From: Octopus sinensis
Lineage: Eukaryota
Direction of reading: 5' to 3'
DNA length: 64,000 nt
Assembly (NCBI RefSeq): GCF_006345805.1
Contig: NC_043017.1
Span: 24,304,001 to 24,368,000, forward strand
The notes beneath the pieces were generated by a model. That model searched no databases. It saw only the letters and a list, made by a program, of their open reading frames with translations, and had not been told where the DNA came from. Of this stretch, positions 1 to 64,000 are shown one piece after another; position 1 is the first letter of the stretch; each line of letters begins with the position of its first letter. The position numbers and the translations under genes are program-made.

Positions 1-345
1 TAATGCATGATTAGTTCAAAACAATGTGGATGAAGAAGCATTAATTTTGGCAGAATAATGTGAACACTAAAGGGTTAAAGAATTTATATTATAGTTTTAC
101 ACATTTTCATTCTGGAGTCATTCATGTCACTTTGTCACTTTTGCCTTTCTCTCTTGTTTTGGCCAGTTGGCAATGTTTGTTTGTCGGTGTCCATAGCATT
201 ACATGGTGATGTCTGACACAGCAGCTTGCTGTTTTTATTTGATTGCATTTGGGGGGAACCATGTTTACGACTTGCAAAAGTAAATGCTTCACATACTTTC
301 GTTGTGTTTAGTTTTAACTGTTGAAGGCCACAGTGAGGTATTTTG

Positions 346-376
346 ATGAGAGAGAGAGACAGAGAGGAAGAGAGGG

Positions 377-422
<46 letters not shown>

Positions 423-483
423 AAGAGAAAAAGAGAGAGAGAAAGAGAGAGAGAGAAAGAGAGAGAGAGAAAGAGAGAGAGAG

Positions 484-530
<47 letters not shown>

Positions 531-583
531 GAGAAAGAGAGAGAAGAGAGAGAAGAGAGAGAGAAAGAGAGAGAGAAAGAGAG

Positions 584-618
<35 letters not shown>

Positions 619-631
619 TGTGTGTGTGTGT
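346..631. repeat. (GA)n/(GAAA) microsatellite followed by (GT)n
   Basis: Seen directly. Confidence 0.98.
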
Positions 632-968
632 GAGTTTGTGTGCATGCATTACACACACATCACCATTATCTGCTTTTCCATGCTCACTTGGGTCAGATGG
701 AGTTTATTTACTAGGGCAGAGTTTCTAGGGCTGAATGCTCTTCCTGTTGCCAACCTTCACCTATTTTTAAGCAGAGAAATACTTCCTCATGGCCGGATAT
801 GTTTTCACAGAATACTGAAAATGGATGGTAACAGTTTGTATGACAATGTCAACTTATTTACAACTATCATGCAATATGAAGACCAAGGAGACACAAACAT
901 GGACTTCTTTTCCTTCCTTTTCACTCGTTAGTGCCAGTAGCACGAAAAAGACCACTCAGTACACACTG

Positions 969-1196
969 TTAACCCTTTCGTTACCAACCCAGCAGAAACC
1001 ACCTCTGGCTCTGTAGTACAAATATCTTGTTTTCATAAGTTTTGAATTAAAATATTCCACCAAGCCTTAGTCACAATTTATGTTCCTAACACTAGCTTAA
1101 TGGTAACTAAGTTATTTTACTAAATTCTTTGTTATATTTAAAAAAATTGAAAGAAACACAGAGCATCTCAAAATAAATACGGTAACGAAAGGGTTA
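969..1196. mobile_element. piggyBac-type MITE (family also at 43318-43547)
   Basis: TIR TTAACCCTTTCGTTACC / GGTAACGAAAGGGTTA. Confidence 0.8.
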
Positions 1197-1432
1197 CATT
1201 GTTGGCTTCAGGAAAGGGCCAGTATCCAGCTGTACAAATCATGCCAGAGCTGACACTGCAGCTCAATACAGCTCCGTGGCTTGTTGGATCCTATGAAACT
1301 TTCCGGACTCAAGCCAACAGGGAAAACAGATGTTAAATGATGATGATGATTGGTGACGGTAAAATACATTTTGCCAATACATTTCAGTGAACAAAGAATT
1401 TGGAGAGATTTAGTGAAAATAACCGAACAATA

Positions 1433-1820
1433 GGCGCAGGAGTGGCTGTGTGGTAAGTAGCTTGCTTACCAACCACATGGTTCCGTGTTCAGTCCCACTG
1501 CGTGGCATCTTGGGCAAGTGTCTTCTGCTATAGCCTCAGGCCGACCAATGCCTTGTGAGTGGATTTGGTAGACGGAAACTGAAAGAAGCCTGTCGTATAC
1601 ATGTATATATATATATATGTATGTATGTGTATGTTTGTGTGTCTGTGTCTGTGTTTGTCCCCCTAGCATTGCTTGACAACCGATGCTGTTGTGTTTACGT
1701 CCCCGTCACTTAGCGGTTTGGCAAAAGAGACCGATAGAATAAGTCCCGGGGTTGATTTGCTCGACTAAAGGCGGTGCTCCAGCATGGCCACAGTCAAATG
1801 ACTAAAACAAGTAAAAGAGA
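1433..1820 (+). mobile_element. tRNA-derived SINE, family A (my label)
   Basis: A box TGGCTGTGTGG, B box GTTCAGTCCC, internal (TA)/(TG)n, 3' end GACTGAAACAAGTAAAAGAG; more than 20 copies in the window. Confidence 0.9.
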
Positions 1821-2678
1821 ATATTTGTCATAGTCTGGATAGTGTTTGGAAGAGAAATTAAATAAAAATGTCCTCGCATAAAATTACAACGGAATGTTTT
1901 AATTTAAATGTAAACACCTCAAAATTAGAGGTTTTTGTCTGATGTAAGCAAAGGTAGTTTCAGTTAAGCAAATTGGCATTGAAAAGTTAAGCTGATAGTT
2001 TCTACTTTAACAAGACACAGAAAAACACCGGGGGGGAGGGGGGAACAAAAAAAAAAACTTTTTGGCTGTGTGGTAAGTAGCTTGTTTACCAACCACATGG
2101 TTCCGGGTTCAGTCCCACTGCGTGGCACCTTGGGCAAGTGTCTTCTACTATAGCCTCGGGCCAACCAAAGCCTTGTGAGTGGATTTGGTAGACGGAAACT
2201 GAAAGAAGCCCGTCGTATATATGTGTGTTTGTGTTTGTCCCCCTAGCATTGCTTGCACGGAAATGGGTGAGGGCTGACAACAGGAGGGGGGATCCAACCA
2301 TAGAAAATCCACCTCGACAAATTCCCTCCGACCCATGCAAGCACGGAGAAGTGGATGTTAAGATGATGACGAGAGCCAAAAGAGAGCTTTGCCACCAACC
2401 ACCACATCATGGAAGCCACATAAATCATTGTTTCACCACACGTACAATAATAACTTGGATAAACAAGATAAAAGGAAATTAATCATTTCTGTTGGCTGGT
2501 AGTTAATTTCAAATGACAACCAAAACAGATGCTGACATTTAAGATTTAAAAAAAAAGACACTTTAGCACTGTAACATATTTTTAGAACAATGCATATTCT
2601 CTCATCTTTCCATAATGACATTTTCTAAAATATCTAAAACTCTTTCTCATATACATGCACACACACACATATATATAT

Positions 2679-3279
2679 ATGATGGGGTACTGAAAAGTTC
2701 CAGGGTTTGGGTAAAAGAAAATACATTTTTCTTTTTTTCTTTTTTTTTTACCTGTTTCAGTCATTTAACTGTGGCCATGCTGGAGCACCGCCTTTAATCA
2801 AGCAACTCGACCCCGGGACTTATTCTTTGTAAGCCCAGTACTTATTCTATCGGTCTCTTTTGCCGAACCGCTAAGTGACGGGGACATAAACACACCAGCA
2901 TCGGTTGTCAAGCAATGCTAGGTGGACAAACACAGACACCCATACATATATATGACAGGCTTCTTTCAGTTTCCGTCTACCAAATCCACTCACAAGGCTT
3001 TGGCCGGCCCGAGGCTATAGTAGAAGACACTTGCCCAAGGTGCCACGCAGTGGGACTGAACCCGGAACCATGTGGTTGGTAAACAAGCTACTTACCACAC
3101 AGCCACTCCTGCGCCATTTAAATATAATTTTAATCAACATATTCACCTCTTAGATTCACAGGGTTATTGCAGTGGCCCTTCAATTTTTCTAAGCCTTGCA
3201 AAAGAACTCAGAAGGTTGGGCCTCCAACCAGACCTTTTACGATACCCTTAAAACCAGGAACTTTTCAATACCCCCTTAT
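2679..3279. mobile_element. Mariner-derived MITE split by a SINE A
   Basis: TIR GGGGTACTGAAAAGTTCC / GGAACTTTTCAATACCCC. Confidence 0.75.
2730..3116 (-). mobile_element. SINE family A inserted in a mariner MITE
   Basis: Full-length copy. Confidence 0.9.
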
Positions 3280-4317
3280 GAGTGTGCGTGTGTGGCTTCT
3301 GTGCTGGTGGCATGTAAAAGGCACCATTCGAGCGTGATCATTACCAGCGTCGCCTTACTGGCACGTGAAAAACATTCAAGTGAGGTCGTTGCCAGTACCG
3401 CCTGGCTAGCCCCCATGCTGGTGGCATGTAAAAGCACTTACTACACTCTTGGAGTGGTTGGCGTTAGGAAGGGCATCCAGCTGTATTTTGTTCAAGAACA
3501 CAACATGCTGCCCAGTCTGGGAATCAAACCCATGATCTAGCAATCATGAGTACAACACCTTAACCACTAGGCCACATACACACACACATATATAGTGCAT
3601 CATATGTGATGTCCCGGACACTTGGCTGATAAGCTAAGGTCACAGAACAAAAACTCACCAACTAAAAAAAGACAATTACATCATCAAAATCTCAAGGCTA
3701 TGAGACGATGCATGGTTAATTCAAAACAATGTTAATACATAAGGATTAAATTTCACAGAATAATCAGAATACTGAGGGTTAAGACATGACTACACTGATA
3801 TGATATTGTGGAGGAGTGGATAAATACACAGTAGGTGCTTGACCTCATGGTTAGGGTATTACTCTAACAATTATAAAGTTGTGGGTTCAATTCCTGAACC
3901 AGGTGGTGGCAATGTGTCCTTAAGCAAGGAACTTCATTTTGCACTGTTTCAGTCTATTTAGCTGAAACTGAGTACCAGCTTACTAGTGCAGCTTCCCCAC
4001 CTTCCAGCTGTCACATCCATGATATCCTGCAAGGTCAGGATGAAAGGGTTGATATGGCAGTGGCATAAGCCAGAACAGCCCTTGTTTTTTATTGCTCCTT
4101 CCTCAGGCCCCCAAACCTATATAGCCTTATGCAGCAAAGCCAGAAATGCTACCCCTGACAAAAACGTCACCCAAGGTGCACCGCCCTCTCCTCCCCCAGT
4201 TATGCTATTGCTTAAAGGCTGGGTATCCATGCCAACCTATGGCTACAAAGGCACCAAAAGCAAGTAGCAAAAAAGTGGTACAAGCTACCAGGACATATTT
4301 GTAAGCACCAGTTAAAC

Positions 4318-4556
4318 CAGTGGTTCCCAAAGTGAGGGGCTGTGGAAAGATCGGTGGGGAGAGAGATTGAAGAAAAGTGGGGGTGATAACGAGGTGGCCA
4401 AATGGGGGTGATGAACGTAAAAACAAAATAATGGGTCAATTAGGTTAAGCTTTATTTGTGAAATATGGTTGGGTTGAATTTGCTGCAGAAAGTGGTCTGT
4501 TTGTGGTGGTGAGTTGGGGGGAGGGAAAGGCACTAGAAAAAGTTGGGAAACCCCTG
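4318..4556. mobile_element. hAT-type MITE (related copy ~31687-31957)
   Basis: TIR CAGTGGTTCCCAA / TTGGGAAACCCCTG; 8-bp TSD AGTTAAAC / AATTAAAC. Confidence 0.8.
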
Positions 4557-5699
4557 AATTAAACAAACAAAAGGGTGAATAAATAAAGCAAAAAACATGA
4601 GTGCCAAATAGAAGATATTAGCAGAAGAAAAAGAACAAAGAAGATAATGTTTTAATGAGAGATCTGAGAATGCTGAGTCTCCCAGAGATGGAGTTTTCGC
4701 TTCGGTCAAATCTAAGCTACAAAGGAGATAAAAAAAACTGACAAGATAAAGTATATTTGAAAAGGATATCACTTGATGAAATAAATATTTCCTGCCCAAT
4801 CCATGCCAGCAAGGAAAAAGTGCTGCAATCTGCTTATTATAAATGTTGATAAATCCTTGAGTGGATTTCATAGACAGGAACTAGATAAAAAGCTCAGTGT
4901 GTGTGTGTGTGTGTGTTCTTGCCTCAGCATTCTGTGACGCTCAGCATTGAGTGTCACAGTGATACAAGCAGTGTCCTTTGATTCCAACCTTCCATCAAAA
5001 CGTCTGTTCATAAAGAAATGTTACTTTACTGGAAAACTGGGGAGGTTTAGCACCAGGAAGGGCATCCAGCCTTAGACCACCTGCCTCAATGAATTCTGTC
5101 TGGCCCATGCGAACATGGAAAAGTGAACATTAAAACGATGACTACTAAGTTGTTATTGTTGTTGTTGATGGTGATGATGATGGTGGTGATGGTGATGATG
5201 ATGATGATGAGGAGGATAACTGCTAGCATTCTGTAACCATCACTAAAGAATGTGAAACATAAATGCCACCTATTTCTATGTCCTGAATTATTTTTAAAGG
5301 GCAGGTATTTAGCTTTGGATTTAATTATAATGTTAAGACAGATAAGAGATAATCCGCCACATCTCCTTTCAAAGTTATGGCCTTGTGCCAATGTAAGAGA
5401 TCCCTACTGGGTCGGCTGTATTTAAAAATAAAATAGACAGACAGACCAAGAGGGGGGAGAAAGAAAGAGACAGACCAAGAAAGAAGCAGACAGCCAGGCA
5501 GATAGACAAAGCCAAGTCTGTTGTTTAGATAATTTAAACAAGGAAAAGGATAATACTTTTTCATAGAGATTTGCTTTTATTAAACCCCAAGTCAGACCCA
5601 ACTGATCTATGATCAAACACATTCCAGTTCATATTCAACCACAATGTATCTAGGACTAAATTATCTAAAATGTTCTTTCATTTTTTTTTTCTGCAAACA

Positions 5700-5903
5700 G
5701 TACTCTTTTACTTGTTTCAGTCATTTGACTGCGGCCATGCTGGAGCACCACCTTTAGTCGAGCAAATCGACCCCGGGACTTATTCTTTGTAAGCCCAGTA
5801 CTTATTCTATTGGTCTCTTTTGCAGAACCACTAAGTGACGGGGACGTAAACAGACCAGCATCGGTTGTCAAGCAATACTAGGGGGACAAACACAGACACA
5901 CAA

Positions 5904-5942
<39 letters not shown>

Positions 5943-6108
5943 CATATATACGACAGGCTTCTTTCAGTTTCCGTCTACCAAATCCACTCACAAGGCATTG
6001 GTCGGCCCAGGGCTATAGCAGAAGACACTTGCCCAAGATGCCACGCAGTGGGACTGAACCCGGAACCATGTGGTTGGTTAGCAAGCTACTTACCACACAG
6101 CCACTCCT
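5700..6108 (-). mobile_element. SINE family A
   Basis: Near full-length copy. Confidence 0.9.
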
Positions 6109-6848
6109 GAGGAAATTTAGTTGCTATTTCTAGCAAATCAAGCACTCACATACAGTTCCACTGCCCCTTGTTGGCTCAGCCCACATAAAGGATTATTACT
6201 GTGAAAGTAAATAAGGCTTACATAAAAATTTGTTCCCAGGGATTTCAGTTAACATCACATTTAACTTGTGGTAGGCTTGGATGATGAAGATGTAATGTCT
6301 TGTAGTTAGTTACTGAATAGCTGACAGGTTTAAGAAAGAACAAGTGTTCCAGGCAGGAAGTGTTAGTGACACATCAACTCAGCAGACATCAAATAAGGGA
6401 AAGAGACAGAGAAATAGAGAGAGAGAGAGGAGGAAGGAGGAGGTAGTGTGGAAAAGGTGCTATTATAAACAGACGCCCCCTCCACCACACCCACCGGACT
6501 GGCTTTGCTTGTTTTTTGGAATTTGATGACAATGAGACAGTTGTTTCAAGCCCAAATAATCAGTCATAGCTGGAGGACAAAAAGGTGGGGGTAGACGGAA
6601 GAAGGGAATGTTGGGGGGGGGGGATTCTAGATATAGCTGAATGGCTAAGAAGCTTGCTTTGCAATCACAAGGTTTCAGGTTCAGTCTCACAGCATGGCAC
6701 CTAGGGCAACTGTCTCCTATTGCAGTCCCAGGCTGACTAATGCCCGGTGAGTGAATCTGGTACATGGAAACTGTGGGGAAGACTGTCGTATCTGCCTATC
6801 CACCTATAAATATGTATGTTTATGTATGTGTGTGTGTATATATATATA

Positions 6849-6891
<43 letters not shown>

Positions 6892-7044
6892 ATATATATA
6901 GGGGTGTGTGTGTGCAAAGATTGCCAGATCAGACTGGGTCTGGTGCAGCCTTTGGCTTCCCAGACCCCAGTAGAACCATCCAACCCATGCTGGCATGGAA
7001 TGCGGACGCTAAACGATGATGATGATGATGATATATATGCCAGC

Positions 7045-7245
7045 CTCCCCTGGCCCCTGTGCTGGTGGCACGTAAAAAGCACCCACTACACTTACGGAGT
7101 GGTTGGCGTTAGGAAGGGCATCCAGCTGTAGAAACACTGCCAGATCAGACTGGAGCCTGGTGCAGCCTCCTGGCTTCCCAGACCCCAGTCGAACCGTCCA
7201 ACCCATGCTAGCATGGAAAACGGATGTTAAACGATGATGATGATG
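7045..7245 (+). mobile_element. Short retroelement family D (my label) with (GAT)n tail; further copies near 6925, 8575, 13310(-), 15325(-), 51590
   Basis: GGTTGGCGTTAGGAAGGGCATCCAGC core; ends AACGGATGTTAAACGATGATGATG. Confidence 0.8.
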
Positions 7246-7599
7246 TGTGTGTGTGTATTATGAAGGCAGAGTAAAATGAAGGCACATGGTTCAGTGGTTA
7301 GAGTATAGGGCTCACAATCATGAGGTTGTGAGTTCGATTCCTGGACTGGGCTGTGTGTTGTGTTCTTGAGCAAGACACTTCATTTCACGTTGCTCCAGTT
7401 CACTCAGCTGGTGCCAAGCTGTATCAGCCTCTGCCTTTCCTTTGTATAACATCAGTGGCATGGAGAGGAGAGGCTAGTATACATGAGCAACTGCTGGTCT
7501 TCTATAAACAACCTTGCCCAGACTTGTGCCTCGGAGGAGAACTTTCTTAGTTGCAATCCCATAGTCATAACTGAAGGAGGTCAAATCAAAGTAATTAGC

Positions 7600-7819
7600 T
7601 TAACTCTTTAGTATTCAGATTACTGTCAAATGTAATATTTATTCACATTGTTTTGAATTAATCATGCATAATGTCATAGCTTCGAGATTTCAATGAGGTG
7701 ATTGTAATGTTTTTAGAATGACATTATAGGGTAGGTGTAAGAAGCTGAATGTGGTTGAACATAAAACAAGGTAGAATATTTTGGGCCATATATGGCCAGT
7801 TTCTGTGCTAAAGGGTTAA
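7600..7819. mobile_element. Second piggyBac-type MITE family (also 1-78, 54661-54889, 61052-61786)
   Basis: TTAACtCTTTAG ... CTAAAGGGTTAA termini, shared interior. Confidence 0.8.
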
Positions 7820-10113
7820 AGTAAATAAATGTTCCTGGCTGGTGAAATGACATTTAATAAAAGAGAATTTAAGTGAAGTTGTGTGTGTGTGTGTGTGTGT
7901 AAGGGATAGATAATAGTTGGTTTGATGTTTAACTCCAGGTCAAGCCTAACAAGGCAGACCCATAATCAAAGACATTACAGTATGACCATCCTGTCTGTCT
8001 TTGTATTGAGGAAACTACAATGCCCAATGTAACCTTTATTTAAATATAAATAATATATTTAAATATAAATAATATATAAATATATGCATATATACATACA
8101 TATATGTACATACCTACATATATATGTATATATACAGCATTCATAATAATTTTTCTATCATCTTGCCTTAACAGTCCTCACCATTTGTTTTTAGTGTCTT
8201 GTTCTCCCTGTCCTGTTTTTGTTACCACTTTCACTCTCTGCAAAAAATCCCAAATTTTATTTAATTTGCTTTGCGGGAAGGACTGTTTCAATGAAGCTGT
8301 GTATTGTCCTTATCTTCGAAATGTGGAGTAGGTGAAACAGGGACAACTGATGAAGGGGAATATCCTTTATGTTGCATGTCTCGTTTCTCTGTTTTTTTGT
8401 AGTTTGAAAAAAAGTTCGTTTTCTATGTTTTTGTTTTTAAGTTTTCATCTCTCATTGTGTTCAACGTTTTTTGAAGCCCTGTACCCATTTATGCATGTAT
8501 ATATACATACATATGTAGGTATGTACATATATGTATGTATATATGCATATATTTATATATTCAGTACTGCCTGACTGGCCCCCATGCCGGTGGCACGTAA
8601 AAAGCACCCACTACGCTCTCGGAGTGGTTGGCGTTAGGAAGGGCATCCAGCTGTAGAAACTCTGCCAAATCAAGATTGGAGTCTGGTGCAGCCATCTGGT
8701 TCGCCAGCCCTCAGTCAAAATCGTCCAACCCATGCTAGCATGGAAAGCAGATGTTAAACAATGGTGATGATGATGATATTCAAATTCCACGCATCCTTTT
8801 CCAAGTAAGTTTCTTCTTTATTTAAAACTTCTCAAGGACAATTTGGCAGCTATTCCTCTCATTTTAAGTGAAGAGGCTCCCCTCAATGACTCAAAAAAAA
8901 CCAGGAGTTTGTTTATGTGTTGCTTTGTATGAGTTGTGATGCAATATATGAGTACCAGCACCCAGTAGAGGGGGAGGGAGGCTTATATTATAAAAAAAAA
9001 AAAAAACACTAAGTAATAAATTTGATTTCACATAAGGTCGGTTGCTTGTGCTCTCTCTCTTTCTCTCTCTCTCTCTCTCCCCTGACAACAAACAAACTGT
9101 CAATGTATAAAAAAGAAAGTAGGAAACACACTGAATGGAATACAATTTTAGGAGTTAAAAAACCATTGATAAAGTGACAAAGTAAAGCAACTCAGCATAA
9201 CTAGATGGTAGAAGTGGTGGGAGGTCTGTAGATGGGGTGGGGGGAAGAGGAGAAGTAAGGTACTGAGTGATGCGGTAATGTCAGTAGCTGAAGAGGAAGA
9301 TGTGTGCGTAGATGTGTAGTGTTACGGAAGTACAAAACCGTTGAGTGACTGACAGACAGCAGTTTGACAGACGGAGCAGAGACTGATGGTTTTGGTACAG
9401 AGCGAAAAGACATACAGCAATTATGTAAGCCCATGAGAATATGTTGGCATTTACCTTCTTTTTTTTTTTTGTCTTTCCGAGTAATAAATGTAAAGTGTTG
9501 ATTACAAATGACAAAAGGTGAGTATGAATGAACAACCTGCTAAGTAAAGCAGCTTGTTCACATGGAGGACATTACATTATATATATATATATATAATAGG
9601 CGCAGGAGTGGCTGTGTGGTAAGTAGCTTGCTAACCAACCTCATGGTTGCTCGACTAAAGGCGGTGCACCAGCATGACCACAGTCAAATGACTGAAACAA
9701 GTAAAAGAGTAAAGAATATGTGTGTGTGTGTGTATATATACACATACAAACATACATACATACATACACACACATATATGAGGGTGTGTGATTGAGAAGC
9801 ATGCTTTGCAACCATGTAATCTGAAGTTCAGTCCCACTGCACAGTACATTAGGTGTCTTCTACTATAAGCCCTGGGCCAACAAATGTCTTGTGAGCAAAT
9901 TTGGTAGATGGAAACTGTGTTGAAGCCTGTTGTGCATATAATGGAGGCGAACACTTTTCTCCATGTGATCGACTTGAAAAATTGTTAAGACACTAGGATA
10001 TTTTCCTACTTGTCTTAACATGAAACCAATGGTAGCCTTAATTCACAAATAAAGAAATCATATCCACCAATCCGGTGTTGAGCACTCAGTTTCATCATTC
10101 AACCTTTACGTAG

Positions 10114-10630
10114 ATACTAGCAGTATCACCCGGCGTTGCTCGGGTTTGTAAGGGAAATAACTATATAAGCATTTTTAGAGAGTTACTTCCTTTATAGATG
10201 CCAATTCGGGCTTTCTTAGCCATTTCTGTTTTGGTGTCTTTAAGCCATGAAGTCATTGTTCTAAAAGAACGCTGGTCTCCTTGACAACGCTTTACGACGT
10301 TGATTTCCTTACACTCCCTTCCCCACAGCTTCACAAGGGAGGGAAGAAGGGGGAGAAACAAACAGGTGCAGGTGTGACCATGGACGCCAACTCCGCCGCC
10401 ATCAACACACAAAAAATTATGCATTAAAATGGAATAAAAAATGATGTTAAATTATTTTTAAAATCGTAGACTCATCGTAGACGCGCGCTAATACTCAGAC
10501 GGGCTCGATATGAATCACGACTATAAGATACCCGAATTTGGCTAAACTGCACCGCAAAATGTGGGAGGAGTTAGGAATCTAAATCGTAGGAGACAGACAC
10601 TCACACAACTACAGTTTTATATATATAGAT
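10114..10630 (+). mobile_element. Helentron-associated (DINE-1/HINE-like) non-autonomous element
   Basis: Starts ACTAGCAGTATCACCCGGCGTTGCTCGGG; ends GGAGGAGTT...ACAGACACTCACAC..TTTATATATATAGAT; no TSD. Confidence 0.6.
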
Positions 10631-10848
10631 ATGTATGCATGAGTGTGTCTGTCATCACCCCAGCATAACCACTTGATAACTGGGGTGATGGCTTGTTTAC
10701 ATCTCTGCAACTTAGCAGTTTAGCAAAAGAGACCGATGGAATATGAACCAGACTTAAAGAGAAAACACCAACTGGGGGTCAATTTGTTCAACTAAAACCC
10801 ATCAAAATGGTGCACCAACATGGCTGCAGCCCAATGACTGAAACAAGA

Positions 10849-10983
10849 TATATATATATATTATATATATATATATATATAGTATATATATATAGATATA
10901 TATGTTGTATATATGTATATATATATATATATTATATATATATATATGTATATATATGTATATAATATATATGTATATATATA

Positions 10984-11015
<32 letters not shown>

Positions 11016-11025
11016 TATCTATATG

Positions 11026-11097
<72 letters not shown>

Positions 11098-11106
11098 GTA
11101 TATTAG

Positions 11107-11170
<64 letters not shown>

Positions 11171-11174
11171 TATG

Positions 11175-11218
<44 letters not shown>

Positions 11219-11430
11219 TATATGTATATATATAGGTATATATATATAGTATATATATATATATATAATATTATATATATATTAATATATATATGTAGAT
11301 ATATATATATGGTATATTATAATATATATATATATAATGTATATATATATATATTATATATATATATTATATATATATATATATTATATATATATATGTT
11401 ATATATATATATCTATATATAATATATATG

Positions 11431-11461
<31 letters not shown>

Positions 11462-11560
11462 ATATATTGTTAATATTATTATATATATATGTATATATAT
11501 ATATATGTATATATATATTATATATAATGTATATATATAATATATTTATATATATATATG

Positions 11561-11608
<48 letters not shown>
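10849..11608. repeat. ~760 bp degenerate (TA)n array
   Basis: Seen directly. Confidence 0.98.
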
Positions 11609-11610
<2 letters not shown>

Positions 11611-13576
11611 TGCATAAAAGTGCCTGTGCAATGCCATGTAAAAGCACCCATGTGGTGTCACATAATAATAGTGCCATGCGTAGAAGTGCTTGAGCGGCGC
11701 CATATAAAAGCATCCCGCACACTCTGTTAAGTGGTTGGCATTAGGAAGGGCATCCAGCCATAGAAACCATCCAAATCAGACCAGAGTCTGGTGCAGCTCC
11801 ACAGTTTGCCACCCCTGGTCAAACCATCCGACTCATGCCCCAGCATGGCCGCAGTCAAATGACTGAAACAAGTAAAAGAATAAAAAAAGCATGTAGGTAC
11901 CGAAATCTTTCAAGTGCTTAGAATCTCTAAGGGTCATAATTCAGCCTTGTTTCTATGGCTGGATGCTCTTCCTCAAGCCAACCACTTTACAGCATGTACT
12001 TGTTTTTTTTTAGTGGCACCAGCACTAGTGAGGTCTCCAAGCAGTCTGCAAGACTACAAACCATGATGGGCAAAGTATTATTACTAAGAGATGAAGGAGT
12101 TGCAGTATAAAAGAATAGAACAGGTATTTTTGTGCTGGGTGGTTGGTGTTAGGATGGGCAACCAGCTGTAAAAAAAAAACATGCCAAATTAGACACAGAG
12201 GTCTGCAGGCTCCTACCTGGCCAGCTCCTGTCAAACGTTCCAACCCATGCCAGCATGGAAGGCAGATGTTAAACAATAATGATGATGAGGAGGAAGGTGC
12301 TGACTACGTAACTATTCATGATTTAGAAGAGGGGATGGTAGTATAAATGGAGCAGGAATGAGACAAAAATAGTGGTGATTCGGTTTCTGGGTGGACCCTC
12401 AATGCACTACAAATCACTTGTGTATATAAAAAAAGAAATTTTTTTTTTAAATAGCTAATCCTAAGCCACTATTTATCAAACCTATTCTATGTATTCCATT
12501 GAAATTTTGAATTTCACTGGAATTTCTAAAGAAAGCAAGGGAGACTACTCGCATGTAATGCATCAGAATTGCTTCCCATGTAGCAGTAACCGGCAATCAC
12601 AATACATTTTAAAGTTATCAAATAAAATGGTCAACGAAAATTAACTTTACCGATCTTTTACTGACCATCAGCCTTATTTAGAATGGATACCTCATCATTC
12701 ACTCTTATTACACCTAAGCTAACAAATGTGTTTTTTTAAAACATTCGTGAAACATGTAGTAATGCAGATCTGAGTTAATCTCCACATGTTTTCTTTAGAT
12801 TGTACTCCTAGTTTATGCACACACATATACACACATATGCACATACACGCCCATAACATTTCTATGTGTGCATCTTGTTTCAGCCATTTGACAGCAGACG
12901 TCGTCTGCTAGAAGATAGTAGGAGTTCGCTCCCCTGCTTGCAATATATATTTGGTGCAGATTGCATTGATAACCAACTACAGGAGGCTCTTCCTGGGGTT
13001 AAAAACAGAAGTAATGTCGATTTTAACGGAACAGTCATATTGATGTGGCGATAAACATATTATACATACACACATACGACTGGCTTCTTTCGGTTTCTGT
13101 CTACCAAATCCACTCACAAGGCTTTGGTCAGCTTGAAACTATAGTAGAAGACACTTGTCCACACAACCATACCTGCACCTATATATATATATATAATATA
13201 TATATATATATACATACAAATCTATACTAATCCGTATGTATACACTATCTTTTTATATAAATAATATATACACTCTGTGTGTGTGTATGTATATATATAT
13301 ATATATATATATCATCATCATCATCGTTTAACGTCCGCTTTCCATGCTAGCATGGGTTGGACGGTTCAACTGGGGTCTGGGAAGCCTGAAGGCTGCACCA
13401 GGCCAGTCAGATCTGGCAGTGTTTCTACAGCTGGATGCCCTTCCTAACGCCAACCACTCCTTGAGTGTAGTGGGTGCTTTTCATGTGCCACCAACACAGG
13501 TGCCAGACGAGGCTGGCGAACGGCCACGCTCAGATGGAGTTTTTTACGTGCCACATATATATGTATATATATTATG

Positions 13577-13607
<31 letters not shown>

Positions 13608-15190
13608 TATATATATATATTATATATATATATATATATAGATGCATAAAAGTGCCTGTGCAATGCCATGTAAAAGCACCCATGTGGTGTCACATAATAA
13701 TAGTGCCATGCGTAGAAGTGCTTGAGCGGCGCCATATAAAAGCATCCCGCACACTCTGTTAAGTGGTTGGCATTAGGAAGGGCATCCAGCCATAGAAACC
13801 ATGCCAAATCAGACCAGAGTCTGGTGCAGCTCCACAGTTTGCCACCCCTGGTCAAACCATCCGACTCATGCCCCAGCATGGCCGCAGTCAAATGACTGAA
13901 ACAAGTAAAAGAATAAAAAAAGCATGTAGGTACCGAAATCTTTCAAGTGCTTAGAATCTCTAAGGGTCATAATTCAGCCTTGTTTCTATGGCTGGATGCT
14001 CTTCCTCAAGCCAACCACTTTACAGCATGTACTTGTTTTTTTTTAGTGGCACCAGCACTAGTGAGGTCTCCAAGCAGTCTGCAAGACTACAAACCATGAT
14101 GGGCAAAGTATTATTACTAAGAGATGAAGGAGTTGCAGTATAAAAGAATAGAACAGGTATTTTTGTGCTGGGTGGTTGGTGTTAGGATGGGCAACCAGCT
14201 GTAAAAAAAAAAAACATGCCAAATTAGACACAGAGGTCTGCAGGCTCCTACCTGGCCAGCTCCTGTCAAACGTTCCAACCCATGCCAGCATGGAAGGCAG
14301 ATGTTAAACAATAATGATGATGAGGAGGAAGGTGCTGACTACGTAACTATTCATGATTTAGAAGAGGGGATGGTAGTATAAGTGGAGCAGGAATGAGACA
14401 AAAATAGTGGTGATTCGGTTTCTGGGTGGACCCTCAATGCACTACAAATCACTTGTGTATATAAAAAAAGAAATTTTTTTTTAAATAGCTAATCCTAAGC
14501 CACTATTTATCAAACCTATTCTATGTATTCCATTGAAATTTTGAATTTCACTGGAATTTCTAAAGAAAGCAAGGGAGACTACTCGCATGTAATGCATCAG
14601 AATTGCTTCTCATGTAGCAGTAACCGGCAATCACAATACATTTTAAAGTTTTCAAATAAAATGGTCAACGAAAATTAACTTTACCGATCTTTTACTGACC
14701 ATCAGCCTTATTTAGAATGGATACCTCATCATTCACTCTTATTACACCTAAGCTAACAAATGTGTTTTTTTAAAACATTCGTGAAACATGTAGTAATGCA
14801 GATCTGAGTTAATCTCCACATGTTTTCTTTAGATTGTACTCCTAGTTTATGCACACACATATGCACATACACGCCCATAACATTTCTATGTGTGCATCTT
14901 GTTTCAGCCATTTGACAGCAGACGTCGTCTGCTAGAAGATAGGAGTTCGCTTGCAATATATATTTGGTGCAGATTTCATTGATAACCAACTACAGGAGGC
15001 TCTTCCTGGGGTTAAAAACAGAAGTAATGTCGATTTTAACGGAACAGTCATATTGATGTGGCGATAAACATATTATACATACACACATACGACTGGCTTC
15101 TTTCGGTTTCTGTCTACCAAATCCACTCACAAGGCTTTGGTCAGCTTGAAACTATAGTAGAAGACACTTGTCCACACAACCATACCTGCA

Positions 15191-15230
<40 letters not shown>

Positions 15231-15568
15231 CAAATCTATACTAATCCGTATGTATACACTATCTTTTTATATAAATAATATATACACTCTGTGTGTGTGT
15301 ATGTATATATATATATATATATATATCATCATCATCATCGTTTAACGTCCGCTTTCCATGCTAGCATGGGTTGGACGGTTCAACTGGGGTCTGGGAAGCC
15401 TGAAGGCTGCACCAGGCCAGTCAGATCTGGCAGTGTTTCTACAGCTGGATGCCCTTCCTAACGCCAACCACTCCTTGAGTGTAGTGGGTGCTTTTTATGT
15501 GCCACCAACACAGGTGCCAGACGAGGCTGGCGAACGGCCACGCTCAGATGGTGTTTTTTACGTGCCAC
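11609..15568. repeat. ~2.0 kb tandem duplication (11609-13554 and 13641-15568)
   Basis: Near-identical units, each bounded by (TA)n. Confidence 0.95.
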
Positions 15569-16177
15569 ATATATATGTATATATATTATATGTATATATT
15601 ATATAAACACACACAATTCAAAATTTAATCTTGGGTGAATGCAACATGAAATACAGTTGCCAGTCCCACTTAGAGAGAGAGAGAGAGAGAGAGACAAAAC
15701 TGGCCACCAGTAGAGGTACATAACTTGTCTATTGTTATTTCACAGTACTTCAACTGTAAATGAGAGCATTTAGAGTGAATTGCTGGGGAGGGAAGGGAGA
15801 AAGGAAACAGAATTTATAGCCAGATCGTAAATTCACTTGAACACCAATTGTAACTGGTAGAGTAGCAGGTGGTTTTAGTCATTGGACTGTGATCATGCTA
15901 GTCTACTCCCTCCAAGGGTTTAGCTGGTGCTACATGTGTATGTATATGTATGCATGTGTTTTTATATATATTCGTCTTTTGTTTCTTTCGTGAATTCTCC
16001 CTATATATATATAAAAGGCGGCGAGCTGGCAGACACGTTAGCGTGCCGGGTGGAATGCTTAGCAGTATTTCGTCTGTCGTTACGTTCTGAGTTCAAATTC
16101 CGCCGAGGTCGATGTAATCGACTTAATCCCTTTGTCTGTCCTTGTTTGTCCTCTCTATGTTTAGCCCCTTGTGGGCA

Positions 16178-16218
<41 letters not shown>

Positions 16219-16295
16219 CAAGGATAAAATCGCTATTAAATTTTGTTAAGTAGGTAGCATATAATAAAACCATATAGGTAACAATTAATACAAAA

Positions 16296-16520
16296 TATGT
16301 AATTATATAAATATAATTATAAGGGCACTAATGAGTAGCACCACATGCTATAAATAAACACCAAATGACTCTAAGAACTACATCATTTATCCCTTCAGCA
16401 TGGGAAATGAACAAAAATGGAGTAAATAATGTAGTTCATAGAGCTATTTGGCATCTCTTTCTAGCATGTGGTGCTGCTCTTAGTGTCCTTATTATAATTA
16501 TATTTATACAATTATATATT
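16296..16520. repeat. Degenerate fold-back element, TA-flanked
   Basis: GCACTAATGAGTAGCACCACATGCTA vs TAGCATGTGGTGCTGCTCTTAGTGTC. Confidence 0.8.
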
Positions 16521-16525
16521 TTGTA

Positions 16526-16574
<49 letters not shown>

Positions 16575-18078
16575 ACAACTCAAATAAATGAACAATAAAA
16601 TTAATAACAAGAGAACATGCAGCAGGAGTGAATTAGCTTGACGCTCAGTAAAAAGAAGAGTTTTTGATGTTTCTAGTATAGATCTTCATAGGAAAGGAGA
16701 AAGAGAAAAGTCCAAAGAAGGAAAAGACATTACCAACAGTACATACGCACACACATATTCATGTGTGTGTGTGTGTGTGTGTGTGTAGGCATGATTGTAA
16801 TTATGAAGTTTGCTTCTTAACTACCTGGTTTCAGTCCCACTGCATGGTATCTAGGGCAAGTGTTTTCTACTAAAGCCCCAGGCTGACCAAAGCCTTACAA
16901 GTCAATTTAGTAGATGGAAACTGAAAGAAGCCCATCATATGTGTGTGTGTGTTAGTGTCTCCTTATCTTGACATCACATAATGGCAGCAAGAACAAGGTA
17001 TGTGGAAAGATGAAGATTTCTATTAGACCAGTGCTCCTCAACCTTTTTTCACTTGTGGTACACTTATGATCTTTTCAAAATTTTGCAGCACACCTGAACT
17101 AAAAATATACACTGTGGCACACCTAGCATCATCTCATGACACACCAGTGTGCCACAGCAAACCGGTTGCGGTGAACCGTTTTGGACTGACGAAATACAGA
17201 CCAACAACAGAAAAGCCAACACAGGAACAAAAACAGAATCATTTGTTCATTTGATGTCTGTTTTTCCTTCCTAAAATGGGTTCAATAAACACGCAGTGAG
17301 ACCTTGTTCTATAGTCGGATGCTCTTACTGTGCAGCTAGCCCTTACCTGTTTTCCAAGAAGTGAATTTTTTTATTTCATTCATCTTCATACATAAGTGCA
17401 GACATGGCCATGTGGTTAAGAAGCTTGCTTCCCAACCATATGGCCTTGGATTCAGTCCCACTGTACAGCACCTTGAGCAACAATAGCCCAGGCTGACCAA
17501 AGCCTTGTGAGTGGATTTAGGAGACAGAAACAAGAAGTCCATTAGGTGTGCGTTTGTGTGATATATAAGGCGGCAAGCTAGAAGAAACATTAGCATGCTA
17601 GACAAAATGCTTAATGGTATTTCGTCTCTACGTTCTGAGTTCAAATTCCGCCGAGGTCGACCTTGCCTTTCATCCTTTTAGAGTCAATTAAACAAGTACC
17701 AGTTACGCACTGGGTCTATGTAATCGACTTAATCCCTTTGTCTGTCCTTGTTTGTTCCCTCCATGTTTAGCCCCTGGTGGGCAATAAAGAGATTAATATA
17801 TGTGTGTGTGAGTTTTTCTGCTTGTCCCCTACAACTGCTTGACAACTGGTGTTGGTTTGTTTATGTTCCTGTAACTTAGTAGTTCAGCAAAAGAGGCTGA
17901 CAGAGTAAGTACCAGGTTTATGAACACTAAGTATCAGGGTCAATTTATTCAGCTAAAGACCGCGTCCCAACATGGCTGCAGTTCAATGATTGCAACAAGT
18001 AAGAGATATATCAACAGACACATAATTACTTACCAAGTCACCTCTATAAAACAGAGAAATGATTAGCTGCAATGCTTA

Positions 18079-18524
18079 TACAAGGGGATGCTGAAAACCT
18101 CCTAGCTTTAAGGGTATTGTGAAGGGCCTGGTTGAAGGCCCAACCTTCCGAGTCCTTTTACAGAACTTAGAAAAACTGAAAGATCACTGCAATAAGTGTA
18201 TGAATCTGAGAGAGGAACACGTTGAACAAAATCATAACTGATCCTCCTTGATTTTCTTTCACCCAAATCCAGGAACTTTTCAACACCCACTCGTATCTAT
18301 ATAAATATATGAGGAACTGCTGAAAAGTTTCTGGCTTTAAGGGTACTGCAAAAGGTCTGTTGGAGGCCCACCCTTCCGAGTTCTTTTGCAGGGTTTAGAA
18401 AAACTGAAGGACTGCTGCAATAAGTGTGTGAATCTGAGAGGGGAATATGTTGACTGAAACCATAACTGATCCTCTTGTATTTTCTTTTACCCAAAGTCAA
18501 GAACTTTTCAGCACCCCACTTGTA
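18079..18524 (+). mobile_element. Two tandem mariner-derived MITEs (18079-18295, 18308-18524)
   Basis: TA-flanked TIRs; interior encodes a mariner C-terminus relic (GLEKLKDCCNKCVNLRGEYVD). Confidence 0.8.
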
Positions 18525-20491
18525 CATTTCTAAATGACTGTAATAACAGTGAAGTGGTTTTCAAAACTGGGTCGCGGAAGTGCTAATTGAGAACTTTGTG
18601 CTAACCTGAAGTGAGTCAACTAGGAAGCCCTTAAGTGATTGCACAACCCGACAGGATCAACAATCAAAACTCTCTCAAACCCCACCTTGTTTTAAAGGAC
18701 CCGGTCAGTAATGTAGTCCAAAGCATATATCTCTTATCTTTTACTTGTTTCACTCACTGGACTGCAGCCATGCTGGAGCACAACCTTGAAGTTTAATAAA
18801 ACAAATTGACCGCAGTATTTTTTTTTTGTAAGTCTAGTAATTATTCTATCAGTTTCTTTTGCTGAGCCACTATTAGAGGGACATAAACAAACCAACACCA
18901 GTTGTCAAACAGATATGGGCAGGGTAAAAAACACAAACATATATTTGTGTGTGTGTGTACACAATGGGCTTCAACACAGTTTCCATCTGCTGAATGCACT
19001 CACACAGCATTGGTTAGCCCAGCTCCAAAGTAGAGGCCACTTGCCCAAGGTATGTGCACCGGGACTGAAACTGAAACCATGCGGTTGCAAAGCGAGCTTA
19101 TTAACCACACAACCATGCTGGGGGAGGGGGGACGGTCATGGTTAGAGTGTCTTTGATTTTGATTTGTTTGCTTGATCAGAGACGATTTGGATCCAAACAT
19201 TAATCAATCAATAGCTTTCATATGTAAAGAACACGTGTATGTGTGTGTGTGTGTGCATGTGTGTGTGTATATGTGTGCATGCATATCTGCGTGTGTAGGA
19301 AGGGGTGGGCAGTACAATGAAGGTCAACCCATAAAATATACCTGTATTATATGATTTCATATCAATGAAAATATGTGAATTTATAGGCAACGAGATATAA
19401 TTACAGGCAATAAATATGAAGCATTAATTTTTAACAGCTTAGTAGTAATATACAGCCATTTAATTAGAAATTGATTTCATATGCTTAAGCCAGGCAATCA
19501 CAAAGCTAATTTATCAATAATGTGACTATGTTATTGCAATTATTTATTAATAAGCACCATTTAACATTCAGATCATCTTCCATTCATTTCAAAACACAAG
19601 ATAACACCCTTTTGTATAATTAGTACATTTAACGATGGTGGTTGTAGTTGTTGTTGCTTAGTTCCCAGTCAGTTTTGATGGAGCAGACCTATGAGCAAAA
19701 GCTTTCCAACCATGACCAATCTGTCTTTTTTTTGTCTTTAGAATTACATTATTCTATGTAACCATCCCTATTTTCAGACATCGTCATTTTTAAACATCTG
19801 TGTTCCATGTATATTGTGGTTTGTTAATAGGGTCCAGTGCACTGATTTGTCCAGGTGCTTCACAGAGTCTAGGGAGCCCAACTCTGATCTATGAGGCCCG
19901 AGTGCTTCACAGGTCTAGGGACCCAACTGTGATCTCTGTGTACTGAAGTTTGCTGTCAATAAATACAATAGGGTCCAATGCAATGGTATGCCCAGGTGCC
20001 TCACTGATCTTGGGACCCTACTCTGATCTATATATGTTGTAGCTTCCTTGTGTTGGATGGTTGAATGGTTCGATGGGTCCAAGAACTGCATAGTGCTCCG
20101 ATGTCTACTTTGGCCTGATTTCTACGGCTGGATGCCCTTCCTAATGCCAACATGGACAATGGAGTGTTATTCAAGCCCTTTTCTTACCTTATTTATATTG
20201 AAATATGCTGCCTTTGAATCAATCAATTTTGAATGTAAGGAAGAATTTAATAAAATAGCTTTCTCATTAGCTAGCTCGTGTTGGGAACATAAATTAATTA
20301 AGGAATTTTGATAGGTTTTAATTTATCTATTTGTTTTCCAAGATTCTTGATGTGAAGTTGTGTTGAAACAGATATTGTTATACTTGGGGGTGGTCATATT
20401 TTGCCAATTAAACACAAGCACTCAAAATGGCTGCCCTTGTAGCAAAATTTGAAACCATTATTATTATTATTATCATTATTTTAGCTTCTTT

Positions 20492-20639
20492 GTCAAAGTT
20501 CTTTTGACACACATCCTGTGACCTCTTTTGTGACTCTCCATCCCAGGTGTCTCCTCTTTGAACAAGTAGAACAACAGGAGACACATGGGATAGGGAGTTG
20601 CTGAATCGGTCACAGGATGTGTGACAAAAGAGCTTTGAC
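20492..20639. repeat. 148-bp imperfect inverted repeat (64-bp arms, 20-nt loop)
   Basis: Paired by hand: 53 Watson-Crick, 5 G:U on the + strand, 6 mismatches. Confidence 0.85.
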
Positions 20640-21525
20640 ACACTAAAATAATAATTATAACACTGAATTGAAGACTAAATATATATAGTGTGTGTGTGTG
20701 TGTGTGAGAGTGTTTTAATTTAAACTAGCACTATGACCCGGCGTTGAATATTATGTAAAGGTATGAATATTATTTCTTTATTGCCCACAAGAGGCTAAAC
20801 ATAAAGGGGACAAACAAAGGGATTAAGTCGATTACATCGGCTCTGGTGCATAACTGGTACTTATTTAATCGACCGCGAAAGGCTGAAAGGCTAAGTTGAC
20901 CTCGACAGAATTTGAACTCAGAATGTAGCTGATGAAATACCACTAAGAATTTCGCCTGGTGTGCTAACGATTCTGCCAGCTCACCAGGGAAAGGCATGAT
21001 TCTGTGCCTGCAAATGCTGTGAAAGTATACTGGAATAAAGTATAAAACCATAAATTTATATCATTAATAAATTATGTTATATGAATACCATATATCAAAT
21101 TTTCTTTCAGATCAACTGCATAATAAGATAAATTATTATACCCGCAGACAAGTTGTGCATCCTTTTGAATGCAGAGCCCCTTAATTTCCATAGGTGGACA
21201 CTGTCCAGGAACTTCCTCTTATTTAACAGCCAGTCAGGCCACCCTGCAGTCGATTATATCGACCCAGTTACTCAATTTGTATTTATTTTATCAACCGAGG
21301 AAGAATGAAAAGCAAAATGAACTCCGGCAGGATCTGAACTGGAAACCCAGAGAGAGATGCAACGTGATACCAACCTATTAATAACAAACAGTAATAACTT
21401 CTAGTTACAAGGCCAAACATTCTGGGATGCAAGAGGGTGGAGTGAAACAGTAAATCAACCTCCATCACTAGCGCATGACAGAGTGCTATTTTATCAAAAC
21501 CCGGCGTGATTTGAACTCGACACAT

Positions 21526-21906
21526 GGAAACACTCCGTCGGTTACGACGATGAGGGTTCCGGTTGATCCGAATCAACGGAACAGCCTGCTCGTGAAATTA
21601 ACGTGGCTGAGCACTCCACAGACACGTGCACCCTTAACGTAGTTCTCGGGGATATTCAGCGTGACACAGAGAGTGACAAGGCCGGCCCCTTGAAATACTG
21701 GTACAACAGAAACAGGAAGTAAGAGTGAGAGAAAGTTGTGGTGAAAGAGTACAGCAGGGTTCACCACCATCCCCTGCTGGAGCCTCGTGGAGCTTTTAGG
21801 TATTTTCGCTCAATAAACACACACACAGCGCCCGGTCTGGGAATCGAAACCGCGATCCTATGACCGCAAGTCCACTGCCCTAACCACTGGGCCATTGCGC
21901 CTCCAC
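21526..21906 (-). mobile_element. tRNA-derived SINE family C (my label), 12-bp TSD
   Basis: Head GTGGAGGCGCAATGGCCCAGTGGTTAG...GTTTCGATTCC; TSD AACTCGACACAT at 21514-21525 and 21907-21918. Confidence 0.9.
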
Positions 21907-23586
21907 AACTCGACACATAAAAGGGGTGTAACTAAGAACAGCATTGTATGGCTCCTACTACTGCCATCATCGCTAGCTTAATAATTATAATTATTACTCT
22001 AGTAGGAGCTATAATAAAATGTTGACGTGTGGGTGGGGTAAGTCCACATGTGCTGGGGAACATGAATAGCGGTAGGGTTCCTGTTTACTCTCCTCCACCG
22101 CCCTAAAGTCGTTATCGTTGCTATGTCACAAACTAAATATATTATACAGGTAACACATGACATGGCCTTTTGTTTTAAATTTCGAGGGCGGAAAAGATAA
22201 AAAGAACTCTTCTTGAAAAAGTAAACGGAACGAGGAACAATCACACGAGAAAAAAAAACAAACATTGTAAATATCGAGAAACAAGGCAATCGTGAGAACT
22301 TTGTACAAATGGCATTAATAAACAGAGAGAGAAAGGGCGCGCTCACTGACGCTTCTAGATAACATTATTGGCGCTTTTTCACTCGCACTTTGTTTTGACG
22401 AGTTACACGCTGCTCTGTGGTATTTTAGGAGGACACGCGGTGTTGTGGTGTTTATGCTTCTGTTAAAAAGCATCGGCGAAGTCAATGAAATTAACTATCT
22501 TCAATCCAGGATCGAAAACCTGATGGCCATCTCGACTGCCCGACAGATTTATCTCTCTCTCTATCTCTTTTTTTTTTTTTTGCCCACAAGGGGCTAAACA
22601 TAGAGAGGACAAACAAGGACAGACAAAGGGATTAAGTCGATTATATCGACCCCAGTGCGAAACTGGTACTTTTATCTATCGACCCCGAAAGGATGAAAGG
22701 CAAAGTCGACCTCGGCGGAATCGCCACTAAATCTCCTCGCATATTAACTTCCTTCTGCACCGTAGATCCTGATATACATAAACATGGCATGGTTCAGAGT
22801 GGAACGTCTATGATTATAAGGCCTGCTTGTTTCTACTGTTCAGGGTTGACCGAGGGCTAAACAACGACTTCCTTTTCTCTTCGAGCCACCAAAGGAGTCT
22901 CTACGTAGTCTTTAGATCTGCTAGAAACAGCAGCCACATCAATCACAAATAACACCCTTATCTATAAAAAAAACAAAAAGGACACACTCGATGGTATTGT
23001 TCTCTATTATGGGAAAAAATGGAACGGTCACAGCAGGAGCGCTTTTGATCATAGGTATGCTCAATAAGACAAACCTGAAACTAAACAGTTTTTCTTCTTT
23101 TCTATACGATTCAACAACGGAAACCTTGCATGATGGTTTTACCTGTTAGAAATAGCGCCAAATTCCTCAACTTACACACGTCCTTAAAAGAGGGGAAACA
23201 CATTAAATAATGTGGCCCTAAACACACTATTTTTTTTAAAGCTGGATGGCCACAACTGGAATGTCTGCAGTGACTTGTCTACCGGATCAGGGCAGGCCTG
23301 GGCTAAACAAAAAAAAACTTCCTGCTAGATAGTTTATCTTTGTTCATCGTTAACGGCCCCTCTATGATCCAAATGTATAAACACACACATACGAGGCCAG
23401 TTCCACTTTAATTCCGTGTAAAGGAGAATGAGTGTTGTTCATGCCTTTCCCAAAAGTATAACTAGACTTGCTCGTCGAAGGTAAAAAAAAAAAAAGCGGG
23501 GCCGAGAGAGAATTGAAACTACGTCGAGTGTAAAATCAAATCTCAGCCCGAGAAACGGCAAAGCGAAAATATCATCGTAGATAAAT

Positions 23587-24427
23587 ATATTTCTTTACTG
23601 CCCACAAGGGGCTAAACACAGAGGGGACAAACAAGGACAGACATAGGGATTAAGTCGTTTACATCGACCCCAGTTGGAAACTGGTACTTTATTTATCGAC
23701 CCCGAAAGGATGAAAGGCAAAGTCGACCTCGGCGGAATTTGAACTCAGAACGTAACGACAGACGAAATACGGCTACGCATTTCGCCCGGCGTGCTAACGT
23801 TTCTGCCAGCTCGCCGCCTTAGATAAATAATAATAATAATCCTTTCTACTATAGACACAAGGGGATTCAAATTTGGTGGGAGGGGCTAGCCGACAACATC
23901 GACCCCAGTGCTCAATTGGTACTTATTTTATCGACTCCGGAAGGATGAAAAGCAAGTCGAACTCGGCGGTATTTGAATTATTAATCCTTTCTAGTAAAAG
24001 CCCAAGGCCTGGAATTTGAGAAGAGGGGACTAGTCAATTGCATCGAACCCCAGTGTTTCACTGGTACTTAATTTATCGACTCAAGAAGGATGCAAGGCAA
24101 AGTCGAATTTGGCGGGACTGAACTCGGAACGTAGAGACAGACGAAATGCCGCTAAGCATTTAGTCCAGCGTGCAAACGATCCTGCCGGCTCGCCACCACA
24201 ATAATGATGATGATTTCAAAAGCGAGTAATTTTGAGGAAGTGGGTAAGCCCATTACATCCACCACCCGCCACCCCCAGTGCTCAACTGGTACGTATTTAA
24301 TCAACCCCAGAGGGACAAGAGGTATAGTCGATCTCAGCGGTATTTGAACCGAGAACGTGAAGAGGGGCGAAATACCGCGAAGCATTTTGCCCCGCATGTT
24401 AACGTTTCTGCCAGTTTGCCGCCCTAA

Positions 24428-24475
<48 letters not shown>

Positions 24476-24600
24476 CCTCGCTACTGTAAGTACAACGCGG
24501 AAAATTTTGGGGGAGGGGACTAGCTGATTATATCGACCCCAGTGCTCGACCCCGAAAGGACGAAAGGCAAAGTTGACATCGCCAGAATTTGAACTCAGTA
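23587..24600 (-). mobile_element. Cluster of about five SINE B copies in the same orientation
   Basis: Repeated ATCGACCCCGAAAGGATGAAAGGCAAAGTCGAC-type core separated by (AAT)n. Confidence 0.85.
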
Positions 24601-25199
24601 TGATAAAAACCGCAGAATCTATAATAAACTGGGTTTTCATTCTAATTTGTAATGAACCAACGAGGGGGCCACTACATAGAAACTCCCCTAAAATCACACC
24701 ACCGTATCTTTAAAAAAAGAAAAGATATTGAAGTCTTAGATAAAAGCCCTAAATCACGAATGGAATGTTTTTGATCTGACCCAGGGCTAAACAAACAAAC
24801 AACAGGGATACAAAAATACGGCCGGGGGCAAAAGAAATAAGGCATGAACGACACCACTCGCTTCTATTATTATCTCTAAGTCTCTTATAAATAATATAAT
24901 AGTATACAATCTTGGGAGCTACGGGGGAAAAATCAATAACGAATAGAGAGAAAAGCTTAATATGCGGTGTAATAGTAATAATAATAATAAATATATATAG
25001 TAGAAAAGTGCCGCCTTGTTTTTGTTTATCATGCTTTCGGAGGATGGTTTGCGATTTTATAAGAAAGATTTATTTAATAACAAACAATGAGATTGTTAAA
25101 AAGGCAACATTAAATCATTACAGTTTTATGTTTGCATTTAAGAATTGAAATAAATAATAATTACTGTACAAATATTATCCGGTACATGTATGCACACAT

Positions 25200-25225
25200 G
25201 GATGTGTATGTGTGTGTGTGTATAT

Positions 25226-25271
<46 letters not shown>

Positions 25272-25790
25272 TATATATACTCGTGGAATAGTAGTTCTGT
25301 TTAAAACAAAAACTATACACGCGCGCACATAGTATAATATATATATATATATACATACACATATGCATATTTATATATACATACACATATGCATATATAT
25401 ATATACATACACATATGCATATTTATATATACATACACATATGCATATATATATACATACACATATGCATATATATATATATATATATACATATATACAC
25501 ACACAATCACATGCAAAAGATAGAAACATTCATAACAACAGACTTGCAAAACACATGCACATAACTCGCACACGCTAACATACACACACACACACATATA
25601 CGCGCAAACGCATATATGCACACGCAGACATATACACACACACACACACATAAATACAGATATATATACACACATACGCAAACATACATGTATACACACG
25701 CGCACATATACAAATACACGCGCGCACACATATATACATACATATACACATGCATATATACACATGCATATACACACGCGCACACAACGT
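25200..25790. repeat. Compound (TA)/(CA)/(TACA)n low-complexity array
   Basis: Seen directly. Confidence 0.95.
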
Positions 25791-26136
25791 AGGATTTGTG
25801 TGTGTGTTTAATGCATTGTGTGTTTTTTTGAAGTCACATCACATTGGCTGATAAACAACATAGGTTTCATAGTTTACCTGGGAGTCTTTCCAGTTGTCTA
25901 ATGCCACTTTTAGACATATTACACAACAACCCAAATATTTCCAAGAAATCTAAACAAAAGGAACATTTTTCCAGATAATAATAGAAGCTTTGAAACTGGC
26001 TGAGGGGAAACGGAAGTGATGCCATTGTGGTTACATCGAAATTTCAGTAGTTACTTCGCAAACGAAAACGAAACGCGGAAGACAGTAAGAAAAGCACGTA
26101 GCAAAAAAAATGACGAAACGAACTTTTTACACGCAA

Positions 26137-26241
<105 letters not shown>

Positions 26242-26427
26242 ATTAAAAAATTTTAAATAAAAAATAACAAGGTATAAGTTTATATTTTTCATTTCCTTCA
26301 AAAATTGCTATTAATTTGTGGCTTTGGTCATTTTGGCTGCTTCTTCTAGCATATAAAAATTACCTGTTAAAGGGTAGTTTTCTCTTGTGTTTAAATGTAC
26401 TCTATTTTATATTATATTACATTATAT

Positions 26428-26475
<48 letters not shown>

Positions 26476-26810
26476 TGTGAGTTGTTGTTTTTTTCTCATG
26501 ATAATAATAACGGTAGCATATAACAGTTTTAAAAATTCTATCATATCTAATTTGCCAAGCAAATTAATTTAAAATAAATTATATCTTATTACTTCGGCAC
26601 ACTTACACAAGTGTGTCACTCACCCCCACCCCGACTTTGTTTCCAGGTAACTTTTCGAAAGAAAGAAAGAAAGAAAGAAAAGATGAGATTAATTTTTGGT
26701 GAAATTTTCAACTGATACTTTTCGGAAGGTGTAGACTGCGATTATGTTGGATTTAAGTTACAAAGAAAAAATAAATAGAGAGATAAATAATAATAATAAT
26801 AATAATAATA

Positions 26811-26841
<31 letters not shown>

Positions 26842-27602
26842 TTGGGTGTGACGCTCACTCATACATACTAACACATCACAAATATACAACCAAAATGAAA
26901 ATTGAAATTTGGAAAAGTTTGTATGATGTGTCAGTATGTATGTATGCACGCCCAACTTTTTTTTTTTTTTTCGCTTTAATTTCCGATATAATCTGTAACG
27001 GTCAAGATTCGCTACAAATCGTAATCTACACTGACTAAAAGCTACTTGCCGAAAACTTCATTGAAAAATGCCTATTTTTTCCGAAAGTTTAGAGGAAACA
27101 AAGTCGACAAAATTCCTCTCCTCTGAAAATTTTTTTCGCATTAAATTCCGATATAATCATAATCTATACCATCTGAAAGGTATTTGGTGAAATTTTCATT
27201 GAAAAATATCCATGTTTCTGAAAATTATGAGGAAACAAAATGGACAGGGAAAGGAGTATGTATGTGTTGGGATGCCATTAAATTTTTGTTCGTTTTCTGA
27301 AGCCATAAATTCTAAAAGAATGTGTAAAATGATTTTCGTTTTCGTATTATTCTTAATATATATTGGTTTTAGATTTTGGTACAAGACCAGTAATTTCAGG
27401 GAGACGATAAGTCGATGTAATCGACTCCAGTATAATCAACTGGCACCTATTTAATCGATCCTGAAAGGATGTAAGGCAAAATCAACCGCGGCGAAATTTG
27501 AACTCATAACGTAAAGACGGACGAAATGTCGCTAAGAATTTAGCCCGCTCTATTCTTAATATATATTCATTTCTAACAATGGCACACATCTTGAAGAAGT
27601 AT

Positions 27603-27906
27603 TCTTCTTCTTCTTCTTAATCCTTTTTTGCCCCTTGTGGAGCATAGGGCCGGTTTCCTTGGCGTATAGGTTCCCCACCTGCACAGGACGCCGGTCCGTC
27701 GCAGGTGAGCTGCAAGATGCAGGAGGAAAGAGTGAAAGAAAGTTGTGGCGAAAGAATCAGCAGAAGTTCGCCATTACCTTCTGCCGGAGCCGCGTGGAGC
27801 TTAGGTGTTTCGCTCATAAATACACATATCGTCCGGTCTGAGATTCGAACTCGCAATCTCTCGACTGCGAATCCGCTGCTCTAACCACTAGGCCATATGC
27901 CTCCAC
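27603..27906 (-). mobile_element. SINE related to family C, different 3' half, (AAG)n tail, 12-bp TSD
   Basis: TSD TTGAAGAAGTAT at 27591-27602 and 27907-27918. Confidence 0.85.
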
Positions 27907-28454
27907 TTGAAGAAGTATACAGACCATAAATATTTCTTTATTAACCTATAAAGGTTTTACATATAGGGGACATTATAAGGACAGACAAGGGACATTCAAG
28001 GTACAATCTCGCTTTTTACATACAGTGTAAAAAACCGGAGGGATTTACATATATTGTGAATGAGGGTTAAAAATATAAATATAAACGATGATCGGATGAG
28101 TTTTGGGTCCGGGTTAGTGAGTTAACCCGCCAGTTGGTTATCCCTTTTTGTTAAATTTTTTCCTTTCTTTTATGCTCCGACCGACCGTGCAAGCACAGCC
28201 CCGTGCATTCTCATCTTTCTTACCACTGTCGTCCGTCTTTTTCCAAACTCTCTTTGCGGCAGGCTCCTCCTCTCCAGACGGATCTTGCTGGACAGGTGGG
28301 CGGCGAAGTAATTCACCAGCCCACGTCCGGAGATGAATTGACCTGTGGCAATCCCTTTTGCTCGCGTCTTCCATACCACATCTTTCAGTATGGTTACTAC
28401 GCAGAGAAAAGCTACATTCTTTTCTTTAGCGAAAGAGGAAGGTGGTACAATCTT

Positions 28455-28840
28455 TATCGTAGCTTGCTAACCAACCACATGGTTCTGGGTTCAATCCCAC
28501 TGCATGGCACCTTGGGCAAGTGTCTTCTACTATAGCCTCGGGCCGACCAAAGCCTTGTGAGTGGATTTGGTAGACGGAAACTGAAAGAAGCCCGTCGTAT
28601 ATATGTATATTTATGTATGTGCGTGTATGTTTGTGTGTCTGCGTTTGTCCCCCTAGCATTGCTTGACAACCGATGCTGGTGTGTTTATGTCCCCGTCACT
28701 TAGCAGTTCGGCAAAAGAGACCGATAGAATAAGTACTGGGCTTACAAAGAATAAGTCCCGGGGTCGACTTGCTCGACTGAAGGCGGGGCTCCAGCATGGC
28801 CGCAGTCAAATGACTGAAACAAGTAAAAGAGTAAAAGAGA
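28455..28840 (+). mobile_element. SINE family A (5'-truncated) inside the Tx1 relic
   Basis: Matches family A. Confidence 0.9.
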
Positions 28841-29027
28841 CTCGGACGAGAGTCGTACTCTTTCCGCATCCGACAACAGCTGTTCGGCAAAGGCCATCAA
28901 CTCCCTCAACTCCTCACAGTGTACGAAGGCGTGCGTAACCGTTTCACAGGCACGCCCGCACCTCGGACACGTGGGGCGGGGTCAGTACCATGCCTTGACA
29001 ACCTTTCTCGAACCGGTAAAGCCAATC

Positions 29028-29227
29028 GGCGAGCTGGCAGAAACGTTAGCACCCCGGTCGAAATGCGTAGCCGTATTTCGTCTGCCGTTACGTTCTGAGT
29101 TCAAATTCCGCCGAGGTCGACTTTGCCTTTCATCCTTTCGGGGTCGATTAAATAAGTACTAGTTAATCGACTAAATCTGTTTGTCTGTCCCTTCTGTGTT
29201 TAGCCCCTTGTGGGTAGTAAAGAAATA
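29028..29227 (+). mobile_element. SINE family B (my label) with target-site duplication
   Basis: Head GGCGAGCTGGCAGAAACGTTAG, B box GAGTTCAAATTCC, tail ...GTAAAGAAATA; TSD GGTAAAGCCAATC at 29015-29027 and 29228-29240. Confidence 0.92.
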
Positions 29228-30128
29228 GGTAAAGCCAATCGGTAGCACAGCCAGGTCAAAGATTTCTGGTAGTTATCCAGAAATCTCGACCCGAAAGTCC
29301 TCCCGAACAAGTCGGTTAGCTGCTTCTCATCGAAACCCAGAGTCTCCCCCAGGACATTGTCGGATTTAAGCTCAACCAACCCGCTATAAAAATTCGCTGT
29401 AGTAACCCTACTGCTAGCACTGCTCACCCGAGAGGAGAGGGATAGTGCTTGTCTGCACTCCTCCCGCCAATCCCCCAACTTGGGTCTCCGCGTGATCCAT
29501 GCACCTAATTCCACCAGGGACTTTATCATTTATTTGGTTCAATCATTGGACTGCAACCACGTTGCCTTGAAGGATTTAGTCGAACAAGTCAACCCCTGTC
29601 CGTCTGATACTTGTTCTTTCGGTTTCTTTTGCTGAACCATTAAGTTACTGGACCGGAAACAAATTAACGCAGGTTCATGAGATGAGTGATGGTGGGGCCA
29701 AACACAAATACACACAACTATGTCAATAGAGTGGGTATATTATCCGAAGTATAACAATTGGTAAGAGCAGCCGTGATAAATATATAATACGGTACACTTT
29801 AGAAATTATACATATATATATCGGCGCGGGGCTATAGTATAAGACATTTACTCTAGATGCCGCGTAAAAGGACTGAACACAAAACCATGTAGTTGCAAAG
29901 TTGATATCTTAACCAAACTTCAGTCCCTCGTGCCTATAGTAATCATCTCTCTCACTCTACCCCTCCCTCCCTCAAAACTCAGCTCGAAACATGTGAATTC
30001 TCCTCCCCACAGCAAACTAATATATTCCACAAAGCGAACACTATATACTGCGCTGGATGATTCCACGAGCAAGTTTCAGTTTTAGCCTGAAGCCATAATA
30101 ACAGGACACATTGGATATTGTAATCACC

Positions 30129-30519
30129 AATGGATGGAAGCACTCCGTCGGTTACGACGACGAGGGTTCCGGTTGATCCGAATCAACGGAACAGCCTGCT
30201 CGTGAAATTAACGTGTGAGTGGCTGAGCACTCCACAGACACGTGTACCCTTAACGTAGTTCTCGGGGGTATTCAGCGTGACACAGAGAGTGACAAGGCCG
30301 GCCCTTTGAAATACAGGTACAACAGAAACAGGAAGTAAGAGTGAGAGAAAGTTGTGGTGAAAGAGTACAGCAGGGATCACCACCATCCCCTGCTGGAGCC
30401 TCGTGGAGCTTTCGGTGTTTTCGCTCAATAAATACTCACAACGCCCGGTCTGGGAATCGAAACCACGATCCTATGACCGCGAGTCCGCTGCCCTAACTAC
30501 TGGGCCATTGCGCCTCCAC
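30129..30519 (-). mobile_element. SINE family C, 10-bp TSD
   Basis: Highly similar to the 21526 copy; TSD TGTAATCACC at 30119-30128 and 30520-30529. Confidence 0.9.
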
Positions 30520-30559
30520 TGTAATCACCTACAACACTGAATCGACCAGACTTTCCGAT

Positions 30560-30720
30560 GTAGTTACACTCAAGTGATTATAATGCCATTCCAACTCTCA
30601 TTTGATTACACCTCTCTGTTCCATCGTGGCTCAAATCGTTTAACTAAATCGTCTTCGCATCGCCACGGAGGACTCCCGACTGGCTTTTTGCAATCTCTTG
30701 AATATCACTCGGCAATGCAG
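30560..30720 (-). mobile_element. RTE LINE ORF2 extreme C-terminal relic
   Basis: E*YSRDCKKPVGSPPWRCEDDLVKRF, similar to EWxPRxxKRxxGRPxxRWxDD. Confidence 0.55.
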
Positions 30721-33700
30721 CTCTAACTCAGGTTACAGAACGAGCGAAGGATTCATAGATATACTATGTCCTAAAAAGGAAAGGCTCACGGTTGGAGTTA
30801 TTTTGATCATTGGTCTGCTGGATGGAAGCTGAAAATACCACAGGACAATGTATCGCTCGATCTGCGAGAAATAGTTGCTAAATAACTGTCGAGTTACACC
30901 CTATCGTCTTCTTAATAATATATTGGATAATGTAATTGAAAAAAATAAAAGACAGAATGATCTAGGCTGGTACGCCTTTAATCATACGTAGCCTGGGGTT
31001 AAACAACAACAAGAAAGTAGCTTAACTCTGACTCATTTCAAAATAATGCAATAGAATCCATGGAAGAAGGGAGATAACTCTTAACAGTAGTACTAATGCT
31101 GATATCAAGATTACGAACTTGAACTGAGGGGCGCCTTTGTGCTGTTACTTGATTTGTTAGAAATAACAACTAAATCTCCTTCAAATTGCACGATCTTTAA
31201 ACACACACACACACACACACACACTGGTGGATGTGAGTTTACGTACAATACGTCTAAAATGTGACAAGCTATCTTTGAGTATATGTCTACTCGTTCAGCA
31301 CTAGATTGGAGCCAAAACAACGACAAAGATCATTCCTATGAAAGGGACAAACTAAACCGTTTATAAAGTAAAATATTGGCTTTATATTGTGGCAGAAGGT
31401 CAGGTACTCCAACAATTTGAAAGAAAAATTGGAGATGTGAAGCATATACGACGCATGGACGCCAAGGAAATATGTCCTATGTACCAAATGCGGTACAACC
31501 GACAGGCAAAGGATCAAAATAGGAGCCGGTTTCTTACCGAATTGTTTTATTATTACCCACAAGGGGCGAACATAGAGGGGACAATACAATCTGATGTGGG
31601 GTCAGATATACGAATGGGTTTACAAAAACAGCGAATTAAAAAATTTACAAAAATTGGTTGTCTCTGGTCGCTAAATCTTATAACACAGTGGTTCCCAAAC
31701 TTTTTCGGGCTGCCACCCCACTTGACACCCAGGTCACGTTCCTAGCACCACCACTCCACCAACTAACCATCACAAACATGGACCCCTTTCTGGAGCAAAT
31801 TCAAAGCAACGGTATTTCACAAATAAAACTTGACATAAAGAACCCATTGTTTTGTTGTTTTTACATGAAGCGCTACCCAATTATCACCTCGCTTTTCTTC
31901 AACGCCGCCTTGGAGCATTCCATCACCCCAGGGGACAATACCATCCACTTTGGAAACTATTTTGTTGAGTAGCATTCCAGGTTTCTAATAGTGGTCGAAC
32001 GCTGTTTCTGATTTCGCCATTCTGTTATTGAAAATGTCATAAATGTTCAGGCGCAAGCGTGGATATGTGGTAAGAATCTTGCTTCCCCAATCACACGGTT
32101 CCCGGTTCAGTTCCATGGCATGGCACCTCGGACAAATGTCTTCTACTATAGCTTCGGGCCAACTGAAATCACATTATCTCTGCAGTTACAGGGTGATCTA
32201 GTTACAGCTGAGTGGACTAGAGTAATGGAAAATGCAGCCTCTTGCTCAAAAACACCATGAATCACCCGGCCCAGGAATCGAAACCATGAATCACCCGGCT
32301 CAGGGAATCGAAACCCTGATCTGGTGAAGTCTTTTAAATAAAATTAGGAAAATTAATATCTCAATTAACATTACGAATTAAAAATGTACCAGACGGGAAA
32401 TTGAGTTAAAGTTTACAGTCCAGATATTGTAGTTTTACTCTATTAATAACAGTTAATAAACTTTCCTTTGTTAGGAGATAAAGTTCTAAGTTTACGTCTT
32501 GAATGACAAGACATCGTAAAAGTAATTGTTTGATAATGCTTCGGGATAAGAAAACATTTTGAAAATAGCGAGAAATAATTCCTCATTCAAAAGAGTTCGG
32601 AAAATTGGAATGTTACCGTTCTTCTCATTAAACAAATATTGCTCTTGAATAATAATATAAAATTTCATCTTGGAATAACTTTATGTTCTCGTTATTACAC
32701 ATTTCATTGGTCAAAATATAGTAATTAGAATATTAATTACGTTTTTATTCCCATTTTGACATTTTTAACTTATTTCTAATAATCTTTAAGCTGATGGGGT
32801 TGGAGAAGAGGTCCCTGCCACCGAAAGAATACGAGAAACGATGGAAGGGTGTGATGAGAAAGGTGGGTGTTAGTAACCCAGCTTAATCATTGATGAAAAG
32901 AAAAGATCGTTGCTGGGCTTTTATAGGCTGCCGGGTTCGATCCTTTAACCTTTGTGTTCGTTTTTCTTTCTTTGATTTAGTTTTATTTTTAAAAAAAGTT
33001 CTAGTCAAAGGAAAATTGAATCGGTATATAAAATACTTTTAAATCATTCGAACTCATGTAACATTTTTTGTCTTTTGTTTGTCCTGTATTGTCCCATTCT
33101 ATATAAGATCATTATGATCGTAATAAAGATACCATTTCTAATAATCTTTAAGCTGGTAATGCTACGTGTGAGTATACACCTGTTTTTGATAATAATAATA
33201 ATGATACGGTGTTAGAATCTATAATTATAGTCTTCTAAAATAGTGAAATATCTTTACGAACCTGTATTTTAAAAAAAACGCAAATAACAAATTCTCACAA
33301 TTAAAACACGTTGAAAAATAGAGGATTTGCTTTAAAGTTTACAATTTGATAATTTCTTTTAATTTGGGTCGTTTAAGTTTCCGAAAAAAAAAAAAACATT
33401 GTTTCCATTTGACATTTTTTTAAATACGAATGTCCTTCATGTTAAGCTGTTGTCACTCTTATATTTAAAACAGGGGTAGGGAAACCCTAGCACAATTGCA
33501 CTCGCAGGCTGGTATACTCGTATGTACAAAATATAGTAAATTGTAGTTCCTTCATATTTGATAAATTTAAATATTAACTAAAGTAGGAGATAACTAATGA
33601 AGTATAATATATACTCTGCTGCTCAAAAGAGAGCATAGGATTGGTTAAAATTCGAAAAATTAAACTACGTTAAACAAACAAATTACAATTTTCTCAAGAA

Positions 33701-34765
33701 AGCCAAGAGAAAAAAATGTTTTATTTTGACACATTCTACCAGTATACGAAGTTTTAAAGTGTTTAGTTAACTAGAAATTGTCTGCCGTTCAAAAGGAAAA
33801 GATCCTATCCTTTAAGTATTATTTCGTGATGTGCAAACTGATACCATGAGTTTACTTTCGGGTGGATTCATTAGGTTATTTTTTGTATTATCTGAAACAG
33901 AATACCCGCATATCGATTAACCCCCACCCCCAAGGAAAAAAAATGGATCTAATATTGACTTTTATCAGATACTTTGTGTATTTGTAGATAAATATATGAT
34001 AAATAAGACCCCAAGGTACGATGTGTAGATGCATATAATGCTGAACAGTTGTACCTGATTGATTTGGAAATTTATTTTCCCAAATTATAAATATCAGATT
34101 TTATTCGCTTGTTACTTACGCTGCATTCTGAAGCTACCCACGCTCCATTTCGACAAACACTGCTCTAAATATTACTGAACAGAAAAACTTCTGACTAGAA
34201 TTGATGGACAATTTTGCAGGGTTTTTTTAAAATTCCCAAATAACTATAAACGTACATTTGCAAACTCATCATAGACAGCGCAGAGATGCGAAGGAGGCAA
34301 GATCTAACCACCTTTGTTTTTTACTTTGTCGAACACCAACGGTCTGCACTGATAGAGGGGAAACCTGTAGATGTTTGTAGATGACTATTCAGGTACACAA
34401 CTGGAACATTTCGAAATGTCTTAAGGAAACCTATCGCTTTCCAGATTTTTTTTAACCATTTAGAAAAAAACCCCCATAGAGACTTGTTTTGTAATCTGTG
34501 GAGGGATTGGTTCAGCTTCTTTTATATTATATATATGAAAACAAAACACTCAACAGGAGCGTGTTGGATAATAGTTTTATGTATTGGTACTTAGTGAAAT
34601 GTGAACGTACTTTCGAAGAAAGAACGCTACAGAATGTAGAATTTGTGCGTGTGTTTTGGGGTTTTTTTTAAGCGTGTCTATCTGAATTAAACACTATTTT
34701 ACCGTATCGGTAGTCTGTGCTGCGAAAAAGCCAGATCTAGGTTAGGGTTAAACTGCACGCTAAAG

Positions 34766-34773
34766 TATAAATA
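34766..34773 (+). promoter_or_regulatory. Possible TATA box upstream of CHS
   Basis: TATAAATA 65 bp before the ATG; CGGAAGT and AAAATGGC lie next to the ATG. Could be chance in AT-rich DNA. Confidence 0.2.
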
Positions 34774-34837
34774 GCTTGGTGGACAGCACACTGAATTTGC
34801 ATCCTTAATTTCTTTTCATTGTAGGAACGGAAGTAAA

Positions 34838-34986
34838 ATGGCTTGTTACGATCCAGCAGAACTCGATCCAGTGGTGGTCAATGCTGCCAGCTATTGCGAT
34901 AATAAAGACAGTAAACGGCTAAATATATCGATGAGTTCTTTGTCTGACGATAATCAATCAGTATTTTCCAAAGCAAGCGATCAATC
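34838..34986 (+). CDS. CHS: CHS exon 1 (MACYDPAELD...SKASDQS), ends phase 2
   Basis: ATG at 34838; donor TC|GTAAGG; phase matches exon 2. An AG acceptor at 34823-34824 lies upstream, so the start codon is not certain. Confidence 0.7.
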
Positions 34987-37900
34987 GTAAGGGAAAAATT
35001 CTTTTACTTTCATTGCACAGACTGTTGTTTCATGCCTTTGAGTGCCACCCCAACCTGGCGGGGGGGCAAAGGTTGAATATAAACTTTTATTTCTAAGAAC
35101 AAATCACTTGTTTTAACCATTTTCTTACTAAATTTCTGTTGAAATACACTGTCTTTATCTCAATTAATTTTGAAATTAAGGAAGAATACAGTGGCCCAAA
35201 AGTAGGTTTACAGTTATCACGTAGGCATTTTAAATTTCTTTTTAAATATTTTATTACATTTAAATTTCTATCTTACAATCATATTCTTTATGCACATCTT
35301 GAACAGACAATGTTTAATCTCTAAGATGCTCGAAATGTCCTCCTTCAACATGCTAGGGCACTACCTTGAAGAATCTTTAGACGAATGAATCGACCTCAGT
35401 AGTTTTTTTTTAAGACTGTTATTTATTCTACTAGTCTTGTCTTTTGCCGAACCGCCAAGTTACGGGAACGTAAACACACAAACATCGGTTGTCAAGCGAT
35501 GGCAAGAGACACAAAGACATCCCTCAAACATACATAAATAATATACACGATGGGCTTCTTTCAGTTTCCGTCTACCAAATCCACTCACAAGGCCTTGATC
35601 GATCCGAGGCTATAGCAGAAGATACTTGCCCAATGTGTCCCGCAACACTGAACCCAAGACCAAGTGATTGGGAAGCGAGCTTCTTACCACACAGCCACGC
35701 CTTTTATATTCTACATAAACATATACTTCAACAAGAGACCTACTGTGGAACTATGCGCTTATATCTGTGATCCCTTCTTGTTAATCTTCTAATTTTTCGT
35801 TTCAGAATGTGTCCTGTCGTCTGGGATGTTTTCGAGTCACGCAATGTGGAAATGGAGACCACACCCAGTTCCAGTGTAGAATATCTTAAAATCATATTTA
35901 AGTTACTTTTTACGTGTCTACTCTGCTTGTTAGTGCTATTCTTTGGTTTCCTGAACAAACTGACTCTCGTTCAAATCAACCAACATTTAAATATAAAGAC
36001 TCATACCGGCAACCAGAACTGCAAAGAAGTGCTTTTAGTCAACACCACCATCACAAACAACAGCACGAAATCCTACACGGAAGTTACATATATTTGGGCT
36101 TTGTTTTTATGTATATCCATGCCTTATATTCAAGCTTCATTATCTCTCATTAAACGTTTTATTTTTAAAAATACTCAACCAATAAAAACGAATACATTTC
36201 TTTGGGTGAGTAACATTTATTATATTTTCAATTTGACGTCGGTTTTTCTCGGGCGGGTGTTGAGGTCTTTTGCAAGCCATTTGTTAAAAATGGAGTGTTA
36301 TCTTTATATTCATCATCAGCTACGTGCCTTATCTGCGTCCAAGGATTGGCTTGCCAAGACTTTCAAGACTCTCCAGTTCCTTCTGTGTTGTGCTGTCATA
36401 CACACAATCAGCTAGGATCTTGTTTCCAGTTCATTCTTTGATGTATTCAGTTCACGAACGTCTTTTTCTCTTCCCCTTGACGCTTCCTGTCAGTGTAGTC
36501 TTGGGAAACGACTCGCGACGCATATTTTATGTCTAAAATATGATAGCTTAGTGGACTTGATACTCGACAATAAGTGTCTTTGAACTTTCATCTTTTCTAA
36601 TACTACAGCACTTGTTGTCCTATCTTTCCAACTCATTCTACCCAATCTACGAAAGACACACATTTCAAAATCATTTATCTGCTTTTCCATTGCTCTCTAC
36701 ATTATCCAAGTTTCTGCCCAGTAAAGGGCAACTGGTACGATATAACACTTAACTAGCCTCAATGTTAGGTTGTATTTTGAGGTGAAGATCTTTTTCATCC
36801 TTATAAATATTGACATTATATTCTGTATAAGTGGCTACTGTGAATAAAGAAATGTATGTCTTGTTTTCTTTCCTATTGCTGTAACTTCCGTTTTTCTGAA
36901 CAGACAGGCTATACATTTCTTTGATTCAAACCCTCTCTCTGAATTCCTTTTATTAATTACAAAGCATTTTTGTTCAAACATTCCTACAGTCCACCATCAA
37001 CATCGTCTGTAGTGAACTCCTTCATTTTCTCCGTTCTCTGCTTCCATGTTTAACAATTCAGTGTAAATATTAACCATGCTGATTTAAGTTGAAGCAATTC
37101 AATTTAAACATCATTCGTCATCCAGTTGTGTGAATCTAAGAGAGCCTATAATGGCTCTTGATAATTTTTTTTTTAATGAAATACCCGTAATATCTTAGAG
37201 ACTGGTTTCATTCGGAATAATGGTGATATCTTGAAGTGCTACCAATTTCTAAGCCTCTATATTGCAAGTTTATTTGTATATTTGAACACATATCGCTACC
37301 ATTATTTTTGTTTTGTTTGATCTTCCATAATTTTTCTTTCTGTTGTCTTCTGTTCAGGTGAAACTAAAACCAATATTTCTCATTTATTTAACCCTACAGT
37401 TTCTTTCAAATAATATTATACATATTTCTATCGTTTTAGGTGATGGCTGTAGAAAGCTTTCATTCGATTGGTTTGTTTGTGCTGGCGTATTTGGTTTTAC
37501 CACAATTAGAAGTAACCCAAGCATTACTGGTTTTGGAAGGAATTGGTATTTTACCAAGTGTTTTCAAAGTCATGGAACAGAAGCAGCAAAAACCTATAAT
37601 CCAGCTCTTCGATTGGTTGGCCATTTTTGGACAATCGAGCATTATACTCTACTGGGTTCTTGTACGCCCTGTAAACGATGGTCGTTGGTGTTATTTGAAT
37701 TTAATCTTACCACTGTCTCTAATTTTCATATCGTTCCAGTGGTGGGATAATTATCTTGCCGTAAAGCCATCAAGCAATGTCCTGAAAAAGCTGTCGGTTT
37801 TAAGGAAAAACTTGCAAAAAACTCGTACAAGGACGTACCTAATTGTGACAATCTGGAAAGCGATCCTCTGTTTCCTCTTGGTTGTGTTCGCCGTGGGTGG

Positions 37901-40900
37901 AAAAGATGGAGATTGTTTTAAAATACTTTTCTATCGCAGGAAAATCGCTGATGGTTGTCTAGGTGGTTTGTTAAACCTGAAAAACTCTGGCTATCGCGAC
38001 GAACCCCTCATAACTGCTCTGATCAATCTACTCTCGAGTTTTTTGTGCTATCAATGCGTTAAGTTAGCTTGTAGAATACTTTGCCAGATTCCTTGCTTTG
38101 TCTTACCATTGGCAGTGTTGACACCTCTGGCACTAATTATTTTGTCTGCTATCAAAATAAATAAATTGCAATGGACAAATATACTGGGAACTTTTCAATG
38201 GATTCAGGCTAGTTATTGGAACGAGTACATGGAATGCAGCTTTGAGAAAGAACACATACTCTTGGGAATCATTTGGGTAATATCGTTATTGATTGTTGCA
38301 AACCAAATCTTTAGTTCCAAGACAGAGAGACTGGCATCAAGTGAAAAGTAAGATTCTCCATCGCCTTCTTGTAATTCTTGTTATAGTTTGTATCTTAGAG
38401 ACTGCATTTTGAAACGCATGTGTTGTGGTATCTGTCCATCCACTTCCTCTGCTGACAGCGATCAAGTTTAATTCCAAACATAACACAGTGAAGGGGCATT
38501 TGCGTGGTCGTTCGACTTGGTAATAAGAGCAGTCAAAAAAGCTTTCAAAACCTTCATTTGCTCATCAACAATCGTATTTTTATTAAATTATTATTGATTA
38601 TTTTTAGTTTCAAAAAGCTTTTGGGTTCTCCGTTTTTAAACCTCTAGCTACGCCACTCGCGGGCTGAACTCGTGTTTGAAAAAGGCCGAATGTTTGGCAT
38701 ACTAGATATAACATGACCACTGTCAAAAGAGGGAATTTGTCAACCGTGTCCACATACAGTAGACTGGCAGAATGGCTAAAACGTCGGACGAAATTACTGC
38801 GATCAACTGCCTTTTTATCGATTTTCATCAAGTTTTAAGTACTGGAGTTGATATAATATTCTTTTGATATATTCTAGACGAAAATATTTATTATAACAGA
38901 AGACTAATAGAGAACGGGACATAGACTTTGAAACTTAGTTTTGTCAATAGGTTGATGACGTAGTTAGCTTATTACAAGTAAGTACACGATATCTCAGAGG
39001 AATAACAAAATATTGATACAGGTACAGCATCGATTTTCTAGACAATGTTAGTCCAGAACCTCTTATAATCTTCACTAATTCATAGTTATGTACAAGTACT
39101 TATGGCTGTGGTAAGGAGCTTGCTTCCTAACCATATGGCTCTGCGTTCAGTCCCACCGCGTGGCAACTTGGGCAAGCGTCTTCTACTATAGCCTCGAGCC
39201 GACCAAAGCCTTGTGAGTGGATTTGGTAGCCAGAAACTAGAAGCCCGTCGTAATTATCTCCCTGTCTATCTATTTCTCTATCTATCTCTATCATGTTTCA
39301 GTAATGATCTCATTATGTATGAAGCTTACAACTACTGATATAGGTAATTAAAGAGTTTTTTTTTTAATTATGGCCTTGGTGGGATGCGGTCGCTCCCCCT
39401 TTAGCTACACCACTGGTTACATCACATTTGTTCAGTATAGATAGTTTTATTGTTTTTGGGCGGGCTTTTTCCCCGTCGGTAAACAAAAGCAATGATTTGT
39501 TGCTGTTGTTTGTATTTCCAGGTTGTTTGTCAAACCAATGTATTGTGCCATCAACTTGGAACAATTCCTGTTTCTCAACAAACGACGGAACGATTTTCGA
39601 TTCAAATCAATCGAATCAAGTGTAAGAATTGTTCGTTTATACAAATAATTGATGATACATCGATTAATACGTTCTACCTTTCTTATAAACATTATCGATT
39701 ACCAGAACTATCCTTATTATCGAATTGTATTGTGGAATAGTTATTGATCTTCTTAGTGTTTTCTGCTTAATTATTCTCGAACTTCCAAGAGAAGTCTTTA
39801 AGCTAACATTCGAATGGTTTGGAAAGACTAAAGTAAATGCGACTGGCTTAGTGGTTAGGGTGTTCCACTCACGACCGTAAGATCGCGGGTTCGATTCCGG
39901 GAGCGGGAGGTCCGTTGTGTTCTTTCTTTAGCAAAACACTTCATTTCACGTTGTTCCAGACTGTTCTGCTGTATACGAGTAACCCTGCGACGAACTGCCG
40001 TTCCATTCGGCAGTGGTGGGGCGCGTTGGGATCTTGGTCACTTACACACCGTGGAAACCGAGTGACCAGCTCTAAAAGTCATAGGGCTCGCGACAGTAAT
40101 GCCTAGAAATTGATGAGGGGCGGAATATAAGAGCCCAAAGGCGCGCGCCCGTTTGTGTAGCTCAAAGTTCTACGGAAACAAGTCCACAAATTGGTTTCAG
40201 TTTCCAGTTCGAAATCAGTTTATATAAATGATTTCTGATTTGAGCACAAGGCCTGCAGTTTTGAGAAGAGGGGCAATAAGTCGATACCATCGATTTCATT
40301 ACTTGAGTGGTACTTTATTTAATCGACGTCGTGTGAATGCAGGACTAAGTTGACATCGGCAAGATTTGAAATCAGAACCTAAAGAGTCGGAAGATTCTGC
40401 CAGCCCGCCACCTTGTTTATAAAATTAATGCCCTTTAAACCAGGCATGGGCAATCCTTTGGGAGAAACGGGCCACATAAGTCATGGATCTTCATCAGGTG
40501 GGTCGCACTGTTAAAAAAATAATATGCAAAATAATTCTTCGTTAGGCGTGCCATGCAGAAAGTCCCACAGGCAGCAGATTGCTTATCACAATATCCCACA
40601 CTTCGTGTTAATGAGGTAGGATCCAATGGCGTAGCTAGTATGTGTGCTACCCAGAGTAGCTCTTGTAAAAGTCGCCCCTTAACTCACTCGCCCCCACAGA
40701 AAGACAGCCTATACAGCAGAGCCCAAAAATACCGTTTCCATAAAAACGTCAGCTGAATCAGGCCTTCCCCAAACACTCTTTTATCTATGGTGTGGGTTTA
40801 CTCAGTAGACACTGGGCCATAAGCCTTCTGTACAGATTACATGTTCAGCCAATTGCATCTTGTCATATATATTTCATAAAAACAATTTTTATCCAACCAT

Positions 40901-40993
40901 GGACCTAAAATAAATTCGCATTTCACTCTTTTTAAAGGGATATTTATAGGTAACGAAAAGCAGAACGTATTATTGCCATTTTGTTCATGCTGT

Positions 40994-41027
<34 letters not shown>

Positions 41028-44000
41028 CTTCATTTATCAACAGATTCGAAATTATTCGCGGAGTTCTTACCCCGGTTCAGAAAGTGCTTCTATTAATTTA
41101 GGTCTGGCTGAGGTAATGAAACCAAGGATTTTTGTTTGTGTTACTCTGTGGCATGAAAGTGAAATCGAGATGATGAAACTTCTGAAGTCGATCTTCAGGT
41201 GAGCCTCATTTGAAATTACAAGGATGTCCAACACAAATAGAAGTATGCGCGCGCGTGTGTGTGTGTGTGTGTGTATTAAAAAAGATTAAAATATTTATAC
41301 AAGGTGCAGGAGTGGCTGTGTGGTAAGTAACTTGCTTACCAACCACATGGTTCCGGGTTCAGTCCCACTGCATGGCACCTGGAGCAAGTGTCTTTTACTA
41401 TAGCCTCAGGCAGACCAAAGCCTTGTGAGTGGATTTGGTAGACGGAAACTGAAAAGAAGCCCGTCGTATATATGTATATATGTGAATATATATATATTAT
41501 ATATATATATATATATATATGCATATGTGTGTCTGTGTTTGTCCCCCTAGCATTGCTTGACAACCGATGCTGGTGTGTTTATGTCCCCGTTACTTAGAAG
41601 TTCGGCAAAAGAGACCGATGGAATAAGTACTGGGCTTACAAATGGAATAAGTCCCGGGGTCGAGTTGCTCGATTAAAGGCGGTGCTCCAGCATGGCCGCA
41701 GTCAAATGACTGAAACAAGTAAAAGAGTAAGGGTTATTATAGAGAAATCCTTTTTAATTACATAGATAATCAGTAACTAACAGTTGCTACTAATGCACAG
41801 AAGTAATTCTGTACTAGATTAAAGAGATGTTACTGATTATGGCCAGACATTTTGTCTATTGTCTTACCAGATCTGCTGCTCCACTGGTTTTAACCAGAAC
41901 AGATCTGTTTCCATTCTGTTCCTTATTTTCACATTAATTCTTATAATTAAATTCTTCTGTTTTTATCACAGATTGGACATTGACCAGTGTGCTCGCCGCC
42001 ACGCACGACTGTATTTTGACCTTGTGGATCCAGACTATTATACATTTGAAGGTGACAATTATTGCATTACTTTTAAGGGTTCTCACGTGTTTTCTTTTCT
42101 CTCTCTCTCTCTTATTCACGCCTTTTCTCTTTCTCTCTCTCACCCACTTTTGCATGCACACTGTCTCTCTCTCTCTCCCCTTTTCTCTTTTTATTCGCAC
42201 TCTCTTTTTCTTTCGTTTGCTCTCCCTTTCTCACTCACCTGCTTTCACATGTGCTCTTTCTCGTTTTCGCTCCCTCTTTTTCTTTGCTCTCTGCACTCTC
42301 TCTGTTTTTCACTCACACCTTTTCTCTTTCCCCCTCTCTCTCTCTCTCTCTCTCTTGCCCGCTTTCGCACGCACTCTTTCTCACTTTCGCTCTCTCCTTC
42401 AAACTTGTTCTCTCACTCGCTTAATTATTTTATGAATTATTAACTCCATCAATATTATCAACTGTACAGGAAATATATTTCTAGAATATACCAATTTCTT
42501 TGTTTGAATTCAGTAAAGTTGGTTGCTTACGTATGTGGTTATGGGCATGGCAGATAGCATTCCATTCCTCAGTCTACCTGACTGATAAACAAGTTCCACT
42601 CCGATTTTACTTTTAACTATTAGCAGGAAAGACATCAGACTGTTAAATTAAAAAAAAAAATTTAATTCCAACTAGGTTCAGCCCATATGAGGTCACTCAA
42701 ATCTGTAGTATTGAGCAGAATATTTACTTTAATAACTCTGCTTCAGTATCTCAGCACTGAATCTGTCTCAAATGTAATGGAAAATAGGTCAGTTTCACAA
42801 CATTGATGTTCGTGTCATGAAAGCAAAGTCTGAAGAAAGTAATAGTCATTTCCTTTGATTTCAAATAGGAAATAATGCTTACTGACCAAAAACAAGAAAC
42901 ATAAAAACGATAATGTTATCAAAAATAGTGGTCAAATATTCATTTTTCTGATATATCGATTTAAAAATTTTTTTAACCTCAATTAATGATATTTTTTTCT
43001 AATGAAACATCAATTGATGTCCTCTCACATTTAAGGGTTAAATAAAAAACTCCAACTTCCTTTTACATGTTCTTACAGCTCACCTTATAATAGACGATGC
43101 CTTTGACAAAGATGGCCAGATCAATTATTTTGTTAAGCAATTAATGAGTGTCATGGATTCAGCTCTGAGGTATGTAACAATTATTTAACAATTTTACCTT
43201 AAACAACCTTATAGTCACAGTTGCAGCTAGTGTGTGGTACAGTGCAGTGGTGCAGCTAGTGTGTGTGCAACTGAGGGCAACCCTTCAGTTCACTGCACTC
43301 TTTGCTTCTATACAGGTTTAACCCTTTTGTTACCATATTTCTGTTGAGATGCTCTGTGTTTCTGTCAATTAGTTTTAAATATAACAAAGAATTTAGTAAA
43401 ATAACTTAGTTATCATTAAGCTAATGTTAGGAACATAAATTGTGACTAAGGTTTCGTGGAAGATTTTAATTCAGAACTTATGCAAACAAGACATTTGTAC
43501 TACAGAGCCAGGGGCGGTTTCTGTCGGGTTGATATTGAAAGGGTTAAAAGCATTGCCTAGGCAGACTGCCCTCACCCCTAGCTGCACTAAGGTTTGGTGG
43601 AAGATTTTAATTCAGAGCTTTTGAAAACAAGACATTTGTACTACAGAGCCAGAGGCAGTTTCTGCCGGGTTGATATTGCTTAGGCAGACTGCCCTCACCC
43701 CTACATGCACCACTGGTGAAGTGGGTTACTGACTGTCATCGTGCTCTCTCTCTTTCCATTTATATGAGTGTATATTTGTGTGAGTATGTTTACTTACAGT
43801 ACCACAATGCACTGGCACCGAAATGTCCATTCAGCCCTGCCAAATCACCAGCTTCCAAACAGTTGCACTTTGTTGTCTGAGTGTGCTAGTGCTGAAGGTG
43901 TTAGACTCTTGAGCAGGTCATTTCACTCGGCTCCAAATCTATGTATCTAAAAATGAGTGCCAGGCAAGTGCTGGTACAATCCTCTCTACTCTTCAGCTGT

Positions 44001-46843
44001 CACATTCTCAATATTCTCCCGGGTTAAAACTAGGTTCTGCTTACTAACTACATAGTTAGTCCCCATTACTCTGGAAGTAGCAAAAAGCTAGTTTCCTGGT
44101 TTAAAAAGATATTTCTCACCCCTCAACTTACTCCCAAGGAGATTGTTCTTGTTGTGGACAGACGTCATTTCCTATATGCATGAGATCTCCCAGTGACTTA
44201 TTTTATTGACCCCTAAAGGATGAAATGCAAAGTTGGCCTTGGTGGATTTTGAACTCAGAAGGTAAGCACGAACAAATACCACTAAGCCTTTCACCAGGCA
44301 TGCTAACGATTCTGTCTCACACATTCTCTGAGTGGCTGTGTGGTAAGTAGCTTGCTTACCAACCACATGGTTCCAGGTTCATTCCCACTGCGTGGCACCT
44401 TGGGCAAGTGTCTTCTACTATAGCCTCGGGCCAACCAAAGCCTTGTGAGTGAATTTAGTAGACGGAAACTGAAAGAAGCCCGTCATATATATGTATATAT
44501 ATATATATATATATGTATGTGTATATATGTTGGTGTGTCTGTGTTTGTCCCCCAACACCAGTTTATATTTTTTTGGCAATTTCATTATTCACACACTTAA
44601 CATAGGACAATACAATAAACTGTAAATATTACGTATATAACAAATGTTTGGTGTTATTAAGAAACATTGTTGAAGCACAACTTGTTACTGTTGACTATTT
44701 AACATGTTACTGATAAGACATCATTTGCTGTTATAAAAAAAAAAAAGAGAACAAAAATGAAATGCATGATCATCGATACAGAAATTCATAGACATTTTTC
44801 TTTTATCCAGCTGTGTACATAACATTGTTCTTCGTATGAAACCTCCCACTAAATACGACACTCCTTATGGTGGCCGTTTGGAATGGACTCTTCCAGGTGG
44901 AAATTTGTTCATGATTCACATGAAAAATAAGCACAAGATTCGTAGCAAGAAGAGATGGAGTCAAGTAAGTAATACGACATCCATTGACTCTCATTTTCAC
45001 TAGAACTTGCGATAAACTAACTGTTATGTGTAGTTTGGGTTCTGATGGGATAGACAACCAATATGAAGCCATTGTTATTGTTTTAGGTGTTTATTTACTT
45101 TGCATGTTACACGGACTGTCAACATTCAGCGTAGTGATACATTTATACTTTAGACACAGTTCGTACTGTTCTAACAAAATAGTGCCAAAAGTGGGGATGT
45201 ATTCTACATACGTATACCTGCGTATACACATAGATATAAATGTGTAACACTAACAAACATTGGTTTCATACATTATTAGTAGTATTTTAGTAACTTTACC
45301 TTCTACTTTATAGTGTTTGTTGCATGTTTACTGTGTAAGACTAAATGTTGGACATAAACAGTCACTATGTCTGTTTAAACACTTTCCCGCTCTTCAATGG
45401 CTTGTTTTCTCAGCAGCTTCTGACAATTCTCTGTCCTTTGCAGCTAGTCTGAGACTCCTGAGTATCCAGTGAGCCCTGGTTCCAACAAATCTAACACTTC
45501 TCTCTCCTTTTGAATTATTGATTTGTTTTATTTCTTTGTCTCTCATGTCTGAGTGAAAGAGAAGCAATGTCATGTTGGTAGCATTAGTGACAGAGATAGA
45601 AAGGAAAAAAACACAAGGAAAGGTACTCTTTTACTTGTTTCAGTCATTTGACTGCAGCCATGCTGGAGCACCACCTTTAGTCGAGCAAATCGGCCCCAGG
45701 ACTTATTCATTGGAAGCCTAGTACTTATTCTATCGGCCTCTTTGGCCGAACCGCTAAGTTACGGGGACATAAAAACAACACCATCGGTTACCAAGCGATG
45801 TTGGGGGACAAACACAGACACACCAACATATACACGCACATATATATATATATATGACAGGCTTCTTTCAATTTCCATCTACCAAATCCACTCACAAGGC
45901 TTTGGTCAGCCCAAGGATATAGTAGAAGACATTTGCCCAAGGTGCCACGCAGTGGGAATGAACCTGGAACCATGTGGTTGGTAAGCAAGCTACTTACCAC
46001 ACAGCCACTCAGAGAATGTGTGAGACAGAATCGTTAGCATGCCTGGAGAAAGGCTTAGTGGTGTTTGTCTGTGCTTACCTTCTGAGTTCAAAATCCACCA
46101 AGGCCAACTTTGCATTTCATCCTTTAGGGGTCAATAAAATAAGGATAAGTTAAGGACCAGTTGAGCACTGGGGTTGATGTAATTGACTTAACTACTCTTG
46201 GGCAAGAATATATAAACTACATCGCTCTGCCAAGCCAGTATGGCAGCACAGGCTCATCAAAGTAGTATTATCTGAAGCTCAGATTCAAGGCATGCATATC
46301 AAACCATGGATGGTGGAGAGAACATGCTAAGGCCTTCATCCTGCAGTGAACTGAACATAGGTAATCCGCACACATACACACATGCTCATATATATATATA
46401 CATCATCATCGTTGAACATCTCTTTTTTTCATGCTGGCATTTGAATGATACATGTGAACACACACACACACATACATATGATCAATGTATAATGTCTGCT
46501 TTCCATGGTGGCAAAGGTTTGATGGTATGGTGATCCTATTCTGCCATTTATTCATCAGGGCAAAGGTCTTCTACTATAGTCTCAGGCCAACCAGTCTTGT
46601 GAGTGGATCTGATAGACAGAAACTGAAAGAAGCCCATTACCTGTGTGTATTGTTCAAATTTACAGAAAAAGACAAAAACAGGTGAAGGAACAGCAAGCAG
46701 GTGTATTTGTTTAATGTTCAGGAAACGTCTTTGATGTTTCAAGCCTACACTTCGAGCCTATGCTGACCAAAAGGATTGAGAGGGGCAAAAAAACAAAAAA
46801 CAAAAAAAAACACAATGAAAATATGTGTGTGTGTGTGTGTGTG

Positions 46844-46874
<31 letters not shown>

Positions 46875-48378
46875 CCGTAATAATGAAGGGTGAAATTAAT
46901 TAATTTGGAAAAATTATCAATTACACCAAGTAGTCTTCGGCATGTAAAAGCCTCATTCGAGGAAAATTTAAGTAATACTAAGCAATAAGGTTTAGCAACG
47001 AGTTGCCTTACCACATACCGAATTTAGAAATAGCAGTCAAAGGGTTATAGCTATTTCTTCTACTAAAAAGGGAGATCTCAGTAAAAACAGCATTTGGAAG
47101 GCACAAACAGGTAAGAGAGAATGAATTGACTGCAATCTATCATACATTTTTTTAAAAAAATGTATGATAGATTGCAGTCATTCATTCTCTCTTACCTGTT
47201 TGTGCCTTCCAAATGCTGTTTTTACTGAGATCTCCCTTTTTAGTAGAAGAAATAGCTATAACCCTTTGACTGCTATTTCTAAATTCGGTATGTGGTAAGG
47301 CAACTCGTTGCTAAACCCTTATTGCTTAGTATATATATATATATATATAATTATATAAAGTGAAAGTCAAAAGCACAGTTAGACAGCTTTTTAATCACTA
47401 CAAATGTTTCAATATATATAAATCCATGTATATATAGGATTTAAAGTTAATTTTGAATTTAAATGAAATTATGTAAACGATTTTCACACAAATACCTATT
47501 TCTTTACTACCCACAAGGGGCTAAACACAGAGAGGGCAAACAAACGGATTAAGTCGATTATATCGACCCCAGTGCGTAACTGGTACTTATTTAATCGACC
47601 CCGAAAGGATGAAAGGCAAAATCGACCTCGGTGGAATGTGAACTCAGAACGTAACGGCAGACGAAATACGGCTACGCATTTCGCCCGGCTTGTTCAATTA
47701 TGGATCACGGTCAAAGGGAGACAATCCCTTGTTGACATAACGAAGACTTTTCCTCCCCCCATTTTCTAGAGATACCTATTTCTTTACTACCCACAAGGGG
47801 CTAAACACAGAGGGGACAAACAAGGACAGACAAACGGATTAAGTCGATTATATCGACACCAGTGCGTAACTGGTACTTAATTTGTCGACTCCGAAAGGAT
47901 GAAAGGCAAAGTCGACATCTTTTCACACAAATACCCAAAACTAGAATTGGTAGCCTACCATAATAATACATAATACTACCGCCCATTTGGGAATTCTAAG
48001 GGTGAACAAGCTCTGTTTGTACTAATACGCTCTTAACAGCACACACATCAATTATATATATATATATATAGGTGCAGGCATGGCTGAGGTGAAAAACTTG
48101 CTTCCTAACCACATGGTTCTGGGTTCAGACTCCAATGTCTCTCTCTCACTCTTTCTATTATATATAAATATATATATTAAATTAGAGATAAAACCACTAT
48201 TAGGCAAATCAAACAGTGAAAATCATAAACCAATACATAGAAATAAAATTAATTAATAAAAAATATATAAAATATAAAATTCAAAATTTAAAATATATAA
48301 AATATATTAATTTTATTTCTATGTATTGGTTTATGATTTTCACTGTTTGATTTGCCTAATAGTGGTTTTTATCTCTAA

Positions 48379-48414
<36 letters not shown>

Positions 48415-51400
48415 TATAAAATTAGATTTAATCCTAAATCTAATTTTTCCATGTAAGTTTGGATTTACTCCCTAATATTATTATTATAAATAAATAAATA
48501 TATATATATATATATATATGTCCCGGATGAACCAACTTCACGGCAGGTGGTGCAGATGAGGGCAGCTGCATTGAACTCTCTCATGCACCAAATGGCAGTT
48601 GCTAAAAAGCATTCGTGAAGTAAAATCATGTAGCAACACCAAATGGCAGTGCCCCAGCATGGCCACAGCTCGTGAGCTGAAACTAGATAAAATAAAAAAT
48701 AAAAATATATATGAGTGGCTGTGTGGTAAGTAGCTTGCTAACCAACCACATGGTTCCGCGTTCAGTCCCACTGCGTGGCATCTTGGGCAAGTGTCTTCTG
48801 CTATAGCCCCGGGCCGACCAATGCCTTGTGAGTGGATTTGGTAGACGGAAACTGAAAGAAGCCCGTCGTATATATATATATATATATATATGTATATGTG
48901 TGTATGTGTGTGTGTTTGTCAACCTAGCATTGCTTGACAACCGATGCTGGGGTGTTTACATCCCCGTCACTTAGCGGTTCGGCAAAAGAGACCGATATAA
49001 TAAGTACTGGGCTTACAATGAATAAGTCCCGGGGTCTATTTGCTCGATTAAATGTGGTGCTCCAGCATGGCCACAGTCAAATGACTGAAACAAGTAAAAG
49101 AGTAAAAAGAGTATATATATCTCTGCACATGCCACCAAGCAATTTGTATTATATTTGAATGTTACAGGTGATGTATATGTACTGGATCCTTGGTTACCGC
49201 ATCATGTCCATTGATGGCCCAGTCCATCTGAAACGGTCAATTGCCGAGAACACTTACTTGCTTACTTTGGATGGTGATATTGAATTTCATCCTCCATCCT
49301 TTCTAAAACTACTCGATCGAATGAAAAAGGATCCTCGTGTTGGTGCAGCATGCGGTAGAATCCACCCTGTTGGCTCTGGTAAGCTCCTTTATTAAAGTAG
49401 CCTTCTGGGACAGGATTTTCTAGAATATTTCTTCCGTACATTTTTATATTCTTTAGTCCTGTCTCTCTCTCTCTCTCTCTCTCTTTCACTCGTCCTGTCT
49501 CTCTCTCTCTCTCTTTCACTCGTCCTGTCTCTCTCTCTCTTTCACTCGTCCTGTCTCTCTCTCTCTTCCACTCGTCCTGTCTCTCTTTCTCTCCTTCATC
49601 CGCTCTCTCACCTGTCCCATCTCTCTCCTCTCTTTCCTTTGTCTACCTGGTAAAAAGAAAATCATCCCTTTTAGGTCCTCTGATCTGGTACCAGAAATTT
49701 GAATACGCCATCAGCCACTGGTTACAGAAATCTGCCGAACACGTGATGGGTTGTGTCCTGTGCAGTCCAGGTTGTTTTAGTCTGTTCCGTGGCTCAGCAC
49801 TGATGGATGACAATATTCTCAGCACCTACACCAGTCTCTCAAGTCAACCCATTGACTACTTGCAAAAAGATCAAGGTAACTTTGTTCTACTGTTATCATT
49901 CTCCCTCTTTCTTTGACTACAAAACATGAGACATACCTTAACAACAAATAATATCTTGTAGCTTTGGTTCAATGCAAATAAATTTAATAGGAGAATAATT
50001 AATTTAATAGACCCTATTTTTTTTACTTGTTTCAGTCATTAGATAGCGGCCATGCTGGAGCACCGCTTTTAGTCGAAGAAATCGAACCCCAGGACTTACT
50101 CTTTGTAAGTCTAGTACTTATTCTATCAGTCTCTTTTGTCGAGCTGCTAAGTTTTGCTGACATAAATACACCAACACTGGTTGTCAAGCAATGGTGGGGA
50201 AACAAACACAAAGATATACACACACACACACACACACACATACATACATACACACACACACACACACGACGGGTTTCTTTCAGTTTCTGTTCTATCAAAT
50301 CCACTCACAAGGCTTTAGCAGAAGACACTCGCCCAAGGTGCCACACGATGGGACTGAATCCCAAACCATGTGGTTGGGAAGCATGTTTCTTACCACACAG
50401 CCATGCCTGCACCTATATATATATATATATTTTCATTGTGTTTTTTTTTTTTGTCCCTCACAATCCTTTTGGTCAAAAAGCGTAGGCTCAAAACATCTTG
50501 GCAAGATTCTAACTTAAAATGTCTAGCAGGATGGCCATGTGGTAAGGAGCTCACTTTGCAACCAGATGGTTTTATGTTTAGTCCCACTCACAAGGCCTTG
50601 GTCAGCCCAGGATTATAGTAGAATACAATTGCCCAGGGTGCCACACAGCGGGATTGAACCTAAAATTACATACTTAGGAAGGAAACTTCTTAACCCATTC
50701 ACAAGGCTTTAGAGAGCCCAGTGCTGTAGTAGAAGGCGCTTGCTCAGGGTGCCATACAGCAGGATTGAACCCAAGACCACATACTTAGGTAGGAAACTTA
50801 ATCCCACCCACAAGGCTTTAGTCAGCCTGGGGTTATAGTAGAAGACACTTGCCTAGGGTGCCACACAGTGGGACTGAACCTAAAATTATGTACTTAGGAA
50901 GGTAACTTCTTAACCACAAAGCCACACCTGTATGCAGTAATTAATTCATCTTAATTATGAAAATTAAATGAATTTATTAAATTTAGGTCTGACACCTTTA
51001 GAACCTTACATGTCTTTTTTTTGTTTTTGTTAATTATTGTATCAATTAAAATTTTTTAAAAAATGGAAAATTCCAATTCAGGTGAAGATCGCTGGTTGAG
51101 CACACTTTTACTGAAGCGGGGTTACCGTGTGGAATACTGTGCCGCAGCAGATGCTATGACCTTTGCCCCTGAAGGTTTCAAAGAGTTCTTCAATCAAAGA
51201 CGACGTTGGATGCCATCAACTCTGGCCAATATGTATGACATTCTGAGCGACTGGAGAACTGTGGTGAAACAAAACAACAGCATCTCGTTAATCTACCTGA
51301 TGTACCAAGCAGCATTGATGGCTATATCGTTTATCTCACCTGGCACGATATTTGTACTGCTGGTTGGTGCCATCAACAGAGCTTTCCCAGCTTTATCTTT

Positions 51401-51534
51401 GACATCAACATTCTTACTGAACTTAGTCCCAATTGTAATAATGATATTGTTGTGTAAATACGCTTCAACAGATACACAGGTAAGTCCTTCTACCTGTTCT
51501 TTCCATACATGACAATGCACATGCATGTTTGTGC

Positions 51535-51565
<31 letters not shown>

Positions 51566-54500
51566 CCAACCAATTGTGGCCATTTGCCAGCCTCCTCTGG
51601 CCCCTGTGCTGGTGGCACGTAAAAAGCACCCACTACACTCACGGAGTGGTTGGCGTTAGGAAGGGCATCAAGCTGTAGAAACGCTGTCAGATCAGACTGG
51701 AGCCTGGTACAGCCTCCTGGCTTCCCAGACCCCGGTCGAACTGTCCAACCCATGCTAGCATGGAAAACGTACGTTAAACGATGATGATGATGATATATCT
51801 GTATGTATGTATATATATACATATATACACACACACACATATACATCATCATTGTTTAACGTTCTTCTTCCATGCTGGCATGGGTTGGGTGGTTTGACAG
51901 GTGGTCAGGCAGGAGCCTGCATCATGCTTATGTGTCTGTTTTAACATGGTTCCTATGGCTGGATGCTCCTTCCTAATGCCATCCATTCCACGGAGTGAGC
52001 CAAGTGCTTTTTATATGGCACTTAACACATTTGGTAGGAGTTGCAAATATTTATATGTTTGACTGAGTTCCATGTGACTTTAAGCTTCATGGGCTCATAG
52101 GATGAATTCACCTCAGCAGATATCTGTAGAACGGTCATATACAGCTGAGTCATACTGGCATCGAAATATAGTTAAACACAATTCAGGTAAAAGCTTTGTC
52201 TGCTCTGCAAAGCTCGTCTGTAGTTGCTGGCTACCTCATGTCAACATAGTGGAAACCGGTACTGCTACTGGATATGCATGAGGAATTCCATAGTATCTGT
52301 AGAGTTCATATACATAGATAAATGACAGAAAATGGAACAAATGACAGTCCTTATTTAAAAATCATTACAATTGTTTTGACAAGTTTTTACACTTGTAGTA
52401 CATTGGTGAAATATTGTGTAATCATTTAAATAGATTCTATTGTCATTTCACTCAGTACTCTCTCTCTCTTTTACTTGTTTCAGTCATTTGACTGCAGCCA
52501 TGCTGGAGCACCGCCTTTAATCGAGCAACTCGACCCCGGGACTTATTCTTTGTAAGCCCAGTACTTATTCTATCGGTCTCTTTTGCCGAACCGCTAAGTG
52601 ACGGGGACATAAACACACTGGCATCGGTTGTCAAGCAATGCTAGGGGGACAAACACAGACACACAAACACACATATACATATACATACATATATACGACG
52701 GGCTTTTTCAGTTTCCGTCTACCAAATCCACTCACAATGCTTTGGTCGGCCCGGGGCTATAGTAGAAGACACTTGCCAAAGGTGCCACGCAGTGGGACTG
52801 AACCCGGAACCATGTGGTTGGTAAGCAAGCTACTTACCACACAGCCACTCCTACACCTTAGTGTGAGAATAAAATGACAACAGGATCTAACAAATGACTT
52901 ATTTAACCCTTTTACATTTAACCCAGGCATATCTCCATCAATAGATTTTGCCTGACCCATGCAAGCATGGAATAGGGGACATTCAATGACAATGGTGCCA
53001 ATGAGTACATTACTGTTCCCTCTTCTCCTTTCAGTTGAACTTTGCAATAATCTTAACGATGATCTACACCGTTGTCATGATGACCGTCTTAGCAGGACTC
53101 TGCCTGGAGATTGCTGGTTCTTTGTTCTGTTCAACAACAACGATATTTGCAACTTTGGTCTTCATGGCATTTGTTTCCGCTGCACTTCTGCATCCGCAAG
53201 AGTTTTCAGCTATCTTTGGAGGGTTTGTGTTCCTTTTGGCAGTACCAACCATGTCCATCATTTTGGTAATCTATGCCATGGGAAATTTGCATATTGTATC
53301 CTGGGGTACTCGTGAAGTGGTGCAACAAAACTCGAAAGTACTTTCAGCTGATGGCAACCATGACGTGTCTTCAAGTGGAGTGTCTTTCTCGGCACTTTCT
53401 CCAGTGAGTAAAACAATTCGAAAGAAATTTCAAAGGTATGTTTTATTTTTAAATTTAAAAAGTTATAATTAACCCTTTAGATACCAACACGCCTGAGAGC
53501 GCCCCTGATTCTGAAACAAAGTTCAGGCTTTAAAGTGGTCTAAATTAAAAGCTTCCATCAGTTTAATTAATGCCCCAAACACCAGGTTAACAATGGCAAA
53601 ATTATTTTACTAAATTCATTATTTTCAAAATCAATTGAAATAAAGTTGGTGTATTTCAACAGTGACAAAAGGAAGATGATGAGCGAGCAGAATAATTAGG
53701 AAGACAAGCAAAATGCTTAGAAGCATTTCATCTATCTTTATATTCTGAGCTCAAATTCTGCCGAGGTCAACTTTGCCTTTTATAGTTTTGGGGTAATTGA
53801 AATAAGTACCAGTTGAGCACTGGAACTGACGCAATCAACTTACTCCGTCCCCCAAAGTTGCTGGCCTTGTGTCCAAATTAGAAGGCTGGTGAATTGACAG
53901 TCAGTCATTAGAGCATTGGACAAAAGCACCATGCTATAAACACTTGCAATTCTTTGTTCTGAGTTCAAATTCTATCAAGGCCACCATCCCCAAATTGCTG
54001 GCCTTGTGTCAAAATTTGAAATCAACATTAGAAGGTCAGTAAATGGCAGAAGCAACAAAGCTTCCCACAAAATGCCATCTGGCGTTTAGTTATTCCTCTT
54101 GATATTCTGAGTTCAAAACCTGCTACTGTCAGTTATGTATTTATCCTTTCAGGGGCTCAATAAAATGAGTTCTTTAAACGTCCAGATATTGCCTTTATTG
54201 AACTCATAAAGCAAAATATGCTGAATATGCTCCTTTGTCACTTCCATTATAGCTTTGAAAAAATAGCTGTTAAAATCAAACTGCACTTTTCAAAACTTGC
54301 ACTAAGAATAAGTACATGGTAAAATGACTACCTGCTTTTATAGCAAGTCGATGCAGGTAGTTTATCCTGTCCCCTTCCGACTTTTAGTTTATGCAATTGA
54401 GAAAAACCGTATTATTTATGGGATGACCCAATATATAATTATTTTTTGGGGGTTGTTTGTATGCGTGTTTCTGTCTCTTTCAACATATAGACAATGCAAA

Positions 54501-57279
54501 ACAGACTTTAAATAAAAGACGTTCATGTTGAACAATTTATAATGGTAAGTGTCTGATTAACAAACATTTTTACCAGTTGCATAGTGATGGGTAACGACCT
54601 AATCTTCTGTAACAAACATTCCTGGCCTTCAGGAAGGACATTTGGCCATAGAAAATCTGCTTAACCCTTTAGTGTTCGCATTATTCTGCCAAAATTAATC
54701 CTTTTTTATCTAAATTGTTTTGAACTAATCATGCATCATCTTGTAGCTATGAGATTTCAATGAGGTAGGTGTTAATTTTTAAAATGATATTGTAGGGTTT
54801 GTGTGAGAGACCAGATCTGGCCAGTCTGACCATAAAACAGGCAGAATACTTTTGGCCGGATATGGCCAGTTTAAATGCTAAAGGGTTAAATGAATTCTAT
54901 TTTCCTCATGCAAACATGAAACGATGGACTTTGAAACAATGCTTATATTTCAAAAGCTTATTTATGTCCTGTCCACAGCTTCATCAACGCCATTCGAAAA
55001 TGTTTCCAGAAATCCACACCAGAACAATGCGATGTTCAACATCAAGAAATTTTGACACGCATCCAAGAACTAGAATCCAAACTGAACAAACTTACAAACC
55101 AACAAAAACATGAAAAGCCATCTTGCACATTGGAGTCGGTTGGCTTTCAAGAAATTAGTATGTAACTTAATGAATTTTTTCTTTGTTATGGTTATTCCAG
55201 CAATAATGTTAAATATCTACTAAAAAATAGATTTGTTTTAATAAACTTGACATAATCATCATTTAACGTCCATTTTCCATGCTGGCATGGATTGGACGGT
55301 TTGATAGGAGCTGCACTGACAAAAAATAGTTCCAAATATGACATTCCTCAACAAAAAGTAGATTGGTGTATAAAAGTGCTTTCTACAGTTAAGGATAATG
55401 AAATTTTGAGTGGACATATCTGATTTCCTCAGTAAACGGGTTAATTGACTTGAAGACTATATGCAAGATTTGAACAGTGGGTAACAAAGCCATATTTTGA
55501 TACTACATGTTTCCGAGTTCAAATTTTGTTTGCTCTCGACACTATCCTTTCGCTCTAAGATCCCTGAAAATTAAGGGGATTTGAGAGGCAACATTCCATA
55601 TAGATTGTGGGCTATTGTTGTTTAGCCCCAGGCAAATTTTGACTGATCAGATCTATGATCATACATATTCTAGTCATGTCCAACTTTTCTTTGTAAGTAT
55701 ATCAGGGACTACATTGTTCAATGTGTCCTGTCATTTTTAAAAAGACATGGAGTTGTTCGAGGTAAATTTAGCTGCTATTTCTAAAGGCAACAACATCAGT
55801 TTTGTGAAATCCCTATTTCTTAGCAAGCTGCATTCACTTTAGCTGTTCGAAGTTTGTTTCCCAACGACATAGTTACAGATCAGTTCTGCTGCATGGAAAC
55901 TTGGGCAGATACCTTCCACTATAGCCTCAGGTCAACTAAAGCCTTGCAAGTGGCTTTGCTAAATGGAAACTGAAAGAAGCACACTGTGTGTGTGTGCATG
56001 CACATGCTTGTGTCTCCTTACCTTGACATCACCTAATAGGTTTGTCATCAGGTAGGGTATCTAGCTAATACAAAACTCTTCCACACTGTAAACTCATCTG
56101 ACCCATGCAAGCATTGAAAAATAGAAGTTAAAACAATGAAGATGGCATAGCTAAATTACTAAATTTATCTAATCTCCCCAATAAATATGATTTGTTTTTA
56201 ATTATTTTTTTTTGTTTCCTTTTTGCCAAGGTACTGAAAATAATGCCAACCCCAACATTACTGTCAATCCAAACCACTGGTGTGATGATGAAGTCCTCGG
56301 CCAAAGTGAAATAGCTCACATCTCACTACAAGAGTCAAAGTTTTGGAAGGACTTCATTCACAAATATCTGCTACCTTTAAAAAGTAATCCCGAAGCCCAG
56401 AAGCAAAAAAGATTCAGCCTAGAAAGACTTCGGAATAAACTGGCCACATTGTACCTGTTAGCTAACATGTCATTTATTTTGTTGGTATTGTCTCTTGAGA
56501 ATAGCAGCTTTTCTAACGACAAGCTCACATTCTTGATCTCTTGTAATTTCAAAGATGTTACCTACGATAAAGTTCGACCTCTCTCGGTTATATTTGTAAT
56601 AGTGTTTGGGGTGATACTCATTTGCCAAATGTTAGCAATGCTTTTCCATCGTGCGTTGACCATTATCCATATCATAGCATCAATAGACCTAAACATCGGC
56701 CATCCATGGCAAAAGAAAGCGCAGTCTAACACTCTACAATTGATTCGTGACATGCAACGGCTGGATAAGCAAGTAGTTGAGACCGATTCCATACTAACAA
56801 CAGAAGACTGCCAGGAACCAAGCAGTGACAATTATCTGAATCTGGAACATAAAAGACAACCGGAATGGGTTAACCGCCTTGACAACAACCAAACAACATG
56901 TAGTTCTTTAGAAGGCCATTTTAAAGAGAATTTCTATAGAATAGCCAGCAGGACTTTTGCGAAAAGTAAATCAGAACAAGTAATATATAAACAAAGATCA
57001 GTTGGACACCATGTAACCTCTCTTCCTGTTCTTGAACGAAACACAAAGAACAACAGGCAGATACGAAAATGCAACTCAGCTGCTCGACAAATCATTGAAC
57101 ACGGCAGATGGAATCCAGAATCCACTGAATGGAATGAACCGAAAATGAATAATATTCATTCAAATAAACCCAACACGAATACCAATCATCACAGCCAAGG
57201 CAGCCATTTTTCTTTATTTGCAACTGATTCAACACATTCCACTACAGAAAAACAGTTCTTGCAAGAAACATCTGTATAG
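34838..57279 (+). CDS. CHS: Chitin synthase (GT2, metazoan type), 14 coding exons, ~1491 aa, no myosin head seen
   Basis: Manual splicing of the 14 exons below gives 4476 nt in one frame. Motifs in order: WDVF, ERLASSEKLF, CVTLWHES, TPYGGRL, KKRWSQ, LDGD, WYQKFEYAISHW, CSPGCFSLFR, QKDQGEDRW, QRRRW, SWGTRE, QMLAMLFHR. Confidence 0.96.
35806..36205 (+). CDS. CHS: CHS exon 2 (MCPVVWDVF...TNTFLW)
   Basis: Acceptor tttcgtttcAG, donor TGG|GTGAGT; WDVF motif and TM segments. Confidence 0.9.
36305..37130 (-). mobile_element. RTE-clade LINE 3' relic in CHS intron 2
   Basis: KCYIVPVALYWAETW..EKQINDFEMCVFRRLGRMSWKDR..IKSTKLSYF; (TGA)n tail. Confidence 0.8.
37440..38347 (+). CDS. CHS: CHS exon 3 (N-terminal TM region, ...ERLASSEK)
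   Basis: 303-aa ORF; acceptor gttttAG, donor AA|GTAAGA. Confidence 0.93.
39522..39621 (+). CDS. CHS: CHS exon 4 (LFVKPMYCAINLEQFLFLNKRRND...)
   Basis: Acceptor tatttccAG, donor AGT|GTAAGA; resembles the CHS LFxxPxYxxxxxxQxLxLNRR segment. Confidence 0.9.
41044..41198 (+). CDS. CHS: CHS exon 5 (...PRIFVCVTLWHESEIEMMKLLKSIFR)
   Basis: CATMWHET-like motif; donor AG|GTGAGC. Acceptor atcaacAG chosen because it keeps phase 0. Confidence 0.88.
41303..41730 (+). mobile_element. SINE family A (CHS intron 5)
   Basis: Full-length copy. Confidence 0.9.
41972..42051 (+). CDS. CHS: CHS exon 6 (LDIDQCARRHARLYFDLVDPDYYTFE)
   Basis: Acceptor ttatcacAG, donor G|GTGACA; DPDYY motif. Confidence 0.92.
42088..42420. 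repeat. Degenerate (CT)n polypyrimidine tract, CHS intron 6
   Basis: Seen directly. Confidence 0.9.
43079..43169 (+). CDS. CHS: CHS exon 7 (AHLIIDDAF...MDSAL)
   Basis: Acceptor ttcttacAG, donor AG|GTATGT; DDAF motif. Confidence 0.92.
43245..43715. mobile_element. Small TIR element (Harbinger-like ends) with a nested piggyBac MITE and a local duplication
   Basis: CAGTGGTGCAGCTAG ... CTACATGCACCACTG. Confidence 0.5.
44330..44557 (+). mobile_element. SINE family A, 5' half (CHS intron 7)
   Basis: Joined head-to-head to a SINE B relic. Confidence 0.88.
44811..44964 (+). CDS. CHS: CHS exon 8 (...TPYGGRLEWTLPGG...KIRSKKRWSQ)
   Basis: Acceptor ttttatccAG, donor CAA|GTAAGT. Confidence 0.96.
45625..46010 (-). 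mobile_element. SINE family A (CHS intron 8)
   Basis: Full-length; joined head-to-head to a SINE B relic. Confidence 0.9.
46975..47332. repeat. 358-bp spacerless palindrome in CHS intron 8
   Basis: Centre T7/A7 at 47153/47154; arms differ by two 1-nt indels. Confidence 0.95.
47481..47935 (-). mobile_element. Two SINE B copies plus a ~75 bp spacer inside one direct repeat
   Basis: TTTTCACACAAATACC at 47481-47496 and 47920-47935. Confidence 0.75.
48177..48383. repeat. Fold-back element, ~76-bp arms, AT-rich spacer, TA-flanked
   Basis: TTAAATTAGAGATAAAACCACTATTAGG... and its reverse complement. Confidence 0.9.
48712..49110 (+). mobile_element. SINE family A (CHS intron 8)
   Basis: Near full-length copy. 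Confidence 0.9.
49168..49378 (+). CDS. CHS: CHS exon 9 (VMYMYWILG...LLTLDGDIEF...AACGRIHPVGS)
   Basis: Acceptor gttacAG, donor G|GTAAGC; DxD motif. Confidence 0.97.
49675..49875 (+). CDS. CHS: CHS exon 10 (PLIWYQKFEYAISHW...CSPGCFSLFR...QKDQ)
   Basis: Acceptor cccttttAG, donor G|GTAACT. Confidence 0.97.
50030..50412 (-). mobile_element. SINE family A, older copy (CHS intron 10)
   Basis: Diverged full-length copy. Confidence 0.85.
50583..50932 (-). repeat. Three tandem ~110-bp copies of a SINE A head
   Basis: Units start at 50583, 50694 and 50803. Confidence 0.85.
51082..51479 (+). CDS. CHS: CHS exon 11 (EDRW...QRRRWMPSTLAN...)
   Basis: Catalytic EDR and QRRRW motifs; donor CAG|GTAAGT. Confidence 0.98.
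52455..52850 (-). mobile_element. SINE family A (CHS intron 11)
   Basis: Full-length copy. Confidence 0.9.
53035..53435 (+). CDS. CHS: CHS exon 12 (TM helices, LHPQEF, SWGTRE)
   Basis: Acceptor ctcctttcAG, donor AG|GTATGT (phase 2). Confidence 0.93.
54979..55157 (+). CDS. CHS: CHS exon 13 (predicted coiled coil, EILTRIQELESKLNKL)
   Basis: Acceptor gtccacAG, donor A|GTATGT; bridges phase 2 to phase 1. Confidence 0.8.
56231..57279 (+). CDS. CHS: CHS exon 14 (terminal; TM helices, QMLAMLFHR, stop TAG)
   Basis: 355-aa ORF; acceptor tttttgccAAG. Confidence 0.92.
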
Positions 57280-59454
57280 ACAACTTTCATTGGCACAAAT
57301 CGTCTGTCATAATATTTGATCATTAATCATACATTATGATGTTTCTTTAAGCATTAACCTTCAAATAGAAATCTAATGGTTGGAGGATTCCATTCAGTAG
57401 TCTAACGCTAATTCATAAGTTGCTCAGAAGGTTATTATTAGGGTTTACGTATTGAAAAAACCCATCAAAGCATACAATATAATCGTCTTTCAAATTTGTT
57501 ATACTCTTTAACAAATATATAAATATATATATATTTATATACTTTAACATATCTTTTAACAAATGTTTCCTTATAATATTAATTATCTTAAAACACAAAT
57601 CTATATAAGTAATTAAATCATACAATATATGCCTGTTTGGAATTTATATATTTTAACTAACATAAAATATATATTTACATATGTTATAATATATAAACAT
57701 ATATATTTGTTTCTTTAAAATATTTACTCATCTTCAACAATAAATCTATTCAAACCATTAAAGTTTACAATATACCCTGCTTGGAAATTTATACATTTTA
57801 ACAAACATCATTATTTTTGTGACACGGCATTCAATCAACTTCCCTAATTACAAACTTGTTACATTTCCTACATAAAATTATTACTATTTTAAGACATTAA
57901 ATATCACTTCTTTTCTTCAATAACTTGTATTAATTCATAGCTGATGTCTTCAAAATTTCCTTCAAACAAGTTCAATTTTTCCCACTTTCAATAAATTCCA
58001 CACGAAAAATATACTTAATCATACCTGTTTTAACACACACACACTCTTTAAGCATATCTTCATTTCTCTTTCCTATTATGTTTTTAAGAAAAAACGTTTT
58101 ATATTCACGAATATATTTTTCTTGCTCTTCTTTCAAAATTGATCTCATTTCATTTTCTCAAAATCAAATTAAATAAAAACTTGAATGACAGTCCAAGCAT
58201 CAAATTATAAAATACACACTCTCTCTCTCTCCTATGTATATAGTAGTATGTATATATGTATATAGTACTATCAATTTGTTTTTATTTTTACCTGCATGGA
58301 TACATGCATGTCTATATATATGTGTATGTATGTCTTTGTGTGTGTGTACATGCTTAAGCTTACAGATGTTACCACTGTATGCTTTATCTTTGATTCGATA
58401 TTCTGGTAAAACAAACCAAAAAATGTAGACAGATAGGATCAATCTTTTTTTCTCTTTTAATAAATCTCTAATTCATTGCCTTATTCTTGAGTTCAGCTTC
58501 TACTGTAAAATAAATACTTGTAACATAACTATATTCCAATAATCAAACGATACCAAATCCATTTATAATTGAAATATTAACTATAAAAGGCATTTAGTAA
58601 AGTATACAGATATTGTGATTTTGTCACAACACTTCGTGAAAATTCCAGTAATATTTATAACAGTGACTTCTAAAATGGAAATCTTATAAAATGCTATTCC
58701 TTTTCAATCGACATTTGCACCAATTTTTTGTTTAGCTGTGAATAATATCCATTCACACCAAACACTATAACCCTGTGTGTTTGTATATAGGAACAAGAGT
58801 GGCTGTGTGGCAAGAAGTTTGCTTCCCAGCCACATAGTTTCGGGTCCAGTCCCACTGCATGGTACCTTCAGCAAGTGTCTTCTACTATAGCCCCAGGGCA
58901 ACCAAAGCCTTGCCAGTGGATTTAGTAGAAGGAAACTGAAAGAAGCCTGTCATGTGTGTGTAAATTATAGAAAACAGAAGAGAATTTCGATTATCCCCAT
59001 TTGGTCAATTGTAATAAAAGGAAAATGCATACGATTTACATAGTTTTAATATATTTTAAATGAAAGAGTATTGTAGTTGTCTACGGGTTTCATTTTCGCT
59101 AATCACGACATTGAAATTGTGATTTCATATTTTCTTACGAACTTTTTAGTCCATATTTTTGTATGAAAGCACAAAAATTTAAGAGGAAGTAACTGGTGAT
59201 AACTATTATTTGGGACAGGGGGTGTAATTGCTCATATTTTGGGTGGGATAAACGAACATAACAAAAACTCATGAGCTAAAGTAGTGAGATGAAATATGTA
59301 CAGTGAATGATATGTGATCATGAATTAAAATATATACTGAGACCAAAGCTGATTCTGCTCATGTTTAGGCATGTTCTGTATTTTTCGATAAATAAATTTT
59401 CTTTATTTAAATATTCTTGTACAGTAATTGTTTCTTTGCACTGAAATTTGGTTG

Positions 59455-59760
59455 GAGATACCTTGCACATCTGTGTTCACTCAAAGGTACCTGTCTATAT
59501 TTTGGGAAACAAATCTATTCCTTATATAGTGTGGTTCTCCATCTAAGTGACATACTTGTCTGTCTGATATAGTTGTCCACAATCTGAACAAGTTACAACA
59601 AAATAAATTCTCAAATGTACAAGTGAAATTGGTCTTAATTGTGAACCTCTCTCCTTGTTCGAATTGGAATTCCAAGCCTTCCAGTAGGTTGGGGCATGTT
59701 CCACAGTTTGGACGTCCACACTTGTTAACCATTGGTTTCGTAGTTGTTCTTGATTGCAAC
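59455..59760 (-). mobile_element. Penelope-like element GIY-YIG endonuclease relic
   Basis: KCGRPNCGTC...FTIKTNFTC..NL/FVVTCSDCGQLY..QTSMSLR.R...SEH, with frameshifts. Confidence 0.8.
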
Positions 59761-59985
59761 ACTCTTTTTCCATTTCAGCCCAAATCCTTTAATTTGTCTT
59801 CCCATTTTGTGGAAACCTTCCAAGTGGTGTTTTCCGATCTCTTGGCTACCACCGAGTAACTGTACAAGCCCACCTGTTACCTGTTAACCTTGCAGCATAT
59901 CCAATCTGGTGCTTTCAGTCTTCTGTGATCACATGGTTTGCTCAGATTCATTCTCAAATTACCTCATTTCGGATATGCCCTTGCA

Positions 59986-60138
59986 ATGAATATCAAAGGC
60001 AAGCTACTAACACACCTCAAATTTGCAGATGACATCATACTCATTGCTGAAACCCCAAATAATCTGTGAACCATGCTGACAGAGCTGGACACCCATAGCT
60101 CAGCAGGTCTTAAAATGAATCACATAGAAACAAAATGT
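59986..60138 (+). mobile_element. LINE reverse transcriptase relic (RTE-like)
   Basis: NIKGKLLTHLKFADDIILIAETP..GLKMN with an in-frame stop. Confidence 0.85.
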
Positions 60139-60247
60139 GTTCTGAAAATGTAGCACAAGGTAGAATACAATTCTATATTTCTGAGATGGAGAATTTATAT
60201 CATGTCTACTGTTTATATTAATCGGATTGATAACCTCATCTTGATTA

Positions 60248-60450
60248 CTCTTTTTTACTCTTTTTACTTGTTTCAGTCATTTGACTGCGGCCATGCTGGA
60301 GCACCGCCTTTAATCGAGCAAATCGATCCCAGGACTTATTCTTTGTAAGCCCAGTACTTATTCTATCGGTCTCTTTTGCCGAACCGCTAAGTGACAGGGA
60401 CATAAACACACCAGCATCGGTTGTCAAGCAATGCTAGGGGACAAACACAG

Positions 60451-60495
<45 letters not shown>

Positions 60496-60660
60496 TACGA
60501 CAGGCTTCTTTCAGTTTCCGTCTACCAAATCCACTCACAAGGCATTGGTCGGCCCGAGGCTATAGCAGAAGACACTTGCCCAAGATGCCACGCAGTGGGA
60601 CTGAACCCGCAACCATATGGTTGGTTAGCAAGCTACTTACCACACAGCCACTCCTGCGCC
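60248..60660 (-). mobile_element. SINE family A
   Basis: Full-length copy. Confidence 0.9.
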
Positions 60661-61085
60661 TATATTGTTAACTTTCACTATGTTTCAGCTGTTGCATGCT
60701 CTAGCCTCCTTCAGGTGTCTTGTGTTGAAATCTGTTGTTGCATTTGAATTTCAATCCTAACATTTTATTTGATCTACAGGAGTAAACTGTTCTCATTCCA
60801 CTCTCTGTAGATTAAATAAAGGGTCGAGTTTGAAATTCTGATACAACAACTGATTTCAACAGGAAACACCTGGAGAAGGCTGAAGTGCAGAACAACCAAA
60901 ATGTAGTGAAAATAACAATCAAGATGAAGACAGGACTCTGACCAATATAAACAGAATACATAAGGCAGAATAGAGTTATGAAACTATAAAATCAAGGAGG
61001 TAAAGGATTACATCTCCATAGAGCACACAGTGAATATCAATATATTATACTTTAACCCTTTAGCATTCTGATTACTCAAATGTAA

Positions 61086-61601
61086 TACCGTAAATCCTTA
61101 AGTATAATCCGCATTTTCCCCCCAAAATTTAAAGGTCAAAATCCCTAGTGCGTACTATATACGAGGTTAAAAATGAAAATTATTTTCTAAGCAATGTTCA
61201 ATTCTCTATTTGCTTTCCGGCAATGTTTATTCAGACGCATTTTGTCATGTCGGGCGCGGAAATACCTTCAGCTAAGCCTGGAAGCAATGAAGTCATAAAA
61301 GGATCATCCATAACTTGCAGTAAGCAACATTTATTAAACATTATTGCTGTTATTTCTTTATTTTTTGCAAACAAAATGCACAAAAAAGCTACACGTTTGC
61401 ATTATGTTATATATACAATAATAATAAAGGACGTTACCGTATACATTTTTACAAACCAAGGACGTTATATAGACCTCCTTGACTCAAGTTAGAGAAGGGG
61501 TGCGTATTATACACAAGGTTTAGGTTTTTCAGAGGTACAGTCCCTTAAAAATCCCCTGCATATTATACTCAAAGACGGACTATACTCGAGGATTTACGGT
61601 A
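61086..61601. mobile_element. Tc1/pogo-type MITE nested in a piggyBac-type MITE
   Basis: TIR TACCGTAAATCCTtaAGTATA / TATACTCGAGGATTTACGGTA, TA duplicated. Confidence 0.8.
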
Positions 61602-62136
61602 CTTATTTATTTACATTGTTTTGAATTATGCATTATCTCATAGTTTCAAGATTTTAACGATGTGAATGTTTATTTTTTGAAATGACATTGTAGGGTGGGT
61701 GTGAGAAGCCAAATCTAGCCATTTTGAATACAAAACCGGTAGAATATTTGGGCTGGATGTGGCTGGTTTAAATGCGAATGGGTTAAGCAAAGGTGAATCA
61801 GCATGGCTTCACTACCTTTCATCAACATTCTGGTCAATCTGGACTGACCCAGGGTCAAACAAAAACAACATAAAACTCATGTACTGAAATCAATGTTTAA
61901 CTTTTTTTTAAAATTAAAATTTAATTTTTTAAATTCCTAATCATGCACACATAAATACTGAAGAATAATTTTGGTGTATTTTCGAATGAAGACGTGGTGT
62001 AGAAATGACATGGAAGTAACATAAACATACAAATACAATATCATAAACAGGATGAAAAGAAAGAGGAGAATAAAATTCTGTTTTACTTAAATAAGATGGA
62101 GTTAAAGATAACTTTTGCAAAGGTCTCAATTCTCAC

Positions 62137-63678
62137 CGAATTTCTCGTCGTCTTTTGTTTTCAGTTCTTGAAGAGCTGTTATTATGTTTATTCTTAATTT
62201 TCGTTAATGTCTCGTCTTCTGAAAACTTTCTCTTTTTGGAATGTTTCCTTGAAGAATGTTTACTTCCATGCTTAGTGCTATGCTTCGACAAATGTTTTTT
62301 GCTGTGGGAACTGACCCTTATTTGTGAAGATGAGATTTTGTATGAGGAAGTTTGGTCTTTTTTCTTATCATCATCGCTCACAATCTCCCCCTTTTCTAAG
62401 TCTACACACTCAGTTTCTGACTGTTCAGTGACTGCATGTAAATCACTTTGTGGCTGAGGAGAAAATGTTTTGAGAGAATTCTGATCTTCTCTCAGACTGT
62501 CATTACTGCAATATTCCTCATCACGAGTCTGATAGATATCAACTAACTGTGTTGTATCTTCACAATCTTCATCTTGTTGCCTTCTGTTATGGGCAGCAAT
62601 TTCTTGCGATAGCTTCTTCTTCATTTCATTCAAAAACTCCAGGCTGTGATTCTCTGCAAGTTTGTCACCTGGGACTAAATTTTCTACAGACAGATTACAT
62701 TCAGTTTTACTTGGCGAAAACAGTTTACGAACAATAGTTTTGCTTCTTGGCACAGCAGCATTAGAATCAGAATCTTCACTGCTTGTTGAGTCATGTGCTC
62801 CCGAGTTTGTCGCACTGCTAGAATAGCAAGGAATAATTATTGGAGAATGAGAAACTTCTAAATTAGACATTCCAAAACATCTAACAACTATAGGTTCTGG
62901 ACTATTGAATACTTTTGAGGCTTTATACTTTGGTGAAATAACAGGCGAGTGGTTTCTGTCACACTTAGTTGTCAATTTTGGAGAAGTCACAACTGGATCA
63001 CACATTTTACTGCGATGTTTGTCATTTGAAGAGAATTTTCCAGTAGAAGATTTAGAGCTCTGTGCATCGGATTCTGTAGATTTTACAGACTGTTTTGCAG
63101 ATATACTGATTGGTTCTACAGACTGCTGACAATCAATCAACTTAGAATCTTGTCTCTTGGCACTACCAGACTCACTGGAGTTGTTAGATAAATTGCACTT
63201 CTCTTTGAGTGGAGTAGTGTGAGATTTTCTATTCTCAGACCTTGAAGACAATTTTTGTGTGGATGAAGGTGTTTTTTGGTAATGATGTTTACTACTGTCC
63301 TTTTTATGTTCCCTTGAGGAATTTTCCATTTTTATATCTGAAAAATTATTTCTAGTTTTGGAGTGTCTTGAGGATTTCTTTTCCAACGATCCATTATCTT
63401 TTGTTTCAGGCTTCTGTAAATCTCGACGACTAGAGTGCTTTTCTTCATATCTTCGGTCATCATGCCTTTGTTCTTTTGAGCCAGAATGGTGAGAATTAGA
63501 CTTACTATCAAAATATCGGGGATTTTTTACATCAGAATGTCTTGAGTGTCTCCTATCATTTTCTTTAGTGTCTCTTTGATCTCTTTGAGGAGGTTTGTGT
63601 CTCTGATGGTGAGAATTCCAATGTGAATATCCTGACTGCATCTGTTTCAAACACTTTTCTTTTTCATAGAACTCTATT
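62137..63678 (-). CDS. Large low-complexity exon of a convergent nuclear-type protein; possibly FLASH/CASP8AP2-like
   Basis: 543-aa ORF; acceptor ttctctttccAG at 63679-63680. GTGAGA at 62136 gives a 1542-nt phase 2-2 exon; alternatively the frame ends at TGA 62133-62135. Contains DLEKGEIVSD. Confidence 0.8.
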
Positions 63679-64000
63679 CTGGAAAGAGAACAAGAAATCG
63701 AAAAATTAATGTTACATTGTAAAATCACATCTTCAACTATCAGAGTGAGAAACAAAGAATACATATGTTAAATGTTCTACAAGTTTGTAGTGATGCTACT
63801 GTGTAGGGTTCAGAGCACATGCGCAGAATGGGACTACTTCTGGGTGGCTACCGGAAGTCTTCCCCATGCACATGTGCGGGAAACGTTCCCTTACCCGCCA
63901 AACTCAAATATCTTTCTCCGGCTCCACAGCTCATCGCGATCGGACGTACATTCAATGGGCTCTGACAACCTCACGACATAGCCGCCAACGACCACCAACA

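What the first reader, a model, noticed from the sequence alone, without database searches (positions are those of the whole stretch)
44197..46143. Homogenised ~350-bp inverted composite repeat brackets CHS exon 8
Seen: intron 7 (44197-44557) and intron 8 (45799-46143) carry the same head-to-head SINE B/SINE A junction in opposite orientation. Two blocks are perfectly complementary: 114 bp (44294-44407 vs 45933-46046) and 72 bp (44198-44269 vs 46071-46142). I counted about 14 substitutions overall. The arms share private variants absent from other copies (CCAGGTTCATTCCC, the TCTCACACATTCTCT junction, a heavily diverged B core), so these are not two independent insertions. Inference: an inverted duplication or gene conversion. 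In pre-mRNA it would form a long stem looping out ~1.24 kb containing exon 8 (TPYGGRL/KRWSQ; 154 nt, frameshifting if skipped). The left arm also holds two strong cryptic donors (AAG|GTAAGC at 44262, TG|GTAAGT at 44343) that the stem could mask. Established: coleoids edit RNA heavily via ADAR, and inverted SINE pairs drive editing and back-splicing in other animals.
Basis: partly seen in the sequence, partly recalled or inferred. Interest (0 to 1): 0.7.

Follow-up and report, generated by a model that had tools for sequence, protein, structure and literature searches.

The report
Inverted SINE-pair duplication flanking chitin-synthase exon
A roughly 350-bp piece made of two abutting SINE retroposons was copied in reverse orientation to the other side of a chitin-synthase exon, giving a pair that should fold into a long double-stranded RNA stem; the repeat is real, but it is an ordinary kind of feature in this SINE-packed genome and no effect on the gene could be tested.

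Summary
The inverted repeat is real. Arms 44197-44557 and 45799-46143 align with 329 matches, 16 substitutions and 16 gapped microsatellite bases. There are perfect blocks of 73 and 114 nt. The arms lie in the introns on either side of a 154-nt chitin-synthase exon (44811-44964).

The right arm sits inside a larger composite: a full-length ~390-bp SINE A head-to-head with an older SINE B. The left arm is an inverted copy of an internal segment of that composite. It shares the same junction and the same SINE B start, and SINE A is cut off at its 3' end exactly where homology stops. The SINE B part proves common descent: 96.6% between arms against 81% or less to any other copy, with 22 shared derived changes. 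The SINE A part does not: 93.3% between arms, no closer than to unrelated copies.

The best reading is a local inverted duplication, roughly 3-7 My old, possibly with later patchy gene conversion.

The predicted RNA stem is 331 bp (-618 kcal/mol) and survives in the fold of the 6.3-kb exon 7-9 interval. However, this window holds 43 SINE A hits and several comparable inverted pairs. Editing, back-splicing and genome-wide uniqueness could not be tested. Interest is low to moderate.

The parts
44197..44557 (.). Left arm of the inverted repeat, in the intron upstream of the 154-nt exon. It ends 253 nt before that exon's 3' splice site.
   Evidence: 329 matches, 16 substitutions and 16 gapped bases against the reverse complement of 45799-46143
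44191..44315 (-). SINE B fragment within the left arm, antisense to the gene (profile positions 22-157). It has a 10-nt deletion near its 3' end.
   Evidence: nhmmer with a profile built from 10 other SINE B copies in the window, E=1.4e-27
44315..44329 (.). 15-nt junction TCTCACACATTCTCT between the two SINE heads. It aligns weakly to the diverged 5' head of SINE B.
   Evidence: found only in the two arms
44330..44558 (+). 5' part of SINE A in the left arm, sense to the gene (profile positions 1-217 of 390). It is 3'-truncated exactly where the inverted repeat ends.
   Evidence: nhmmer with a profile built from 11 other SINE A copies, E=1.3e-69
44408..44523 (.). Divergent patch holding 12 of the 16 substitutions and the microsatellite indels. 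It includes four CpGs that decayed in one or both arms.
44811..44964 (+). 154-nt chitin-synthase exon (CVHNIVLRMKPPTKYDTPYGGRLEWTLPGGNLFMIHMKNKHKIRSKKRWSQ), looped out by the predicted stem.
45799..46143 (.). Right arm of the inverted repeat, in the downstream intron. It starts 835 nt after the exon's donor site.
45627..46010 (-). Full-length SINE A (profile positions 1-389), antisense to the gene. Only its 5' 212 nt belong to the repeat; the 3' 172 nt (45627-45798) have no counterpart on the left.
   Evidence: nhmmer E=2e-123; blastn
46025..46196 (+). SINE B (profile positions 22-183), sense to the gene. It continues about 50 nt beyond the repeat boundary and carries an 11-nt insertion at 46144-46154.
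   Evidence: nhmmer E=2.2e-37
44190..44194 (+). CCAGT directly outside the left arm (part of CCCAGTG, 44189-44195). It repeats at 44558-44562 and also matches CACTGGG at 46166-46172 in the donor. Candidate microhomology or 5-bp target-site duplication.
   Evidence: read directly from the sequence; nhmmer extends the SINE B alignment to 44191
44558..44562 (+). Second CCAGT, immediately after the inner end of the left arm.
43079..43169 (+). Upstream chitin-synthase exon (HLIIDDAFDKDGQINYFVKQLMSVMDSAL).
49168..49378 (+). Downstream chitin-synthase exon (VMYMYWILGYRIM...CGRIHPVGS).
48713..49101 (+). Full-length sense SINE A in the same intron as the right arm, ending 66 nt before the next exon. 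It is the main competing pairing partner for the right arm.
   Evidence: 346 intermolecular bp and net -341 kcal/mol, against -403 for the left arm

Best explanation
The feature is a local, DNA-level inverted partial duplication of a pre-existing SINE composite.

Proposed history (inferred):
1. An old SINE B, about 20% diverged from its family and with its CpGs largely decayed, sat in the intron downstream of the 154-nt chitin-synthase exon.
2. A young, full-length SINE A later landed head-to-head against it.
3. A segment of about 345-375 bp spanning that junction was then copied in reverse orientation into the upstream intron, 1.24 kb away. The likely route is replication template switching or break-repair synthesis that ended at short microhomologies (CCAGT / CCCAGTG).
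4. The copies have since diverged by about 4.6%, mostly transitions and about a third at CpG sites. This suggests an age of roughly 3-7 My.
5. The differences cluster in one 116-nt patch. Either that patch mutates faster, or the rest was re-homogenised by gene conversion between the arms.

Expected behaviour in the pre-mRNA (inferred): the two arms are the best and nearest partners for each other and should form a 331-bp duplex that loops out the exon. The most likely consequence is heavy A-to-I editing of both arms by ADAR, as is usual for octopus intronic hairpins. At most there would be low-level circularisation or skipping of the exon. The structure is probably selectively neutral.

Shown here: the repeat, its anatomy, shared descent of the arms, the direction of copying (right arm is the donor-like copy) and the thermodynamic preference for pairing. 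Inferred: the mechanism of copying, the age and every RNA-level effect.
For: - Repeat and perfect blocks.
- Anatomy: the right arm is full-length SINE A (profile 1-389) plus SINE B (22-183). The left arm is SINE A 1-217 plus SINE B 22-157, with the same B start and the same 15-nt junction.
- The donor continues as bona fide SINE sequence beyond both ends of the copy. The left flanks show no SINE homology and are unique in the window.
- SINE B part: 22 shared derived changes against 3-4 private ones, and 96.6% L-R identity against 81% or less to any of 7 other copies.
- SINE A part: private shared variants at CCAGGTTCATTCCC and, at the innermost end, TTGG and CCCCCAACA. The whole left arm is therefore co-derived with the right.
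- No other junction-spanning hit among the 43 SINE A and 21 SINE B hits in the window.
- Substitution spectrum: 14 of 16 are transitions and 7 fall at CpG-type sites.
- Clustering: the chance of a perfect run of 114 nt or more is about 0.02 under uniform or CpG-weighted placement, and about 0.003 with family-variability weights.
- Age: Jukes-Cantor distance 0.048, which gives about 6.6 My at the octopus repeat clock of JC 0.09 = 25 My (PMC13282606).
- RNA: cofold -618 kcal/mol with 331 intermolecular pairs. The same 331 pairs appear in the minimum-energy folds of the 1.9-kb, 2.4-kb and 6.3-kb contexts.
- Literature: octopus has exceptionally abundant hyper-editing linked to nearby inverted repeats (PMC5625713). 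Octopus editing is mostly in intronic and 3'UTR hairpins, and circRNAs are low overall (PMC9699675).
Against: - No second genome, no reads and no RNA data could be reached, so the empty site, the assembly and all RNA effects are unverified.
- The SINE A half alone does not show that L and R are each other's closest relatives: 93.3% between arms against up to 95.2% to an unrelated copy.
- Other 3'-truncated SINE A copies exist in the window, for example 2063-2255 ending at profile position 224. Truncation alone is therefore not diagnostic.
- The microhomologies are short (5-7 nt). One lies across a 22-nt/1-nt indel, so it could be chance.
- The right arm has competitors of similar strength: net -341 and -349 kcal/mol, against -403 for the left arm.
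Confidence: 0.72

Rival explanations
1. RNA-mediated origin. A fragment of the sense pre-mRNA, or another read-through transcript covering the right-hand composite, was reverse-transcribed by a LINE enzyme. Priming was on the A-rich stretch AATAAAATAAG, the copy was 5'-truncated inside SINE A, and it was inserted antisense in the upstream intron with a 5-bp target-site duplication (CCAGT).
For: The copy's outer end is the A-rich AATAAAATAAG. Its other end is a truncation, as expected for target-primed reverse transcription. CCAGT directly follows the inner end and lies 2 nt outside the outer end. LINEs are abundant and active in octopus (PMC13282606).
Against: There is no poly(A) or SINE/LINE 3' tail. 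The 5-bp repeat is offset by 2 nt and could be chance, with roughly 1-2% probability by my estimate. The same CCAGT/CACTGG also occurs in the donor just beyond the copied segment (46166-46172), which fits microhomology-mediated DNA copying equally well. Retrocopies rarely land 1.2 kb from their source.
Confidence: 0.12
2. The B/A head-to-head composite is a dispersed repeat unit, for example part of a larger DNA transposon or a segmentally amplified block. The two arms would then be independent copies that happen to flank the exon.
For: Octopus genomes hold hundreds of unclassified SINE families and many composites (PMC13282606). Only 64 kb could be searched here.
Against: The junction occurs nowhere else among the 43 SINE A and 21 SINE B hits in the window. 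In a head-to-head arrangement, neither element's own transcript would be expected to cross the junction (an inference from general SINE biology, not tested), so the pair is unlikely to spread as a SINE. The right copy continues as a complete SINE A and a longer SINE B, as expected for the original site of two separate insertions. The SINE B part is old and CpG-depleted, unlike an active master copy.
Confidence: 0.07
3. Two independent pairs of SINE insertions were later made alike purely by gene conversion between inverted copies, with no duplication step.
For: The substitutions are significantly clustered, leaving perfect tracts of 73 and 114 nt. Gene conversion between nearby inverted repeats is well established (general knowledge).
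Against: Conversion needs pre-existing homology on both sides. Here it would have to recreate the same junction, the same SINE B start and 22 SINE B substitutions. No lower-identity SINE homology continues outside the left arm on either side. The left SINE A lacks its 3' 172 nt, which an independent retroposition would have carried.
Confidence: 0.05
4. Assembly artefact: a spurious inverted copy created during assembly of a repeat-dense region.
For: The region is packed with near-identical SINEs. A second, perfect 352-nt palindrome lies 850 nt away. No reads were available.
Against: The arms differ at 16 substitutions and in microsatellite length. They are separated by 1.24 kb of unique sequence that holds a correctly oriented, in-frame, conserved exon with good splice sites. 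Fold-back artefacts normally give identical arms with no spacer.
Confidence: 0.03

Closest known systems
Inverted Alu pairs (IRAlus) flanking exons in primate genes, which are ADAR substrates and promote exon circularisation (general knowledge; principle restated in PMC5625713)
   Same: Two copies of the same SINE lie in opposite orientation in the introns on either side of an exon, within about 2 kb. They are predicted to form a long, near-perfect intramolecular duplex. Competing partners inside the same intron are present, as in the competition model for circRNA formation.
   Different: The arms here are not two independent retropositions. One is a partial inverted DNA copy of a two-SINE composite. 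The SINE families are octopod-specific. No editing or back-splice data exist for this site, and octopus circRNA levels are reported to be low overall (PMC9699675).
Local inverted duplications produced by replication template switching or microhomology-mediated break-induced replication (general knowledge)
   Same: A contiguous donor segment, including a unique junction, is copied in inverted orientation close to the donor. The donor extends beyond the copy at both ends. Short matches of 5-7 nt lie at the breakpoints.
   Different: Classical short template switches copy tens of bases over tens to hundreds of bases. Here about 350 bp were copied 1.2-1.9 kb away. The microhomology evidence is weak and the mechanism cannot be shown from a single genome.
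Arm-to-arm gene conversion in genomic palindromes and inverted repeats (general knowledge)
   Same: Long perfect tracts sit beside a divergent patch, a mosaic that conversion can produce.
   Different: With only two sequences and 16 differences, the divergent patch also coincides with the CpG-rich, microsatellite-adjacent part of SINE A. Conversion is suggested, not demonstrated.

Membership tests
Exon-flanking inverted SINE pair (IRAlu-like dsRNA former) | Two copies of the same repeat in opposite orientation within one transcription unit | tested here: met
   SINE A is sense at 44330-44558 and antisense at 45627-46010. SINE B is antisense at 44191-44315 and sense at 46025-46196. All lie within chitin-synthase introns on the + strand.
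Exon-flanking inverted SINE pair (IRAlu-like dsRNA former) | Arms lie in the two introns that flank an exon, within a few kb | tested here: met
   The left arm ends 253 nt before the exon's 3' splice site. The right arm starts 835 nt after the donor site. The loop is 1241 nt.
Exon-flanking inverted SINE pair (IRAlu-like dsRNA former) | Long stable intramolecular duplex, preferred over alternative partners | tested here: met
   331 bp and -618 kcal/mol. The stem is retained in the minimum-energy fold of 6.3 kb. Net -403 kcal/mol against -341 and -349 for the best competitors. This is prediction only.
Exon-flanking inverted SINE pair (IRAlu-like dsRNA former) | A-to-I hyper-editing of the arms, or back-splice reads | not testable with these tools
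   No RNA-seq access.
Independent SINE retroposition (for the left arm) | Element retains its 3' tail and is bounded by target-site duplications | tested here: not met
   The left SINE A stops at profile position 217 of 390 with no tail. The left SINE B stops at position 157 of 242. No clean duplication flanks either module.
Local inverted segmental duplication | The copy includes a unique junction from the donor, and the donor extends beyond the copy at both ends | tested here: met
   The 27-nt junction is identical and occurs only twice in the window. The donor continues 172 nt (SINE A) and about 50 nt (SINE B) beyond the copy.
Local inverted segmental duplication | Microhomology or other repair signature at the breakpoints | tested here: inconclusive
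   CCAGT occurs at 44190-44194 and 44558-44562. CCCAGTG matches the donor at 46166-46172 across a 22-nt/1-nt indel. The matches are too short to be decisive.
Local inverted segmental duplication | Empty site in related genomes | not testable with these tools
   No octopod orthologue was found: the best protein hits were 70% and 67% identical, three exact look-ups were empty, and two metagenome scans were empty, including the SINE A positive control.
Gene conversion between inverted repeats | Mosaic of identical tracts and divergent patches beyond what uniform decay gives | tested here: inconclusive
   The chance of a perfect run of 114 nt or more is 0.02 under uniform or CpG-weighted placement and 0.003 with family-variability weights. 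The test is post hoc, and the divergent patch is the CpG-rich, microsatellite-adjacent segment.
Transposon bounded by terminal inverted repeats | Inverted termini bound a mobile unit that occurs in several copies with target-site duplications | tested here: not met
   The interior holds a conserved, in-frame chitin-synthase exon. No second copy of the unit or its flanks is in the window.
Chitin synthase gene (Pfam PF03142) | Significant match to the family profile, including the QRRRW region | tested here: met
   Chitin_synth_2 at E=1.3e-26, 93.8 bits against a cutoff of 27. Exon-level homologues share the same ...KKRWSQ|V exon end.

The most novel reading that the evidence does not exclude
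The arms are kept alike by recurrent gene conversion because the stem has a function. In this reading, an editing-sensitive dsRNA clamp around a frame-shifting exon switches the chitin-synthase transcript between the productive mRNA and an exon-skipped form (immediate stop codon, probable decay) or a 154-nt circular RNA. This would link ADAR activity to chitin-synthase dosage.
Probability: 0.04. Interest if true: 0.55.

Novelty: new member of a known kind. Interest (0 to 1): 0.25.

Why it matters
If the stem forms in vivo, this is a clean, datable example from an octopod of how a small inverted duplication, rather than two chance retropositions, creates an exon-bracketing dsRNA. Such a site could be used to ask whether cephalopod ADAR suppresses circularisation at a defined locus. 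As it stands it mainly illustrates how densely SINE-laden octopus introns generate long hairpins. That is already the accepted explanation for the very high non-coding editing in octopus (PMC5625713).

Tried and rejected
**Searches for an orthologous or allelic copy to find the empty site**
- Protein search with the 51-aa exon peptide: best hit 70% identical, all short ORFs from other animals.
- Protein search with the 149-aa QRRRW exon: best hit 67% identical, no octopod orthologue.
- Three exact look-ups of ORFs lying between the arms: none on record.

**Genome-wide frequency of the junction**
- Metagenome scan for the 23-nt junction: 0 hits.
- Positive control scan for the SINE A head: also 0 hits. 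The collection holds no octopus DNA, so the result is uninformative.

**Other checks that led nowhere**
- Joined left flanks against the window, looking for an intact 'empty site' paralogue: the flanks are unique.
- CpG hypermutability or family-level site variability as a full explanation for the mismatch clustering: not sufficient.
- Rfam and ARAGORN on 43000-49500: no tRNA or RNA family call on the SINE heads, only sub-threshold generic hairpin hits. 'tRNA-derived' therefore rests on my recollection of octopus SINEs, not on a test.
- Full-text search for the SINE sequences, to find published names: 0 papers. One paper look-up was wasted because 'sine' matched 'sinensis'.

**Hypothesis rejected**
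- I considered that the left SINE A was an independent insertion later partly overwritten from the right. The innermost 34 nt are identical and carry private variants shared only with the right arm, so this does not hold.
Full report

Yes. The repeat finder reports arms 44197-44522 and 45818-46143 (326 nt, 93% complementary), plus an extension to 44557 / 45799.

A global alignment of 44197-44557 with the reverse complement of 45799-46143 gives 329 matches, 16 substitutions and 16 gapped bases. All gaps fall in the (TA/TG)n microsatellite. Perfect blocks of 73 nt (44197-44269) and 114 nt (44294-44407) are present. Its count of about 14 substitutions is slightly low.

The 27-nt junction is found only in the two arms, with 0 expected by chance at up to 3 mismatches.

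**2. Gene context**

The + strand carries chitin-synthase exons. Three of them were delimited:
- 43079-43169 (91 nt)
- 44811-44964 (154 nt)
- 49168-49378 (211 nt)

These have canonical AG/GT borders and splice into one open frame...HLIIDDAFD...DSALSCVHNIVLRMKPPTKYDTPYGGRLEW...KKRWSQVMYMYWILG....

The concatenated exons match Pfam Chitin_synth_2 at E=1.3e-26. Exon-level homologues from other animals end at the same KKRWSQ|V boundary.

Skipping the 154-nt exon gives ...DSALR followed directly by a stop codon.

The left arm lies in the 1641-nt upstream intron and ends 253 nt before the acceptor. The right arm lies in the 4203-nt downstream intron and starts 835 nt after the donor. I did not verify that the exon is number 8.

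**3. Anatomy of the arms**

I built profiles from the other copies in the window and ran nhmmer. The window holds 43 SINE A and 21 SINE B hits.

| Arm | SINE A | SINE B |
|---|---|---|
| Right | full-length, profile 1-389, 45627-46010, antisense | profile 22-183, 46025-46196, sense |
| Left | profile 1-217, 44330-44558, sense | profile 22-157, 44315-44191, antisense |

On the right, the two heads are separated by 15 nt that align weakly to the diverged SINE B head. The left arm has the same SINE B start and the identical 15-nt junction.

Homology between the arms stops inside both SINEs. The right copy continues for 172 nt of SINE A tail and about 50 nt of SINE B. The left flanks show no SINE homology and are unique in the window. 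The left arm is therefore a partial, inverted copy of an internal segment of the right-hand composite.

**4. Common descent, and where the evidence for it lies**

- **SINE B half.** 22 substitutions away from the family consensus are shared by both arms, and only 3-4 are private. L-R identity is 96.6%, against 81% or less to any of seven other SINE B copies. This half, together with the identical junction, is decisive.
- **SINE A half.** This half is much less informative. Over the 165-nt head the arms are 93.3% identical, yet the left arm is 95.2% identical to an unrelated copy at 2745-3108. It is 94.5% identical to two others. SINE A is a young family whose members are all alike.
- **Private shared variants in SINE A.** They do exist: A and T in CCAGGTTCATTCCC, and TTGG and CCCCCAACA at the innermost end. 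The whole left arm is therefore co-derived with the right. I rejected the idea that the left SINE A was an independent insertion that was partly overwritten.
- **3' truncation.** This is not diagnostic on its own, because other truncated SINE A copies occur in the window.

**5. Pattern of differences**

14 of the 16 substitutions are transitions, and 7 lie at CpG-type sites. One ancestral CpG has decayed independently on opposite strands in the two arms (CCAACC against CTGACC).

Twelve substitutions and all indels fall within 44408-44523. The rest of the repeat is about 98% identical.

| Placement model | Chance of a perfect run of 114 nt or more |
|---|---|
| Uniform | about 0.02 |
| CpG-weighted | about 0.02 |
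| Weighted by family-level site variability | about 0.003 |

The test is post hoc and rests on 16 events. Patchy gene conversion after the duplication is plausible but not shown.

The overall Jukes-Cantor distance is 0.048. With the published octopus repeat clock (JC 0.09 = 25 My; PMC13282606) this gives about 6.6 My. Using only the low-divergence parts gives about 3 My.

**6. Mechanism of origin**

In a head-to-head arrangement, neither SINE's own transcript would be expected to cross the junction (inferred from general SINE biology, not tested). If so, the composite cannot have moved as a SINE.

The breakpoints show CCAGT directly after the inner end (44558-44562) and 2 nt outside the outer end (44190-44194). 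CCCAGTG at 44189-44195 also matches CACTGGG at 46166-46172 in the donor, across a 22-nt/1-nt indel.

This fits microhomology-mediated template switching or break repair. It also fits, less well, a 5'-truncated retrocopy of a read-through transcript primed on the A-rich AATAAAATAAG with a 5-bp target-site duplication. One genome cannot separate these.

An assembly artefact is unlikely. The arms differ at 16 sites and are separated by unique sequence with a correctly oriented exon.

**7. Predicted behaviour in RNA**

- Cofolding the arms gives -618 kcal/mol with 331 intermolecular pairs.
- The same 331 pairs appear in the minimum-energy structures of 44197-46143, 44000-46400 and the full 6.3-kb exon 7-exon 9 interval.
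- The right arm has serious competitors. A full-length sense SINE A at 48713-49101, in the same intron and ending 66 nt before the next exon, gives net -341 kcal/mol. Another at 41310-41726 gives net -349. The left arm gives -403.
- The left arm is transcribed first and is closest, so L-R pairing should win.

Published work shows that octopus has an exceptionally high load of hyper-editing tied to nearby inverted repeats (PMC5625713). In octopus, editing sits mostly in intronic and 3'UTR hairpins, while circRNAs are low overall, attributed to repression by ADAR (PMC9699675).

The likeliest outcome is therefore heavy editing of the arms with little effect on splicing. None of this could be tested here.

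**8. The 'cryptic donors'**

Both motifs are present.
- GGTAAGTAGC is part of the SINE A consensus. It occurs in sense orientation at five sites in the window, including 48725 in the same intron, so it is not special to this arm.
- AAGGTAAGC is private to the two arms. It arose in the old SINE B before the duplication and is in sense orientation only on the left.
- Masking by the stem is speculation.

**9. How unusual is it?**

Not very. Within this 64-kb window there are 19 inverted pairs of at least 150 nt lying within 6 kb of each other. They include:
- 2063-2255 / 2909-3105: 94.9% over 197 nt, 654 nt apart.
- 48710-49113 / 52456-52853: 90.8% over 404 nt, bracketing three chitin-synthase exons.
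- 1437-1819 / 5703-6109: 88.7% over 407 nt.

What sets the present pair apart is its origin as a local inverted copy of a two-SINE junction, and the fact that it brackets a single frame-shifting exon.

**10. Verdict**

It is right on common origin and stem potential. It overstates 'homogenisation' of the SINE A half and one of the two donors. It is untested on function.

This is a new member of a known kind, an exon-flanking inverted SINE pair, with a somewhat unusual origin. Interest is low to moderate.

Noticed in passing
window 46978-47329: A 352-nt near-perfect palindrome lies in the same intron, about 850 nt downstream of the right arm. Aligned to its own reverse complement it gives 350 matches, 0 mismatches and 4 gap columns. 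It is flanked by TA on both sides and has no other copy in the window. The RNA fold of the central 163 nt is -134.8 kcal/mol (z = -27). Rfam gives only sub-threshold hits to many miRNA-precursor models on both strands. It looks like a very young fold-back or TA-targeting MITE-like element, or else an assembly artefact.
   Followed up: partly
window 48710-49113 and 52456-52853: A second long inverted SINE A pair (404 nt, 90.8% identical, 3.3 kb apart) brackets the three chitin-synthase exons that encode the catalytic core (about 49168-51490). It is another candidate dsRNA or circularisation clamp in the same gene.
   Followed up: no
window 48713-49101: A full-length sense SINE A ends only 66 nt upstream of the acceptor of the exon starting at 49168. 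It carries the consensus GGTAAGT donor-like motif at 48725.
   Followed up: no
window 11520-15605: An approximately 2.05-kb tandem duplication (11520-13590 against 13555-15605, 98% identical) lies in a region rich in (TA)n-type simple repeats.
   Followed up: no
window 17405-18005: Nested insertion: a SINE B (17563-17798) sits inside the microsatellite of a SINE A that is split into 17405-17560 and 17788-18005. The microsatellite may be an insertion hot spot.
   Followed up: no
window 16803-16960, 55849-56013 and other short SINE A-like copies: Several older copies share the SINE A head and core but continue with a different tail (CTCCTTAYCTTGACATCAC...) instead of the usual 3' half. This suggests that the 390-bp SINE A is a modular element related to another SINE family.
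   Followed up: no
window 21524-21906 and 30134-30519: A direct repeat of about 385 nt at 93.6% identity belongs to neither SINE A nor SINE B. The repeat family was not identified.
   Followed up: no
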